Source of the DNA: an uncultured Acidimicrobiia bacterium
GTDB taxonomy: Bacteria; Actinomycetota; Acidimicrobiia; Spongiisociales; UBA11373
NCBI GenBank assembly: GCA_964354255.1
Contig: CAYGYX010000007.1
Span: 1 to 52,929, forward strand
Length of the DNA: 52,929 nt
Direction of reading: 5' to 3'
The notes beneath the pieces are model-generated. The model worked only from the letters and a program-made list of their open reading frames with translations. It did no database searches and was not told where the DNA came from. How positions within the stretch are numbered: position 1 is the first letter of the stretch; each line of letters begins with the position of its first letter. Positions 1 to 52,929 of the stretch are shown piece after piece. The position numbers and the translations under genes were made by a program.

Positions 1-53
1 AGAGCGCTTGCATGGCATGCAAGAGGCCGGGGGTTCAAATCCCCCCAGCTCCA
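1..53 (+). tRNA. tRNA-Ala(GGC), 5'-truncated by window edge
   Basis: Anticodon arm CTTGC-ATGGCAT-GCAAG, T-loop GGTTCAAATCC, acceptor end AGCTCCA; CCA not encoded. Confidence 0.93.
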
Positions 54-102
54 CCCGCGCACGGCCCGGCGCGCCTGGCGCAGCGCTGCCGTCCCAGCGG
101 GC

Positions 103-1581
103 TCAGGCGGCTCCCTCCGGAGGGATCCCGGCCAGGCGCCTGGCCAGTGACTTCTTGGCCTCGAGGTCCATCTGCCGTCGGATGACCACCCGCTGCGCCT
201 GCGGGGACCCGGCCCCGTGCAGGGACTCCGTCAGGTAGCCGACGGCGTTGCGGCCCAGGGTCATGTTCTCGATCAGGCGCAGCGCCCGCAGGCGGTGCTC
301 GGTGGGCACGTCCTCGCGTCCGCGCAGGTACTTGTCGAGGAGGGGTCCCACCTCAGGGTGCCGCCAGTCCTGCTCGGAAGGCAGGGTGACGACGTTCCCG
401 CCGGCGAGGTCCTGGGCCAGGCGGCCCATCTCGTAAGGGAAGCGGGTGACGTTCTGCTTGCAGACGTTGGCCAAGAGCACGTCGGGTTCCCAGTTGCCGG
501 CGGCCGTGCGATGTCCCTCATGAGAGGCGGCGACGCCGGTGGCGTAGATGGTCTCGTTCAGCTGGGCCATCTCGACCAGCTTGTCGCGGATGTGGGAGGC
601 GCCGGCCACCCCGTTGTGGTCGGCCACCAGGGCGGCCGCCCCGATGAGGACATCGCCGACCCCGGCTTTGCACACGTAGGAGCGCCGGTGGTAGGCGGTG
701 AAGCGCTCGACCAGATCCCCGGCGAACTCGAACTCCCCGTCCAGGAAGACGTGCTCGTAGGGGACGAACACCTCGTCGAAGATCACCAGCGCCTCCTGGC
801 CGGCGAAGCGGGCGTTCCCCACGTCGAGGTCGCCCTCGAGGCTGCGGGAGTCGCACGACTGGCGCCCGTACACGAAGGTGAGGCCGGGGGCAACGACCGG
901 GACGGCGCAGACGACCGCGTAGTCGCGCTCGGCCTCGGCCAGGCGCTGGCCGGGCATCACCAGCAGCCAGTGGGAGTTGACGGCGCCCGTCTGGTGGGCC
1001 TTGGCCCCGCTGAGGTAGAGGCCGCCCTCGTTGCGCCGCACGACCCGGACGAACAGGTCCGGGTCGGCCTGGTCGGCCGGCCCTTTGCTCCGGTCGCCCT
1101 TGACGTCGGTCATCGCCCCGCCGATGACCAGGTTGAGGCGCTGCATCTCGGCCACCCAGGCCCGGAACCGCGGGTGGTAGGCGCTGCCCTGGGCGGCATC
1201 GACGTCGTAGGTGATCGAGAACACCGAGTTGATGGCGTCCATCCCCACGCAGCGCTGGAAGCAGGTGCCGGTGACTTGCCCCAGGCGCCGCTGCATCTTG
1301 CCCTGGGCCACCAGGTCGGCGGGGCTCCCCGCGACGTGGAGGAAACGATTGACCCGTTCCCCGGTGAGGCTCGACTCGGCGGTGGCCAGTTCGAGGTCCT
1401 CGCCGGAAGCGTCGTAGGTGGCGGCCATGGCGTTCACCGAAGGCCGGATCACCGGGTGGTCCACCGGCTCGGGAACGCGTTCACCGAACAGATAGACGAC
1501 GAGGTGGCGGCCGCGCAGGCTCTCGATGTAGTCGGCACCGGTGCGGATGGGCTGGGTGGCCGGATCTCCGGCTGCGGTCAT
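103..1581 (-). CDS. abfD: 4-hydroxybutyryl-CoA dehydratase / vinylacetyl-CoA delta-isomerase (HpaB-fold, FAD/[4Fe-4S])
   Basis: GTCFQRCVGMDA and YHRRSYVCK Fe-S ligand motifs, GAMTDVKGDRSK, GAKAHQTG, ESLHGAGSPQAQR; SD GGGAGG upstream. Confidence 0.85.
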   Translation of the reverse strand: MTAAGDPATQPIRTGADYIESLRGRHLVVYLFGERVPEPVDHPVIRPSVNAMAATYDASGEDLELATAESSLTGERVNRFLHVAGSPADLVAQGKMQRRLGQVTGTCFQRCVGMDAINSVFSITYDVDAAQGSAYHPRFRAWVAEMQRLNLVIGGAMTDVKGDRSKGPADQADPDLFVRVVRRNEGGLYLSGAKAHQTGAVNSHWLLVMPGQRLAEAERDYAVVCAVPVVAPGLTFVYGRQSCDSRSLEGDLDVGNARFAGQEALVIFDEVFVPYEHVFLDGEFEFAGDLVERFTAYHRRSYVCKAGVGDVLIGAAALVADHNGVAGASHIRDKLVEMAQLNETIYATGVAASHEGHRTAAGNWEPDVLLANVCKQNVTRFPYEMGRLAQDLAGGNVVTLPSEQDWRHPEVGPLLDKYLRGREDVPTEHRLRALRLIENMTLGRNAVGYLTESLHGAGSPQAQRVVIRRQMDLEAKKSLARRLAGIPPEGAA

Positions 1582-1643
1582 GGGCGACCCTCCCTCTCGA
1601 ACGGTGATCCTGAGGCAGCCTACCCAGGCGCCGGGGTGCAGCC

Positions 1644-2663
1644 CTAGTGGGCGGCCGGCCCCGCCACCCTCCCCGGGGCGGGGCCGGTGCTGGCGCGGAT
1701 CACAAGCTCTCCGTCCCGGAGAGGGGCCGGGGTCTCCACTGCCTCCCCGGCCATCAACGAGCGCATCATGTGCCAGGCGCGGGCACCGAGGTTGAACCGC
1801 TGCACGGTGACGGTGGTCAGCGGGGGATGGGCGTACCGGGCAAAGAGGATGTCGCCGAAGCCGGTGACCGAGATGTCCTCTGGGATGCGTCGGCCGAGCT
1901 CCTGCAGGCGCGCCATTGCCCCCATGGCAGTGGGGTCACTGGTGGCCAGCAGCGCCGTCGGGTGGTGCTCCAGGGCCTCGTCGACCGCCGCGTAGCCGTC
2001 GGCGAGGGCCGTCCCGGATTGCACCGGGGCGGGCTCGAGGCCGAGAGCGGTCGCGTCCTGCACCGCCTGCCAGCGCTGGCGGCTGGCCCATGAATCGGGA
2101 TCGCCGGCCAGGAAGACCACCCGCCGGTGCCCGAGGTGGGTTACCAGACGGCAGATGTGCATCATCGATGCGTAGATGTCGTGGGTGATCGCCGACGGGC
2201 CCTCTGCGACAGGAAGACGGTTCAGAACCAGGAGGCGGGGGCGGTCGGCGGCCAAGCGCCGCAGTTCGTCCTCCGGCATGCGGGGCGAGCAGAGGATGAC
2301 CCCGTCGACATGGGCGTACAGGGAGGCGGCCAGTTCTGCCTCTGCCTCGGGCCGGTCGTCCGATTCGAGCACCAGCATGTGGTAGTCGTCCTGGGAGGCC
2401 CCGATCCCGATCGCCTTGATCAGCTCGTGGAAGTAGGGGCTGGTCAGCTGGGGGACGAGCACTCCGACCATCCCGGTCTCCCCCGTGGCCAGGCCGCGCG
2501 CCAGCCGGCTGGGCTGGTAGCCGAGCTGCTCGGCGACGGCCCGCACCCGCGCGGCCAGTTCCGGGGAGACCGACCCTCGCTCGCCGATTACCCGGGACAC
2601 AGTGGCGATGGAGACGCCGGCCTCCCGGGCCACGTCGGTGATCGTCACCTTGCCGTGTGCCAC
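1644..2663 (-). CDS. LacI-family transcriptional regulator
   Basis: TITDVAREAGVSIATVSRV HTH, hinge ARGLA, SVTGFGD and PPLTTV motifs; GTG start at 2663 with GGAGA SD (ORF track starts 30 nt earlier). Confidence 0.93.
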   Translation of the reverse strand: MAHGKVTITDVAREAGVSIATVSRVIGERGSVSPELAARVRAVAEQLGYQPSRLARGLATGETGMVGVLVPQLTSPYFHELIKAIGIGASQDDYHMLVLESDDRPEAEAELAASLYAHVDGVILCSPRMPEDELRRLAADRPRLLVLNRLPVAEGPSAITHDIYASMMHICRLVTHLGHRRVVFLAGDPDSWASRQRWQAVQDATALGLEPAPVQSGTALADGYAAVDEALEHHPTALLATSDPTAMGAMARLQELGRRIPEDISVTGFGDILFARYAHPPLTTVTVQRFNLGARAWHMMRSLMAGEAVETPAPLRDGELVIRASTGPAPGRVAGPAAH

Positions 2664-3059
2664 CTGCTTCTCCCTGGTGCGACGCCTGCCCACCGGTCCC
2701 GCCGACTGCCGGGGGTGGGTGTACCAGACTGTGCCGCCGCGTCCGGAGGCTACGACCCTTCGAGTCTCGGCGGCCGTCCCTCCCCGGTGGCGGCCAATCC
2801 CGTCGAGAGTGGCGGCATGTTATCAGGCGCGATTGGCAGCACTTCCCGGCACCTCCGCCCAATCCGGAGCGCTTCGGCGAAAGCGGCGGTGAGGATCCCG
2901 CCCTGGGGTTGCGGGCCGGCGATGGGCTGGCCGGGCGCGGAGCACCCGCCGGGCGGTATCGTCACCGGAGGGCGCCGAGAGCCGTTTGGAAGTCGCGCCG
3001 CGCCCTCAGGGGGGCCGGTGCGCCGGTGGTACGCTGCCGCCCGCCTCCAGGGGACGGAT

Positions 3060-5801
3060 GTGGCCGGGTACGACCATCGCACCATCGAGAGCAAGTGGCA
3101 GCGCCGCTGGGCCGACCAGGGCACCTTCCGGGTGGCCAACCCCGGGGAGGCCGGCTTCGACGCCTCCCGCCCCAAGCTCTACGTGCTCGACATGTTCCCT
3201 TATCCCTCCGGGGAAGGCCTGCACGTTGGGCACCCCCTCGGCTACATAGCCACCGACATCTATTCCCGCTTCCAACGCATGCGGGGCCGCAGTGTCCTGC
3301 ACCCGATGGGCTTCGACGCTTTCGGCCTCCCCGCCGAGCAGTACGCCGTGGAGACCGGCGTCCACCCTCGCGTCACCACCGAGCGCAACATCGTCACCTT
3401 CGAGCGGCAGTTGCGCGCCTTCGGCTTCTCCTACGACTGGGACCGGCGCCTGGCCACCACGGATCCCGGCTACGTCCGCTGGACCCAATGGATCTTCCTC
3501 CGCCTCTTCGAATCGTGGTTCGACCCGGAGCAGGGCAGTGCCCGGCCCGTCTCCGAACTGGAGGCGGCGCTGGTCGCCGGGGAGCGCCTGGCCGATGGGC
3601 GCCCCTGGGGGGCGCTCGATGAGGCGGGGCGGCGGTCCTACCTCGACGGCCAGCGCCTCGCCTATATCGACGAGGTGTCGGTGAACTGGTGCCCCGGGCT
3701 GGGCACGGTGCTGGCCAACGAGGAAGTGACCCGGGAGGGGCGCTCCGAGCGGGGCGACTTCCCGGTGTACCGGCGCCCGCTGCGCCAGTGGATGCTGCGC
3801 ATCACCGCCTACGCCGAACGCCTCCTCGCCGACCTCGATCTCGTTGATTGGCCCGAGTCGATCAAGGCGATGCAGCGCAACTGGATCGGGCGCAGCGAAG
3901 GGGCCCGGGTCGTCTTCCCGGTCGCCGGGGTCGCTGAGGTCATCGAGGTCTTCACCACCCGTCCCGACACCCTGTTCGGGGCTACCTACATGGTGCTGGC
4001 CCCGGAGCATCCGCTGGTGGGCGCCATCATCCCCGACGCGTGGCCCGAGGGGACGCCGCCGGGGTGGACCGGAGGGAGGGCCACTCCCGGGGAGGCGGTG
4101 GCGGAGTACCTGCGGCAGGCATCGCGGCGGTCGGAACTGGAGCGGCAGGCCGAGGCCCGGGAGAAGACCGGTGTGTTCGTCGGGCGCTTCGCCGTCAACC
4201 CGGTCAACGGCGCCCAGATCCCGGTGTTCATCGCCGACTATGTGCTCATGGGCTACGGGACCGGGGCCATCATGGCGGTCCCCGGCCAGGACGAGCGCGA
4301 CTGGGAGTTCGCCGAGGTGTTCGGCCTGCCCATCGTGCGCACCGTGCAGCCCCCGCCAGGGTGGGAGGGCGAGGCCTACCTAGGCGACGGCCCCGCCGTC
4401 AACAGCGGGTTCCTGGATGGGCTCTGGGTGGGGGAGGCCAAGCCCCGGATGACCGCCTGGTTGGAGGAGCGCGGCCTGGGCAGCGGGGCGATCACCTACA
4501 GACTGCGCGACTGGCTCTTCAGCCGGCAGCGCTACTGGGGAGAGCCGATCCCGATCCTCCACGGCCCCGGCGGTGAGCTGCGCCCCCTGAGCGACGACCA
4601 GCTGCCGCTGCTCCTCCCCGAGATCGAGGACTACCGCCCCCGCACCGACCTCCCCGACGACGCCGAGCCGGAGCCGGCCCTGGGCCGCGCTCCCGAGCAG
4701 TGGAAGCGGGTGACCCTCGACGGCGTCGCCTACCGCCGCGAGCTCAACACGATGCCGCAATGGGCCGGCTCCTGCTGGTACTACCTGCGCTTCTGCGATC
4801 CCCACAACGAGTTGGCCCTGGTGGGTGGGGAGGCGGAGCGGTACTGGATGGGGGAGCGGGGGGTGGACCTCTACGTGGGCGGGGTCGAGCACGCCGTGCT
4901 CCACCTCCTCTACGCTCGCTTCTGGCACAAGGTGCTCTACGACCTGGGCCACGTCTCCACGCCGGAGCCCTTCGGGCGCCTCTTCAACCAGGGGTACATC
5001 CTGGCCGACGCCTTCCAGGACGAGCGCGGTGTCTACGTGCCCGCCGCCGAGGTGGTGGAAGAAGGCGGGAACTCCCATTACCGGGGACGGCCGGTGACCA
5101 GGAGCCACGGGAAGATGGGGAAGTCGCTGCGCAACTCGGTGAGCCCCGACGAGGTGTTCGCCGAGTACGGCGTCGACACCCTGCGCCTCTACGAGATGTT
5201 CATGGGCCCCCTCGACGCTTCCAAGCCCTGGACCACCCGGGACATCGTCGGGGTCCACCGCTTCGTCCTGCGCCTGTGGCGGAGTCTGGTCGATCCCGAC
5301 TCCGGGAAGGTGCTGGTGAGCGAGGAGGAGCCCCGGGCCGAGCTGCGCGCCCTCACCCACCGCACCGTTGCGGCCGTCACCGCCGACCTGGAGGCGCTGC
5401 GCTTCAACACCGCGGTGGCCCGTTTCTTCGAACTGAACAACGCCCTGGTGGGCGAGGAGAGGGTCCCCCGGGTGGTGGCTGAGACGTTCGCGCGGCTCGT
5501 CGCCCCCTTCGCCCCGCACCTGTGCGAGGAACTGTGGGAACTCTTGGGCCACTCGGAGTCGGTGGCCTTCGCCCCCTGGCCCGAGTTCGACCCCGCCCTG
5601 GCTGCCGAGGAGACGGTGATCCTGGTAGTGCAGGTGAACGGCAAGGTGCGCGATCGCATCCCGGTCCCGACCGGCATCTCGGCGGAGGAGGCACAGGCCC
5701 GGGCGCTGGCTTCCGAGAAGGTGCTGCCGTACCTGAAGGGGAGTGCCCCGGCACGGGTGGTGGCTCGTCCCCCCGGGCTGGTCAACATCGTGGCGCCGTG
5801 A
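3060..5801 (+). CDS. leuS: Leucine--tRNA ligase
   Basis: LDMFPYPSGEGLHVGH (HIGH), GKMGKS (KMSKS-like), editing domain FTTRPDT and GTGAIMAVP; GTG start at 3060 inside ORF 2127..5801. Confidence 0.97.
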   Translation: MAGYDHRTIESKWQRRWADQGTFRVANPGEAGFDASRPKLYVLDMFPYPSGEGLHVGHPLGYIATDIYSRFQRMRGRSVLHPMGFDAFGLPAEQYAVETGVHPRVTTERNIVTFERQLRAFGFSYDWDRRLATTDPGYVRWTQWIFLRLFESWFDPEQGSARPVSELEAALVAGERLADGRPWGALDEAGRRSYLDGQRLAYIDEVSVNWCPGLGTVLANEEVTREGRSERGDFPVYRRPLRQWMLRITAYAERLLADLDLVDWPESIKAMQRNWIGRSEGARVVFPVAGVAEVIEVFTTRPDTLFGATYMVLAPEHPLVGAIIPDAWPEGTPPGWTGGRATPGEAVAEYLRQASRRSELERQAEAREKTGVFVGRFAVNPVNGAQIPVFIADYVLMGYGTGAIMAVPGQDERDWEFAEVFGLPIVRTVQPPPGWEGEAYLGDGPAVNSGFLDGLWVGEAKPRMTAWLEERGLGSGAITYRLRDWLFSRQRYWGEPIPILHGPGGELRPLSDDQLPLLLPEIEDYRPRTDLPDDAEPEPALGRAPEQWKRVTLDGVAYRRELNTMPQWAGSCWYYLRFCDPHNELALVGGEAERYWMGERGVDLYVGGVEHAVLHLLYARFWHKVLYDLGHVSTPEPFGRLFNQGYILADAFQDERGVYVPAAEVVEEGGNSHYRGRPVTRSHGKMGKSLRNSVSPDEVFAEYGVDTLRLYEMFMGPLDASKPWTTRDIVGVHRFVLRLWRSLVDPDSGKVLVSEEEPRAELRALTHRTVAAVTADLEALRFNTAVARFFELNNALVGEERVPRVVAETFARLVAPFAPHLCEELWELLGHSESVAFAPWPEFDPALAAEETVILVVQVNGKVRDRIPVPTGISAEEAQARALASEKVLPYLKGSAPARVVARPPGLVNIVAP

Positions 5802-6529
5802 TCCTTCCCCCCGCCTGGGGAGAAGGGGAGGCGGCCGACGGGCCTTCCTCGATCGGGCAGGCGGGGCCGTGGAAGGTGAGCCACGCGGTGGTGGCCTTCG
5901 CCGCCGGCCTCGGCGCATCGCTGCTGGCCGCCGTCGCGGTGGCGTCGGGTGGGATCACCTCCTTTGAGGCCTTCGCGGTGGTAGGCCCAGCCCAGGCTCT
6001 GGCCACCATCGCCGTCGTGGCGCTGCTCGGGCGGCTCTCTCGGCCCCGACGGGAGGGCCTCGGCCTCCGCTTCGCCTTGGCCGACGCCTGGGGCCTGTTG
6101 GCGGGGGCCGGGCTGCAGATCGCCCTCTCCCTGGTCCTGTCTCTCGTGGTGGTCGTGTTCTTCAGTGGCGAGGCCCCGGTGCAGGAGGTCGTCCAGGTCG
6201 TTGACGAAGCGGCGGGGCTGGGCACTCGAGTGGCGGTCGTGGCCACCGCCGTGGTCCTCGTCCCGCTGGCGGAGGAACTGGTCTTCCGGGGGATCCTGCT
6301 GCGAGCCCTCGCCCGCCGCTACCCGTCCTGGGTGGCCATCCTCGGGTCGGCGGGCGCCTTCGCCCTGGGGCACCTGCTCGACCCCAACGCCGGCCTGGCG
6401 GTCCCCGCCCTGTTCGTGATGGGACTGGTGCTCGCCCGCCAGGTCCTGGCAAGCGGCCGCCTGGGTGGGGCGGTGGCCATGCACGCCGGCTTCAATCTCC
6501 TTTCCGTGCTGCTCCTGTTCATGGCCTGA
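5798..6529 (+). CDS. CPBP family intramembrane glutamic endopeptidase (CAAX protease/Abi-like)
   Basis: EELVFRG, FALGH and HAGFN motifs; multiple TM helices; GTGA overlap with leuS stop. Confidence 0.88.
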   Translation: MILPPAWGEGEAADGPSSIGQAGPWKVSHAVVAFAAGLGASLLAAVAVASGGITSFEAFAVVGPAQALATIAVVALLGRLSRPRREGLGLRFALADAWGLLAGAGLQIALSLVLSLVVVVFFSGEAPVQEVVQVVDEAAGLGTRVAVVATAVVLVPLAEELVFRGILLRALARRYPSWVAILGSAGAFALGHLLDPNAGLAVPALFVMGLVLARQVLASGRLGGAVAMHAGFNLLSVLLLFMA

Positions 6530-6635
6530 GGCGACGGGATCCGTCGGGCCGGGCCCGGTCGTCACCGAGGCGAGGGTCTTCCACCGGGGCCTCCGGCGTG
6601 ATAGGTGGGAGCCGCCGATCGTGGAGGCTGCCGTC

Positions 6636-7172
6636 GTGGAGCGCCCGCAGTGGATCGCCGCCGCCCTGGTACTGGCGGCCGCCGCCGCGGCCGGCCTCTG
6701 GTACGCCGGGCGCGCCCCGGCCGCGCCTCCGGTGGCGGTCGACCCGGACGGCGGGGAGGGGCGGGTCATCACCGTGCACGTCGCCGGGGCCGTGCGGTCG
6801 CCGGGGGTGGTCGAGGTGGCCGCCGACTGCCGGGTGGGCGACGCCATCGCCGCCGCCGGTGGGGTGCTTCCCGACGCCGACCTGGCCCGGGTCAACCTGG
6901 CGGCCCCGCTCGCCGACGGGCAGCAGGTGCTGGTGCCGGCCACCTCGGCGGATGCGGCGGGCGCCGTCGCCGGGGATGGCCGGGTGCGCATCAACCTCGC
7001 CGGCGTCGACGAACTGGAGGCGCTGCCTGGGGTGGGGCCGGTGCTCGCCGAGCGCATCGTGGCCTACCGCGAGGAGCACGGGTCCTTCTCCGTGGTGGAG
7101 GACCTGCTCGATGTGCCCGGCATCGGTGAGGCGAAGCTGGCGGCCCTCCGGGAGGCGGTGCTGGTGCCCTGA
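6636..7172 (+). CDS. comEA: ComEA family DNA-binding/uptake protein (TM, SLBB, HhH)
   Basis: ITVHVAGAVRSPGVV SLBB, VNLAAPLADGQQVLVP, RININ..LEALPGVGPVLAERI..GIGEAKL HhH; GGAGG SD before GTG 6636. Confidence 0.92.
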   Translation: MERPQWIAAALVLAAAAAAGLWYAGRAPAAPPVAVDPDGGEGRVITVHVAGAVRSPGVVEVAADCRVGDAIAAAGGVLPDADLARVNLAAPLADGQQVLVPATSADAAGAVAGDGRVRINLAGVDELEALPGVGPVLAERIVAYREEHGSFSVVEDLLDVPGIGEAKLAALREAVLVP

Positions 7173-7312
7173 GAAGCCGCGCCGGCCGACCGGCACCCGG
7201 TGGCCAGGTCGGCCTTTCTCCCGTCGGCCGGCTTGCCGATCGTCTGCGGCTGCCGTCGGGGCCCGGGGCTGCCGCCTGCGGTGCAGCCGTCCTCGCCTGG
7301 GCGGGAGCGACG

Positions 7313-9376
7313 GTGGGGGCTCGTTCGTTCCCCGCCGCGCTCGGCCTGGCCGGCGCCGCCGCCTGGTGTCGGGCCCGCCTGCGGCGAGGGGCCTGGCCGG
7401 TGGTGGCGGCCGTGGTCGTTGCCGCCGCGGTGTCGGGGGCCCTGGCCGGCGAGCGGGAGCGGGCCACCCTGGAGGCGGTGGTGCCGTCGGGCAGGCTGAC
7501 CGTGGCCGGCCTCGCCGCCGACGATGCGGTGCCCCTTGCCGAAGGGGAGCGCTTCACCCTGCAGCCGAGCCACCTAGTGGTCGAGGGGCGTTGGCGATCC
7601 TGGCCGGGGCCGCGGCTGGCGGTGACCGGGCCCGCGACGGGGGTGGCAGCCGGGGAGCGGGTGCTGGTCACGGGTGCCGCCATCGCCGATTCGTTCCCGA
7701 CCGGTTCCGGGGTGGTGGCCGGGCGCCTCGCCGCCCGATCGGTGGAGCGCCTCGGCCCCGCCGCCGATCCCCTGTTCGCTACGGGGAACCTCCTGCGGCG
7801 CCGGGTGCTGGAGGGAGTGGCCGAATTCGAGGACCGCCCGGCCGCCGCCCTGCTACTGGGCTTCCTCATCGGCGACGAGACCGGCCTCCCCGACCCGGAT
7901 AGGGAGGCGCTGCGCCTGTCCGGCCTGAGCCACTTCGTGGCGGTGTCGGGCAGCAACGTGGCGCTCTTCCTCACCGCCTGGTGGCTGGCCTCCGGCCCGT
8001 TGGGATGGGGCCCGCGCCGCCGGGCCCTGCTCGGCCTGATCGGCCTGGCGGTGTTCGTGGTGGTGACCCGGTGGGAGCCGTCGGTGGTGCGGGCGGCCAC
8101 CATGGCCGGCCTCGTGCTCGGGGGGCGGCTGGCCGGGGTTGCGCTCGACGGCTGGGCGGCCTTGGGCGGGGCGGTCACCCTGCTCCTGCTGGTCTCCGGC
8201 GACCTGGCCGGCGACCCCGGGTTCCAGCTCTCGGTGGCCGCCACCGCCGGGGTGCTCGCCGGGAGTCGGCTCTTCGCGGGGCGACGGCCCCGGTGGGCCT
8301 GGACGGCGCTGGGGGCGACCGTCTCCGCCCAGGCGGCGGTGGCCCCCTTGCTGCTGGTCCTATTTGGGTCGGTCCCCCTCTTCGCCCCGCTCACCAATGT
8401 GGCTGCGGCCCCCCTGGTGGCCCTCTCCACCGCCACCGGTGGGGTGGGGGTGGTGATCGGGGCCACCCCCCTCACCGGGGTTGCCCTGCTGGCGGCCGAT
8501 GCCGTGCTCGGGGTGGCCCACTTCGGCCGGGACCTGCCGCAGCTGGGATGGGCCGGGTTGCTGGCGGTCGCCGCCGCCGGGGCCCTGGCCACGCTGCCCC
8601 GGCTACGGCCGCTCGTGGCCCTGGGCGGGGTGCTGGCGGTGGGGGCGGCCACCGTGCTGCCCGCTCATCTCCCCTCGCATCCCGAAGTCGTCTTCCTCGA
8701 CGTGGGCCAGGGCGACGCCATCTTGCTGCGCGGCCCCTCCGGCGAGGTGGTGCTGGTGGATGGTGGGCCGGACCCGGCCGTCCTCCGCCGCGCCCTCCTG
8801 GGGAGGGGCATCCGGCGCATCGACCTGCTGGTGGCCACCCACGGCCACGAGGATCACCTGGCCGGCCTGGCCGGCATCGGGCAGTGGGCGGTGGTGGGCC
8901 GGATGTGGCATTCCGGCGACGGGGGAGAGGCGCTGGAGTCGCTGGTCGCGGAGATGGAGGCGGCGGGGGTGCCGGTGGAGGTGCCCGGCCCGGGGTGGGA
9001 AGCGGAGGTGGGTGCTTTCCATCTCGAGGTGCTCGGCCCGGTGCGGCGCTATGCCTCCCCCAACGACGGCTCCTTGGTGCTGCTGGTGACCGCGGCCGGG
9101 GCCACGGTGCTGCTCCCCGGGGACATTGAGGCCATCGCCCAGGCCGACCTGGGCCCGCTGGCGGCCGACGTGCTCAAGGTCCCTCACCAGGGGGCAGCCA
9201 CCAGCGACCTCCGCTGGCTGGCAGCCTGCGCCCCGCAAGTGGCGGTGATCATCGTCGGCCCCAACGACTTCGGCCACCCTGCTGTGGAGGTGGTAGCGGC
9301 CCTGGAGGCGGCCGGGGCGGCGGTGCGCCGCACCGACCTGGAAGGGGATGTGGTCATCACGCTGGGGAGAGGGTGA
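7313..9376 (+). CDS. comEC: ComEC/Rec2 competence channel with C-terminal metallo-beta-lactamase domain
   Basis: GLSHFVAVSGSNV, SVVRAATM, FQLSV..T, FLDVGQGDA, THGHEDH; the frame stays open and hydrophobic upstream, so the true start may be earlier. Confidence 0.93.
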   Translation: MGARSFPAALGLAGAAAWCRARLRRGAWPVVAAVVVAAAVSGALAGERERATLEAVVPSGRLTVAGLAADDAVPLAEGERFTLQPSHLVVEGRWRSWPGPRLAVTGPATGVAAGERVLVTGAAIADSFPTGSGVVAGRLAARSVERLGPAADPLFATGNLLRRRVLEGVAEFEDRPAAALLLGFLIGDETGLPDPDREALRLSGLSHFVAVSGSNVALFLTAWWLASGPLGWGPRRRALLGLIGLAVFVVVTRWEPSVVRAATMAGLVLGGRLAGVALDGWAALGGAVTLLLLVSGDLAGDPGFQLSVAATAGVLAGSRLFAGRRPRWAWTALGATVSAQAAVAPLLLVLFGSVPLFAPLTNVAAAPLVALSTATGGVGVVIGATPLTGVALLAADAVLGVAHFGRDLPQLGWAGLLAVAAAGALATLPRLRPLVALGGVLAVGAATVLPAHLPSHPEVVFLDVGQGDAILLRGPSGEVVLVDGGPDPAVLRRALLGRGIRRIDLLVATHGHEDHLAGLAGIGQWAVVGRMWHSGDGGEALESLVAEMEAAGVPVEVPGPGWEAEVGAFHLEVLGPVRRYASPNDGSLVLLVTAAGATVLLPGDIEAIAQADLGPLAADVLKVPHQGAATSDLRWLAACAPQVAVIIVGPNDFGHPAVEVVAALEAAGAAVRRTDLEGDVVITLGRG

Positions 9377-9443
9377 GGTGCGATCCTGAGGAGCAGCGCC
9401 GCCGCCCGGAGCACCTGTCACCGGGCCGCGCTACGGTGCCGCC

Positions 9444-10451
9444 GTGGGCACCGCCGTTCTCCTCGTGGCCGGCGCCGGAGATGCCGGCCCGGGCGATCGC
9501 GACGAGATCCTGCGTCGCGGCTATGCGGCTCTCGAGGAGTCCGGCGTCGACGGCATCGACCGGGTCGACGTCCCTGCCCGCGGTGTGTCCACCGACGATG
9601 GCGAGGGGGCTCTGCGGCCCGAGGTCGAGGGCATCGTGCCCGCCCTCCAGAGCGGCTCGCTGTTCGGGGGGCGGCGCGGCCTGCTGGTGGTCGACGCCCA
9701 GAACCTGCTCAAGGGCGAGGCCGAGGTGGTCGCCGCATTGGTGGCCGGCCTCGACGCCGCCACCGCCGTGGTTTGTTTCGTGTCGGCCGGCTCCCTCCCC
9801 GCCCCGCTGGGCCGGGTGGTCGATCGCGTGGCCGAGAAGGTCACGGTCAGCAAACTGCGCGAGCGGGACGCGGCCGACTGGCTGGGCGGGGCGGCCCGCG
9901 AGCGCCGGGTGAACCTCACCGCCGGGGCCGCTGTCGCCCTGGTACAGCGCTTCGGGTCGGACATTGCCTCCCTCGGGCAAGCGCTCGACCAATTGGCCAT
10001 GGTCGAGGGGCCCATCACCGAGGCCGAGGTCGCCTCCCGGTTCCGCAACCGGCCCGACGAGCCCATGTGGCACTACGCCGACGCGGTAGGGGAGGGTGAC
10101 ATTGCCGCCGCGTTGCGGCGCCTCACCGACTTCCTAACGCACGGGCACCCCCTGCAGCTGCTGGCCTTCCTCGAGAACGACCTGCGTCGGCGGGCCATGG
10201 CACTGGCCGCCCCCGACCCGGCCACCTTCGCTGAGTGGGCGGGGGGCAGCGCGGCGCAGTTCCCCATGCAGAAAGCCTGGAAGGCGCGCAGCCGGACATC
10301 GCCGGAGCGCCTGTGCCGGGCACTAGACGCCCTGGCCCGCGCCGACCTGCAGCTGAAGACCATGCCGGAGGCCACTCACCGCCTCACCATGGAGCGGCTC
10401 ACCGTGGCTCTCTGCCAGTGGTACGGGGGCCGGGGCACGCGCCGGCGCTGA
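9444..10451 (+). CDS. holA: DNA polymerase III subunit delta
   Basis: SGSLFGGRR; clamp-loader-like helical pattern ending ALARADLQLK; canonical comEC-holA-rpsT synteny. Confidence 0.85.
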   Translation: MGTAVLLVAGAGDAGPGDRDEILRRGYAALEESGVDGIDRVDVPARGVSTDDGEGALRPEVEGIVPALQSGSLFGGRRGLLVVDAQNLLKGEAEVVAALVAGLDAATAVVCFVSAGSLPAPLGRVVDRVAEKVTVSKLRERDAADWLGGAARERRVNLTAGAAVALVQRFGSDIASLGQALDQLAMVEGPITEAEVASRFRNRPDEPMWHYADAVGEGDIAAALRRLTDFLTHGHPLQLLAFLENDLRRRAMALAAPDPATFAEWAGGSAAQFPMQKAWKARSRTSPERLCRALDALARADLQLKTMPEATHRLTMERLTVALCQWYGGRGTRRR

Positions 10452-10461
10452 GGCGAGCCCC

Positions 10462-10941
10462 TCAGGCGCCGAAGGGGCGCACCGACACCACTTCCACGGT
10501 GAAGGTGCCGCCGGGGGCTCGGCAGTCCACCTTGTCCCCGGGACGGGCGCCGAGCAGGGCCCGGCCCAGGGGCCCGGAGGGGCTGGCCAGCTGCTGGCCG
10601 GGGACCCGGTTCTCAGGGGTAGCCACCAGGTACTCGGTCTCCTGGCCGTCCTCGCGCACGGTCACCAGGGAGCCGACCTCGACGACTTCGGTGCTCTCCG
10701 CGACGCGGATCTCGGCGGTCTTCAGCAAGTAGCGGATGCGGCGGATGCGGGCCTCCATGAGGCCCTGCTCTTCCTTGGCCGCCTCGTAGTCGGCGTTCTC
10801 GCTGATGTCGCCGTGGGCGCGAGCTTCGGCCAAACGCTCCTCGAGCCGGTTTCGACCGACCGTGGTGAGGCGCTCTAGCTCCTCTTGCAGCTGGCGATGG
10901 GCGGCGGGAGTGAGCCAGGTGGGCTCAGGCTCTGCGGGCAT
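10462..10941 (-). CDS. greA: Transcription elongation factor GreA
   Basis: WLTPAAHRQLQEEL, ARAHGDISENADYEAAK, SPSGPLGRALLG. Confidence 0.93.
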   Translation of the reverse strand: MPAEPEPTWLTPAAHRQLQEELERLTTVGRNRLEERLAEARAHGDISENADYEAAKEEQGLMEARIRRIRYLLKTAEIRVAESTEVVEVGSLVTVREDGQETEYLVATPENRVPGQQLASPSGPLGRALLGARPGDKVDCRAPGGTFTVEVVSVRPFGA

Positions 10942-10956
10942 GGGGACCGGTGGGGG

Positions 10957-11223
10957 TCAACCCAGGCGCGACCGGACCCGCCGGGTGAGGCGGGACATGC
11001 GGCGGGCGGCCGTGCGGCGGTGCAGGGTTCCCTTGGCGGCGGCCGTGTCGAGGCGTTGCTGGGCGAGGCGAAGGGCGGCGGCGGCTGCTTCGGCGTCACC
11101 GGTGTCGGCGGCGGCGAGCGCCGTCTTGGCCCGCGTCTTCAGCTCGGACCGGACTGCCTGGTTGCGGCGCCGGCGAGCCTCGTTCTGGCGGTTGCGCTTG
11201 ATCTGAGAACGGATGTTGGCCAT
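10957..11223 (-). CDS. rpsT: 30S ribosomal protein S20
   Basis: MANIRSQIKRNRQN, AAAKGTLHRRTAARRMSRL. Confidence 0.97.
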   Translation of the reverse strand: MANIRSQIKRNRQNEARRRRNQAVRSELKTRAKTALAAADTGDAEAAAAALRLAQQRLDTAAAKGTLHRRTAARRMSRLTRRVRSRLG

Positions 11224-11255
11224 GAAGAAGCGGCTTCTCGGTGGGGGACGGGTGG

Positions 11256-11285
11256 AGGTTAGCAGGGGGCCGTGGGCGGTACAAT
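11256..11285. promoter_or_regulatory. Back-to-back -10 boxes for rpsT (TAACCT, minus, 11256-11261) and lepA (TACAAT, plus, 11280-11285)
   Basis: Two TANNNT hexamers in the short divergent intergenic region. Confidence 0.55.
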
Positions 11286-11315
11286 GCCGGCCCTTCGCCC
11301 CTACGGAGCGTCTTG

Positions 11316-13104
<1,789 letters not shown>

Positions 13105-13115
<11 letters not shown>

Positions 13116-14283
13116 GGGATTCCCGGAGCCACCCGACGGCCCCCGGTTGGCCGACCGGGCCGCCCGGCAGCGGGCCGCGTACGTCCACCTGCCTTTCTGC
13201 CGACGGGTCTGTCCCTACTGCGACTTCGCGGTCGTTGCCGGGCGTGAGGACCTGATGGGCCGTTACACCTCGGCTCTGCTGGCCGAGATCCGCTCCGCCG
13301 AGCCTTTCCCCGCGCCGCTGGATGCCGTCTCCGTGGGCGGCGGCACACCCTCGCAACTGCCGCCCGAGGCGCTGGCGGCGATCCTCGCGGCCATCGCCGA
13401 GCGGCTCGGCCTGGCCCCGGGCGCCGAGGTGTCGATCGAGGCCAACCCGGAGGATTGGTCGCCTGCGCTCGCCGAAGCGCTGGGCGGCGCCGGCTGCAAC
13501 CGCGTCTCGCTGGGGGCCCAGTCGTTCGACCCGGGGGTGCTCGCCGCCTTGGGAAGGCGGCATCGGCCGGAGCAGGCCGCCGAGGCAGTGGCGGTGGCCC
13601 GCCGGGCGGGCTTCGCCTCGGTCGGCCTCGACCTCATCTACGGCACCCCGGGGGAGTCCGGCACTTCCTGGAGGGGCTCGGTGACCCGGGCCCTGGAGGC
13701 CGGCGCCGACCACCTCTCCACCTACGCCCTCACCGTGGAGCGAGGTACCGCCCTCTCTCGAGCGGTGACGGCGGGGGCCCCCGGCCCCGACCCCGACCAC
13801 CAGGCCGACCGCTACGAGGAGGCCGTCGGCCGGGCGGCGCAGGCGGGGTTGGTTCGGTACGAGACGTCCAACTTCGCCCGTCCCGGCCATGCCTGCCTGT
13901 ACAACCTGATCACCTGGGCCCGGGGGGAGTACGAGGGGTTCGGCGCCGGCGCCCACCGCCACCGGGGTGGGTCGCGCTCGTGGAACCTGCGGCGGGTGGA
14001 TCGCTACGTGGAGCGTCTCGAGGTCGGCACGTCGCCCGTCTCCGGGGGCGAGACCCTGGGCCCCTGGGAGCGAGAGCAGGAGAGGCTGGTGCTGGGCTTG
14101 CGCCGGGTGGCCGGCGTTGAGGCCGGCCCGGGGGGGCGGCGGCTGGTGGGATCCCCGGCCGGCCGTCGCCTGCTCGACGCGGGGGTGCTGGAGCAGGTTG
14201 AGGGGCGTCTGCGGGTGGCCGACCCCCTGCTGGGGAACGAGGTGGCACGGGCCGTGTTGGCACTCGATCCCGGCGACTGCTAG
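13105..14283 (+). CDS. hemW: Radical SAM heme chaperone HemW (HemN-like)
   Basis: [51 protein letters not shown]. Confidence 0.92.
14257..14283 (+). promoter_or_regulatory. CIRCE operator (HrcA site) embedded in the hemW 3' end
   Basis: TTGGCACTC-N9-GACTGCTAG versus consensus TTAGCACTC-N9-GAGTGCTAA, directly upstream of hrcA. Confidence 0.85.
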
Positions 14284-14312
14284 CAATCGGCGCCGCCTGC
14301 TAACCTCGAGGC

Positions 14313-15314
14313 ATGATGCTGGACGAGCGCAAGGCCGCCATCCTCGCGGCCCTGGTGGAGGAGCACATCCGCTGCGGCGAGCCGGTGAGCTCGGGGGCGA
14401 TCCTCGACCACAGCGCATTGCAGTGCTCGAGCGCCACCATCCGCAACGAGTTGGTGGTCCTCGAGCGCGAGGGCTACATCGTCAAGCCGCACACCTCGGC
14501 CGGCCGGGTGCCCACCGACCGGGGGTACCGGTACTACATCGACCACCTCTCTCCGGGTTCGCTGCGGCGCACCAGCCACGTGCGCATCGAGCAGTTCTTC
14601 GCCTCGATGCACCTCGGGCTGGACCGGATGCTCAAGCGGACTTCCGAGCTGCTGGCCGACGTCGCCCACTACCCCTCGGTGGTCATCGGGCCCGGCGTCG
14701 GAGGGCAGACCGTGCGCGACGCCCACCTGCTCCCGGTGGGGCCGGACAACGTGCTGCTGGTGCTGGTCACCGAGCGGGGAAGGGTGACCCAGTCGCTGCT
14801 GCGCCTGGGGGCCCCGGTGGCCCCGGCGGAGGTCGCCCGGGCCCAGCAGGCCCTGGGGGAGATGGTGGACGGCAGTGCGCTGGAGGGGATCGACGCGGCC
14901 CTTCCCGACACAACCGCTCTCGATCTCCCCGCCCCGGTGGCCGAACTGGTGGGGCGGGCGCTGCACGCGGTGGCCGACGCCGCCCGGGCCGATCGCCCGG
15001 TCTTCTTCGGCGGAACCAGCCTGATGGCCACCCTGTGGGAGGACCTCACCAAGCTGCACCGCATCCTCGCCCTCCTCGAGCGGGAGGCCTCGGTGCTCCA
15101 ACTGGTCGACGACACCTCGCGGCTGACCACCGTGCGTCTTGGCAGCGAGATGCGGGCCGGCGAGGAGGACCTGGCGGTGGTCTCGGCGCCGTACGAGGCC
15201 GCCGGGGCCACCGGGCGCGTCGGGTTGATCGGTCCCATGCGCATGGACTACCGGCGGGCGATCAAGGCCGTCGAGGAGGTCGGCGACGCCCTCGGCGACT
15301 CGCTGGGTGGCTGA
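14313..15314 (+). CDS. hrcA: Heat-inducible transcription repressor HrcA
   Basis: SSATIRNEL, PHTSAGRVPTDRGYRYY, IGPMRMDY; -10 TAACCT 6 nt upstream of ATG. Confidence 0.96.
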   Translation: MMLDERKAAILAALVEEHIRCGEPVSSGAILDHSALQCSSATIRNELVVLEREGYIVKPHTSAGRVPTDRGYRYYIDHLSPGSLRRTSHVRIEQFFASMHLGLDRMLKRTSELLADVAHYPSVVIGPGVGGQTVRDAHLLPVGPDNVLLVLVTERGRVTQSLLRLGAPVAPAEVARAQQALGEMVDGSALEGIDAALPDTTALDLPAPVAELVGRALHAVADAARADRPVFFGGTSLMATLWEDLTKLHRILALLEREASVLQLVDDTSRLTTVRLGSEMRAGEEDLAVVSAPYEAAGATGRVGLIGPMRMDYRRAIKAVEEVGDALGDSLGG

Positions 15315-16404
15315 GGTGGTGGACTACTACCAGGTCCTCGGGGTGGGCCGCGACGCCTCCCAGGACGAGATCAAGCGGGCCTTTCGGCGCAAGGCGCGCG
15401 AGACCCATCCCGACGCCAACCCTGGGGATGCCGGGGCCGAGCACCGCTTCCGGGAGGCCGCCCTGGCCTACGAAGTGCTGAGCGATCCGCCGCGCCGGGC
15501 CGCCTACGACCGCGGGGCGCAGTTCGAATCCGGCGAGTTCTTCTCCTCCTTCGCGGGTATAGACGACCTGCTCTCCCGCTTCTTCGGGGGAGGGCTGGGG
15601 TTCACCTTCGCCGAGGGACGGGGACCGGCCGCCGGGGCCGACGTTGGGGTGGCCATGGAGCTCACCCTTGCCGAAGCGGCCGGGGATTGCTCCCGCGAGG
15701 TCCGCTATCGGGCCCGGCTCACCTGTCGGGCCTGCGGCGGCGAAGGCGCGGCGCCGGAGAGCCCGCCGGTGGTCTGTGACCGGTGCGCCGGCCGGGGCTC
15801 GGTGCGAGTGACCCGGCAGACCTTCCTGGGCGCGGCCGTGTCGATCGTCACCTGCGACAAGTGCCGGGGCCGGGGGCGGGTGATCACCACCCCCTGTCCT
15901 GGCTGCGGCGGGTCGGGGTCGGTGATCGACGAGGCGGTAGTGACGGTGGAGATCCCGGCGGGCATCGAGGACGGCTCCCGCGTGCGGGTGCCGGGCAAGG
16001 GCTCGGCGGGCGAGCCCGGGGGACGGCCGGGCGACCTCTACGTTGAGGTGCGAGTCGTCTCCGACCCCCGCTTCCAGCGTCACGGGGCCGACCTGGTGCA
16101 CCGAGCCCGGCTCGGCCTGGCCGAGGCCGCCCTGGGCATCACGATCAAGGTGCCCACGGTCGATGACGGTGAAGTGGACATGGAGGTGCCGCCGGGGACC
16201 CAGCCCGGCACGGTGTTCAAGCTCTCCCGCCTCGGTATGCCCCGGCTGCGGAGGCGAGGCAGAGGGGACCTCCTCGTGGAGGTGCAGGTGGTGGTGCCCT
16301 CCACACTCAGCGCGGCCCAGGAGGAGGCGCTGCGGGCCTTCGCCGCCGCTTCGAACGAACCTGCCGGCGCCCGGCCCCGGTCGCGCCGCCGCCGCGCTCG
16401 GTAG
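15307..16404 (+). CDS. dnaJ: Chaperone DnaJ (class A, DnaJ2-type locus)
   Basis: J domain with HPD, four CxxCxGxG repeats, GDLYVEV C-terminal domain. Confidence 0.96.
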   Translation: MAEVVDYYQVLGVGRDASQDEIKRAFRRKARETHPDANPGDAGAEHRFREAALAYEVLSDPPRRAAYDRGAQFESGEFFSSFAGIDDLLSRFFGGGLGFTFAEGRGPAAGADVGVAMELTLAEAAGDCSREVRYRARLTCRACGGEGAAPESPPVVCDRCAGRGSVRVTRQTFLGAAVSIVTCDKCRGRGRVITTPCPGCGGSGSVIDEAVVTVEIPAGIEDGSRVRVPGKGSAGEPGGRPGDLYVEVRVVSDPRFQRHGADLVHRARLGLAEAALGITIKVPTVDDGEVDMEVPPGTQPGTVFKLSRLGMPRLRRRGRGDLLVEVQVVVPSTLSAAQEEALRAFAAASNEPAGARPRSRRRRAR

Positions 16405-16460
16405 CGTTCGGCTACAGTGGCTGTCGGCAGGAACGAGTGGCTTCGGCTGCGGTCTGTGGC

Positions 16461-16501
16461 TAGTATGACAACACAGCGCGGTTCACTCGAACACTGAGTG
16501 T
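16461..16501 (+). promoter_or_regulatory. Putative -10 (TAGTAT) followed by BldD-box-like sequences
   Basis: TAGTAT 16461-16466; GAACACTGAGTGT matches the ACNCWGNGT core of the BldD box; CACTC-N7-GAGTG inverted repeat. Confidence 0.45.
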
Positions 16502-16529
16502 GTCGGCGCCGGGGGAGTCGGAGGAGCGC

Positions 16530-17015
16530 ATGGAAGCGACACCCGCCTACAGCGAGATGGTCGGGGCACGGCTGCGGTCTATCCGCAAGCAGCGAGGGCT
16601 GTCCCTTCAGGACGTGCAGCGGCTGTCGGGAGGGGAGTTCAAGGCGGCGGTGGTGGGTGCTTACGAACGCGGCGAGCGCAGCCTTTCCTTGCCTCGCCTG
16701 CGGCGGCTCGCCGCCTTTTTCCAGGTGCCTATGGGCCAGTTCCTCCCGTCGGAGGAGGCCAGGGAGAAGACCATCACGCCTCTCCCGGGCGGCGGGATCA
16801 CCATCGACCTGACTGCCCTCGAGCGCCTCGGAGGCACCGAGGCCGAGATCTTCGACCGCTTCCTCCGTTCCATCCAGATCATGCGCCAGGACTTCAACGG
16901 CAGGGTTCTCACCATCCGGCGAAACGACCTCCGCCTGCTTGCCCTCCTTCTCGACCAGAACGAGGAGGCCTTCGCCGAGCGCCTCGTCGCGCTCGGCCTG
17001 GCCGAGGGCCTCTGA
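16530..17015 (+). CDS. bldD: BldD-like XRE/HTH regulator with C-terminal c-di-GMP-binding domain
   Basis: GARLRSIRKQRGLSL..GEFKAAVVGAYERGER resembles the BldD HTH; RQD-FNGRVLTI-RRND fits RxD-X8-RxxD; GGAGGAG SD before ATG 16530. Confidence 0.85.
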   Translation: MEATPAYSEMVGARLRSIRKQRGLSLQDVQRLSGGEFKAAVVGAYERGERSLSLPRLRRLAAFFQVPMGQFLPSEEAREKTITPLPGGGITIDLTALERLGGTEAEIFDRFLRSIQIMRQDFNGRVLTIRRNDLRLLALLLDQNEEAFAERLVALGLAEGL

Positions 17016-17097
17016 GGCCGGCCCCGTCCCGCCTTCGGGCCGGCGGAGGCCCCGGCGGTATACTCGAATCCCCCGTGCTTCCCCAACGAGGCTTCCT

Positions 17098-18072
17098 GTG
17101 ACCCAGGCTTCCCCCAGCGAGGCCCGGCTGCGCGTCCCCGACGATCGGATGGCCGGCCTGCTCGGCGAGCGCGACGCCCTGCTCCGGCTCGTAGAGCAGG
17201 GGTTCCCGCGGGCGCGGATCGTGGCCCGCGGCGACGAGCTGCGCATCAGCGGCGACGAGCGGACGGCTGCTTTGGCGAAGAAGGTCTTCGAGGAGCTGCT
17301 CGTCCTCATGGCCCAAGGGCAGCGCCTCGACGAGGATCGGGTGCGGCGGGTGGTGGACCTGGTGAAGGCGCAGTTGCCCAGCCCTTCCAGTGTGTTCACC
17401 GATGGGGTGTCGGTGGGACGGGGCAAGATGGTTCGCCCCAAGAGCCTCAACCAGAAGCGCTACCTGGATGCCATCCGGGCCGACACCGTGGTCTTCGCCA
17501 TCGGGCCGGCCGGGACGGGGAAGACCTACCTGGCGATGGCGCTGGCGGTGGAAGCCCTGACCAGCGGGGCGGTGAGCCGCATCATCCTCACCCGGCCGGC
17601 GGTGGAGGCCGGGGAGCGCCTCGGCTTCCTCCCCGGTGATGTGGCCGCCAAGGTCGATCCGTACCTCCGGCCGCTCTACGACGCCCTCTACGACATGCTC
17701 GGGCCGGAGGAGACCCAGCGCCTGGTGGAGCGGGGGACCATCGAGATAGCCCCGCTCGCCTACATGCGAGGGCGCACTCTCAACGACGCCTTCGTGGTGC
17801 TCGACGAGGCCCAGAACACCTCGCCTGAACAGATGAAGATGTTCCTCACCCGCCTGGGCTTCAACTCCAAGATGGTGGTCACCGGCGACATCACCCAGGT
17901 CGACCTGCCCGATGGACGCGGCTCCGGCCTGCGCCAGGTGCGCCACGTTCTGCCGGGCATCGAGGGGATGAGCTTCGTGGAGCTGACGTCCGACGACGTC
18001 GTTCGCCACCGCATCGTGGCGACGATCATCGAGGCATACCGGCGCTACGAGGAGGGAGTGAGGGCCAGATGA
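17098..18072 (+). CDS. phoH: PhoH family ATPase
   Basis: GPAGTGKTYLA, RIILTRPAVEAGERLGFLPGD, YMRGRTL, DEAQN, TGDITQVDL; -10 TATACT at 17059-17064. Confidence 0.95.
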   Translation: MTQASPSEARLRVPDDRMAGLLGERDALLRLVEQGFPRARIVARGDELRISGDERTAALAKKVFEELLVLMAQGQRLDEDRVRRVVDLVKAQLPSPSSVFTDGVSVGRGKMVRPKSLNQKRYLDAIRADTVVFAIGPAGTGKTYLAMALAVEALTSGAVSRIILTRPAVEAGERLGFLPGDVAAKVDPYLRPLYDALYDMLGPEETQRLVERGTIEIAPLAYMRGRTLNDAFVVLDEAQNTSPEQMKMFLTRLGFNSKMVVTGDITQVDLPDGRGSGLRQVRHVLPGIEGMSFVELTSDDVVRHRIVATIIEAYRRYEEGVRAR

Positions 18073-20381
18073 GGCTGGCGGCCCGGACCTCCGGGGCCAT
18101 CCGGGCGGTGGTCCTCGCGGTGACCGTCGTCTTCGTCGCCGTCGTGCTCGTGGCCGGACAGGGGGACGAGGTGGAGGCGGTGGTCCTCGAAGAGGGGCAG
18201 CCGGCCCCGCAGACCTTCATCGCCACCAGCAACGTCTCGGTGGACGACGAGGCGGCCACCGAGGAGGCCCGCGTGGCGGCGGCCCTGGGCGTGGAGGACG
18301 TGTACACGGCCGACCCCAACGCCGCCTCGGCCGTGCTGACCAGCGTCCAGGACTTCTTCACCAACGCCGACCGGGTGGTCGAGCCCCTGGAGATTCCCAG
18401 CGATGACCCCGGGGTGACCCCCAGCCTGACTACCACCTCGACCACCATCCCCGAGACCACCACGTCGGAGGGCACGTCCACCACCTCCGGGGAGACCACC
18501 ACCACCTCCGGTGAGACCACCACCAGCGAGGCCACTACCACTACCACCACGACCACCACCCTGCCGCCCCCGCCGCCGGAAGAGGTGCAGATCGCCGAGT
18601 TGCGCGAGCTGCACCCGTTGCTGCGCACCGAGACCGTCCAGGTGATGGTGGCCATCCGCAACGACGACCTCGACCGGGTCGAGGCGGGCGAGACCGAGGT
18701 GTTCCCCCTCGTCGAGACGGAGGCCCTCACCCTGGCCAACACCTACCTCGCTGAGGGGATCCGCTCCGGGGAGCTGGAGAGCACCCGCAACGAACTGGTC
18801 AGCGACCCGCCGACCCTGATCCTGCTGCGCGACCTGCCCGAAGAGCAACGGGTGGTCGCCGAGGGCGGAGTGGCCGACCTGGTGGCCACCTCCTTGCAGC
18901 CGAACCTCTTCCCCGACGAGGCTGCCACCCAGCAGGCGCGCCAGCAGGCCCGCGCTGAGGTGAGCGTGATCACCGTGGCCTACGTCGCCGGGGAGAACAT
19001 CGTGAGTGCCGGCGAGCTGGTGACCGCGGTGCGGTTGCAGGCGATCGAGGAATTGGGCCTGCTCGCCCCGGTCGAGGAGTCGCCCTCGCTGGTTGCCATG
19101 GCGTTGATCGCCGCCCTGATGGTCGTCCTCGCCGCCTTCTACCTGTGGCGGGTGGGGCGGGAGTACTGGCAGCAGCCCAAGATGGTGGCGCTCTTCGGCC
19201 TGCTGCTCGTCCTGGCGGCGGCGGCGGCCCGGCTGCCCGGCCTCATCGCCCGCGACCGGGTCGAACTGGGTTTCCTGATACCGGCGGCCTTGCTCGGCTA
19301 CCTGGCAGCGAGCCTGTTCGATTCCCGCACCGCGGTAGTCATGGCGATCCCGGTGGCCGCCTTCACCGCCCTTGCCACGGAGAGCGCCCCGCTGGTCATC
19401 TTCGCCGTGGGTGCCACCCTGGCCCCGATCCCCCTGGTCTCGGTGGTGTCCTCGCGGGCCCAGCTGAACCTGGCGGTGGCGCTCAGCGCCGCCCTGCACG
19501 CCCCCCTGGCGGTGGCCGTGTCCTGGTTCTTCTACGGCGGCGACAGCCTGCCCTGGGCGGCGGTATTCGGGACGGCCTCCGGTCTCATCTCCGGGGTGGC
19601 CGCCCTGGGGCTGCTCCCCTTCCTCTCCTCTTTGTTCGGAATCACCACCACCCAGACCCTCCTCGACCTGACCGACCGCAACCACCCCGCCTTGCGACTG
19701 CTGGAGGAAGAGGCCCCGGGGAGCTTCAACCACAGCCTCATGGTGGGGAGCCTGGCGGGGAAGGCGGCCCGGGCGGTGGGCGGCAATCCGCTGCTCGCCC
19801 AGGCCATGGCCTACTACCACGACTTGGGCAAGACGGTGTCGCCGCAGTACTACGTGGAGAACCAGTTCGGGGTGTCCAACCCGCACGACTCGCTGCCCCC
19901 GGAGCAGTCGGCGGTAGTGGTGCGCAGCCATGTAGCCGAGGGGTTGCGCCTCTCCCGGGAGCACGGCATCCCGCCCGACGTGGCCCAGGCCATCGTCACC
20001 CACCACGGCACCAGCCTGATGCGTTTCTTTTTCCACAAGGCCATCGAGCTCTACGGGGAGGATGAGGTCGATCCTGCCGACTACCGGCATCGCGGCCGCA
20101 AGCCCCGCTCCAAGGAGATGGTGGTGGTCATGATGTCCGACTCCTGCGAGGCGGCGGCACGGGCGCTGGTCCAGCACGAGGACCCCACCAGCGAGAGCCT
20201 GCGCAACCTGGTCGAGCAGGTGATCTCCGAGAAGGTGGAGGACGGGCAGCTCGAGGAGTCGCAGGTCACCTTCGGCGAGCTGACCCGCATCAAGGAGACC
20301 ATCGTCGACGGCCTCATCGGCTACTACCACGCCCGCATCCCGTACCCCGGCTTCCCGGGAAGGAGCGTGCCGTCGTCATGA
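18069..20381 (+). CDS. 7TM-HD family phosphohydrolase (PgpH-like cyclic-di-AMP phosphodiesterase)
   Basis: N-terminal TM, extracellular domain, 7 TM block, APGSFNHSLMV, YYHDLGK, HHGTS, SDSCEAAAR. Confidence 0.85.
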   Translation: MRLAARTSGAIRAVVLAVTVVFVAVVLVAGQGDEVEAVVLEEGQPAPQTFIATSNVSVDDEAATEEARVAAALGVEDVYTADPNAASAVLTSVQDFFTNADRVVEPLEIPSDDPGVTPSLTTTSTTIPETTTSEGTSTTSGETTTTSGETTTSEATTTTTTTTTLPPPPPEEVQIAELRELHPLLRTETVQVMVAIRNDDLDRVEAGETEVFPLVETEALTLANTYLAEGIRSGELESTRNELVSDPPTLILLRDLPEEQRVVAEGGVADLVATSLQPNLFPDEAATQQARQQARAEVSVITVAYVAGENIVSAGELVTAVRLQAIEELGLLAPVEESPSLVAMALIAALMVVLAAFYLWRVGREYWQQPKMVALFGLLLVLAAAAARLPGLIARDRVELGFLIPAALLGYLAASLFDSRTAVVMAIPVAAFTALATESAPLVIFAVGATLAPIPLVSVVSSRAQLNLAVALSAALHAPLAVAVSWFFYGGDSLPWAAVFGTASGLISGVAALGLLPFLSSLFGITTTQTLLDLTDRNHPALRLLEEEAPGSFNHSLMVGSLAGKAARAVGGNPLLAQAMAYYHDLGKTVSPQYYVENQFGVSNPHDSLPPEQSAVVVRSHVAEGLRLSREHGIPPDVAQAIVTHHGTSLMRFFFHKAIELYGEDEVDPADYRHRGRKPRSKEMVVVMMSDSCEAAARALVQHEDPTSESLRNLVEQVISEKVEDGQLEESQVTFGELTRIKETIVDGLIGYYHARIPYPGFPGRSVPSS
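18428..18578 (+). repeat. Thr-rich/poly-Pro low-complexity linker with a 21-bp tandem repeat
   Basis: ACCACCTCCGG(G/T)GAGACCACC twice at 18480-18521; run of Thr codons then PPPPP. Confidence 0.85.
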
Positions 20382-20842
20382 GCCTCTTCATCGGCGACGA
20401 GCAGGACGAACCGGTCGACACGGCCGGCCTGCGCGCGTTGGCCGCGGCCGTGCTGGCGGCCGAGGGGCTGCCCGCCGACTGTGAGATGGCGGTGATCCTG
20501 GTGTCTAGCGAGCAGATCGCCGAATACAACCGGCAGTTCATGGACCGGACGGGTGCCACCGACGTGCTCGCCTTCCCCCTCCAGGACCTGGAGCCGGGGA
20601 AGGTGCCGCCCCCGGTGGCCAATGAGCCCCCGCTGACCCTGGGCGATGTCTTCCTCTGCCCGGCGGAGATCCGGCGGCACGCCGCCGAGGAGAAGGTGGA
20701 CTTCGAGGACTACCTCCGTTGGCTGGCCGTGCACGGCGTTCTCCACTTGCTCGGCTACGACCACGACGATGACCGCTCGGCCGAGCGCATGGAAGAGCGC
20801 GAAGAGGAACTGCTCGCCATGATGGGCCGGAGGATGCCGTGA
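20378..20842 (+). CDS. ybeY: rRNA maturation endoribonuclease YbeY
   Basis: TDVLAFP, LGDVFLC, HGVLHLLGYDH zinc motif. Confidence 0.95.
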   Translation: MSLFIGDEQDEPVDTAGLRALAAAVLAAEGLPADCEMAVILVSSEQIAEYNRQFMDRTGATDVLAFPLQDLEPGKVPPPVANEPPLTLGDVFLCPAEIRRHAAEEKVDFEDYLRWLAVHGVLHLLGYDHDDDRSAERMEEREEELLAMMGRRMP

Positions 20843-22005
20843 CCATCCTGGCCCTGGTCCTGGCCGGCCTGCTCACCCTGGTGGCGGCCGCCCTGCGCTT
20901 CGGGGGAGCGTCGCTGGTGCGCACGCCCCGGGCCGAGGCCCTGCGCGACGCCGCCGAGGGCCGGCACGGGGCGGCCCGGGCCGCCGCTCTGCTCGAAGAC
21001 CGGCCGACTTTGCAGCCCTCGCTGGGGGTAGCGCACACGACGCTGCTGATCGCCGCCGCCATCCCGGCCGTCTGGGCGCTCTGTACCCTTCTTTCGGGAT
21101 GGGCCCTGCTCGGCTGCCTGGCCGGCAGCGGGCTGCTGCTGGTGCTGGTGGGTGACCTCGTCCCGCGGTCGATGGGTCGGGCCCGGCCCCGCGGTCCGGC
21201 CTACCGGCTCTCCCCCCTGCTGGCGCTGGCCGTGCGGGCCGGGCAGCGGGCCACCGACCTGATCCAGGAGGACGAGGAGGCAGAGGAGGAGGCCGAGGCA
21301 GAGGGAGAGGACGCCGAGGAGATCAAGCTGATCACCTCGGTCCTCGAGTTCAGCGACGCGGTGGTACGCGAGGTCATGGTCCCCCGGGGCGACATGGTGA
21401 CCGTATCCCACAACGAGGACACCGACCGGGCCCTCGACGTGGTGATCGCCGAGGGGCGCTCCCGCGTGCCGGTGACCGGGGAGTCGCGGGACGAGATCGT
21501 GGGGGTGCTCTACGCCCGGGACCTGCTGGCCCTCATGGACTCGGGCACCGGGCCGCAGCCGGTCACCACCATCATGCGGCCTCCCCACTTCGTCCCGGAG
21601 ACCGAGCGAGTGCACGACCTGCTGCGCGAACTGCAGCGGGAGAAGGTGCACCTGGCCATCGTGGTCGACGAGTTCGGTTCCACCGCCGGCCTGGTGACCA
21701 TCGAGGACCTGATCGAGGAGATCGTGGGGGAGATCGTCGATGAGCACGACGTGGAGGAGCCGATGATCACCCCGGTCGCCGGCGGCGGCTACCTGGTGAA
21801 CGCCCGGCTGCCGGTGGACGACCTCGCCGACCTCGCCGGGGTGCGCCTGCCGGCAGGGGACTGGGACACGGTCGGCGGCCTCCTCCTCGCCCTGGCCGGG
21901 CAGGTGCCGCAGGTGGGGGAGCCGTTCGAGGTGGAGGGCCTGGTGCTGACCGCCGAGCAGGTGCAGGGGCGGCGGGTGTCGCGGGTCCGGGTCGCCCGGC
22001 GGTGA
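20839..22005 (+). CDS. Hemolysin/CorC-family CNNM + CBS-pair + CorC_HlyC protein
   Basis: N-terminal TM segments, VREVMVPR, SRVPV, AIVVDEFGSTAGLVTIEDLIEEIVGEI, TVGG. Confidence 0.9.
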   Translation: MTILALVLAGLLTLVAAALRFGGASLVRTPRAEALRDAAEGRHGAARAAALLEDRPTLQPSLGVAHTTLLIAAAIPAVWALCTLLSGWALLGCLAGSGLLLVLVGDLVPRSMGRARPRGPAYRLSPLLALAVRAGQRATDLIQEDEEAEEEAEAEGEDAEEIKLITSVLEFSDAVVREVMVPRGDMVTVSHNEDTDRALDVVIAEGRSRVPVTGESRDEIVGVLYARDLLALMDSGTGPQPVTTIMRPPHFVPETERVHDLLRELQREKVHLAIVVDEFGSTAGLVTIEDLIEEIVGEIVDEHDVEEPMITPVAGGGYLVNARLPVDDLADLAGVRLPAGDWDTVGGLLLALAGQVPQVGEPFEVEGLVLTAEQVQGRRVSRVRVARR

Positions 22006-22874
22006 AATCCGGGTTCGTCGCTGTCGTCGGCCGGCCCAACGTCGGCAAGTCCACCCTGGTCAACGCCCTGGTGGGGAGCAAGGTGGCCATCACCTCGTCC
22101 CGCCCCCAGACCACCCGCAACACCATTCGCGGGGTGCTCACCACCGACGAGGCGCAGGTGGTCTTCGTCGATACCCCGGGCCTGCACCGTCCCCGCACCG
22201 CGCTGGGGGAACGCCTCAACCGCTTGGTGGAAGGCACCCTGGCCGAGGCCGACGCGGTGGTCTTCGTGCTGGATGCCACCCAGCGCATCGGCCCCGGCGA
22301 TCGCCTCATCGCCGGCCGCCTGCGGGAACCGGGCACGGCGACGGTGGTGGTGGTCAACAAGGTGGACGCCGCCTCCCGGGACGCGGTGGGAGAGCATCTG
22401 GCCGAGGCGGGGGAGTGGGGCTTTCACGCCTACGTGCCACTCAGCGCCCTGCACGGGGAGAACCTGGCCCCGCTGGTGGCCGAGCTGGTGGCCCTGCTGC
22501 CGGAAGGGCCGGCCTACTTCCCGCCGGGCATGGTCACCGACCAGCCCGAGGAGCTCCTCATCGGTGAGCTCATCAGGGAGAAGTTCCTGGCCCGCCTGCG
22601 CGAGGAACTGCCCCATTCCCTGGCGGTGCTGGTGGAGGGCATCGAGGAGCAGCCCGGGGGAGTGGTCCGGGTCGAGGCGCGTCTGGCAGTGGAACGGGAA
22701 TCGCAGAAGGGCATGATCATCGGCAAGGGGGGAGCGCTGTTGCGCGAAGCGGGGAGCGAGGCCCGGGTGGAGATCGAGGCCCTGCTGGGTGCCCGGGTCT
22801 TCCTCGACCTGCGGGTGCGGGTGGAGAAGGATTGGCAGCGCCGCCCGGGGCTGATCAAGCGCCTGGGGATGTGA
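22002..22874 (+). CDS. era: GTPase Era
   Basis: GRPNVGKST, PQTTR, DTPG, NKVD, KH domain IIGKGG. Confidence 0.96.
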   Translation: MKSGFVAVVGRPNVGKSTLVNALVGSKVAITSSRPQTTRNTIRGVLTTDEAQVVFVDTPGLHRPRTALGERLNRLVEGTLAEADAVVFVLDATQRIGPGDRLIAGRLREPGTATVVVVNKVDAASRDAVGEHLAEAGEWGFHAYVPLSALHGENLAPLVAELVALLPEGPAYFPPGMVTDQPEELLIGELIREKFLARLREELPHSLAVLVEGIEEQPGGVVRVEARLAVERESQKGMIIGKGGALLREAGSEARVEIEALLGARVFLDLRVRVEKDWQRRPGLIKRLGM

Positions 22875-22885
22875 GCCCCGAGGGG

Positions 22886-23347
22886 TCAGTGGGAGGCCGG
22901 GCCGTCGGGGTGAGGCCACACCTGCTCGAACCACTCCAGCACCAGCAGGGTGTCGTCGTCCACCTCGATGCCGATCGAAGCCAGGTAGGTGATGTGGGCC
23001 TCCCGCCAGTAGGCCAGGCTGCGATCGCCCTCGCCTTCCTCCCAGGCGAACTGCTCGTCGACGTCGCCGAAGCGCCGTAGTGTGACCCGGGTGGTCCGGG
23101 TGATGCACAGCGGGGCGCCGCTCCCGTCCAGGATCACCCAGTACGCCCCGGGGGCCGGCAGCGGCTCGCCCTCCGCCTCGTATTCGGCCCAGACTCCGGC
23201 GGTGGCCCGCTTGGGGCCGTCGCGCACCAGCAGGCCCAACTCGGTGGCCAGGTCCGGCGACGTCTCGGCAAAGGCGGTCGGCTCGTACGGGGCATCGACC
23301 CCGGTCGCGGCGGCGAATTCTGCCCAGAAGGCTTCGACCCGGTTCAC
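22886..23347 (-). CDS. ASCH domain protein
   Basis: ELGLLVRDGPKRATA, FAWEEGEGDRSLAYWREAH, LVLEWFE; GTG start overlaps the upstream MBL stop (GTGA). Confidence 0.88.
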   Translation of the reverse strand: MNRVEAFWAEFAAATGVDAPYEPTAFAETSPDLATELGLLVRDGPKRATAGVWAEYEAEGEPLPAPGAYWVILDGSGAPLCITRTTRVTLRRFGDVDEQFAWEEGEGDRSLAYWREAHITYLASIGIEVDDDTLLVLEWFEQVWPHPDGPASH

Positions 23348-24270
23348 CGCCGGGAGCCTGCCGCCGGCCGGTACCGTGTCTCGAGGGTCGGCTCGCCGTC
23401 GCAAGCGACCCGGTGCTCGACGACGAGTGCCCGCAGGTGGGCGAGGACAGACATCCCCGCCGCCGGGTGCAGGCGGGGGTCCACCGCGGCGTAGACCACC
23501 TGCACGATCTCGGGGATCGTGGTCCTCCCTGCCGCCAGGGCGGCCAGGATCTCCATCTCTCGTTCCACCCGGTGGGCCACCAGGGCGGTGATGTAGGGCC
23601 GCGGCTCGCCGACCGCCGGCCCGTGGCCCGGCAGGTACGTGCGGTCGTCCCGGCGGTGCAGGAGGCGGAGGGAGGCCCGGTAGGCGGCCATGTCCCCGTC
23701 GGGGGGGATGACCACGCTGGTGGACCAGCCCATCACGTGGTCGCCGGTGAGGAGCAAGCCCTCGGCCGGCAGGGAGAAGCAGAGGTGGTCCGAGGTGTGG
23801 CCGGGCGTGGCCACCGCCTCCAGCGTCCAGCCCGGGCCCTCCACGCGGTCGCCTTCCCCGAGGACGAGGTCGGGGGCGAGGCCCGGGTCGGCCGCTTCCC
23901 CGAAGTAGCCCCCAGCGGGGAGGGAGCCAGAGGACCGATGGGCCCCGGCGGCCAGCACCGCCCCCGTCTCCCGGGCCACGGCGAGGGCCGATTCGCAGTG
24001 GTCCAGGTGACGGTGGGTCACCAGGACGTGGCTCACCGCCTCCCCGTGCAGCGCCCGCCGCAAGGCGGCCCGGTGTTCCCCCAGGAGCGGGCCCGGGTCG
24101 ATCACGGCCACCGTGCCCCGGCCCACCAGATAGGTGTTGGTGCCGTACAGGGTGAACAGGCTCGGGTTGCGGGCCACCACGCGGCGCACCGAGGGTGAGA
24201 CCTGCTCCGGCTCTCCGTAGGTGAAGCGCATCTCCCGGACGAAGGGGATCTGGGTGGCCATCCCGGCCAT
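23344..24270 (-). CDS. MBL-fold metallo-hydrolase, LACTB2-like with C-terminal winged helix
   Basis: NPSLFTLYGTNTYLVG, THRHLDH, TPGHTSDH, GDHVMGW, PGHG. Confidence 0.9.
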   Translation of the reverse strand: MAGMATQIPFVREMRFTYGEPEQVSPSVRRVVARNPSLFTLYGTNTYLVGRGTVAVIDPGPLLGEHRAALRRALHGEAVSHVLVTHRHLDHCESALAVARETGAVLAAGAHRSSGSLPAGGYFGEAADPGLAPDLVLGEGDRVEGPGWTLEAVATPGHTSDHLCFSLPAEGLLLTGDHVMGWSTSVVIPPDGDMAAYRASLRLLHRRDDRTYLPGHGPAVGEPRPYITALVAHRVEREMEILAALAAGRTTIPEIVQVVYAAVDPRLHPAAGMSVLAHLRALVVEHRVACDGEPTLETRYRPAAGSRR

Positions 24271-24308
24271 GCTCGCCCGCCGCCGCCGAGCCGGCAAGCC
24301 GGCCTACC

Positions 24309-24833
24309 TCAGGGCCGCGATCTCGGCCGGTAGCGGACCTCGGAGAGATCGCCGAGGGGAGTGTGGCCGGTCTTGGCCACCCCTTCCGCTTCCCATCCCC
24401 AGGCCCGGTAGAAGCGGGCCGCCCGATGGTCCCCGGGCAGGGTCCACGGGATCGCCTCCTCCCAGGGACCAGGCGGAAGTGCTCAAGGGTGGCCGCCATC
24501 AGGGCCCGGCCGGCGCCGGTGCCCACCGCCTCGGGCTCCAGGTGTGTGCCGTACAACTCGGGCGCGTCGGGGGCGTCGGGTTCGCGGCTCGGCCCGACGT
24601 GGGTGAGGCCGATGACCCGCCCGGCGCGCTCGGTCACCCAGGTGCGCTCCGGGGGCACCGGGGGGAGGTGCTCTTCCCAGTAGAGGGCCCGCGGTTCCAC
24701 GTCCATGCCGTCGAGGAGGGCCTGGGGGACGAGGCCGGGGGAGAAGGCCCGCCAGGCCGCCACGTTGAGGTCGGCCATGGCCGGGGCGTCGCCGGGCAGG
24801 GCGTCCCGCAGCAGGACCGGCTCCCGGCTCCAC
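24309..24833 (-). pseudogene. GNAT N-acetyltransferase, frameshifted
   Basis: N-half ELYGTHLEPEAVGTGAGRALM; C-half WTLPGDHRAARFYRAWGW lies in another frame (1-nt loss near 24471); 7-bp tandem duplication at 24818-24831 separates the GTG start from the frame. Confidence 0.75.
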
Positions 24834-24834
24834 C

Positions 24835-25731
24835 TCAGCCTGTCTCGCCGAGGCTGATCCCCGACAGGTCCTCCAGGGCCTTCACCAGGGCGTGGTTGCC
24901 CTCCTGTCCCAGGCCGCGCTGCTGCAGCGCCCGGTACAGCTGGAACACCAGCGCCGTCGCCGGTAGGGGCACGCCGAGCTCGTCGGCGGCTTCGAGCGCC
25001 AGGCGCAGGTCCTTCTGCTGCAGGTCGATGGTGAACCCGGGACGCCAGTCACGCCGGGCCATCTGCGGGCCCCGGTTGGCCAGCATCCAGGAGCCGGCGG
25101 CCCCTCCCTTCACCGCGTCGATGGTCGTGTCCAGATCGAGGCCACCGGCCTGGGCGACGAGCAGCGCCTCGCCCACTCCCTGCTGGGTGACCACCACCAG
25201 GATCTGGTTGACGATCTTGGCGATCTGTCCGGCGCCGCTGGGGCCGACGTGGGTGATCGTGGTGCCGTAGGCCTCCAGGTACTGCCGGGCCCGCTCCAGC
25301 TGTCGCGGGTCGCCGCCCACCATGATGCTGAGGGTGCCCCGGGCCGCTCCCTCGCTGCCGCCCGACACCGGTGCATCCAGCCAGTGGGCCCCCTTCCCTG
25401 CCGCCGCCTCGGCCAGCCGGCGGGTGGCGCGCGGGCTGATGGAGGAGTGGTCGATCACCAGCGAGCCGGGGGAAAGGCCCGCCAGGATGCCTTCCGGGCC
25501 CAGGGTCACCTGCTCGACGTCCGGGGTGTCGGAGACGCAGATCATCACCACCTCGGAGCGGGCGGCCAGGTCGGCCGGGCTCCGGGCGGCCGTCGCCCCG
25601 GCGGCCAGCAGGGGGGCCAGGCGCTCTGGAGAGCGGTTCCACACGCAGAGGGCGTGGCCCTTGGTGAGGAGGTTGCGGGCCATGCCTCCGCCCATGGTGC
25701 CCATGCCTACGAAACCGATGCGCTCGCTCAT
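24835..25731 (-). CDS. NAD(P)-dependent beta-hydroxyacid dehydrogenase (3-hydroxyisobutyrate/tartronate semialdehyde reductase family)
   Basis: GFVGMGTMG, DAPVSGG, GAGQIAKIVNQ, FTIDLQQKDL. Confidence 0.92.
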   Translation of the reverse strand: MSERIGFVGMGTMGGGMARNLLTKGHALCVWNRSPERLAPLLAAGATAARSPADLAARSEVVMICVSDTPDVEQVTLGPEGILAGLSPGSLVIDHSSISPRATRRLAEAAAGKGAHWLDAPVSGGSEGAARGTLSIMVGGDPRQLERARQYLEAYGTTITHVGPSGAGQIAKIVNQILVVVTQQGVGEALLVAQAGGLDLDTTIDAVKGGAAGSWMLANRGPQMARRDWRPGFTIDLQQKDLRLALEAADELGVPLPATALVFQLYRALQQRGLGQEGNHALVKALEDLSGISLGETG

Positions 25732-25880
25732 GCTCTTCTCCCGCGTTCTCAGAACCCGGTTACCTTAGAGCACCTCATCGGGCGCTGGATCACGGCCGGC
25801 CGGGGCCCCGCTCGCCGTCGCCGCGCCTGCGGGGGCCCTGCGCCCTGGCCCATGCGGCTGCACCCGGTACGCTGGCGGCG

Positions 25881-26600
25881 ATGGGACTCCGCCACGATCA
25901 GGGCATCGTCCTGCGCTCCTACCCCTTCGGGGAGGCCGACCGGGTGGTGGTGCTGCTCAGCCCCAACCACGGCAAGCTGCGGGCGGTGGCCAAGGGGGTG
26001 CGCAAGACCACCAGCCGCTTCGGGGGCCGGCTGGAACCGTTCACCCATGTCGACCTGGTGCTGTACGAGGGCCGCAGCCTGGACACCATCACCCAGGTGT
26101 CGGTGATCGACGCCTTCCCCCATCTGCGCAACGAGCTCGACCGGGTGCTGGCCGCCGGGACGATGGTGGAGGTCGTGGACGCGGTGACCGAGGAAGAGGA
26201 GGGGGCGGTGCGGGCTTTCCTCCTGCTGCAGCGGGGCCTGCGCGCCCTGGAGGCAGGGCCCCGCCACCCCGACCTGGTGGCCGCGTTCCTGCTCAAGGTG
26301 GCCGATGTGGTCGGCGTCGCCCCCGCCCTCGACCACTGCGCCGGCTGCGGCGCCCGTTCCGGGGTGACCCGCTTCTCCTTTGCCGCCGGCGGGGCCTTGT
26401 GTGAGCGCTGCCGCACCCCGGGGGCGGTGGCGCTGCGGGAGGGGCTCACCCCCTACCTGGCCGCCTTGGCCGCCGCCGACCTGGGCGCCCTGCCCGCCCC
26501 CGATCCCTCGTTCAGCGGTGAGGCCATGGGGGTGACCCGCCGCTTCCTCGAGTACCACCTGGATCGCCGCCTCGAGAGCCTGGCCACCGCCGATGGCTGA
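25881..26600 (+). CDS. recO: DNA repair protein RecO
   Basis: GIVLRSYPFGEADRVV, AKGVRK, CxxC..CxxC zinc finger; -10 TACGCT 7 nt before ATG. Confidence 0.95.
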   Translation: MGLRHDQGIVLRSYPFGEADRVVVLLSPNHGKLRAVAKGVRKTTSRFGGRLEPFTHVDLVLYEGRSLDTITQVSVIDAFPHLRNELDRVLAAGTMVEVVDAVTEEEEGAVRAFLLLQRGLRALEAGPRHPDLVAAFLLKVADVVGVAPALDHCAGCGARSGVTRFSFAAGGALCERCRTPGAVALREGLTPYLAALAAADLGALPAPDPSFSGEAMGVTRRFLEYHLDRRLESLATADG

Positions 26601-27321
26601 CGACCTCCGCCCCGTCCCCTGCCACGTGGCCATCATCCTCGACGGCAACGGCCGTTGGGCCACCGGCCGCGGCCTGCCCCGCACTGCCGGCCACGCCGCC
26701 GGCGAGCCGGCCTTGTTCGACGTGGTCCACGGGGCCATCGAGCTGGGGATCGAGTGGCTGACCGTCTACGTGTTCTCGACCGAGAACTGGTCACGCCCCG
26801 CCGAGGAGGTGGCCTTCCTGATGCAGTTCAACGAGGATCTGTTGCTGCGCCGGCGGGACGAGTTGAACGGCATGGGGGTGCGGGTGATCTTCATCGGGGA
26901 TCGGGACGACCCCGGGGTGAGCGACCGCCTGCGGGGCCACATCGCCGACACCGAGGCCCTCACCGCCCACAATCGGACGCTCACACTGGTTTTCGCCTTC
27001 AACTACGGGTCGCGCGTGGAGATCGCCCGGGCGGCGCGGTGCATCGCCGAGGAGGTGGCCACCGGTGAGCTGGACCCGGCTGCCATCGACCCCGCCACGG
27101 TGGCCGCCCACCTGTACCTGCCGGAGATGCCCGATCCCGACCTGGTGATCCGCTCCAGCGGGGAGCAGCGGGTCAGCAACTTCCTCCTGTGGCAGTCGGC
27201 TTATGCCGAGCTCGCCTTCCCGGAGACGCTGTGGCCCGACTTCGACCGGCGCGCCCTGGCAGCCTGTGTGGACGAGTACCGGAGGAGGCAGCGGCGGTTT
27301 GGCGGAGTTGCTGAGGGTTGA
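26593..27321 (+). CDS. uppS: Isoprenyl (undecaprenyl/decaprenyl) diphosphate synthase
   Basis: [46 protein letters not shown]. Confidence 0.95.
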
Positions 27322-27373
27322 CCCGGCCCGGTTCCCACCCCGGCCTATCATGCCCCGCTCCCCGGGAGGCCCG

Positions 27374-28690
27374 ATGACGAACGTATCGTTGGAGACGATC
27401 GCCACCCTCGCCCAGAAGCGCGGCTTCGTATACCAGGCGTCGGAGATCTACGGCGGCCTGCGCTCCGCCTGGGACTACGGGCCGCTGGGCGTCGAGCTGC
27501 TGCGCAACGTCCGGGAAGCCTGGTGGAAGGCCGTGGTCTCCGAGCGCGACGACGTCGTCGGCCTCGACTCGTCGGTGATCCTCGCCTCTCAGGTGTGGGT
27601 GGCCTCCGGGCACCTGGCCTCCTTCACCGACCCGCTGGTGGAGTGCACCGAGTGCAACAACCGCTTCCGCCTGGACAAGCTGGCGGACCCCGACCTCTGC
27701 CCCAACTGCGGCCAGCGGGGCACCTTCACCGCTCCCAAGCAGTTCAACCTGATGCTCAAGACCTTCCTGGGGCCCGTGCAGGATGAGGGCAGCGTCGCTT
27801 ACCTGCGCCCCGAGACCGCCCAGGGCATCTTCGTCAACTTCGCCAACGTGGTGCGCACCGCCCGTATGCGGCCGCCCTTCGGCATCGCCCAGGTCGGCAA
27901 GGCCTTCCGCAACGAGATCACCCCCGGTCAGTTCGTGTTCCGCACCCGCGAGTTCGAGCAGGGGGAACTGGAGTTCTTCTGCCCGCCCGTCGAGGCCCCG
28001 CAGTGGCACGAGTACTGGCTCCAGGAGCGGCTGCGCTGGTACGTCGGGCTGGGGATGAAGGCGGAGAACCTGCGGCTGCGGGCCCACGGCCCCGATGAGT
28101 TGTCGCACTACTCGGCGGCTACCAGCGACGTGGAGTACCAGTTCCCCTGGGGCTGGGACGAGCTGGAAGGGATCGCCAACCGCACTGACTTCGACCTCAA
28201 GGCCCACGCCGAGGCGAGCGGCCAGGACCTGCGCTACTTCGACCAGGACACCGGGGAGCGGTACTTCCCATATGTGATCGAACCGTCCGCGGGTATCACC
28301 CGCTCTGCCTTCGCCTTCCTCCTCGACGCCTACGACGAGGAAGAGGTGCGGGGGGAGAAGCGGGTGGTGCTGCGCCTCCACCCCCGGCTGGCGCCTATCA
28401 AGGTGGCGGTGCTCCCCCTCTCCAAGAAGGACGAGTTGATCGAGGTAAGCCGCCGGGTGGCGGCTCTGCTGCGGCCCCATTGGCCGGTGGAGCACGACAT
28501 CACCCAGTCGATCGGCCGGCGCTACCGCCGCCAGGACGAGATCGGCACCCCTTACGCCGTCACCGTGGACTTCGACTCCCTCGAGGACCGGGCGGTCACC
28601 ATCCGCGAGCGGGACACCATGGACCAGATCCGGGTCCCCATCGCCGGCCTGGTCGAGGCGCTGGCCGAGAAGTTCGCCGGGAGGCTGTGA
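27374..28690 (+). CDS. glyQS: Glycine--tRNA ligase (homodimeric alpha2 type)
   Basis: [58 protein letters not shown]; SD GGGAGG before ATG 27374. Confidence 0.96.
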
Positions 28691-28753
28691 CGGGGTGATG
28701 GTGCCCCCGTGGCCGGGGGGGCGGTGGCTCGTGGTTCGACCGGTGGATTCCGC

Positions 28754-29881
28754 TCACAAGCGCTTCGGGTACCAGCAGTGGTCGTGGGCGTCCCGATGGT
28801 GTCTGCGGCACAACAGCCGCAGGTTGGCCAGATCCGTGGTTCCGCCTTGGGCCCAGTGTTGGAGGTGATGGGCGTCGCACCAGCGTGCCGGCACCCCACA
28901 TCCGGGATGGGTACAACCCTGGTCCCGCAGATCCAGGGCCCGGCGCAGGGCTGGGGGGACGATCCGGTGCCTTCGGCCGATCTCCACCGGCTCCGAACCA
29001 CCCTGGAGGACCAGCCGGGAGACGGAGGCATCGCAGGCCAGACGGCGGACGGCTTCGACGCTGATGGGTCCGGCTTCGGTGTCCACCAGACCGGAGTCCT
29101 CGCGGAGGCTTTCCCAGGGGACGGTGACCGTCACATGCGGCCGCTGGCCTGCAGACCCTTGTCCTCCGTCGAGGTGGCGGCGGCAGACTTCGACCAGGGC
29201 GTCGGCCCGGCACTGCGCCGGGGTCCGTGTGTCCTGCGGGTCCAGGGCAGCCGGTTCAGCCAAAGAGCGCAGGGCGGCCAGCACGACAGAGCCGCCTTCC
29301 GGGTCGAGGTCCCCGTCCAGGTGGACCATCCCGGACCAGGCGGGTGAAACGTGCAAAGCCCGCCGGGCGAACACCCGCTGCGTGTCCGCCACGGCTCCTT
29401 CGGGATCGGTGCTGCGCCGCCACTCCGACAGGGCCTGCGGCAGTCTCTGGGAAGACACCGAGGCGGCCTGAGCGACCAGATGCTTCTCGTCCCGGGTGAA
29501 CTGCTCCGGAGCCAGATCGTGCGCCTGGGCCAGCAGCCGCACCCTCGGCTCAGACACCAGCCCAGCCGCAAACGCGGCGCGGGTCTCCGGCATCTCCTCC
29601 AAAGCCGTGGCCACCCCCACCCGACTGCGGCACACTGCGGCCGGGTCCCCCGACAGCGCCATCAGCCACGCGGTAGTGGACCCGTAGCCTTCCTGACGGG
29701 CCACCCCCCGCCGTTCCGCCTCGGCGATGAACTCCGCCCGACGGGCCGCCACCTGAGCCCCCAGACGATCCAGGCCGCGCAGACCCTCTGCCAGGCCGGC
29801 ATTGGACACCCCCACCAGTGGGAAGCCGAACACCGGCGGGAACTCCGACGACTCCACTCGAGGAGAGACTCCGACGCTCAC
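28754..29881 (-). CDS. DUF222 + HNH endonuclease domain protein (13E12-repeat-like)
   Basis: QCRADALVEVCR, RPHVTVTV, RRLACDA, RDQGCTHPGC..CDAHH..W..GGTTDLANLRLLCRRHH. Confidence 0.9.
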   Translation of the reverse strand: MSVGVSPRVESSEFPPVFGFPLVGVSNAGLAEGLRGLDRLGAQVAARRAEFIAEAERRGVARQEGYGSTTAWLMALSGDPAAVCRSRVGVATALEEMPETRAAFAAGLVSEPRVRLLAQAHDLAPEQFTRDEKHLVAQAASVSSQRLPQALSEWRRSTDPEGAVADTQRVFARRALHVSPAWSGMVHLDGDLDPEGGSVVLAALRSLAEPAALDPQDTRTPAQCRADALVEVCRRHLDGGQGSAGQRPHVTVTVPWESLREDSGLVDTEAGPISVEAVRRLACDASVSRLVLQGGSEPVEIGRRHRIVPPALRRALDLRDQGCTHPGCGVPARWCDAHHLQHWAQGGTTDLANLRLLCRRHHRDAHDHCWYPKRL

Positions 29882-29960
29882 CCCACCTATCTATCAGCCA
29901 CCTGTGACATCCCCGGCAAGGCCCCGGCACCCCCGCGGTCGGCACCATCGTGAGACAGCA

Positions 29961-30096
29961 GCACCCCAGGGGATTTCTCCCTCCCCCACGGCGGTGGGGG
30001 AGGGTTGGGGTGGGGGGGAAGTCCTCCTCAGCGTCCGCTGGGACGGGGGAGAGATCGACCCGAGCGGGGGTGACATTGCCCGGCGGCACCCCAGGG
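29961..30096. repeat. Palindromic REP/MITE-like element bounded by 11-bp direct repeats
   Basis: Perfect 11-bp stem CCCTCCCCCAC-GGCG-GTGGGGGAGGG (29979-30004) followed by TTGGGGTGGGGG; GCACCCCAGGG at 29961-29971 and 30086-30096. Confidence 0.6.
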
Positions 30097-30202
30097 TGCT
30101 GGCTCCTCACGTCACGGGCTGGTGGCGCCGAGAGGGACGGGCCGGCGCGCGGCCGGCGCTCCTGGATTAGCCTGCGGCCCCGTCCAGGGAAGGCGAGCCC
30201 AC

Positions 30203-30673
30203 ATGTGGGACCCCATCATCGAGGCCGCCCGCCATGGCGTCGGCCAGGGCTGCGACACCCTGCGCCGGGCGGTGCAGGGCCTGCCGACAGAGGCGCTGAA
30301 CTGGAGGCCGGCCGGCGCGGAAACGAACTCGATCGCCGTGCTGACCACGCACGCCATGCGCGCCACCCGCCTGCTGGTGGCCATGGCCGTGGCAGCCCCG
30401 CTGCCGCCCCGCGACCGGCCCGCCGAGTTCGCGACCGTTGCCGACCGCCCGGAGACTCTGCTTGCCCTGATCGACAGCCTTGCTGCGGAGTGCGCCGCGC
30501 TCTTGGATGCCGCCGAGTCGATCGACTGGAGCGCTCCGCGCCGGCGGCGCCGCGACGACGGCGAGGTGGTGGAGATGCCGGCGGCCGATGCGCTCTTCCT
30601 CGCCATCACGCACCTGCGCGGCCATGCGGACGAGGCGGCCCTCACCCGGCACTTCTGGCTGACTCGGTCGTAG
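30203..30673 (+). CDS. DinB/DUF664-superfamily protein
   Basis: LNWRP..NSIAVLTTH and ITHLRGH histidine pattern, ~156 aa. Confidence 0.75.
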   Translation: MWDPIIEAARHGVGQGCDTLRRAVQGLPTEALNWRPAGAETNSIAVLTTHAMRATRLLVAMAVAAPLPPRDRPAEFATVADRPETLLALIDSLAAECAALLDAAESIDWSAPRRRRRDDGEVVEMPAADALFLAITHLRGHADEAALTRHFWLTRS

Positions 30674-30686
30674 AGGCGGCGCACCC

Positions 30687-31712
30687 TCACCACTTCAGCC
30701 AGTCGCGCAGTGCCTCGGCGCTCGCCGGGACCAGCGGCGGCTCCGGCGCCCCCTGGAGGGCCGCCTGCGGGTCCTTGAGGCCATGCCCGGTGAGGGTGCA
30801 CACCACCGGTCCCTCGGGAAGGCGGTCCCGGTAGGCGAGCACCCCGGCCACGGACGCGGCCGAAGCCGGTTCGGCGAAGAGGCCTTCCTCCTCGGCGACC
30901 AGGCGGTAGGCGGCGAGGATCTGCTCGTCGGTGACCGCCTCGATGATCCCCCCCGACTCGTCTCGCGCCGCCACCGCCCCCGCCCAGGAAGCGGGGTTGC
31001 CGATGCGGATGGCGGTGGCCACCGTCTCCGGGCGGGCCACCGGCGCCCCCTGGACGATGGGGGCCGCCCCGGCCGCCTGGAAGCCCCACATGCGGGGCGC
31101 CTCACCCACCGCCCGATACCCCATCCAGTAGGCGGTGATGTTGCCGGCGTTGCCCACCGGCAGGGCCTGCACCGCCGGGGCCGCGCCCAGGGCCTCCACG
31201 ATCTCCCAGGCCGCCGTCTGCTGGCCGGCGATGCGGTCGGGGTTCACCGAGTTCACCAGCACTGCCTCGCCCCCGGCGGTGAAGGCCCGCACCACCTCGA
31301 GGGCGGCGTCGAAGGCGCCTTCGATGCAGACCACGCGGGCGCCGTGGCGGATGGCCTGGGCCAGTTTCCCCAGCGCCACGTTGCCCGCCGGGAGCACCAC
31401 CACGCAGGCCAGGCCGGCCCGGGCGGCGTAGGCGGCCGCCGAGGCCGAGGTGTTGCCGGTGGAGGCGCAGGCCACGGCCTTGGCCCCGGCCTCCAACGCC
31501 TTCGACACGGCCACCGTCATCCCCCGGTCTTTGAACGATCCGGTGGGGTTGGCCCCGTCGTACTTCAGGAACACCGGGCGCCCTACCCGGGCGGAGAGAC
31601 GGGGTGCCGGCAGCAGGGGAGTGCCCCCCTCGTGGAGGGTGACCACCGGCGTGGTGTCCCTCACCGGCAGGCGGTGGCGGTAGGCGGCGATCAGGCCGTC
31701 GGGGGTGCTCAT
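30687..31712 (-). CDS. thrC: Threonine synthase
   Basis: [13 protein letters not shown] lysine, [36 protein letters not shown]. Confidence 0.96.
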
Positions 31713-32992
31713 TCGGCGTCGCCCTCGACCCGGATGGCGGCGGCCACCTCCTCGACCACGTCGAGGCGGCTCAGGGCTGCGGCCGCGGCGCGCTGCTGCT
31801 TCTCGGGGGCCTCATGGGTCACCAGCAGCAGGGTCGCCTCGTTCCCCCGGCCTTCCTGCCACACCGACTTGATGCTCACCTCGGCGTCGGCGAAGGCGGT
31901 GGCGATGCGGGCGAGCACCCCGGGCCTGTCGGCCACCTCGAGGCGCAGGTACCAGCGGGTGGGGACCTCGGCGGCGTCGACCACCGATCCCGCCCCGAAC
32001 GAGATCCGGGGCGCCACCTGTGACCCGGAGCGCAGGTCCCGGGCGGCGTCGATGACGTCGCCGAGCACGGCGGTGGCCGTCGGCTCGCCGCCGGCGCCGG
32101 GCCCGGCGAACAGCAGCTCACCCACCGCCGGGCCCTGGATGAGGATGGCGTTGGTGGCGCCGCGGATGGCGGCCAGGGGGTGGTCGAGGGGGACCATCGC
32201 CGGGTGCACCCGGGCACTCACCCCATCCCCGACGCGCTGGGCGATGGCGAGCAGGCGGATCGTGTACCCGAGGTCGGCGGCGAAGGCGAGGTCGGTGGGG
32301 GAGATCCCGGCGATGCCCTCCCGGTAGACCCGGTCCGGCCCCACCCAGGTGGCGAAGGCCAGGCTGGCCAGGATCGACGCCTTGGAGGCGGCGTCGGCGC
32401 CGCTGATGTCATCGGTGGGGTCGGCCTCGGCGTATCCCAACGACTGGGCTTCGGCGAGGGCATCGGCGAAGCTGCCCCCTTCGTCGGCCATGCGGGTGAG
32501 TATGAAGTTGGTGGTGCCGTTGACGATGCCGACGACCCGCTCGATGTTCTCGCCGGCCAGGGTCTCGGTGAGGGGTCGGATGATGGGGATGCCGCCGCCG
32601 ACGGCGGCTTCGAAGAGGAGAGGGACCCCCGAGCGGCCGGCAGCGGTGAGCAGTTCGGGCCCGCGGGCGGCGATGAGCTCCTTGTTGGCGGTCACCACCG
32701 GCTTGCCGAGCTCCAGGGCCCTCCGCACCAGCGCGAAGGCCGGGTCGCATCCTCCCATCACCTCGACCACCAGTTCCACGGCCGGGTCCTCGATCACGTC
32801 CCAGGGCCGGGCGGTGACCACGGACTCGGGCAGAGAGAAGATGCGTTTCTTCCCCGGCGAGCGCACCGCTACCCGGCGCACCTCGAGTTCCAGGCCGGTC
32901 TTGGCGGCCACGGTGGCGCCATCTTCGGTGAGGCGCCGTATGAGGGTGCCTCCCACCGTCCCGGCGCCGAGGACTCCGATGCCGACGGCCAT
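31709..32992 (-). CDS. hom: Homoserine dehydrogenase with C-terminal ACT domain
   Basis: [59 protein letters not shown]; ATG at 32992. Confidence 0.95.
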
Positions 32993-33078
32993 GTCCACCT
33001 CCGGGAAGGCCGCGATGGTATCAACCTCGCCCGTCGGCCTCGCCGGGTGGGCCCGGGCCGGTGGATATGCTGGTCGGC

Positions 33079-34032
33079 ATGCTGGCGGCAGCTGGAAGCG
33101 GGACGGATGGGGTGCCCCGGGGGTCGGCGGCCGGCCGGGGGGCGGCCTCGGCGCCGGCCTCGGCCGCCAACCTGGGGCCCGGCTTCGACGTGGCCGCCCT
33201 CGCCCTGGGCCTGCGCTGTGCGGTGTCCGTGGCCCCGGCGGGGGAGTGGTCGCTGCTCTCCGACCGCGCCGATGAGGGGTCGATGGCCCTGGTGCGCGGT
33301 GCCGCTGAGGCGGCGGCGCCGGGGTCAGGGCCCTTCGCGGTCGCCGTCGAGAGCGGCATCCCCGTCGGCTGCGGCCTCGGGTCGAGCGCCGCCCTGGTGG
33401 TGGGCGTGGTGGCCGCAGTCCGCTCGGCACTGGGCGAGGTGGAGAGCCGGGAAGAGGTCCTGCGGGTCGCGGCCGTCGTCGAGGGCCATCCCGACAACGT
33501 GGCCGCTGCCGTCCATGGGGGGGCGGTGGCGGTGAGCCCCGGCGGGCGGGTGTACGCCCTCGAGGTGCACCCATCGCTGCGGGTGCTCCTGGCCGTCCCC
33601 GAGGCGGTGCTCCCCACCGCGGTTGCCCGCCGGGCGCTCGAGGGCCCCATCGATACCGGCACGGCGGCGCGCACTGCCGCCCGCCTCGCCTTCCTCGTCG
33701 AGGGGTTGCGGCGAGGTGACGCCGCCCTGTTGGCCGAAGCCGCCGGGGACGAACTGCACGAGGCGCGACGGGCTCACCTGTCCCCCCTCACCGGCGCCCT
33801 GGTGCAGGCGGCTCGTGATGCCGGGGCGGCCCACGCCGCCTGGAGCGGGGCCGGCCCTTCGGCGGTCGCCCTGGTCACCGGCGAGGCGCTCCCGGCGGTG
33901 CGGGCTGCCTGGGAGGCTCTGCTCGCTGCCGAGGGGGGCCGGGTGCTGGAACCGGGCCTCGACCGTGCCGGGCTCCGGGTCGGCGTAGAACCGTGGGGGC
34001 CGCCACCACGCCCGGGGCTCGCCCGCTCGTAG
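33079..34032 (+). CDS. thrB: Homoserine kinase
   Basis: APASAANLGPGFD, GIPVGCGLGSSAA, EGHPDNV, DELHE, SGAGPS; -10 TATGCT 7 nt before ATG 33079; start uncertain. Confidence 0.9.
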   Translation: MLAAAGSGTDGVPRGSAAGRGAASAPASAANLGPGFDVAALALGLRCAVSVAPAGEWSLLSDRADEGSMALVRGAAEAAAPGSGPFAVAVESGIPVGCGLGSSAALVVGVVAAVRSALGEVESREEVLRVAAVVEGHPDNVAAAVHGGAVAVSPGGRVYALEVHPSLRVLLAVPEAVLPTAVARRALEGPIDTGTAARTAARLAFLVEGLRRGDAALLAEAAGDELHEARRAHLSPLTGALVQAARDAGAAHAAWSGAGPSAVALVTGEALPAVRAAWEALLAAEGGRVLEPGLDRAGLRVGVEPWGPPPRPGLARS

Positions 34033-34110
34033 CGTCACCGACCTCCCGGGGCCGGAAGACAGGAATGCCGCCGGCATCCGCCGGCGCCACCTCTGGCAGT
34101 TCGGCTCGGA

Positions 34111-34683
34111 TCAGGTGAGCCGGTCGTGGACCAGGCGCAGTAGCTCGATGACCTGGGCGCGCTTGGTGGAGGCATCGGGCGCCTCGCCGCTCAAGTCGAT
34201 CACCGAGTAGCTGACGAACCCAACCAGGTCCCCGTCGATGAAGGCGGTGCTCACCCCGAGCTGCGCGCTCAGGTAGGCGTCGTCACCGATGCCCTCGATG
34301 TGCTCGGCGTCGGGGGCCACCATCTCGGGGGCGTAGTACTGGGCCCCCCGGTAGACCTGCACCTGCAGGAGGTGCGACGTCAAGTCCTCCAAGTCGTTCT
34401 CGTCTTCGATGGAGCCGTATAGGCAGGTGCCGACATCGAGGCCGGCGATGCCCTCAGACGACTCGGCGTCGAAGGTGGCCGGCTCGCCGAACAGGGTGGC
34501 TGCCTCGTCCACGGTGATCAGGGTCTCGCAGGTGAAGCCCCCGGGTGCGGCTGCCGTGGTGGTTGCTTCCCCACCGGCACCCGTAGTGCCCCCGGGGGTC
34601 GTGGTGGAGGAGCTGTCGTCGTCGCCGCAGGCCGCGGCGAGCAAGGCCAGGGCGGCAATTGCGATGATCAGTCGTTTGAACAT
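34111..34683 (-). CDS. Secreted lipoprotein (DUF3558-like), function unknown
   Basis: MFKRLIIAIAALALLAAAC lipobox, Thr/Gly linker, two Cys (TCETLIT, TCLY), GIGDDAY. Confidence 0.75.
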   Translation of the reverse strand: MFKRLIIAIAALALLAAACGDDDSSSTTTPGGTTGAGGEATTTAAAPGGFTCETLITVDEAATLFGEPATFDAESSEGIAGLDVGTCLYGSIEDENDLEDLTSHLLQVQVYRGAQYYAPEMVAPDAEHIEGIGDDAYLSAQLGVSTAFIDGDLVGFVSYSVIDLSGEAPDASTKRAQVIELLRLVHDRLT

Positions 34684-34789
34684 GGAGGCGACGCTACCGA
34701 CGACCCGCCCGCCGTGCACGCGCCGTTGTTCCACGGGCCCTCCGCAGGCAGGCCGGCGGGTAGCCTGCTTCGACAGCGAGGAGGTGGAC

Positions 34790-35200
34790 ATGGCGCCGGA
34801 GCGCCTGCGGACGGCTCTGGAGCCGGGGGAGGCGGTGCTCGGCAGGTGGGTGGCGGGCCTCCCCACCCTGGGCGGCCGGGGGGTCAAGTACGGGGGCACG
34901 CTGATCCTGACCGGCCGCCGGCTCGTCTGGGAGCCCATCGACCTGCCCGGGGTGCTCACGCTGGCGCCGGGCCTCAGGGGGCTGGAGAGCCTCACCCGCG
35001 GGATGCCGCTCGGCCGGGTGGTCGCGGTGCAGGCCGACCCCGACCGCCGTGCCCTGCTCCACATCGACGGTTTCGACGGGTCGGTGAGCCTGCTCATCGG
35101 GGCTGCGCGGATGTCGCCGGTGTGGAGCCGGAAGAACCGGGCGGCGCGCGGCGAGGCCGTCGCCGTCATCCAGGCGGCGCTGGCGAAGCGGCCGGCCTAG
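34790..35200 (+). CDS. Hypothetical protein, possible PH/GRAM-like fold
   Basis: GGAGG SD, -10 TAGCCT at 34761; GTLILTGRRLVW pattern typical of bacterial PH-like domains. Confidence 0.55.
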   Translation: MAPERLRTALEPGEAVLGRWVAGLPTLGGRGVKYGGTLILTGRRLVWEPIDLPGVLTLAPGLRGLESLTRGMPLGRVVAVQADPDRRALLHIDGFDGSVSLLIGAARMSPVWSRKNRAARGEAVAVIQAALAKRPA

Positions 35201-35255
35201 CGCGGGCCCGGGCGCCCCTCGGGGGCGCAGCAGGCCCGGTCGGTACACTCGCCGT

Positions 35256-37019
35256 ATGGCCTACCGACGGGAAGACATCGAGGCGGTGCGGGCCGCAACC
35301 GACCTGGCGGAACTGGTGGGCGAGGTCACCAAGGTGCAGCGCGCCGGCCGCGCCGTCATGGCCGTCTGCCCCTTCCACCAGGAGAAGGCTGCCTCGCTCT
35401 CGATCGACCCGGCCCGCGGCCTGTACCACTGCTTCGGCTGCGGCAAGAGCGGCGACCTGTTCCGCTTCGTGCAGGAGATCCACCACCTCGACTTCAACGA
35501 TGCCGTGGAGCTGCTCGCCCGCCGCGCCGGCGTTCCCCTGCACCGCGACCCCGAAGCCGCCCGGCGCAAGAGCCGGCGGGAAGCCCTGATCGCCGCCGTG
35601 GAGAAGGCCGTCGAGTTCTACCACCGGCGCTTGCGCCGGGCCCCCGATGCCGCCGCCGCCCGCGGCTACCTGCGGGGCCGTGGCTACGGGACCGACCAGG
35701 TGGCCGCCTACCGCCTCGGCTACTCGCCGGAGGGGGGCGACGTGCTGGTGCGCTCGCTGCGCGAGGAGCAGGTTCCCGAAGAAGTCATGCTGGCGGCCGG
35801 CCTGGCCGCCAGTTCCCGGTCGGGGCGCCTGTTCGACCGGTTCCGGGACCGGGTCATGTTCCCCATCTTCGACGTGCGGGGCGACCCGGTGGGCTTCGGG
35901 GCGCGCCTGCTGGCCGGGGAGGGACCGAAGTACCTGAATTCGCCCGACAGCGCCATCTACCAGAAGTCCCACCTCCTCTACGGGTTGAACTGGGCGAAGT
36001 CGGCCATCGTGCGCGAGGGCCTGGCGGTGGTGGTGGAGGGCTATACCGACGTCATCGCCCTGTCCGAGGCTGGTCGGCCGCTGGCGGTGGCCACGTGCGG
36101 CACCGCCCTCGGCGAGGGCCACCTCGACCTCCTCCGTCGGTTCACAGAGCGAGTGGTGCTCATGTTCGACGCCGACGAGGCAGGGGTGGAGGCCAGCCTG
36201 CGGGGCTTCGAACGCAGCGTCCCCGGTGATCTCGATCTCCGGGTCGCCTTGCTGCCGGCCGGGCGCGACCCCGCCGACCTGGCCAGCGCCGGGGAGACGG
36301 CGTTGCTCGAGGAGGCGATTCAGGCTTCGGTGCCCCTCCTCCACTTCCGCATCGAGAAGGAGCTGGAGCGCCACGACCTGGGCGAGGCCGAGGCGCGGGG
36401 GAGGGCGGTGCGAGCGGTGGCGGCGTTCGTGGCCCGCCACCCCGACGCCGTCACCCGGCACGAGTACGCAGTCGAGGTGGCCCGGCGCACCGGCGTGGCC
36501 CTGGAAGTCGTGACGAGCGCGGTGGGGCAGGCGGCTCGCCAGGCCCCGCCGGAGGCCTCCCGGCCGGCCCCTGCCCAGGAGCGCCTCAGCGGTGAGGAGA
36601 AGGCGGAGCAGGAACTGCTCCGCCTCATGTTGGCCAACCACCCCGGGGTGCGCTCCGCGCAGGTGACGGAGGGCCTCTTCACCCGGGCCGAGCACCGGGC
36701 TGCCCACCGGCTGCTGGCCCCGGCCCTCGCCTCGCTGCCCCCGGGCGAGGCCCCCGACCTGGGCGCGCTACTGGGAAGCCGCGAAGCGGCCGATGTATCT
36801 GGCATGCTCGCTGCCCTGGCCATGGTCGACCGCCCGCTGGCCGACGATGCCGCCGGACTGGTGGCCCGGCTGGAGGCCGGGGCGCTCGACCGCCGCATGG
36901 AGGAGCTGCGGCGCAAGCTGGCTGAGGCCGAGCGGACGGCGGGCGGGGCCCCTTCTCCCTTGCTCGAGGAGTTGATAGCTTTGGAGCACCGCCGCCGCGA
37001 CCTTCGGAGCCCCGCGTGA
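35256..37019 (+). CDS. dnaG: DNA primase
   Basis: CPFHQEK..HCFGC zinc finger, [40 protein letters not shown]. Confidence 0.96.
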
Positions 37020-38149
37020 ACCGCATCGCCCAGGAGGTGTTCCACGACCTGGCCCGCCGGGCGCGCCAACGCGGGTTCGTCATGATGGCCGAGGTCCAGC
37101 AGGAGCTGGAAGACGCCGACGCCCCGGCCGATGGCTTCGACCAGGTGGTGGAGGCGCTGCGCGAGGTGGACGTCGAGGTGCGGGAGGACTCGCCCGAGGC
37201 GGTGTACGGCGCGGTGGCCGGCATGGACGAGATCGAGGTGTCCGACCCGGTCCGCATGTACTTGCAGGAGATCGGCCGGGTGCCCCTGCTCGACGCCCAG
37301 CAGGAGGTCGAGCTCTCGATGCAGATGGAGACCGGCCGGCGCGCCGCCGAGAAACTGCGTGTCGGCGGGGAAGCCGGCCCGGCGGAGAAGGCCATCCTGG
37401 AGCGGGCTCGGCGCGAAGGAGAGCGGGCCCAGCAGCGCCTGGTGGAAGCCAACCTACGCCTGGTGGTCTCCATCGCCAAGAAGTACGTGGGGCGTGGGAT
37501 GCCTCTGCTCGACCTGGTCCAGGAAGGCAACCTGGGGCTGATGCGGGCCGTGGAGAAGTTCGACTATCGCAAGGGATTCAAGTTCTCCACCTATGCCTCG
37601 TGGTGGATCCGCCAGGCGGTGACCCGGGCCCTGGCCGACCAGGGCCGCACCATTCGGGTGCCGGTGCACATGGTCGAGACCATCAACAAACTGGCGGCCG
37701 TGCAGCGCAACCTCAACCAGGAGCTGGGTCGCGAGCCCACCATCGAGGAGATCGCCCGCGACCTGGAGCTGGAGCCCGCCAAGGTGAGCGAGTTGCGCCG
37801 CATCGCCCAGGACCCGGTGTCGCTGGAGACGCCGCTGGGGGAGGAGGACGACTCCACCCTGGGCGACTTCGTCGAGGACACCGAGGCAGAGGCGCCGGTG
37901 CGGGCGGCCTCCTTCAAGCTGCTCCAGGAGTACCTGGGGGTGGTGCTCGAGGAGTTGAACGAGCGGGAGCGCCAGGTGCTGGTCATGCGCTTCGGCCTGG
38001 CCGACGGCCGGATCCACACCCTTGAGGAGGTGGGGCGGCACTTCAACGTGACCCGGGAGCGCATCCGGCAGCTGGAGACCAAGGCGGTGGCGAAGCTGCG
38101 TCAGCCCTCCCGGGCGCGCAAGCTGGAGGGCTACCTGGGCGACGCCTAA
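37016..38149 (+). CDS. sigA: Primary sigma factor SigA/RpoD
   Basis: [57 protein letters not shown]; follows dnaG. Confidence 0.93.
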
Positions 38150-38167
38150 CGCCCCCCGCCGGGGGCG
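38150..38167. terminator. GC hairpin between convergent sigA and ytxH
   Basis: CGCCCCC-CGCC-GGGGGCG; no U-tract. Confidence 0.4.
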
Positions 38168-38194
38168 CGAGGGCTCAGACGTCCTGCCTCAGGT

Positions 38195-38389
38195 TCACTC
38201 GGCGTGCTGGGGGCTGAAGGGCAGATGCTCGGCGAGCCCCTTGCCCTTCTCGATGACGGCGGCCAGGGGCTCACTGCGGGTCGCGGAACCGAGCCAGTCT
38301 CTGATCTGCTCGTAACGCTGCCGGCCTGCCTTGGCCCCGAGCACGTAGCCCGCGGCGGCGCCGATGATGAATCCGGTCTTGAATCCCAC
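38195..38389 (-). CDS. Small YtxH-like protein
   Basis: GFIIGAAAGYVLGAKAGRQRYEQI, characteristic of actinobacterial YtxH-like proteins. Confidence 0.8.
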   Translation of the reverse strand: MGFKTGFIIGAAAGYVLGAKAGRQRYEQIRDWLGSATRSEPLAAVIEKGKGLAEHLPFSPQHAE

Positions 38390-38441
38390 GGCCCTATTGT
38401 CCCATGGCGCCGGTGGTAGCCTTCCGGGGCCTTCGGCCCTT

Positions 38442-38518
38442 TCCGGGGTAGCTCAATTCGGCAGAGCAGCGGACTGTTAATCCGTGTGTTGGGAGTTCGA
38501 GTCTCCCCCCCGGAGCCA
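38442..38518 (+). tRNA. tRNA-Asn(GTT)
   Basis: TCCGGGG/CCCCGGA acceptor stem, GCGGA-CTGTTAA-TCCGT anticodon arm, GTTCGA, encoded CCA. Confidence 0.97.
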
Positions 38519-38596
38519 CCCCTGACCTGGGGTCATGGTTGCCCTCGGTCTGCACCGTGGAGCCCACCCTGCACCCGGTTGCACAGGCGGTTGCAC

Positions 38597-38878
38597 GTGA
38601 GAGGCCCCCGCCCCGACCCCGCGCCCGTCGAGCAGCTCTCCTGCGCCGTCTGCGGACGGCAGCGTCCCGAGCATGCGGAGGGCGCTGAGCGCCCCTGGCC
38701 GCTCTCCGAAGAGGACGCCGCCCGGTTCACGGATGGGGAGCTCCTTGTTCTCGTCCGTCTGGAGACCGGGCGTTGCGCGGGTGGGTTAGACCCACCACTG
38801 CCGTCCCTTGCTGAGCGGCCCCGCATCCGGGAGGCGGCCAAGGTCACCCAGGGCCGGTGGCCTCCTGGCGGAAGGTGA
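38597..38878 (+). CDS. Possible small hypothetical protein or relic with CxxC
   Basis: SCAVCGRQRP in an open frame; no SD or family recognised. Confidence 0.2.
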   Translation: MRGPRPDPAPVEQLSCAVCGRQRPEHAEGAERPWPLSEEDAARFTDGELLVLVRLETGRCAGGLDPPLPSLAERPRIREAAKVTQGRWPPGGR

Positions 38879-39065
38879 GCCGCCACACCGTCGTGGCATG
38901 GGAGCTGGCCGTGGGCCACGGCTGGGGGGTCTTCGTCGCGATCCTGGCCTGCGTCGGGCACGCGGCGACGCGCCTCGGAGGGGAGGGGCGGCTGCTGCCC
39001 GGGCCGCTCTTGAGCGGTCGGGTCCAGCCGGGCAGGGCTTGGAGGCGGGCGGGCGACCCTCGCTC

Positions 39066-39275
39066 CTACTGGCTAGGCGGCTCAAACCGAGGGCCTGGCT
39101 TGACCCCCGGCTTCTTGGGGCGCACCCGGGTCTTGGCGGGCTTGGGCTGCTTGAGGTAGCACCAGTACTCGTCGACGGCCACCAACTCCCAGCCTTCGTC
39201 TCCCAGTGCATTCAGCTGCTCCAGGCCTCCGCTGGGTGGTGTCACCAGGTACTGCCACTTCTGTGGCTCGGCCAT
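39066..39275 (-). CDS. DUF4177-like small protein
   Basis: KWQYLV..LNALGDEGWELVAV..YLKQP; GGGAGG SD before ATG 39275; Lys/Pro-rich tail. Confidence 0.75.
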   Translation of the reverse strand: MAEPQKWQYLVTPPSGGLEQLNALGDEGWELVAVDEYWCYLKQPKPAKTRVRPKKPGVKPGPRFEPPSQ

Positions 39276-39479
39276 CCAAATCCTCCCTTCCTTGCAGTCC
39301 CCAATCATGGCCGAAGCTGTGGCCGGCAGCCGGTAACCGTCCATGCGGGCAGGTGAAGGCGGCTCCTATGAGCCCCGGCGGGCCGAGGTGGGCCGTTCGC
39401 CTCGCACCTGAGGAGCCGGCCCAGACGGAACACCGCGACTCGGCCCGGAGGGTGTTCTTCGCCCTGACCGACATGGGCA

Positions 39480-39600
39480 GGGGCTACCACCGCGGCCAAC
39501 TGCGACTCCTGCTATCCCGGCATCTGCATCCCGCCCCACCCCCCGACCTCGACTGCGGCGACATCCCCTACCGCCGGTTCACCGTCATCGGAGCCTCGGC
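39480..39600 (+). pseudogene. Relic of an excalibur-like Ca-binding Cys module
   Basis: NCDSCYPGICIPP then, after a 1-nt loss in a C run, PDLDCGDIPYRRFTVIG; no start, terminal DxDxDG-C part absent. Confidence 0.6.
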
Positions 39601-39840
39601 TGGGGGCACCGGTGGGGGCGCGGCGGCAATCGGATGACCACATCTCGGGCAGGCTGCCGCCTGGTCGGACACTCGGGCCCGACACTCGGGGCAGTTGATG
39701 AGTGCCAACAGTCACCTCCCTGACCCCGGGCCTGGGGTGCCAGCAGCCAAGCTGCTCCTGTCAGCTGCGTCTCGCCGTGGTGTGCCGCCCGGAACGCCGG
39801 ACCCCAGGGCCAAGAGCCGGCGCCCCCCGGGGCCGGGTAT

Positions 39841-40070
39841 TCGGCCGATCTTGCTCCAGGTGGCGCAGTCGGCGTCGGCGAAGGAACCGACATCGCTGGC
39901 GGCGATGGTCGCCGCGAGAGGGTTGTCGGTCAGGTCGTCAACGATTCAGTCGCCGGGCTCACCGGTGAACCCGGGCAGCCGCTCCCAGTAGCAGGGGGTC
40001 CCGTCGGAGGTCATCCGGCACCGGCCCGCCGGGATGTCGGTACCGACCACCCAGTTGCCGTTGCCGGAAG
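39841..40070 (-). pseudogene. Relic of an actinobacterial secreted/lipoprotein domain
   Basis: GNGNWVVGTDIPAG..CYWERLPGFTGEPGD*IVDD..TIAASDVGSF..CATWSKIG with in-frame TGA at 39946-39948. Confidence 0.65.
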
Positions 40071-40252
40071 CGCCCCGCTCTGGGGGAGGCGGAGACGGCG
40101 CCGGAGGGTCGGACTGTCAGTCCGTGTGCTGGGAGTCCGAGTGTCCCCCCGGAGTCACCACGGGGCGATCCTCGCCTGGACGACTCCACCGGCTCCTCCG
40201 ATCTGCCTCCAGGCCGGTGCCTTTTCGATCAGGGCATGCTGGGAACAACGGT

Positions 40253-40268
40253 GTGCCACCGGTGGCAC
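40253..40268. promoter_or_regulatory. Palindromic operator of the vapBC operon
   Basis: Perfect 16-bp palindrome GTGCCACCGGTGGCAC 10 nt upstream of the antitoxin ATG. Confidence 0.7.
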
Positions 40269-40278
40269 CAGATAGGGC

Positions 40279-40488
40279 ATGATCACCAAGACCACGATCT
40301 ACCTGCCCGATGATCTCAAGCGGGGGGTGGAGCGGGAGGCCCGGCGCCGCGGCGAATCGGAGGCCGAGGTGATCCGCCGGGCGATCGCCGCCGCCGTGGC
40401 CCGGCCCCGCCCGCGCAACGGGATCATCGATGCCGAGCCCTTCGCCGGCCGGGTCGAGGAAATGCTCGGGGGGTTCGGCGAGCGGTGA
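40279..40488 (+). CDS. vapB: RHH (CopG-type) VapB antitoxin, VapB26-like
   Basis: KTTIYLPDDLK..EAEVIRRAI..GFGER; GTGA overlap with PIN gene. Confidence 0.9.
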   Translation: MITKTTIYLPDDLKRGVEREARRRGESEAEVIRRAIAAAVARPRPRNGIIDAEPFAGRVEEMLGGFGER

Positions 40489-40895
40489 TCATCGCCGATA
40501 CCAGCGGGTTGCTCGCCCTGTTCAACCGGCGCGAGCCTGCCCACGTGGCGGTGCGGGCCCACGTCGAGGCAGCGGGCGAGGAGCTCGTGGTCTCGCCCTA
40601 CGTCCTCGCCGAACTCGACTGCCTCCTGGCCACCCGGGTTGGCGGCGATGGTGAGCTGGCCGTGCTTCGAGAGCTGATCGGCGGCGCCTATGTTCTGGCG
40701 AACCTCGAGGCCGAGGAGGTGGCGCGGGCCGTGGAGATAACCGAGCGCTACCGCGACCTGGGGATCGGTATCGCCGACGCCTCATTGGTGGTTCTCGCCG
40801 AGCGGTTCCGGACCAGGACGACCCTCACCCTCGACCGCCGCCGGTTCGAGGTGGTCAGACCCATCGGCGGCGGGCGGTTCAAGATCGTCCCGTGA
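40485..40895 (+). CDS. vapC: PIN-domain VapC toxin, VapC26-like
   Basis: IADTSG, SPYVLAELD, IGIADAS, TLTLDRR acidic tetrad; RPIGGGRF..P C-terminus. Confidence 0.92.
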   Translation: MIIADTSGLLALFNRREPAHVAVRAHVEAAGEELVVSPYVLAELDCLLATRVGGDGELAVLRELIGGAYVLANLEAEEVARAVEITERYRDLGIGIADASLVVLAERFRTRTTLTLDRRRFEVVRPIGGGRFKIVP

Positions 40896-40925
40896 CCGGG
40901 CCGACTCAGGGTGCCGGGGCCCCGA

Positions 40926-41906
40926 TCAGGCGAAGGCCGGCACGACCTCCCGGGCGAAGAGCTCCAACCCCGACAGGTCGTAGGCGGCGTCGGGGAAGTA
41001 GACGATGGCGTAGCCCAGCCCGGCCTCGGCCCACGGGCGCAGCCGCTCGGCCAGCTGCTCCGGGGTCCCCGCCATCTCCGCATACATGGCGGTGGCCCGT
41101 TGCGCCTGCTCCTCCGGGACGACCCGGCGGTAGCGGTCCCTGATCCAGGCGAGCGCGTCGTGGACCTCCCGCTCGGTCTCCCGGCAGACCACGAAGCGGT
41201 TGGTGGAACGCACGATGGCGTCGAAGTCCGTGCCCACCTCGCGACAGTGGCCGGCGAGGATCTCCGACCGGCGGGCGAACTCCTCGGGTGACGGCCCGAA
41301 GTTGGTGTGGGAGGCGTAACGGGCCGCCACCCGCAGGGTCAGCTGCTCGCCGCCTCCCGCCACCCAGATGGGGATGTGGGGCACCTGCACCGGCTTGGGC
41401 CGGCAGATGGCCCCCTGCAGGCGGTAGTGCTTTCCCTCGTAGTGGACCTCGTCCTCGGTCCACAGGCGCCGCATGATCTCGATGGCCTCGCGCAGCTGGC
41501 CGATGCGCGCCGCCGGGCGAGGGAACTCGTAGCCGTAGCCCTCGTACTCGTGCCGGTACCAGCCGGCCCCCATGCCCACATTGAGGCGGCCGCCGGAGAT
41601 GACGTCGACGGTGGCGGCCACCTTGGCCAGGTAGGCCGGCGGCCGGTAGGCGACGCAGGTGCACATCTGGCCCAGCCGCACCCTGTGGGTCGAGGCGGCG
41701 AGCGCCGCCATCAGCGTCCACGCCTCGTGGGTGGCTTCCTGGGAGGGGAGGGGAGTGGTGTGGAAGTGGTCGTAGACCCACAGGGACTCGTACCCCGACC
41801 GCTCGATGGCCGCCGCCACCGAACTGATCGTTTCCCAGTGCTGCTCGGTGGAGATCCCCACCAGGTCCATCCGCCAGCCCTGCGGTACGAAGGCCCCGAA
41901 TCGCAT
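40926..41906 (-). CDS. LLM class flavin/F420-dependent oxidoreductase
   Basis: FGAFVPQGWRMDL, WVYDHFHT, EAWTLMAALA, RLGQMCTC, GAGWY, PIWVAGGGE; ATG 41906 (GTG 41912 alternative). Confidence 0.9.
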   Translation of the reverse strand: MRFGAFVPQGWRMDLVGISTEQHWETISSVAAAIERSGYESLWVYDHFHTTPLPSQEATHEAWTLMAALAASTHRVRLGQMCTCVAYRPPAYLAKVAATVDVISGGRLNVGMGAGWYRHEYEGYGYEFPRPAARIGQLREAIEIMRRLWTEDEVHYEGKHYRLQGAICRPKPVQVPHIPIWVAGGGEQLTLRVAARYASHTNFGPSPEEFARRSEILAGHCREVGTDFDAIVRSTNRFVVCRETEREVHDALAWIRDRYRRVVPEEQAQRATAMYAEMAGTPEQLAERLRPWAEAGLGYAIVYFPDAAYDLSGLELFAREVVPAFA

Positions 41907-41983
41907 TGTCACCTCTGGGTGGTCGACGGCCGGTATGCCCTGGCCGGCAGGTTAGGTGGGGCGCAGGCGGGCCCGGCGATGGT

Positions 41984-42694
41984 TCAGCCCTGGATGAGGC
42001 CGATGGCCACCGGTTGCTGTTCGGACGAGACCACCCCGCCGGCCACTTCCACGGTGAGGGCGAAGCCGGCTACCTCTCCCGATACGTGGAAGGCAGCCAC
42101 TTCCGGGGCCGGCCCGAGCACCCCGGCGGAGATCACTCGCTCGCCGACGATGGCCCACAGCTGGTAGGTCCCGTCGCCGGGAAGAGCCGGCGCCTCGGGG
42201 GTGAGGACGTACCCGGTGCCGTCGGCGGCGAGCACTACCTCGGCCTGCACCTCTCCGGACAGGGGGATGATCTGCGACCCTTCCTGCCCCCGGGCCTCGG
42301 CCGCGGCCACAGCCAGCGGGTTCTCCTCGAAGTCGGTGATGCGGGTGTGCTGGTGGACGGCCACAACCGCCAGCACGACCCCCGCCGCGAGGCTGGTGGT
42401 CGCCACGGCGGCACTGAGCCAGCGACGCCACCAGGATGGGTGGAGCGCCGGCCGGGCGGGCGCCAGTGGCCCGGTGGCCGCGGCGATCCTGGTCCAAAGG
42501 GTGGCCGGTGCCCGATCGGCCGGGTCGACCGCTCCCTCGGCGAGGGCAGCCGCCACCGCCAAGTCGAGTCCGGCGGCCTGTGCCAGTGACGGGTCCGAAG
42601 CTAGGGCAGCCTCGACCCGGCGGCGCTCCTCGAGGCTCAGCGCGTCGAGCGCGTAGGCACCGAGCAGGCTCTCGACATCCTCGCGATCGATCAT
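41984..42694 (-). CDS. rskA: Anti-sigma factor RskA-like
   Basis: LLGAYALDAL N-terminal ASD, single TM, TYQLWAI..SAGVL..FALTVEVAGG RskA C-terminal domain. Confidence 0.85.
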   Translation of the reverse strand: MIDREDVESLLGAYALDALSLEERRRVEAALASDPSLAQAAGLDLAVAAALAEGAVDPADRAPATLWTRIAAATGPLAPARPALHPSWWRRWLSAAVATTSLAAGVVLAVVAVHQHTRITDFEENPLAVAAAEARGQEGSQIIPLSGEVQAEVVLAADGTGYVLTPEAPALPGDGTYQLWAIVGERVISAGVLGPAPEVAAFHVSGEVAGFALTVEVAGGVVSSEQQPVAIGLIQG

Positions 42695-43245
42695 GTCAGT
42701 CCTTCTTGCAGCAGCGGCCCTCGCAGGCGCTCCAGGCCCCGCCGTATGCGGCTCTTCACAGTGCCCTCGGGCTCACCCAGGTGGCGGGCCACCTCCTGGT
42801 AGGTCAGGCCGCCGTAGAAGGCGAGCATCACCGCGTCCCGTTCTGCGACGGGCAGTCCCCGGAGAGCGGAACGAACTCGCTCCGAGCGGATCGAGGACCA
42901 CACCTCTTGTTCGGGGCCGGGGACCTGGTCGGATGCCTGCGATTGCTCTCGTTCCTCGCGCGCCCGTCGGGCGGTCTCGGTCCGGAGGAGGTCAACCGCC
43001 CTGCCGTGCGCGTCACGCAGCAGGAAGGCCCGCAGCGGGGCGCGCTGTGGGTCGAAGCGGCCCGGATCGCGCCAGAAGCGGACGAACACCTCCTGGGTGA
43101 CCTCCTCGGCGAGTCCCGGGTTGCGCAGAACCCGGCGGGCCAGCCCCAGCACGGCCCCCGCGTGACGTTGATAGACGACCTCGAGCGCCCCGTGGTCCCC
43201 GGCGGCCGCCGCCGCGGCGAGGGCTTCATCGCTGAGTGAGGCCAC
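42691..43245 (-). CDS. sigK: ECF sigma factor, SigK-like
   Basis: AEEVTQEVF..W..FDPQR, AHGRAVD, LAFYGGLTYQEVA, GTVKSRIRRGL; coupled to rskA. Confidence 0.82.
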   Translation of the reverse strand: MASLSDEALAAAAAAGDHGALEVVYQRHAGAVLGLARRVLRNPGLAEEVTQEVFVRFWRDPGRFDPQRAPLRAFLLRDAHGRAVDLLRTETARRAREEREQSQASDQVPGPEQEVWSSIRSERVRSALRGLPVAERDAVMLAFYGGLTYQEVARHLGEPEGTVKSRIRRGLERLRGPLLQEGLT

Positions 43246-43286
43246 GGGCTCTGTGATAGCAGCGTGCCGTGTCTTAGGGAAACCGA

Positions 43287-43311
43287 CATCCGGCGGCAGC
43301 CTGGCTCCGAA
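43287..43311 (+). promoter_or_regulatory. Putative SigK-type promoter for the DUF4397-sortase operon
   Basis: CATCC-N15-CCGAA, resembling the SigK -35/-10 consensus as recalled. Confidence 0.55.
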
Positions 43312-43344
43312 TGACGGGTGTCCCTAACAACAAGGAGATCGGAA

Positions 43345-44154
43345 ATGCGCAAGTTGATGTTGATGTTGGCAGTGGGCGCCCTGGTGGCGTTCGCCGCCCT
43401 CCCCGCTTCGGCGCAGGAAGGCGCCCAGGTGTCCGTGATCCACGGCATCCCCGGGCTGACCGTCGACGTGTTCGTCAACGGTGAGCTCACGCTGGAGGGC
43501 TTCGAGCCCGGCGACGTCGCCGGCCCGCTCACCCTGCCGGCCGGCGACTACGAACTGGCCATTGCCCCCACCGGGGCCGGCATCGATGCGGCGGTCCTCA
43601 CCGGCACTGCCTCGGTGACCGACGGGCTGAACGCCTCGATCGCCGCCTACCTGAGCGAGATGGGCGAGCCCGGCATCGCCATCTTCGTGAATGACACCTC
43701 GGCCATCGCCGCCGGGCAGTCCCGCCTGGTGGTGCGCCACATCGCCGCTGCCCCGACGGTCGACATCCTGCTGGCGGACGGCACGCCGCTCTTCGAGGGC
43801 GTCACCAACTTCGCCAACGGCGAGCCGTTCGAGGGGCAGGCCGACGTCCCGGCCGGCGCCTACGACGTGCGCATTGCCCCGGCCGGCGCCGGGGTGGACG
43901 CCGCGGTGTTCTCGGCCGACGGCGTCGAGCTGCCCGAGGGCACGGCCCGCATCGTCTACGCCACCGGCAGCCTCGCCGAAGGCTCCTTCGGCCTGGTGAT
44001 CCAGGACATCGCCGGCCTGGGGGAGACCCCCGGCGGAGTTCCCACCGGCGACCTGACCTCCAGCGGCCTGCCGCTCTGGATGTTCCTGGCCGGCGGGTTC
44101 GCCCTGCTCATGCTGGCGGCGGTGCCCGTGGTGGCCGTCCGCCGGAGCCGGTGA
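43345..44154 (+). CDS. DUF4397 surface protein with VPTG sorting signal
   Basis: Signal peptide (ASA-Q), two repeats (VSVIHGIPGLTVDVFVNG; LVVRHIAAAPTVDILLADG), GGVPTG + TM + RRSR tail; AAGGAG SD. Confidence 0.85.
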   Translation: MRKLMLMLAVGALVAFAALPASAQEGAQVSVIHGIPGLTVDVFVNGELTLEGFEPGDVAGPLTLPAGDYELAIAPTGAGIDAAVLTGTASVTDGLNASIAAYLSEMGEPGIAIFVNDTSAIAAGQSRLVVRHIAAAPTVDILLADGTPLFEGVTNFANGEPFEGQADVPAGAYDVRIAPAGAGVDAAVFSADGVELPEGTARIVYATGSLAEGSFGLVIQDIAGLGETPGGVPTGDLTSSGLPLWMFLAGGFALLMLAAVPVVAVRRSR

Positions 44155-45014
44155 CCCGACTCCACCGACGTACGGGCTCGGGGAAGCCGCTTCGGCGGCT
44201 TCCCCGGCCGCGTCTCCTCTCCCTCACCCTGGGCACTGCCGGGGTGGTGGTGATCGTCGCCGGCCTCTTCCTCCAGGGCTCCACACCGGCGGTCGACCCC
44301 ACGCCGCCGCAGGGGTACGGATCCGTTGTCGGCCCGGCACCGGAACCCGCTTCGGCTTCCTCGACCGGGAACTCCTCCGCAGACAGCCCGGATGGCGGCC
44401 TCCTCCCCGACGCCTCGGCCACCACGGTGCCGCCACCCGAAGACGACCGGACACCCGCCCCCCTGGTGCCGGTAGCCCCGGGAAGCCTCGAGGATTTGCC
44501 GGGCGAGGACCGGGCCGAGCCGACGCGCCTGGTCATCCCCGCCCTGGATATCGACGCTCCCATCCAGGCCGTAGGTGTCACCGGCGGGGAGATGGAGGTG
44601 CCGCCGCGGGCCGACCTGGTGGCCTGGTACCGCTTCGGGCCGATCCCCGGGGCACCCGGCTCGGCGGTGCTCGCCGCCCACGTCTCGTGGGGCGGCGAGC
44701 GGGGGGCGTTCTACCACCTCCGCGACCTTCCCCGGGGGGCGGAGGTCGAAGTGCGGTTCGCCGATGGCTCAGTGCGCCGCTTTCGCTCGGTGGCGCTCGC
44801 CGCCTACGACAAGAGCGACCTCCCGGTGGAGCGGATCTTCGAGCGGCGGGGCGAACCGGTACTGACGTTGATCACCTGCGGAGGCGCCTTCAACCAATCG
44901 CTGCACAGTTTCGAGCAGAACGTGGTGGCCTCCGCGGTGCCGGCCGAGCAGGCAGACGCCGAGGAGGCGGACGCCGCAGAGCCGACGGTCGGCGACGCGC
45001 CGGGCCCCTCCTAG
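44151..45014 (+). CDS. Class F sortase
   Basis: PTRLVIPALDIDAPI, VAWY, GSAVLAAHV, LTLITCGG, NVVASA; N-terminal TM; GTGA overlap with substrate gene. Confidence 0.9.
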   Translation: MTRLHRRTGSGKPLRRLPRPRLLSLTLGTAGVVVIVAGLFLQGSTPAVDPTPPQGYGSVVGPAPEPASASSTGNSSADSPDGGLLPDASATTVPPPEDDRTPAPLVPVAPGSLEDLPGEDRAEPTRLVIPALDIDAPIQAVGVTGGEMEVPPRADLVAWYRFGPIPGAPGSAVLAAHVSWGGERGAFYHLRDLPRGAEVEVRFADGSVRRFRSVALAAYDKSDLPVERIFERRGEPVLTLITCGGAFNQSLHSFEQNVVASAVPAEQADAEEADAAEPTVGDAPGPS

Positions 45015-45056
45015 CCGGCCGGCCGATTTGCCGGCGGTCCAGTGGCGTTGTCCCGC

Positions 45057-46322
45057 CTATGCCGGCCGCTGCGCCCAGAAGCGCTCGGCGGCCGCCTTCA
45101 TTGCCTCGACGAGAGGCAGGGGCTTGCCGCTCAGGTAGCGGATGAGGGCACCGCCGCCGGTGCTGACCACGTCGATGCGGCTGGTGTCGACGAACCGCTT
45201 GGCGCTGGAGACGGTGTCGCCGCCGCCGATGACGGTGTGGGCGGAGGTGTCGGCCACTGCCTGCCAGAGCGCCCGGGTGCCGGCCTGGGTGTTGGGGTTC
45301 TCATAGGCCCCGGGCGGCCCGTTCACGAAGACGGTGGCGGCCTGCCCGATCATCTCCGAGTAGGCGGCGATGGTCTGGGCCCCGATGTCGAGGAGCAGGT
45401 GCTCGGTGGGCAGGTCCTGCACCGCCACCTCGATTCGCTTCCCGTCCACCTCCATTGCCAGGTCGGTGGGCAGGTGGATGATGCCCGGGTAGGCGGCGAG
45501 GTGTGTCCTGGCCTCCTCGACGAAGCCGGCGAGGTTGCGGTCGCGGATGAAGCGCTCCGAAGCCTCGCCCAGCGAGACCCCGCGGGCGAGGAGGAACACG
45601 TGGCCGGTGACCCCGGCGGTGAGCACCACGTCGGCGGTGCCGTCGGCCAGCACCTTGCCCAGCATGCCGAAGGCGTCGGAGATCTTCAGGCCGCCCAGCA
45701 AGTAGAGGCAGGGCCGCCGCGGGGCATCGGCCACCGCGGTGAGGGCATCGATCTCCGCCGTCAACAGCCTTCCGGCCGCCGTCGGCAGCACCTCCTGGAA
45801 GGCGACCATCGACGGGGAGGCGCGATGGGCGGCGGCGAAAGCGTCGTTCACGTAGTAGTCGAACAGGGGGGCCAGGTTGCGTACCAGGTAGGTGCCCGCC
45901 ATCTGCTGCGGGGTGAGCTTGACGTCCCGCTCGAAGGTGGACACCTCCTCGGTCAGGTAGCGCAGGTTGTCGAGCAGCAGGATCTCCCCGCTCCCCAGGT
46001 CGGCGATCGCTCGACGCGCCGCCGGCCCGGCCACGTCGTCGATGAAGCCGACCGGCCGCCCCAGCCGCTCGGCCAGGGCGGTGGCGTGCTGGGACAGGCC
46101 GGTGAGGTTGTGGTAGTCGAGGGTGTCGCCCTGGTGGGCGATGAGCACCAGCCGGGCGCCCCGGTCGGCCAGGTCGCGGATGGTGGGCAGGCTCTTGTCG
46201 ATCCGGTTGAAGTCGGCCAGCAGGCCGGTCTGGCGGTCGATGGGGGAGTTGATGTCGACTCGCAGCAGCACCGCCTGGCCGGCGACCTCCAGGTCGTCGA
46301 TCGAGGGGATGCGGTCGGCCAT
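45057..46322 (-). CDS. pgk: Phosphoglycerate kinase family protein, archaeal-type
   Basis: LRVDINSP, LLDNLRY, NDAFAAAHR, GGLKISD, NGPPGAYE, GGGDT, STGGGA; ATG overlaps gap stop (TGATG). Confidence 0.88.
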   Translation of the reverse strand: MADRIPSIDDLEVAGQAVLLRVDINSPIDRQTGLLADFNRIDKSLPTIRDLADRGARLVLIAHQGDTLDYHNLTGLSQHATALAERLGRPVGFIDDVAGPAARRAIADLGSGEILLLDNLRYLTEEVSTFERDVKLTPQQMAGTYLVRNLAPLFDYYVNDAFAAAHRASPSMVAFQEVLPTAAGRLLTAEIDALTAVADAPRRPCLYLLGGLKISDAFGMLGKVLADGTADVVLTAGVTGHVFLLARGVSLGEASERFIRDRNLAGFVEEARTHLAAYPGIIHLPTDLAMEVDGKRIEVAVQDLPTEHLLLDIGAQTIAAYSEMIGQAATVFVNGPPGAYENPNTQAGTRALWQAVADTSAHTVIGGGDTVSSAKRFVDTSRIDVVSTGGGALIRYLSGKPLPLVEAMKAAAERFWAQRPA

Positions 46323-47341
46323 CAGGCCATTCCCAGGTACCGGTTGGTCAGCGCCACCGCCTCCGCCCCATCGGTCTGCATGGGGATGGACGCCCGGATG
46401 GCGTCGATCGTCTCGGGGATGACCACCGACTCCTGGGGGATGTTGATGGCGAACATGAGGTCGTCGCCGGAGAAGCCGATGGCCTCCTCCCATACCCCGG
46501 TCTCGTACATGTCGCCGCGGGGGTGGCCCAGGAAGCGGGCGTAGTTGAACAGCGAGGTGTTGGTGGTGAACCCGTCGGCCATGCGGACCACTCGCAGTCG
46601 CGGATGGGCCCGGAAGACCTCGAGCGCCTCCTCCTTGGTGGGCTTGCGCTTGAGGCTGGCTACCAGGGTGATGATGTGCCCGTGGGTGACCGGGGTGTGG
46701 ACCAGGATCCCGGTGGCGTCCACGTGCGGCATGATGTGCATCAGGTCCTTGGCCTGGTGGTTGGGGATCGGCTCGATCAGCAGGCAGTCGACCAGCCCGC
46801 GGTGCGTGTCGCCCGGGTCGGCGACCCGGCGGATGATGGTGATCGCCACCTTGGTCACCCCGAAGGACCGGTCTAGGGCGTCGACCGCCCGGACCAGGCC
46901 GGTGGTGTTGCAGGAGGTCAGCTTCAGGTAGTCCTTGCCCACGCCCTGGGCGTAGTTGGCGTACCCGTGGAAGAAGACGTCGGCGATCTCCCCCTTCTCC
47001 CCGCCTTGGAAGACGGCCTTGAGCCCGGCGGCGACGTAGAGCTCCTTGTTCTTCGCCCCGACCCCTCCCGGCGCGGAGTCGAGCATGATGTCGACGCTGC
47101 CGATCAGGTCGGCGAAGGAGCCCGACACCGGGATCCCGGCCTTCTCGAGGCGGTCGGCGGCGTCGGGGGCGGCGGCGAACATCCGGTAGGGCATGCCCCG
47201 CTCCTTCAGGGCTTGCACCGCCAGGGTGGGTGCCACGTCGGCGACGCCGACCAGCTCCATGTCCTCCTGGCGGGCCACGCCGTCCGCCAGGCGCTGCCCG
47301 ATCACTCCGAACCCGGCTACCCCGACCCGAACCTTCGTCAT
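46322..47341 (-). CDS. gap: Type II (archaeal-type) phosphorylating glyceraldehyde-3-phosphate dehydrogenase
   Basis: GVAGFGVIGQRLAD, FQGGEK, SCNTTGL (not the bacterial SCTTNCL), IRRVADP, QESVVIPETIDAIRA. Confidence 0.9.
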   Translation of the reverse strand: MTKVRVGVAGFGVIGQRLADGVARQEDMELVGVADVAPTLAVQALKERGMPYRMFAAAPDAADRLEKAGIPVSGSFADLIGSVDIMLDSAPGGVGAKNKELYVAAGLKAVFQGGEKGEIADVFFHGYANYAQGVGKDYLKLTSCNTTGLVRAVDALDRSFGVTKVAITIIRRVADPGDTHRGLVDCLLIEPIPNHQAKDLMHIMPHVDATGILVHTPVTHGHIITLVASLKRKPTKEEALEVFRAHPRLRVVRMADGFTTNTSLFNYARFLGHPRGDMYETGVWEEAIGFSGDDLMFAINIPQESVVIPETIDAIRASIPMQTDGAEAVALTNRYLGMA

Positions 47342-47418
47342 CGTTCCTCCTCGTGCCTGCAGGCTGCTGCTCGTTGTCCGGCCCTTCCCAGACCGGTCGG
47401 GAGATCCCTATCGGGGGG

Positions 47419-48429
47419 TCACGGACTGTACTGGGCCACCGGCTGGGGCTGCCCGGTCTCGGCCGACCGGACGACCGCCTCGAGGATGGCCACGTTGCCC
47501 AACCTATGCTGGTTGGTGAAGCGGTAGGCGACGCGGCCGGCGACTGCGTCGGCCCAGTGCTCGTAGCCGGCTTTGACCGGGCTGGCTGGTTCGAAGTCGT
47601 GGCGGGTCTGCTGAGTGTCGCCGCGCCGGCGGACGTAGAACTGGGTGGTGCCGCCCGGGTCAACGTGCTGGGTCTCACGGGCCTCCGCCCAGGCGTGGCT
47701 CCCGAACACGGCGAATCGGGCGTAGTCGGGGGTGGCCGACAGGGCAGCGATGTGCCCGGTGGTGCCGTCGCCGAAACGCAGGTGCACCGAGACCACGTCG
47801 CCGGTGGGGATGACCAGGATGCGTTTGGCGGTGTGAGCCTGCACCTCGAGCACCGGCTCCACCAGGCTGAGCATCATGTCGCTGAGGTGGACCCCCATGC
47901 CGGTCCAGCCGGCGGCGGGGGCTTCTTCCTTGCTGCCCCGCCAGTTGTCGGCCGCCATGTTGAGCCAGCGGTCGTGGCTCCAGTGGGCTTCCATGTGAAG
48001 GATGGTGCCCAGCTCGCCCGAGTCGGCCATCCGCTTGATCTCCTCCCAGGCGGGCTCGAAGCGCCGCTCGTGGCCGATGCCCAGCACAATGCCCGCCCGG
48101 TCGCAGGCCTCGATCATCTTCCGGGCGCTGTCCACCATCAGGGCCAGGGGCTTCTCGCAGAAGATCTGTTTGCCGGCGGCGGCGGCCTGCAGCACCGCGA
48201 CCTCATGGAGGCGGTGGGGGATGGTGAGGATGACCGCCTCGATCGCCGGGTCGTCCAGCACCTGTTGGAAGTCGGCCAGCACCGGCAGACCGTGGGCATC
48301 CCGGTACCGCTGGGCGACCTCGGGCGACGGGTCGACCCCGCAGACGATCTCGATCTTCTCGCTGCCCTTGAGGGCCTTGGTGACCTGGCTTCCCCACCAG
48401 CCGAGCCCGACCTGGGCCGTCTTCAGCAT
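47419..48429 (-). CDS. Gfo/Idh/MocA family oxidoreductase
   Basis: VGLGWWG, IFCEKPLA, GHERRFEP, GVHLSD. Confidence 0.9.
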   Translation of the reverse strand: MLKTAQVGLGWWGSQVTKALKGSEKIEIVCGVDPSPEVAQRYRDAHGLPVLADFQQVLDDPAIEAVILTIPHRLHEVAVLQAAAAGKQIFCEKPLALMVDSARKMIEACDRAGIVLGIGHERRFEPAWEEIKRMADSGELGTILHMEAHWSHDRWLNMAADNWRGSKEEAPAAGWTGMGVHLSDMMLSLVEPVLEVQAHTAKRILVIPTGDVVSVHLRFGDGTTGHIAALSATPDYARFAVFGSHAWAEARETQHVDPGGTTQFYVRRRGDTQQTRHDFEPASPVKAGYEHWADAVAGRVAYRFTNQHRLGNVAILEAVVRSAETGQPQPVAQYSP

Positions 48430-48586
48430 GCTGCCCTCTCCTTCACTGCGGTCCGCCCCGCCGGCTGGGCCGGGCCCTCGGGGCCGCAGGATACCCGCCT
48501 TCGCGGTACCCCTTCGGGGGTGACGGTGGCTGCGGTCGCGTTGCGGGCGGCGGATGGCCGGGAAGGGTGGGCGCCGCCGGCCGGGC

Positions 48587-49564
48587 TCAGGCCACCCGGG
48601 CGTCGTTTTGGAGTGTGGCCTCGTCCCGCAGGCGGGCGAGCGCCTCGTTCACGATCTGGCGCACTCGCTCCGGGGTGATGCCCAACTCCGCGGCTATGTC
48701 CGACAGGGTCCGGCTACGGCCGTCGGCCAGGCCGAAGCGGGCGGCGACGATCTGCGCTTGCTTCTGGGGCAGCAGCCCCAACGCCGCGTGGAGGGCCTCC
48801 CTGGTCTCACCGCGAGCTGCCTCGTCCTCCGGGTCGGCGGCGTCGGCGTCGAGGACGAAATCGCCCAGCAGGGCGCCGTCCTCCCCAACCGGGCGGTCGA
48901 GGGAGACCGTGTCGGCGACCTCCAGTGCCTCGGCGACCCGGCCGGGCGCAATCCCCGTCTCGGCGGAGACCTGGGCAAGGGTGGGTTCGCGGCCCAAGGT
49001 CCCACGCAAGGTGGTAGTTGCGGCGCGCACGGCCGGCAGGATCTCATGGAGGTGTACCGGGATGCGCACGTTGCGGGATTGAGCCGCGATGGCCCGGGAG
49101 ATTGCCTGGCGGATCCACCAGGTGGCATAGGTGGAGAACTTGAAACCCCTGCGCCAATCGAACTTCTCTACGGCCCGTATGAGACCGAGGTTGCCCTCTT
49201 GGATGAGATCGAGGAGGTCGAGGCCGTCGGACCCTGCATAGCGGCGTGCATTGGCGACTACCAGGCGCAGGTTGGCGGAGATGAACCTGTCTTTGGCCGC
49301 CCTGCCCTGCTCCACCTGGCGACGGAGTCCGGCTTGCTCGGCTCGGTCGCGGATCTGCTGTGATTCCAGCCGTCGGGCCGCCCGTTCCCCCGCCTCTATG
49401 GTCTGCGCCAGTTCGCTCTCATCGTCGGCGCTGAGCAGATCGTGGCCACCGACCTCGTTCAGGTAGCGGGTGAGGGTGTCGGTGGTCGGCTGCGAGCGCC
49501 GGGGGGCGCGAGGAAGCCTCTCCGGAGGGTCTGTGCGGGCGGTGGCGTCTCTGGACGCGGGCAC
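48587..49564 (-). CDS. Second sigma70-family (group 2/RpoD-like) sigma factor
   Basis: [58 protein letters not shown]; start uncertain (ORF open to 49753). Confidence 0.88.
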   Translation of the reverse strand: MPASRDATARTDPPERLPRAPRRSQPTTDTLTRYLNEVGGHDLLSADDESELAQTIEAGERAARRLESQQIRDRAEQAGLRRQVEQGRAAKDRFISANLRLVVANARRYAGSDGLDLLDLIQEGNLGLIRAVEKFDWRRGFKFSTYATWWIRQAISRAIAAQSRNVRIPVHLHEILPAVRAATTTLRGTLGREPTLAQVSAETGIAPGRVAEALEVADTVSLDRPVGEDGALLGDFVLDADAADPEDEAARGETREALHAALGLLPQKQAQIVAARFGLADGRSRTLSDIAAELGITPERVRQIVNEALARLRDEATLQNDARVA

Positions 49565-49667
49565 ACTGCCAGAACACCCGTTCGTCGGCTTCTGTTCCCG
49601 GAGCGCCGGTGAGTGTCTCCCTGCGCCTGGCGTGGTCACCCATGGTGGCCACGGGCTCTTGGCGCCA

Positions 49668-49689
49668 CCGAGTGGGATACCGAGTGGGA
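49668..49689. repeat. Tandem direct repeat CCGAGTGGGA x2 in divergent intergenic region
   Basis: 10-bp units at 49668-49677 and 49680-49689. Confidence 0.7.
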
Positions 49690-49862
49690 ATCGCCTGCTC
49701 CGATCATGTGCCATTTGCCCGGCCCACATAGGCGGGGAGCGGCCCCATTGCATGTGAAAGGAGGGCCGCGATGGGGAAATGTCGGACTTGGTGGTAATCG
49801 GCCTAGCCGCTTGACCGCCGATGGTATAGCATCAAACCGTCCCCGCTATTGGAGGGTTACCC

Positions 49863-50255
49863 ATGGCAATGTCGGCTCAGCACAAGGCGGCTCTCGCCCA
49901 GGGTCGTCGAGAAGGGCGAGCTGTCAAGCAGTACCTGGAGGCACTGGGCAGCCGCCGCCCCGGACGTCCGGTCACACCCGAGCGCTTGCGCGACAAGATC
50001 ACCGCTCTCGAGTCTCGCATCGGCGAGGAGGCGGACCCGCTCAAGGCGTTGGAGATGCGCCAGGAGCGCCTCGATGCAGAGGCCGCGCTCGCTCGCGCCG
50101 AGGCCACCGAGGACTTCGCCGCCCTGGAAGCTGCCTTCATCGAGCATGCCCAGTCCTACTCGGAACGCAAGGGCATCTCGTATTCGGCCTGGCGGGAGTC
50201 GGGTGTAGCCGCCGGCGTGCTGCGGAGCGCCGGCATACCCCGATCCCGCGGCTAG
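49863..50255 (+). CDS. Hypothetical small basic/coiled-coil protein, candidate nucleoid-associated protein
   Basis: GGAGG SD and TATAGCAT upstream; HKAALAQGR, RRPGRP, coiled coil, YSERKGISYSAWRESGV..VLRSAGI. Confidence 0.8.
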   Translation: MAMSAQHKAALAQGRREGRAVKQYLEALGSRRPGRPVTPERLRDKITALESRIGEEADPLKALEMRQERLDAEAALARAEATEDFAALEAAFIEHAQSYSERKGISYSAWRESGVAAGVLRSAGIPRSRG

Positions 50256-50311
50256 CCCTCGTCGGCGCCGCACATCCGTGGCCGGCTCGGTCGGCCGCAC
50301 ACCCTCAACCG

Positions 50312-50385
50312 GGGCCCGTAGCTCAGTCGGTCAGAGCAGCGGACTCATAATCCGTCAGACGCAGGTTCGAATCCTGCCGGGCCCA
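50312..50385 (+). tRNA. tRNA with CAT anticodon, most likely tRNA-Ile2 (lysidine-modified)
   Basis: GGGCCCG/CGGGCCC acceptor stem with C4,C5, GCGGA-CTCATAA-TCCGT anticodon arm, A73; CCA not encoded. Confidence 0.9.
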
Positions 50386-50495
50386 CGACTTCTGCGGGTG
50401 ATCGGCGGTCGCCGCCTGTTCAGCAGCGACGGTGCCGGTGCCGGGGTTGTTGCTGCCGTCTGGGGGCTGCGCCGAGGGGTGGGGCATCGACGGTG

Positions 50496-51047
50496 TCAGC
50501 AGCCGGGAAGGTCCGGCCGGCACCGCTCGAGCAGGATGTAGGCCCCGTCGGCCAGATCGTATCCCGGCAACGGGGTGGCCTCCCCGACCAGCGCCGAGGC
50601 GTCATCGGCATCCACGCCCAGGCGGACGACGGCTTCGCCGCCCCGCACCTGGATCTGGAAGACCACCATGCCGTCCGCCGAGACCGGGCCCGACAGCTCT
50701 TGACCGGATGGGTCGGGAAAGGTGCCCTCGGCTCGCGCCGTCCACAGCTCGCCCTGCGGCTGGTGGATCTCCAGGATGAAGGCGTCGCTCGAGGTGCCCT
50801 CACCCGGCTTGTCGAGGCTTTCCCCGCTTCACAACCCCACGAAGTCGGCGGCGACGGCGCTTGGACGCACGGGCCTGAGCAGGTCGGGAAGTCCCTCGGC
50901 GACCCAGAGCGACGATGCAGCGGCCGGGTGGGTGGGGGATTCCGGCGCTCCCGCGTCGCCGTCGCCGAAGTACACGACGAAGAGCGCCGCGACCCCCGCC
51001 ACGACTGCCACGAGCAGTGCCCACAGCCGCCAGGTCAACCGCGTCAC
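50496..51047 (-). pseudogene. Membrane-anchored hypothetical protein with internal stop
   Basis: GGAGG SD + GTG, TM LWALLVAVVAGVAALFVVYF; frame continues past TGA at 50829-50831 (FVGL*SGES) to ERCRPDLPGC*. Confidence 0.6.
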
Positions 51048-51415
51048 GCCCGCCTCCGGGTCTGCCCCTCGATGCCAGAGCAGCCATCGTGCTGCTGCCA
51101 CAGGAGTCCAGCCAGGGCCCGCGGGCGCAGTTGACGCCGCCCGTCGCGACTCTCTAGGCTCAATCGATAATCGATACACCCCCGGTGCTGGGACCGGGTG
51201 CCGGACCGCAGAGGATGGAACGTGGTTCGAGTCGCTGAGGGGATATGGTGCTGGCGGAAGCCCCCAGGCACGCTGGGCAAGCCGGTTTCCTTCTCATCCC
51301 CGTCGCCTCGGCTTGAGAGCCCGGGGGCTAGCATTCCGGGGGTGGACCGGGTCGCTCGCTCGCCCCGCCGGAGGCCCTCGGCAGTCTGCAGTCCGGCTCT
51401 TCTCGGGAAGCAGCG

Positions 51416-52441
51416 ATGACGGTCGACGCGCGCCCAAGCGGCGAGTCGTCGGCTCAGCCCGAGGCAGGCCGAGGCCCGACGGGTTGGCTTGGTCTGATGA
51501 ACAAGCCCGTCGTCAAGTGGCCGGCCGCCCTCGCGGTGCTCGCTGTCTTGGTGGCCTTCTGGACTATCGCCCGGCAGTCCCTGGTGATCGGGGTGGTGTC
51601 CGACGCCCCGCTGGTGTTGGCGGCCATCGGCTTCGCCCTCCTGTACCGCCTGACCGGGTTGATCAACGTGGCCTACTCCGAGACCGTCACCATGGGCGCC
51701 TACATCGGCATGTGGGTCAACACCACCTTCGGGCTCAACTTCTATGTGACCCTCATCCCGACGGCGATCCTCACCGGGCTGTTCAGCGTGCTCACCTACT
51801 TCGCCATCTTCCGGCCGGCGAAGCTGCGCAACGTGGGGGTCGTGGAGACGATCATCATCTCCTTCGGGCTCTCGATCTTCCTCCGGTACGGCCTCCAGTT
51901 CGTCTTCGGGTTCGAGTTCCGCTACTACGACGTACCGGTCCAGAAGAGCCTCTCCGTGCTCGGGGTGGGGGTGAGCCCCTTCCGGCTCACCGCGCTGGGA
52001 GTGACTCTGGCCCTCTCCCTGCTGCTGATCTGGTTCATCCGGAAGTCCCGGGTGGGAGTCAGGATCCGGGCCCTGGCCGGCGATGAGAAGCTGGCGCAGG
52101 TGAGCGGTATTAACCCGCTGGCCACGACCGTGCTCATCTGGTTCGTCGCCGGGGTGGCCGGCGGTCTGGCCGGGGCGTTCTACGGGGTGAATACCTCCTG
52201 CCGGGCGTGGCTCGGGTGGGATCAGTTCCTCTTCATTCTCCTGGTTGTCCTCATCGGTGGGGCGAGAGGGATCAGCGGGGTCCTGTTCGCCGGGCTGGCT
52301 ACCGGCGTCGCTCTCTCCTTCCTGGAGCTGGTGCCGGGGCTCAAGACCACACCGGTCTATGCGCAGGTGATCGTGATCGCCCTGTTCATGGTGATCCTGA
52401 AGGTGCGGGGGAACCGGCTGATCGAGACGGGGAAGGTGTAG
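51416..52441 (+). CDS. Branched-chain amino acid-type ABC permease (LivH-like)
   Basis: AIGFALLYRLTGLINVAY, VGVRIRALAGDEKLAQVSGINP, LVVLIGGA. Confidence 0.88.
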   Translation: MTVDARPSGESSAQPEAGRGPTGWLGLMNKPVVKWPAALAVLAVLVAFWTIARQSLVIGVVSDAPLVLAAIGFALLYRLTGLINVAYSETVTMGAYIGMWVNTTFGLNFYVTLIPTAILTGLFSVLTYFAIFRPAKLRNVGVVETIIISFGLSIFLRYGLQFVFGFEFRYYDVPVQKSLSVLGVGVSPFRLTALGVTLALSLLLIWFIRKSRVGVRIRALAGDEKLAQVSGINPLATTVLIWFVAGVAGGLAGAFYGVNTSCRAWLGWDQFLFILLVVLIGGARGISGVLFAGLATGVALSFLELVPGLKTTPVYAQVIVIALFMVILKVRGNRLIETGKV

Positions 52442-52446
52442 GTGCC

Positions 52447-52929
52447 ATGAGTCTCGACTGGCTTTCGCATTACACCGTCACGGTCCTGATCCTCATCTTC
52501 ACCACTATGGGGCTGGCGCTGCTGCTCCACCTGCAGTTGGGGCTGACGGGGATCGGCAACTTCGGCCTCGTCGGCTTCTACGGGGTGGGGATGTACGCGT
52601 TTGGGATGTTCCTGGTCCACGTCCCCTGGCCGGAGAGCTGGGGGATGCTCATCCCCTTCTTCCTCTCGCTCCTTCTGGCGACGGTGGCGGCCGGCCTGGC
52701 CGGGCTGCTGGTGGGCTGGCTGATCGTCGGCCTCGACGCCGACGGCATCCTCCTCGGCACGCTCGGGTTCGCCGCCATCGTCTACGGCCTGTCGCAAACC
52801 AATCGCGACTGGACCGGCGGGGCCGAAGGCATGGGTACCGCCGACTTCCCCTACGACGTCGGCTCGCAGAAGGCGAACACCCTGCTGTGGCTGGGCATCC
52901 TGTTGGTGGTGGTGGCCCTCATCCTGTTC
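52447..52929 (+). CDS. Branched-chain amino acid-type ABC permease (LivM-like), 3'-truncated by window edge
   Basis: LHLQLGLTGIGNFGLVGFYGVGMY, LLGTLGFAAI, WTGGAEG. Confidence 0.85.
   Translation, partial: MSLDWLSHYTVTVLILIFTTMGLALLLHLQLGLTGIGNFGLVGFYGVGMYAFGMFLVHVPWPESWGMLIPFFLSLLLATVAAGLAGLLVGWLIVGLDADGILLGTLGFAAIVYGLSQTNRDWTGGAEGMGTADFPYDVGSQKANTLLWLGILLVVVALILF

What the first reader, a model, noticed from the sequence alone, without database searches (positions are those of the whole stretch)
16530..17015. BldD orthologue with an intact c-di-GMP signature in a probably non-filamentous actinobacterium
Seen: the HTH closely resembles Streptomyces BldD, and RQD-X8-RRND is at 16884-16928. 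Known: BldD dimerises on tetrameric c-di-GMP via RxD-X8-RxxD and is the master repressor of sporulation. Inferred: a c-di-GMP-controlled regulon of unknown function in a deep-branching lineage, possibly the ancestral role of BldD. It sits between dnaJ and phoH, where rsmE is commonly found.
Basis: partly seen in the sequence, partly recalled or inferred. Interest (0 to 1): 0.7.

Follow-up and report, generated by a model that had tools for sequence, protein, structure and literature searches.

The report
BldD-family c-di-GMP regulator in Acidimicrobiia
The gene is a real, distant relative of the Streptomyces sporulation repressor BldD, found across a whole deep-branching class of mostly uncultured actinobacteria with its c-di-GMP-binding residues and probable DNA target intact; this extends a known regulator family and is not a new kind of system.

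Summary
ORF 16530-17015(+) encodes 161 aa with an XRE-type HTH domain and a BldD-like C-terminal domain. RQD-X8-RRND lies at 16884-16928 and aligns residue for residue with BldD R114/D116/R125/D128.

The organism is an uncultured freshwater-sediment Acidimicrobiia bacterium. The protein is 39% identical to Streptomyces BldD and scores below NCBI's BldD equivalog cut-off. I therefore file it as a distant, probably orthologous BldD-family member, not as canonical BldD.

New here:
- The gene is present in every Acidimicrobiia locus sampled and keeps one position, hrcA-dnaJ-(rsmE)-bldD-like-(hemW/phoH). Nitriliruptoria share this position. Class Actinomycetes has bldD at pyrR|bldD|nusB.
- Across 142 cluster representatives at 50% identity, the signature residues are the most conserved C-terminal columns.
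- A BldD-box-like palindrome (CAC-N5-GTG; window ACACTGAGTGTGT, 16491-16503) lies upstream of the gene in 54-71% of loci, against about 5-7% expected. This predicts autorepression.

c-di-GMP binding, the regulon and the cell's morphology remain untested. Chandra & Chater (2014) already reported a bldD orthologue in Acidimicrobium, so this is a new member of a known kind, of moderate interest.

The parts
16530..17015 (+). bldD-like gene (161 aa plus stop)
   Evidence: ORF listing and gene calls. Pfam HTH_3 + BldD-like_C. 39% identity, E = 2e-39 to Streptomyces BldD.
16545..16748 (+). N-terminal XRE-type HTH DNA-binding domain (residues 6-73)
   Evidence: 51% identical to the BldD DBD. AF2 pLDDT is above 90 and Foldseek TM-score (target-normalised) is 0.92, rmsd 1.0 A, to 4ob4/2ewt. 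The recognition-helix block KA.VVG.YERG.R is conserved.
16794..17003 (+). BldD-like C-terminal domain (residues 89-158), two beta-alpha-alpha repeats
   Evidence: PF21179, 1.5e-17. PDB 4oaz/2mc4/5khd about 1e-9. The model's secondary structure is E-H-H-E-H-H. [quoted passage not shown]
16884..16892 (+). motif 1, R119-Q-D121 (equivalent to BldD R114-G-D116)
   Evidence: The columns are 99% R and 89% D across 142 representatives.
16917..16928 (+). motif 2, R130-R-N-D133 (equivalent to BldD R125-Q-D-D128)
   Evidence: The columns are 97% R and 97% D across 142 representatives.
16491..16503 (.). predicted operator ACAC-TGAGT-GTGT (BldD-box-like palindrome, core CAC-N5-GTG), 27 nt upstream of the ATG
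   Evidence: It is the only [AT]CAC-N5-GTG[AT] in the 52.9-kb window. The same core is found upstream of the orthologue in 40/56 and 43/80 Acidimicrobiia loci, against about 5-7% expected. 33 of the 90 such sites in those loci (about 1.27 Mb) lie within 250 nt upstream of this gene. The positive control found a perfect box in 80/80 Streptomyces bldD promoters. No RNA structure there exceeds shuffled controls.
16461..16466 (+). -10-like hexamer TAGTAT (conserved as TA[GA][TC]AT in close relatives)
   Evidence: Conserved block GCTA..ATGA in the alignment of 12 upstream regions. The strict sigma-70 scan did not call it. Inferred only.
16520..16524 (+). ribosome-binding site GGAGG
   Evidence: Read from the sequence. 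GGAG is invariant in the upstream alignment.
15307..16404 (+). dnaJ (upstream neighbour; hrcA lies at 14313-15314)
   Evidence: Pfam domains on identical contigs. Synteny in all loci.
17098..18072 (+). phoH (downstream neighbour), followed by pgpH-type 7TM-HD 18069-20381 and ybeY 20378-20842
   Evidence: Pfam PhoH 1.2e-96; 7TMR-HDED/7TM-7TMR_HD/HD; YbeY.

Best explanation
The gene encodes the Acidimicrobiia version of the BldD family of transcriptional repressors. An N-terminal XRE-type HTH domain reads a pseudo-palindromic operator (core CAC-N5-GTG, close to the Streptomyces BldD box TNAC-N5-GTNA). The C-terminal BldD-type domain carries the bipartite RxD-X8-RxxD signature.

By analogy with BldD, two C-terminal domains that do not otherwise touch are bridged by a c-di-GMP oligomer, a tetramer in Streptomyces. 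High c-di-GMP therefore makes a DNA-binding dimer and low c-di-GMP releases the targets. One target is the gene's own leader (16491-16503), giving negative autoregulation. The rest of the regulon is unknown.

Shown here: homology of both domains, conservation of the signature, class-wide conservation and synteny, and enrichment of the palindrome.

Inferred: c-di-GMP binding, its stoichiometry, repression, and autoregulation.

Evolutionarily it is most simply the same vertically inherited gene as bldD. It sits in what is probably the older chromosomal position (hrcA-dnaJ-rsmE-X-phoH). The pyrR|bldD|nusB position of class Actinomycetes would be derived.
For: Domains and fold.

Signature:
- It aligns exactly with R114/D116/R125/D128.
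- In an alignment of 22 Acidimicrobiales-type members (37% mean column identity), the only invariant C-terminal residues are these four. The same holds for a Nitriliruptoria/Actinomycetes-type set.
- Across 142 cluster representatives at 50% identity they are 99/89/97/97% conserved, and three of them are the top-ranked CTD columns.
- Tschowri 2014 shows that these four residues specify guanine and that charge-swapping them abolishes binding (PMC4151990).

Operator:
- De novo, CAC-N5-GTG is the commonest gapped palindrome upstream of the gene: 28/43 non-redundant loci, against 17 or fewer for GC-rich competitors.
- It occurs in 40/56 and 43/80 loci, against a background of 0.2-0.34 sites per kb.
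- A perfect TNAC-N5-GTNA occurs in 16/54 and 6/80 loci, against about 1.5% expected. The Streptomyces control gave 80/80.
- No neighbouring gene shows the enrichment.
- BldD represses bldD in Streptomyces (PMC4255298).

Synteny and vertical inheritance.

c-di-GMP signalling in this class: GGDEF genes with an I-site were found in two Acidimicrobiales loci, and twin-motif RsiG is reported in 3 of 4 Acidimicrobiales (PMC8325347).
Against: - No binding or expression data exist; no RNA runs hold the locus.
- Only 33-35% identity to BldD in the CTD, and the AF2 confidence for the CTD is moderate (pLDDT 57-74).
- The phosphate contact K84, reported as K/R in all canonical BldDs (PMC4151990), is Gly89 here and is variable in the family (K 27%, R 20%, G 18%).
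- No GGDEF, EAL or HD-GYP gene lies in the window, and the rest of this genome could not be inspected.
- The window's own box matches only 4 of the 6 specified positions of the Streptomyces consensus. Three close relatives (L003, L004, L006) have the ACAC/GTGT arms 6 nt apart, not 5, and L001 has none.
- The enrichment counts are not phylogenetically independent.
Confidence: 0.72

Rival explanations
1. It is a BldD-fold regulator that has diverged in ligand use. [quoted passage not shown] The tetramer switch would then not apply.
For: K84 is Gly. CTD identity to BldD is only 33-35%. About 10% of family representatives have lost the motif-1 Asp while keeping motif 2, so half-site variants exist. 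BldD itself loads motif 2 first (PMC5499655).
Against: The window protein keeps all four specifying residues with the exact X8 spacing, and its clade never varies them. Near-invariance of both motifs across deep divergence is hard to explain if motif 1 were dispensable. The Asp/Arg contacts to guanine N1/N2/O6 exclude adenine nucleotides (PMC4151990).
Confidence: 0.15
2. It is a local regulator of the conserved housekeeping cluster it sits in (hrcA-dnaJ heat-shock genes, or phoH-pgpH-ybeY-era RNA/ribosome-quality genes). It would then not be a global BldD-like regulator.
For: The position is invariant across two classes. The intergenic gaps to dnaJ (125 nt) and phoH (82 nt) are short, and no intrinsic terminator follows the gene.
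Against: The operator motif is enriched only upstream of the gene itself, not upstream of hrcA, phoH or other neighbours. The lepA...era block is conserved macro-synteny, and it persists in the sampled Nitriliruptoria loci. In Actinomycetes the gene works from a different locus.
Confidence: 0.08
3. It is a generic XRE-family regulator, such as an antitoxin, phage-type repressor or restriction-modification controller. The RxD-X8-RxxD match would then be coincidental.
For: Weak HTH-only similarity to C.AhdI, C.BclI, DdrO, SinR and RstR.
Against: Those hits cover only the HTH. The CTD matches only BldD, by both sequence and fold. The gene has been fixed in a housekeeping locus across all 139 Acidimicrobiia loci retrieved, with no mobile-element neighbours. 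The motif columns are the best conserved in the CTD.
Confidence: 0.02

Closest known systems
BldD of Streptomyces coelicolor/venezuelae (SCO1489; PDB 2ewt, 4ob4, 4oaz, 4oay, 5khd, 5tzd)
   Same: Same two-domain architecture and length (161 against 166-167 aa). The DBD is 51% identical, with TM-score 0.92. The CTD has the same beta-alpha-alpha x2 fold. R114/D116/R125/D128 equivalents are present with identical spacing. A TNAC-N5-GTNA-like palindrome lies in front of its own gene.
   Different: 39% overall identity, against 77-99% among canonical BldDs. Below the NCBIfam equivalog cut-off (140 against 250 bits). K84 is Gly. The operator consensus is shifted to [N]CAC-N5-GTG[N]. The genomic context is hrcA-dnaJ-(rsmE)-X-phoH, not pyrR|bldD|nusB. 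The host is an uncultured Acidimicrobiia bacterium with no known sporulation programme.
bldD 'orthologue in Acidimicrobium' noted by Chandra & Chater 2014 (PMC4255298)
   Same: Same class and the same inference: an ancient gene present in early actinobacteria, with a possible stationary-phase role in simple forms.
   Different: That report predates the c-di-GMP discovery and says bldD orthologues 'always show ... local synteny'. Here the Acidimicrobiia genes are shown to lie in a different, class-specific context, with the signature and operator analysed.
RsiG-(c-di-GMP)-WhiG switch in unicellular Rubrobacter (Schumacher et al. 2021, PMC8325347)
   Same: A precedent for a Streptomyces developmental c-di-GMP effector that exists in deep-branching, non-sporulating Actinomycetota and controls a different output there.
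   Different: It is an unrelated protein family (anti-sigma factor), binds a c-di-GMP dimer and not a tetramer, and has been verified experimentally.
Generic XRE/Cro-C1 HTH regulators (C.AhdI, C.BclI, DdrO, SinR, ClgR)
   Same: The five-helix HTH_3 fold of the N-terminal domain.
   Different: None of them has the BldD-like C-terminal domain or the RxD-X8-RxxD signature. Similarity is limited to about 65 residues at E of 1e-4 or weaker.

Membership tests
BldD-like family (XRE HTH + Pfam PF21179 BldD-like_C) | N-terminal HTH_3/HTH_31 domain followed by a BldD-like_C domain above the Pfam gathering score | tested here: met
   HTH_3 scores 40.4 bits (cut-off 23). BldD-like_C scores 63.6 bits (cut-off 27), covering profile positions 2-68 of 70.
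BldD-like family (XRE HTH + Pfam PF21179 BldD-like_C) | CTD fold of two beta-alpha-alpha repeats, matching solved BldD CTD structures | tested here: met
   AF2 secondary structure is E89-93/H/H103-116/E126-130/H/H. Foldseek TM-score (target-normalised) is 0.76-0.78 to 4oaz/5khd/5tzd, probability 1.00. Model confidence in the CTD is only moderate.
BldD (c-di-GMP-dependent repressor, sensu Tschowri 2014) | Bipartite signature RxD-X8-RxxD (R114, D116, R125, D128) | tested here: met
   R119-Q-D121-X8-R130-R-N-D133 is aligned column for column. It is conserved in all close homologues and in 89-99% of the family.
BldD (c-di-GMP-dependent repressor, sensu Tschowri 2014) | Basic residue (K/R) at position 84 contacting c-di-GMP phosphates, reported as conserved in all canonical homologues | tested here: not met
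   The window has Gly89 at this column. Family-wide the column is K 27%, R 20%, G 18%.
BldD (c-di-GMP-dependent repressor, sensu Tschowri 2014) | Binds tetrameric c-di-GMP, which dimerises the protein and stimulates DNA binding | not testable with these tools
   This needs DRaCALA/ITC/SEC/EMSA with purified protein.
BldD (c-di-GMP-dependent repressor, sensu Tschowri 2014) | Recognises the BldD box 5'-TNAC(N)5GTNA-3' and autoregulates | tested here: inconclusive
   A related palindrome is strongly enriched upstream of the gene across the class. The window copy is ACAC-N5-GTGT (core matches, outer T/A do not). No binding data are available.
BldD equivalog (NCBIfam NF050110, the model NCBI uses to name a protein 'BldD') | Whole-protein score at or above the curated cut-off of 250 bits | tested here: not met
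   It scores 140.4 bits, E = 4.2e-41. This is the top hit by far but below the cut-off.
bldD orthologous group (positional) | Local synteny pyrB-pyrR | bldD | nusB-efp, as in class Actinomycetes | tested here: not met
   Streptomyces, Micromonospora, Actinoplanes, Amycolatopsis and other Actinomycetes show it. The window and all 139 Acidimicrobiia loci, plus Nitriliruptoria, have hrcA-dnaJ-(rsmE)-X-(hemW/phoH) instead.
bldD orthologous group (phylogenetic) | A single copy per genome whose tree follows the species tree | tested here: inconclusive
   No MAG gave two loci. A rough NJ tree separates the Acidimicrobiia clades from the clade holding canonical BldD; the Nitriliruptoria-type representative P0140 falls on the canonical side. 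Whole genomes could not be searched, and the tree is distance-based with no support values.

The most novel reading that the evidence does not exclude
The hrcA-dnaJ-rsmE-bldD-like-phoH-ybeY position shared by Acidimicrobiia and Nitriliruptoria is the ancestral home of bldD. In these non-sporulating lineages the BldD-(c-di-GMP) switch would control a pre-developmental programme, for example entry into stationary phase or dormancy, surface attachment, or its own c-di-GMP enzymes. That programme would later have been co-opted for sporulation when the gene moved next to pyrR/nusB in the ancestor of class Actinomycetes. This would give BldD the same kind of evolutionary story as RsiG-WhiG.
Probability: 0.3. 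Interest if true: 0.7.

Novelty: new member of a known kind. Interest (0 to 1): 0.42.

Why it matters
BldD-(c-di-GMP) is the top switch of Streptomyces development, and its function outside sporulating actinomycetes is unknown.

This analysis shows three things. The whole class Acidimicrobiia, abundant in soils, sediments, waters and activated sludge, keeps a BldD-family gene. Its four nucleotide-specifying residues are the most conserved part of the sensor domain. A BldD-box-like operator precedes the gene. Together these make the ancestral-function question directly testable: one protein, one 13-bp probe, one ligand. A class-specific operator consensus would also allow regulon prediction in complete genomes.

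It also corrects the published generalisation that bldD orthologues always share local synteny. It does not reveal a new mechanism.

Tried and rejected
1. Generic XRE, antitoxin or phage-repressor reading. Rejected, because the CTD matches only BldD and the gene is fixed in a housekeeping locus.
2. RNA-structure explanation for the upstream palindrome. Folds of 16470-16530, 16395-16460 and 17010-17075 are no better than shuffles (z between -0.02 and 0.66). Rfam finds only tRNAs in the window.
3. CIRCE/HrcA element. Rejected, because CIRCE has a 9-nt spacer between longer arms and lies upstream of hrcA/dnaJ operons, not here. This is reasoned from known consensus, not tested.
4. Strict sigma-70 promoter and terminator scan around the gene. 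No promoter was called, and the only terminator-like hits lie inside the CDS. The -10 assignment therefore rests on conservation only.
5. Looking for c-di-GMP enzymes. None was found in the Pfam-scanned window ORFs. A GG[DE]EF regex over 1.27 Mb of Acidimicrobiia loci found only two genes.
6. Taxonomy of the metagenomic cluster representatives through the listing of cluster members gave almost no names. I solved this with genome-contig scans instead.
7. Expression evidence. No RNA runs hold the locus.
8. Regulon prediction from neighbours. The operator is not enriched upstream of any other mapped gene. A single box in front of a GGDEF gene in L166 is not matched in L171, so it remains only a lead.

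Full report
OBSERVATION. The window (52,929 bp, 71.7% G+C) carries an ORF at 16530-17015 on the + strand. It has an ATG start, a GGAGG ribosome-binding site at 16520-24, and encodes 161 aa. Gene callers on four identical public contigs chose the same start. Pfam finds HTH_3 (3.1e-10) and BldD-like_C PF21179 (1.5e-17; 63.6 bits against a cut-off of 27). Against PDB sequences the two best groups of hits are the BldD DNA-binding domain (2ewt/4ob4, 1.9e-16, query 6-73) and the BldD C-terminal domain (2mc4/4oaz/5khd/4oay, about 1e-9, query 89-158). In the HMMER and BLASTP alignments it lies on RGD-X8-RQDD of BldD, that is R114, D116, R125 and D128. Full-length identity to a Streptomyces BldD read from locus L064 is 39% (E = 2e-39).

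STRUCTURE. An AlphaFold2 model built on 48 homologues has mean pLDDT 73, above 90 in the HTH domain and 57-74 in the C-terminal domain. [quoted passage not shown] Foldseek against the PDB returns only BldD structures at the top. The DBD entries 4ob4/2ewt give TM 0.92, rmsd 1.0 A and 51% identity. CTD-c-di-GMP complexes 4oaz/5khd/5tzd give TM 0.76-0.78 and 33-35% identity. Generic XRE proteins match the HTH only.

WHOSE GENE IT IS. The nearest genome records are uncultured Acidimicrobiia MAGs; L001, on CAWCKE010000005.1, is 96% identical. Reads holding the locus come from freshwater-sediment metagenomes. The window itself is a housekeeping block: leuS, comEA, comEC, holA-like, greA, lepA, hemW, hrcA, dnaJ, the gene, phoH, a PgpH-type 7TM-HD protein, ybeY, a CBS/CorC protein, era, recO, uppS, glyS, dnaG and a principal sigma factor. 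No GGDEF, EAL or HD-GYP gene was seen in it.

HOW WIDESPREAD.
- The word-indexed search found 4,889 homologues. The exhaustive search found 1,020 cluster representatives at 50% identity with E of 1e-10 or better.
- All 120 closest homologues and every intact copy in 59 genome loci keep R.D-X8-R..D.
- The nearest clades outside the window's own are again Acidimicrobiia: Acidimicrobiales, Ilumatobacteraceae, Microthrixaceae, Aquihabitans.
- A further clade is Nitriliruptoria, followed by Micromonosporaceae, Pseudonocardiaceae, Nocardioidaceae and Streptomyces.
- In an alignment of 22 Acidimicrobiales-type sequences (37% mean column identity), the only invariant residues in the C-terminal domain are the four signature residues. 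The same holds for a Nitriliruptoria/Actinomycetes-type set.
- Over 142 representatives chosen without regard to the motif, the R114, R125 and D128 equivalents are the three best conserved CTD columns (99, 97 and 97%), and the D116 equivalent is 89%.
- About a tenth of the family has lost the motif-1 Asp. The window protein has not.
- The phosphate contact K84, said to be K or R in all canonical BldDs (PMC4151990), is Gly89 here and variable family-wide.

SYNTENY.
- In all 59 loci of the first scan and in essentially all of the 80 Acidimicrobiales loci with enough flank, the gene follows hrcA-dnaJ and precedes hemW or phoH-(pgpH)-ybeY-CBS.
- Where about 0.9 kb separates dnaJ from the gene, the space holds rsmE (Pfam Methyltrans_RNA). 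A MiaB/MtaB-like radical-SAM gene or a HIT gene can follow.
- Canonical Streptomyces bldD lies elsewhere, divergent between pyrB-pyrR and nusB-efp. Micromonospora, Dactylosporangium, Salinispora, Actinoplanes, Amycolatopsis, Prauserella and a Nocardioidaceae MAG share that arrangement.
- Nitriliruptoria share the Acidimicrobiia arrangement.
- Together with a rough NJ tree that separates the Acidimicrobiia clades from the clade holding canonical BldD, the simplest history is one vertically inherited gene that moved once, in the lineage leading to the bulk of class Actinomycetes.
- Chandra & Chater (PMC4255298) had already called the Acidimicrobium gene a 'convincing orthologue' and inferred great age. 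Their statement that bldD orthologues always show local synteny does not hold for these classes.

OPERATOR.
- Upstream of the gene, a de novo count of gapped palindromes puts CAC-N5-GTG first: 28 of 43 non-redundant upstream regions, with GC-rich competitors at 17 or fewer.
- The core is present within 200-220 nt upstream in 40/56 loci of set A and 43/80 of set B. Background is 0.2-0.34 sites per kb, so about 5-7% of loci would be expected to have one.
- Many sites are perfect Streptomyces-type BldD boxes (5'-TNAC(N)5GTNA-3'; PMC4151990), for example TCACGTAGAGTGA and TCACCGAGAGTGA. Perfect boxes occur in 16/54 and 6/80 loci, against about 1.5% expected.
- The same script finds a perfect box in 80/80 Streptomyces bldD promoters (TCACGCTGCGTAA and variants), which is the known autoregulatory site.
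- Of the 90 [AT]CAC-N5-GTG[AT] sites in about 1.27 Mb of Acidimicrobiia loci, 33 lie within 250 nt upstream of this gene, and none is enriched at neighbouring genes.
- In the window the site is ACACTGAGTGTGT at 16491-16503. It is the only such site in 52.9 kb. It lies 24 nt downstream of a conserved -10-like TAGTAT (16461-66) and 27 nt upstream of the ATG.
- RNA folding of this leader is no better than shuffled controls, so a DNA operator is the better reading.
- Caveats: counts are not phylogenetically independent. Three close relatives have 6-nt and not 5-nt spacing between the ACAC/GTGT arms, and L001 lacks the site. The strict sigma-70 scan calls no promoter.

MECHANISM. The best-supported model (confidence about 0.7) is a c-di-GMP-dependent, BldD-type repressor. 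Ligand-bridged CTDs make a dimer whose HTH domains bind CAC-N5-GTG operators, including the gene's own. The signature residues read guanine N1/N2/O6 in BldD and exclude adenine nucleotides (PMC4151990). Motif 2 loads first and motif 1 completes the tetramer (PMC5499655). c-di-GMP signalling is plausible in the class: two Acidimicrobiales loci carry GGDEF genes with I-sites next to hrcA, and twin-motif RsiG occurs in 3 of 4 Acidimicrobiales (PMC8325347). For this organism, however, cyclases could not be checked. Three rivals were considered: altered stoichiometry or ligand (0.15), a purely local regulator of the hrcA/phoH cluster (0.08), and a generic XRE protein (0.02).

COMPARISON AND MEMBERSHIP. 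The protein is a member of the BldD-like family (Pfam architecture met, fold met, signature met). It is not a BldD 'equivalog' by NCBI's rule: NF050110 scores 140 bits against a cut-off of 250. It fails two features of canonical BldDs, the basic residue at position 84 and pyrR/nusB synteny. It most likely works like BldD. Whether the tetramer stoichiometry holds is open.

NOVELTY AND VERDICT. The literature held here has no paper that mentions both BldD and Acidimicrobiia, and only Chandra & Chater for Acidimicrobium. The c-di-GMP papers restrict their claims to sporulating actinomycetes. The existence of the gene is therefore known, and its family and likely mechanism are known. New here are the class-wide conservation, the alternative and probably ancestral synteny shared with Nitriliruptoria, selection on the signature, and the conserved operator. 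'Non-filamentous' cannot be asserted for an uncultured MAG, and the family also occurs in Microthrixaceae MAGs. I rate it a new member of a known kind, with interest about 0.4. It is a clean, testable entry point to the ancestral role of BldD, but not a surprise to specialists.

Noticed in passing
L225, L228, L255 (Nitriliruptoria) versus L230-L275 (Actinomycetes), window 14313-20842: BldD-family genes occupy two mutually exclusive chromosomal contexts that follow class boundaries. Acidimicrobiia and Nitriliruptoria have hrcA-dnaJ-(rsmE)-X-phoH-ybeY. Micromonospora, Actinoplanes, Amycolatopsis, Streptomyces and related genera have pyrB-pyrR|X|nusB. This contradicts the published statement that bldD orthologues always share local synteny.
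   Followed up: yes
window 16405-16529; L015 5235-5894; L031 5279-5914: rsmE (PF04452) lies between dnaJ and the bldD-like gene in many Acidimicrobiia but is missing from that position in the window's clade. A MiaB/MtaB-like radical-SAM gene or a HIT gene that follows the bldD-like gene elsewhere is also absent here.
   Followed up: partly
L166 2-896(-) with site at 905-917; L171 26-908(-): Two Acidimicrobiales loci carry a GGDEF gene (RxxD I-site plus GGDEF) divergent from hrcA. In L166 a BldD-box-like TCACAAAAGGTGT lies about 25 nt upstream of that GGDEF gene, which recalls BldD repression of cdg genes in Streptomyces. L171 has no matching site, so this is a single case.
   Followed up: partly
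window 18069-20381 (+): The gene after phoH encodes a PgpH-type protein (7TMR-HDED + 7TM-7TMR_HD + HD). This is the architecture of the Listeria c-di-AMP phosphodiesterase PgpH, so a cyclic-dinucleotide hydrolase homologue lies two genes downstream of the predicted c-di-GMP sensor. It is probably only the conserved phoH-pgpH-ybeY block.
   Followed up: partly
window 41984-45014: An ECF sigma factor (42691-43323, -) with an RskA-type anti-sigma factor (41984-42772, -) lies divergent from a DUF4397 protein (43315-44154) and a sortase (44151-45014). This looks like a possible envelope-stress/surface-protein module.
   Followed up: no
window 36926-38149 (+) and 48587-49831 (-): Two sigma-70 genes with regions 1.2-4 lie within 12 kb. 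The first follows dnaG and is probably the principal sigma factor. The second is probably a group-2 paralogue.
   Followed up: no
window 8155-8245 (+): ARAGORN calls a 91-nt tRNA-Arg(CCT) inside the comEC coding region. Rfam's tRNA model does not find it at gathering score, so it is probably a false positive.
   Followed up: partly
window 28754-29890 (-): A DUF222 ORF, a family commonly associated with HNH endonuclease domains in actinobacteria, sits between glyS and a DinB-family gene. It is the only gene in the window that looks non-housekeeping or possibly mobile.
   Followed up: no
window 38520-40280: About 1.7 kb downstream of tRNA-Asn (38442-38518) has no ORF with the strong GC3 signal of the other genes and no Pfam hit for the two ORFs tried. 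G+C is normal (0.66-0.73). The content is unexplained.
   Followed up: partly
L055, L056, L057 (long-read MFD MAGs): The bldD-like gene appears truncated or frameshifted in three long-read assemblies whose neighbours are intact. These are more likely assembly indel errors than pseudogenes.
   Followed up: no

Follow-up and report, generated by a model that had tools for sequence, protein, structure and literature searches.

Gene arrangement and host

The window, by which we mean the whole 52.9-kb stretch of DNA that was analysed, contains three genes that are predicted to encode an oxidoreductase, a GAPDH and a PGK homologue. In order of transcription, the features of this block are:

47419-48429, minus strand: Gfo/Idh/MocA NAD(P)-dependent oxidoreductase gene, 336 aa, first of the three genes
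47342-47418, minus strand: spacer of 77 nt from the Gfo/Idh/MocA stop codon to the GAPDH start codon
46322-47341, minus strand: type II (archaeal-family) GAPDH gene, 339 aa, containing FQGGEK and SCNTTG
45057-46322, minus strand: archaeal-type PGK homologue gene, 421 aa, containing RVDINSP

An earlier note on this DNA had described this arrangement from 45057 to 48429, and its coordinates, the common orientation, the 77-nt gap and the TGATG overlap were all confirmed exactly. In the overlap, the GAPDH stop codon TGA (46324-46322) and the PGK start codon ATG (46322-46320) have one base in common, and the two genes are thus predicted to be translationally coupled. A GGAGGA Shine-Dalgarno site lies in the spacer 6 nt ahead of the GAPDH start and an AAGGAG site precedes the ATG of the oxidoreductase gene. 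The spacer contains no Rfam family and no promoter-like or terminator-like site. All three genes have a GC3 of 0.90-0.93 and codon log-odds scores of 105-167, and we therefore consider them to be real genes. Searches of the window by tblastn, with approximate sequences of E. coli GapA and TpiA and with Thermotoga PGK as queries, revealed neither a class I GAPDH nor a TIM nor a second PGK; the earlier note had likewise stated that no tpi or other glycolytic gene is present.

The closest relative of the window that we found is an Acidimicrobiia MAG (96% aa and 89% nt identity), showing that the assignment to an actinobacterium was right. The block was also said to lie in a variable region. This holds for a 3.16-kb segment of four genes directly downstream of the PGK gene (41914-45070) that is absent from the related locus L001, but the block itself is syntenic with L001 and with a second related locus, L163. 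We found no evidence in G+C content, relatives or tree for a recent transfer of the GAPDH-PGK pair: G+C is 0.70 in the block and in the window alike, the pair occurs in hundreds of Acidimicrobiia relatives with 76-96% identity, and the bacterial copies form a single clade. The proposal of a recent horizontal acquisition was thus not upheld. A stray archaeal GAPDH gene was likewise rejected because all bacterial copies form one clade apart from Archaea.

The oxidoreductase scores 80 bits with PF01408, 72 bits with PF22725 and 44 bits with PF02894. Its best NCBIfam match is IolG (TIGR04380) at 106 bits, which is below the cut-off of 355, so that it is a member of the superfamily and not an IolG equivalog. 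The best PDB matches are a putative oxidoreductase (3db2) and glucose-fructose oxidoreductase, and the gene is putatively of the sugar or cyclitol dehydrogenase type. Orthologues with 76-89% identity are common in Acidimicrobiia. The suggested coupling of this gene to the pair is seen here and in the closest relatives, L001 (96%) and L163 (86%), but not in L164 (87%) or in 78 other loci; elsewhere orthologues lie 9-10 kb from the pair or in unrelated contexts.

Conserved and altered residues of the GAPDH and PGK homologues

The GAPDH passes the curated type II cut-offs (NF003251, 391 bits against 185; TIGR01546, 299 bits against 232.9) and is far below that for class I (TIGR01534, 18.7 bits against 367). 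It matches PDB entries 2czc, 1cf2, 2yyy and 1b7g with 225-258 bits. The PGK homologue matches PF00162 with 345 bits over profile positions 1-379 of 379 and contains the HQG motif that characterises archaeal PGKs. Among solved structures it is closest to the Pyrococcus horikoshii enzyme (2cun, 261 bits versus 186 bits for 1vpe, the highest-scoring bacterial PGK). Both proteins are thus archaeal-type, as had been noted. The GAPDH falls in a tight bacterial clade, separate from archaeal GAPDH diversity, whose members share 60% identity or more across at least six phyla and have at most 45% identity to 82 archaeal enzymes. The split has 100/100 bootstrap support in a neighbour-joining tree, and among full-length 50%-identity representatives the clade is bounded by a score gap from 458 to 276 bits. 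Monophyly of the bacterial PGK set against the 9 available archaeal-type PGKs has a support of 49/100, which does not resolve it. Our literature searches found no function assigned to this bacterial GAPDH-PGK branch.

Residue roles have been described in archaeal GAPDH (Cys140, His219, the phosphate sites and Lys33; PMC12041015). The catalytic Cys140 (S-C-N-T-T) and the general base His219 are kept, as TSCNTTGL and THGH of the window protein align with archaeal SCNTT and LMHxH. Arg167 and Arg168, which bind the C3 phosphate of glyceraldehyde 3-phosphate (GAP), are kept in the motif IRRVADP, a site compatible with either a phosphate or a carboxylate. In the second anion site the equivalents of Ser139, Asn141, Arg167 and His193 are kept and His194 is replaced by Gln (Gln196 here), a residue found in all 81 bacterial sequences, versus His in all 82 archaeal ones. 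The position of Lys33 is Asp (Asp35 here) in 100% of the bacterial clade and Lys in 99% of the archaeal sequences. Lys33 confers use of NADP(H) in an anabolic enzyme (PMC12041015), and its replacement by Asp is a likely determinant of a change from NADP to NAD. The clade has further residue changes besides Asp35 and Gln196.

In PGK, the 3-phosphate of 3-phosphoglycerate (3-PG) is bound by a basic patch of His62, Arg65, Arg122 and Arg170 (pig numbering, PMC7729029). The equivalent of Arg65 is Asp66 in the window protein. None of the 75 pair-linked PGKs has a basic residue at this position, which is Asp, Ser or Gly in all of them, whereas all 8 archaeal PGKs have Arg or Lys; the clade has thus lost one of the three 3-phosphate-binding arginines and, with it, a complete basic patch. 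Loss of Arg65 alone is not known to abolish PGK activity in model enzymes. Five to six of the six other listed 3-PG ligands (equivalents of Asp23, Asn25, Arg38, His62, Arg122 and Arg170) are kept; those at the carboxyl and hydroxyl end of glycerate (Asp23, Asn25 and Arg38, here RVDINSP and the Arg40 equivalent) are kept in 73-75 of 75 sequences. A clade-specific insertion with Phe-Glu follows the Arg122 loop.

Gene neighbourhoods of the bacterial pair

We surveyed about 170 related loci; most counts below come from a set of 80, and these loci are not phylogenetically independent. A co-oriented PGK gene follows the GAPDH gene in 76 of 80 bacterial loci, and loci with the pair span Acidimicrobiia, Chloroflexota, Clostridia, Spirochaetota, Atribacterota and Planctomycetota. 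No TIM-like sequence was found in the window or in bacterial loci L001-L082, and tpi was never adjacent to the pair. A malate-handling gene lies within 6 kb of the pair in 47 of 80 loci. These genes include a nickel malate racemase in 29 loci, which passes the cut-off for the LarAH6 malate racemase equivalog (NF052593, 583 bits against 500) and matches Mar2 (PDB 6d6z) with 408 bits, a malic enzyme in 17 loci, and an Iso_dh gene resembling tartrate/D-malate dehydrogenase in 15 loci (PDB 3flk, 314 bits versus 263 bits for LeuB), which also exceeds the actinobacterial LeuB cut-off (409.5 versus 393). The racemase and the D-malate dehydrogenase-like gene never occur in one locus (0/80), in keeping with their being alternative exits for a single product.

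A split transketolase was found near the pair in about 25 loci, and in L024 and L027 its place is taken by E1ab/E2/E3 genes of the acetoin dehydrogenase type. Transketolase or E1 genes and malate outlets were found beside the pair in 52 of 80 related loci and in Acidimicrobiia loci L174-L185; in 27 of 80 neither a transketolase nor any of the three malate-handling genes (racemase, malic enzyme, D-malate dehydrogenase) is nearby. Thirteen loci have Iol genes (IolB/D/E/G). Some, among them L018, L032, L060 and L075, have the Iol genes, the pair, the transketolase and a malate-handling gene in one co-oriented run, and no intervening gene in these four runs is fit to be IolC, IolJ or IolA. Most transketolase modules of Acidimicrobiia and Chloroflexota contain cupin, SDR and metallo-beta-lactamase-fold genes and not Iol genes, so that the sugar that feeds them is not inositol. 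Some Acidimicrobiia loci have the pair surrounded by housekeeping genes, for example serA, purA and purB. The window itself lacks transketolase, racemase, malic enzyme and D-malate dehydrogenase genes as well as IolB/D/E/G.

Oxidation of D-malate semialdehyde as a proposed function

Given the residue changes, the neighbourhoods of about 170 loci and a negative assay on GAP published for a clostridial type II GAPDH (described below), the best reading of the pair is an accessory pathway in which a substrate is oxidised to an acyl phosphate that then yields ATP, and not core glycolysis; the earlier note had reached the same view. Its list of candidate substrates (GAP, erythrose-4-P, sulfolactaldehyde, lactaldehyde and glyceraldehyde) omitted the one favoured by gene context, D-malate semialdehyde. 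We propose that the pair diverged from the archaeal glycolytic/gluconeogenic couple and acts on a carboxylate analogue of GAP. With slightly more confidence than an even chance would warrant, we suggest that it is an ATP-conserving aldehyde-oxidation module converting D-malate semialdehyde via D-malyl phosphate to D-malate and ATP; in this scheme we infer the substrate, the direction of the reactions and the ATP yield, whereas the gene structure, family membership, separate clade, residue changes and neighbourhoods are observed directly.

A ThDP enzyme, the split transketolase in most loci or the acetoin dehydrogenase-type E1 in a few, would cleave an alpha-hydroxy-ketone acid sugar to give D-malate semialdehyde (3-hydroxy-4-oxobutanoate). 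In the clearest case the acid sugar would be 5-dehydro-2-deoxy-D-gluconate formed from myo-inositol via IolG/E/D/B. Transketolase requires a D-threo configuration, which is that of this keto-acid, and cleavage would leave a D-configured analogue of D-GAP, giving D-malate. The GAPDH homologue would then use NAD+, phosphate and a thioester on the conserved Cys to form D-malyl 1-phosphate, from which the PGK homologue would move the acyl phosphate to ADP, yielding ATP and D-malate. D-Malate would be converted to pyruvate by a decarboxylating D-malate/tartrate dehydrogenase or by the nickel-dependent malate racemase and malic enzyme. In the organism of the window only the second and third of these steps would be encoded together, with the others elsewhere in the genome, and the upstream Gfo/Idh/MocA dehydrogenase would presumably carry out an early oxidation of a sugar or cyclitol. 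The names that we propose are D-malate-semialdehyde dehydrogenase (phosphorylating, NAD+) and D-malyl-phosphate:ADP phosphotransferase. We give about even chances to this being a widespread bacterial branch of two glycolytic families with D-malate semialdehyde and D-malyl phosphate as new substrates. If so, it would add a previously unrecognised substrate-level phosphorylation step and a transketolase-dependent, ATP-yielding branch of inositol and acid-sugar catabolism in place of IolC/IolJ/IolA. Gut Clostridia, Treponema, Chloroflexota and soil Acidimicrobiia all have members of this bacterial branch of the two families.

The proteins could instead be a true GAPDH and PGK acting on GAP and 1,3-bisphosphoglycerate, either as trunk enzymes replacing the bacterial gap-pgk or as extra isozymes that, for example, handle a transketolase-linked GAP pool. 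Activity on these substrates is possible because the type II cut-offs are passed and the equivalents of Cys140, His219, Arg167 and Arg168 and most PGK ligands other than Arg65 are kept. The pair is also very common in Acidimicrobiia, at times among the housekeeping genes described above, enolase is close to it in L017/L025, and the window has no other gap or pgk. We nevertheless regard this as rather unlikely given the loss of the Arg65 equivalent in 75 of 75 PGKs, the clade-wide changes of Lys33 to Asp and His194 to Gln, the lack of an adjacent tpi, and the recurrence of malate racemase, malic enzyme and D-malate dehydrogenase, which have no role downstream of 3-PG. Class I and type II GAPDH can coexist, as they are adjacent in L054, and in L233-L235 a non-phosphorylating ALDH takes the place of the pair beside transketolase and D-malate dehydrogenase genes. 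The only published assay that we found for a bacterial type II GAPDH, carried out on cell extract, detected no activity of the P. thermosuccinogenes enzyme on GAP with NAD+ or NADP+, whereas both type I GAPDHs of that genome were active (PMC6543838). The primer-derived ends of this type II enzyme fit the bacterial clade.

The same chemistry on another anionic hydroxy-aldehyde, namely tartrate semialdehyde, tartronate semialdehyde or sulfolactaldehyde, is an equally minor possibility. Transketolase cleavage of 5-keto-D-gluconate to tartrate semialdehyde is known chemistry, and the product would then be tartrate. Consistent with this, the Iso_dh neighbour is nearest to tartrate dehydrogenase/decarboxylase (3flk), malate racemases epimerise tartrate too (PMC11770544), and Dehalococcoidales loci have genes of the two-subunit class I fumarase/tartrate-dehydratase type. 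Some loci have TRAP carboxylate transporters, and most modules of Acidimicrobiia and Chloroflexota are without Iol genes. The malic enzyme and the racemase above the LarAH6 cut-off, however, point to malate, and the IolB/D/E/G clusters lead specifically to a 2-deoxy acid and hence to malate semialdehyde. Genes of sulfonate pathways are not recurrent; TauE was found in just three Sphaerochaetaceae-type loci, on the opposite strand. It is very improbable that the pair has no role in metabolism and consists of relics or moonlighting proteins, as has been proposed for the P. thermosuccinogenes enzyme (PMC6543838). No activity was detected in the assay described above, and the divergent relatives P0249 and P0252 have lost the catalytic Cys, but the clade is very strongly conserved across phyla, its catalytic residues are intact, the operon structure with coupling to PGK is maintained and the metabolic neighbourhoods are consistent.

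The proposed module shares protein families and folds with the gluconeogenic type II GAPDH/PGK couple of archaea (Methanothermus fervidus 1cf2; Pyrococcus horikoshii 2czc and 2cun), including the SCNTT cysteine, the catalytic His, the Arg-Arg site and the PGK HQG motif, and gap and pgk are sometimes adjacent in archaea too. It differs in sequence and clade, in having Asp and Gln for Lys33 and His194, and in a PGK without the Arg65-equivalent ligand and with an insertion. In bacteria gap precedes pgk, whereas pgk comes first in 5 or 6 of 8 archaeal loci with PGK within 3 kb (7 of the PGKs being archaeal-type), and the malate, transketolase and inositol genes around the bacterial pair are unlike the neighbours of the archaeal couple. 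The bacterial gap-pgk-tpi operon likewise places GAPDH before PGK in one unit for phosphorylating oxidation followed by substrate-level phosphorylation, but it has a class I GAPDH and tpi, whereas the pair described here is without tpi and has an archaeal-type PGK.

Compared with classical myo-inositol catabolism (IolG-E-D-B-C-J-A), pair operons contain IolD and IolE that pass equivalog cut-offs and, in Clostridia and Spirochaetota, IolB-like and IolG-like genes. Transketolase, the GAPDH-PGK pair, and malate racemase with malic enzyme take the place of the kinase IolC, the aldolase IolJ and IolA, so that inositol breakdown through the pair would gain ATP where the classical route spends it. 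A proven route from carnitine in Acinetobacter baumannii converts malic semialdehyde to D-malate and pyruvate (PMC11353897). It has the same proposed intermediate, the same product and an outlet of the same type (DmlA/tartrate dehydrogenase family), and the transketolase-D-malate dehydrogenase-ALDH set of L233-L235 resembles it. Its oxidation is however non-phosphorylating (ALDH superfamily) and yields no ATP, and the aldehyde comes from carnitine cleavage rather than from ThDP-dependent cleavage of a keto-acid sugar. In the synthetic malyl-phosphate pathway, built from engineered forms of malate kinase and of malate semialdehyde dehydrogenase (PMC5481828, PMC12104201), and in the natural aspartokinase/Asd pair, a kinase and a GAPDH-superfamily dehydrogenase likewise interconvert the acyl phosphate of a C4 dicarboxylate and its semialdehyde. 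Both act reductively at C4, the distal carboxyl of L-malate or aspartate, with a kinase of the amino-acid-kinase fold, whereas the bacterial pair, as proposed, would act oxidatively on the D-isomer at the carboxyl next to the hydroxyl, with a kinase of the PGK fold.

Three co-oriented genes and their surroundings

The earlier note had described three co-oriented genes at 45057-48429, and the open reading frames on the minus strand agree exactly with that description:

47419-48429, minus strand, Gfo/Idh/MocA oxidoreductase (336 aa; three Gfo/Idh/MocA domains by profile search)
46322-47341, minus strand, type II GAPDH (GAPDH-II; 339 aa; NF003251, 391 bits, cut-off 185; TIGR01546, 299 bits, cut-off 232.9)
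45057-46322, minus strand, PGK (421 aa; PF00162, 345 bits)

The sequence also confirmed that the stop codon of the GAPDH gene and the start codon of the PGK gene have one base in common, inside TGATG, and that the Gfo gene lies 77 nt upstream of the GAPDH gene, the start of which is preceded by a GGAGGA ribosome-binding site. Genes in the window and its relatives were called with a codon-log-odds caller; under longest-ORF or GC3-filter calling, an 873-aa shadow ORF competes with PGK. All three genes have a GC3 of 0.90-0.93 and codon log-odds of 105-167, and they show the codon signature of real genes for a genome of 71% G+C. The archaeal type assigned earlier to both enzymes was borne out by the two GAPDH profiles, both above cut-off, and by the best match of PGK, the enzyme of the archaeon Pyrococcus horikoshii (261 bits; bacterial PGKs at most 186 bits). 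Against the IolG equivalog profile (cut-off 355), the Gfo gene reached only 106 bits. No database record carries the exact sequence of the window's GAPDH.

As had also been noted, the block contains no tpi, and in the 52.9-kb window we found neither a class I GAPDH nor a TIM, nor a second PGK. The remainder is ordinary actinobacterial housekeeping (leuS, lepA, hrcA, dnaJ, era, recO, glyS, dnaG, sigma factors). Searches around the block found neither an Rfam family, riboswitches included, nor any notable promoter-like or terminator-like site. Directly downstream of PGK lies a segment (41914-45070) of four genes:

41984-42694, RskA-type anti-sigma factor
42691-43245, ECF sigma factor
43345-44154, DUF4397 secreted protein
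44244-45014, sortase

This segment is missing from L001, the closest related locus from another genome, where a luciferase-like oxidoreductase gene abuts PGK. Further along, at 40279-40895, genes for a ribbon-helix-helix protein (69 aa) and a PIN-domain protein (136 aa) overlap stop to start and look like a VapBC-type toxin-antitoxin module. ARAGORN called a 91-nt tRNA-Arg(CCT) at 8155-8245, within a ComEC-like ORF (7313-9376). Because Rfam gives no match there at gathering score, the call is probably a spurious hit in sequence of very high G+C.

A bacterial clade of type II GAPDH

The nearest public locus comes from an Acidimicrobiia MAG, with 96% protein identity in GAPDH and 89% nucleotide identity over the block. 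Databases contain over 4000 relatives of the GAPDH. Identity is 76-96% in the best 120, of which those named belong to Acidimicrobiia or Actinomycetota. In one-genome-per-species data, GAPDHs of 67-80% identity occur, among other groups, in Dehalococcoidales, Anaerolineae, Treponema, Sphaerochaetaceae, Atribacterota, Planctomycetota and, among the Clostridia, Dorea sp. D27, Clostridium magnum, Christensenellaceae and Lachnospiraceae. We compared 81 GAPDHs from bacteria with 82 from archaea (78 of the latter retrieved by search, four from the PDB). The bacterial GAPDHs were at least 60% identical to each other (median 70%), none exceeded 45% identity to an archaeal GAPDH, and neighbor-joining separated the two groups with a bootstrap of 100/100. 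Among 1.84 billion representatives of a 50%-identity library, only two were full-length clade members (498 and 458 bits), and the next full-length representative scored 276 bits at 40% identity. This drop from 458 to 276 bits marks the bacterial clade as discrete. The phylogeny of the PGKs adjoining these GAPDHs is less clean; identity within that clade falls to 38%, and its split from 10 other PGKs (9 archaeal-type, 1 bacterial) had a support of 49/100.

The block had been thought to be horizontally acquired. Its G+C equals that of its surroundings, so there is no sign of recent acquisition by this genome, and the clade of its GAPDH has considerable depth within Acidimicrobiia; we reject recent transfer on this depth together with the matching composition.

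Two divergent representatives from the 50%-identity library, P0249 and P0252 (40-41% identity), have motifs of the bacterial clade (FHGYANY-like, Asp at position 33) and lack the catalytic cysteine, with LPQPSLVG and ISNYNING where TSCNTTG is expected; these proteins may have lost catalysis as pseudo-enzymes or taken on a new function. At locus L146 (1070-2239), from an archaeal MAG, the PGK adjoining a type II GAPDH is nearer to bacterial PGK (44% identity to that of Thermotoga) than to archaeal PGK (33%), which would mean that here a gene crossed between the domains the other way. Contigs with the Acidimicrobiia-type cluster (L008/L176 and L199) belong to MAGs that bear the labels Saprospiraceae and Kiloniellales, likely through mis-binning.

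An acidic residue ending beta-2 is the classic NAD signature. Using the residue roles of archaeal GAPDH given in PMC12041015, which reviews the M. fervidus structure, we found that the bacterial clade retains Ser139-Cys140-Asn141-Thr142, His219 and Arg167/Arg168. The following changes are found in 93-100% of bacterial members, at sites 91-100% conserved in archaea:

Lys33 to Asp, at the NADP determinant (PMC12041015)
His194 to Gln, at the second anion site
LMHxH to HGHII
AVHQES to INIPQES
RVVSC to KLTSC

In PGK, the 3-phosphate of 3-PG is bound by Arg65, Arg122, Arg170 and His62 (PMC7729029). The Arg65 equivalent is Arg or Lys in all eight archaeal PGKs, and in the 75 pair-linked PGKs it is without exception Asp (40), Ser (27) or Gly (8). 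These PGKs keep the remaining 3-PG ligands and contain a Phe-Glu-containing insertion after the Arg122 loop. The window proteins show all of the clade signatures (GAPDH Asp35 and Gln196, PGK Asp66). By profile they belong to the type II GAPDH and PGK families, but they branch apart from the archaeal enzymes and lack three of their features, namely the lysine that determines NADP use, His194 and an equivalent of Arg65.

Conservation of the pair and its neighbors

Our scans of sequence collections covered the best 80 of about 600 candidates. Genes were called and clustered in 80 bacterial loci, and in 76 of these a PGK of the same kind directly follows GAPDH-II in the same orientation. The conserved unit is GAPDH-II plus PGK, without the Gfo gene. 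The proposed coupling to a Gfo dehydrogenase is not general: a Gfo gene of the window's type adjoins the pair only in the window, L001 (96%) and L163 (86%), and in L164 (87%) it is not adjacent. Acidimicrobiia commonly carry Gfo orthologues (76-89% identity). In two loci (L168, L169) these are 9-10 kb away from a cluster with the pair or its partner genes, and in three (L165-L167) they come after a molybdenum hydroxylase operon and the pair is not close by. In the latter (~4000-11000), three subunits of a xanthine-dehydrogenase-family molybdenum hydroxylase and a glyoxalase-like gene immediately precede the Gfo orthologue (76-81%), which is followed by a PEP-utilising (Rph-like) protein, ALDH and E1ab in a conserved neighborhood.

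Three further loci (L182, L200, L219; ~4600-8800) contain D-malate-DH-like, PGK-homologue and transketolase-N/C genes, in this order, with no GAPDH-II between them. In MAG MFD05684.bin.2.275, the source of one of them, GAPDH-II lies on a separate contig (L030) without PGK. Thus, the pair can be split. A Saccharofermentanales MAG (L054) has both GAPDH classes side by side, with a class I GAPDH (4596-5654; 53% to E. coli GapA) immediately upstream of the pair and the type II GAPDH at 6001-7014.

We named the recurrent neighbors in the 80 loci with curated profiles and solved structures. A LarAH6-family nickel-dependent malate racemase (583 bits, cut-off 500; PDB Mar2, 408 bits) occurs in 29 loci, an NAD(P) malic enzyme in 17, a split transketolase in about 25, and in 15 an Iso_dh protein nearest to tartrate/D-malate dehydrogenase (3flk, 314 bits, versus 263 for M. 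tuberculosis LeuB). Thirteen loci carry Iol genes: IolD (903 bits, cut-off 715), IolE (414 bits, cut-off 290), IolB-like and IolG-like. Several operons are contiguous and complete. The order in L060 is IolE, IolB, IolD, IolG, IolG, GAPDH-II, PGK, malate racemase, malic enzyme, transketolase-N, transketolase-C. In C. magnum, GAPDH-II, PGK, transketolase, IolB and IolD come after genes for an ABC transporter and a malic enzyme. No IolC, IolJ or IolA was found among the genes of these two operons. Malate racemase and the D-malate-DH-like gene occur together in none of the 80 loci, which is what two alternative outlets of one metabolite would give.

A scan with an Acidimicrobiia transketolase revealed a conserved module, [C_GCAxxG]-cupin-TKn-TKc-SDR-metallo-beta-lactamase, with D-malate DH-GAPDH-II-PGK directly upstream in seven loci. 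In an exact 8-mer scan for this module, the genome of the closest relative, CAWCKE01, was not among the best 80 of about 600 candidates. Of the genes considered here, the window itself encodes only the Gfo gene and the pair; a transketolase and D-malate outlet, if the organism encodes them, would lie outside the 52.9 kb.

A possible route through D-malate semialdehyde

The substrate of transketolase must be a ketose that has CH2OH-CO- as its head and is D-threo at C3/C4, and 5-dehydro-2-deoxy-D-gluconate, the product of IolB, meets this requirement exactly when numbered from its C6 end. Removal of a two-carbon unit would, by textbook reasoning, leave OHC-CHOH-CH2-COO-, D-malate semialdehyde, which differs from D-GAP in having a carboxylate where the latter has CH2-O-phosphate. 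The GAPDH-II homologue would then carry out a phosphorylating oxidation to D-malyl 1-phosphate, an analogue of 1,3-BPG, from which the PGK homologue would form ATP and D-malate. D-malate could leave through a decarboxylating D-malate dehydrogenase or by racemization followed by malic enzyme. We consider this route the most likely one; the observed neighbors are precisely the outlet enzymes that it requires, and the shorter anionic tail, with its single charge, is in keeping with a PGK that has lost one arginine for phosphate binding. Some variants fit the same logic, namely acetoin-dehydrogenase-type E1ab/E2/E3 genes where transketolase would stand (L024 and L027, Bacillota), two-subunit class I fumarase/tartrate-dehydratase-type genes near the pair in Dehalococcoidales, and TRAP carboxylate transporters in some loci.

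It is unlikely that the pair acts as canonical GAPDH and PGK. Among bacterial type II GAPDHs, only that of P. thermosuccinogenes has a published assay; it was inactive on GAP with either cofactor, and both class I GAPDHs of that organism were active (PMC6543838). The primers used encode (M)VKVGVA..., in which Ala stands at a position that is Asn in every archaeal sequence, and ...MGKWK; these two termini, by which the enzyme is assigned to the bacterial clade, match that clade. The sole exact match to the published reverse primer was a chance one in Cohnella. The same chemistry on another acid-aldehyde, tartrate semialdehyde in particular, is a genuine alternative, which we judge similarly unlikely; it would apply especially to the Acidimicrobiia and Chloroflexota modules, from which Iol genes are mostly absent. 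Sulfolactaldehyde ranks low because sulfonate genes do not recur in the loci.

A full-text search of the openly accessible literature returned no function for the bacterial clade and no inositol branch through transketolase and malyl phosphate; in the literature so covered, malyl phosphate is known only from engineered pathways with a regiochemistry different from that proposed for the pair. Metabolic reconstructions score such GAPDH-II/PGK genes as glycolysis or gluconeogenesis. If D-malate semialdehyde is the substrate, the reconstructions of many MAGs would be wrong, and the metabolic map would gain an ATP-forming reaction, one more substrate-level phosphorylation step, and a new acyl-phosphate metabolite. 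Gut Clostridia and spirochaetes would have an energetically better anaerobic inositol route, and the pair would be a natural template for malyl-phosphate chemistry so far built by protein engineering.

In A. baumannii, conversion of malic semialdehyde to D-malate and then to pyruvate and CO2 is proven, a non-phosphorylating version of the route proposed here (PMC11353897). Three of our loci (L233-L235, ~7000-11400) contain transketolase-N/C, D-malate-DH-like and ALDH genes, in that order, and there a non-phosphorylating ALDH fills the functional place of the pair. IolG-like and IolE-like genes lie nearby in L233.
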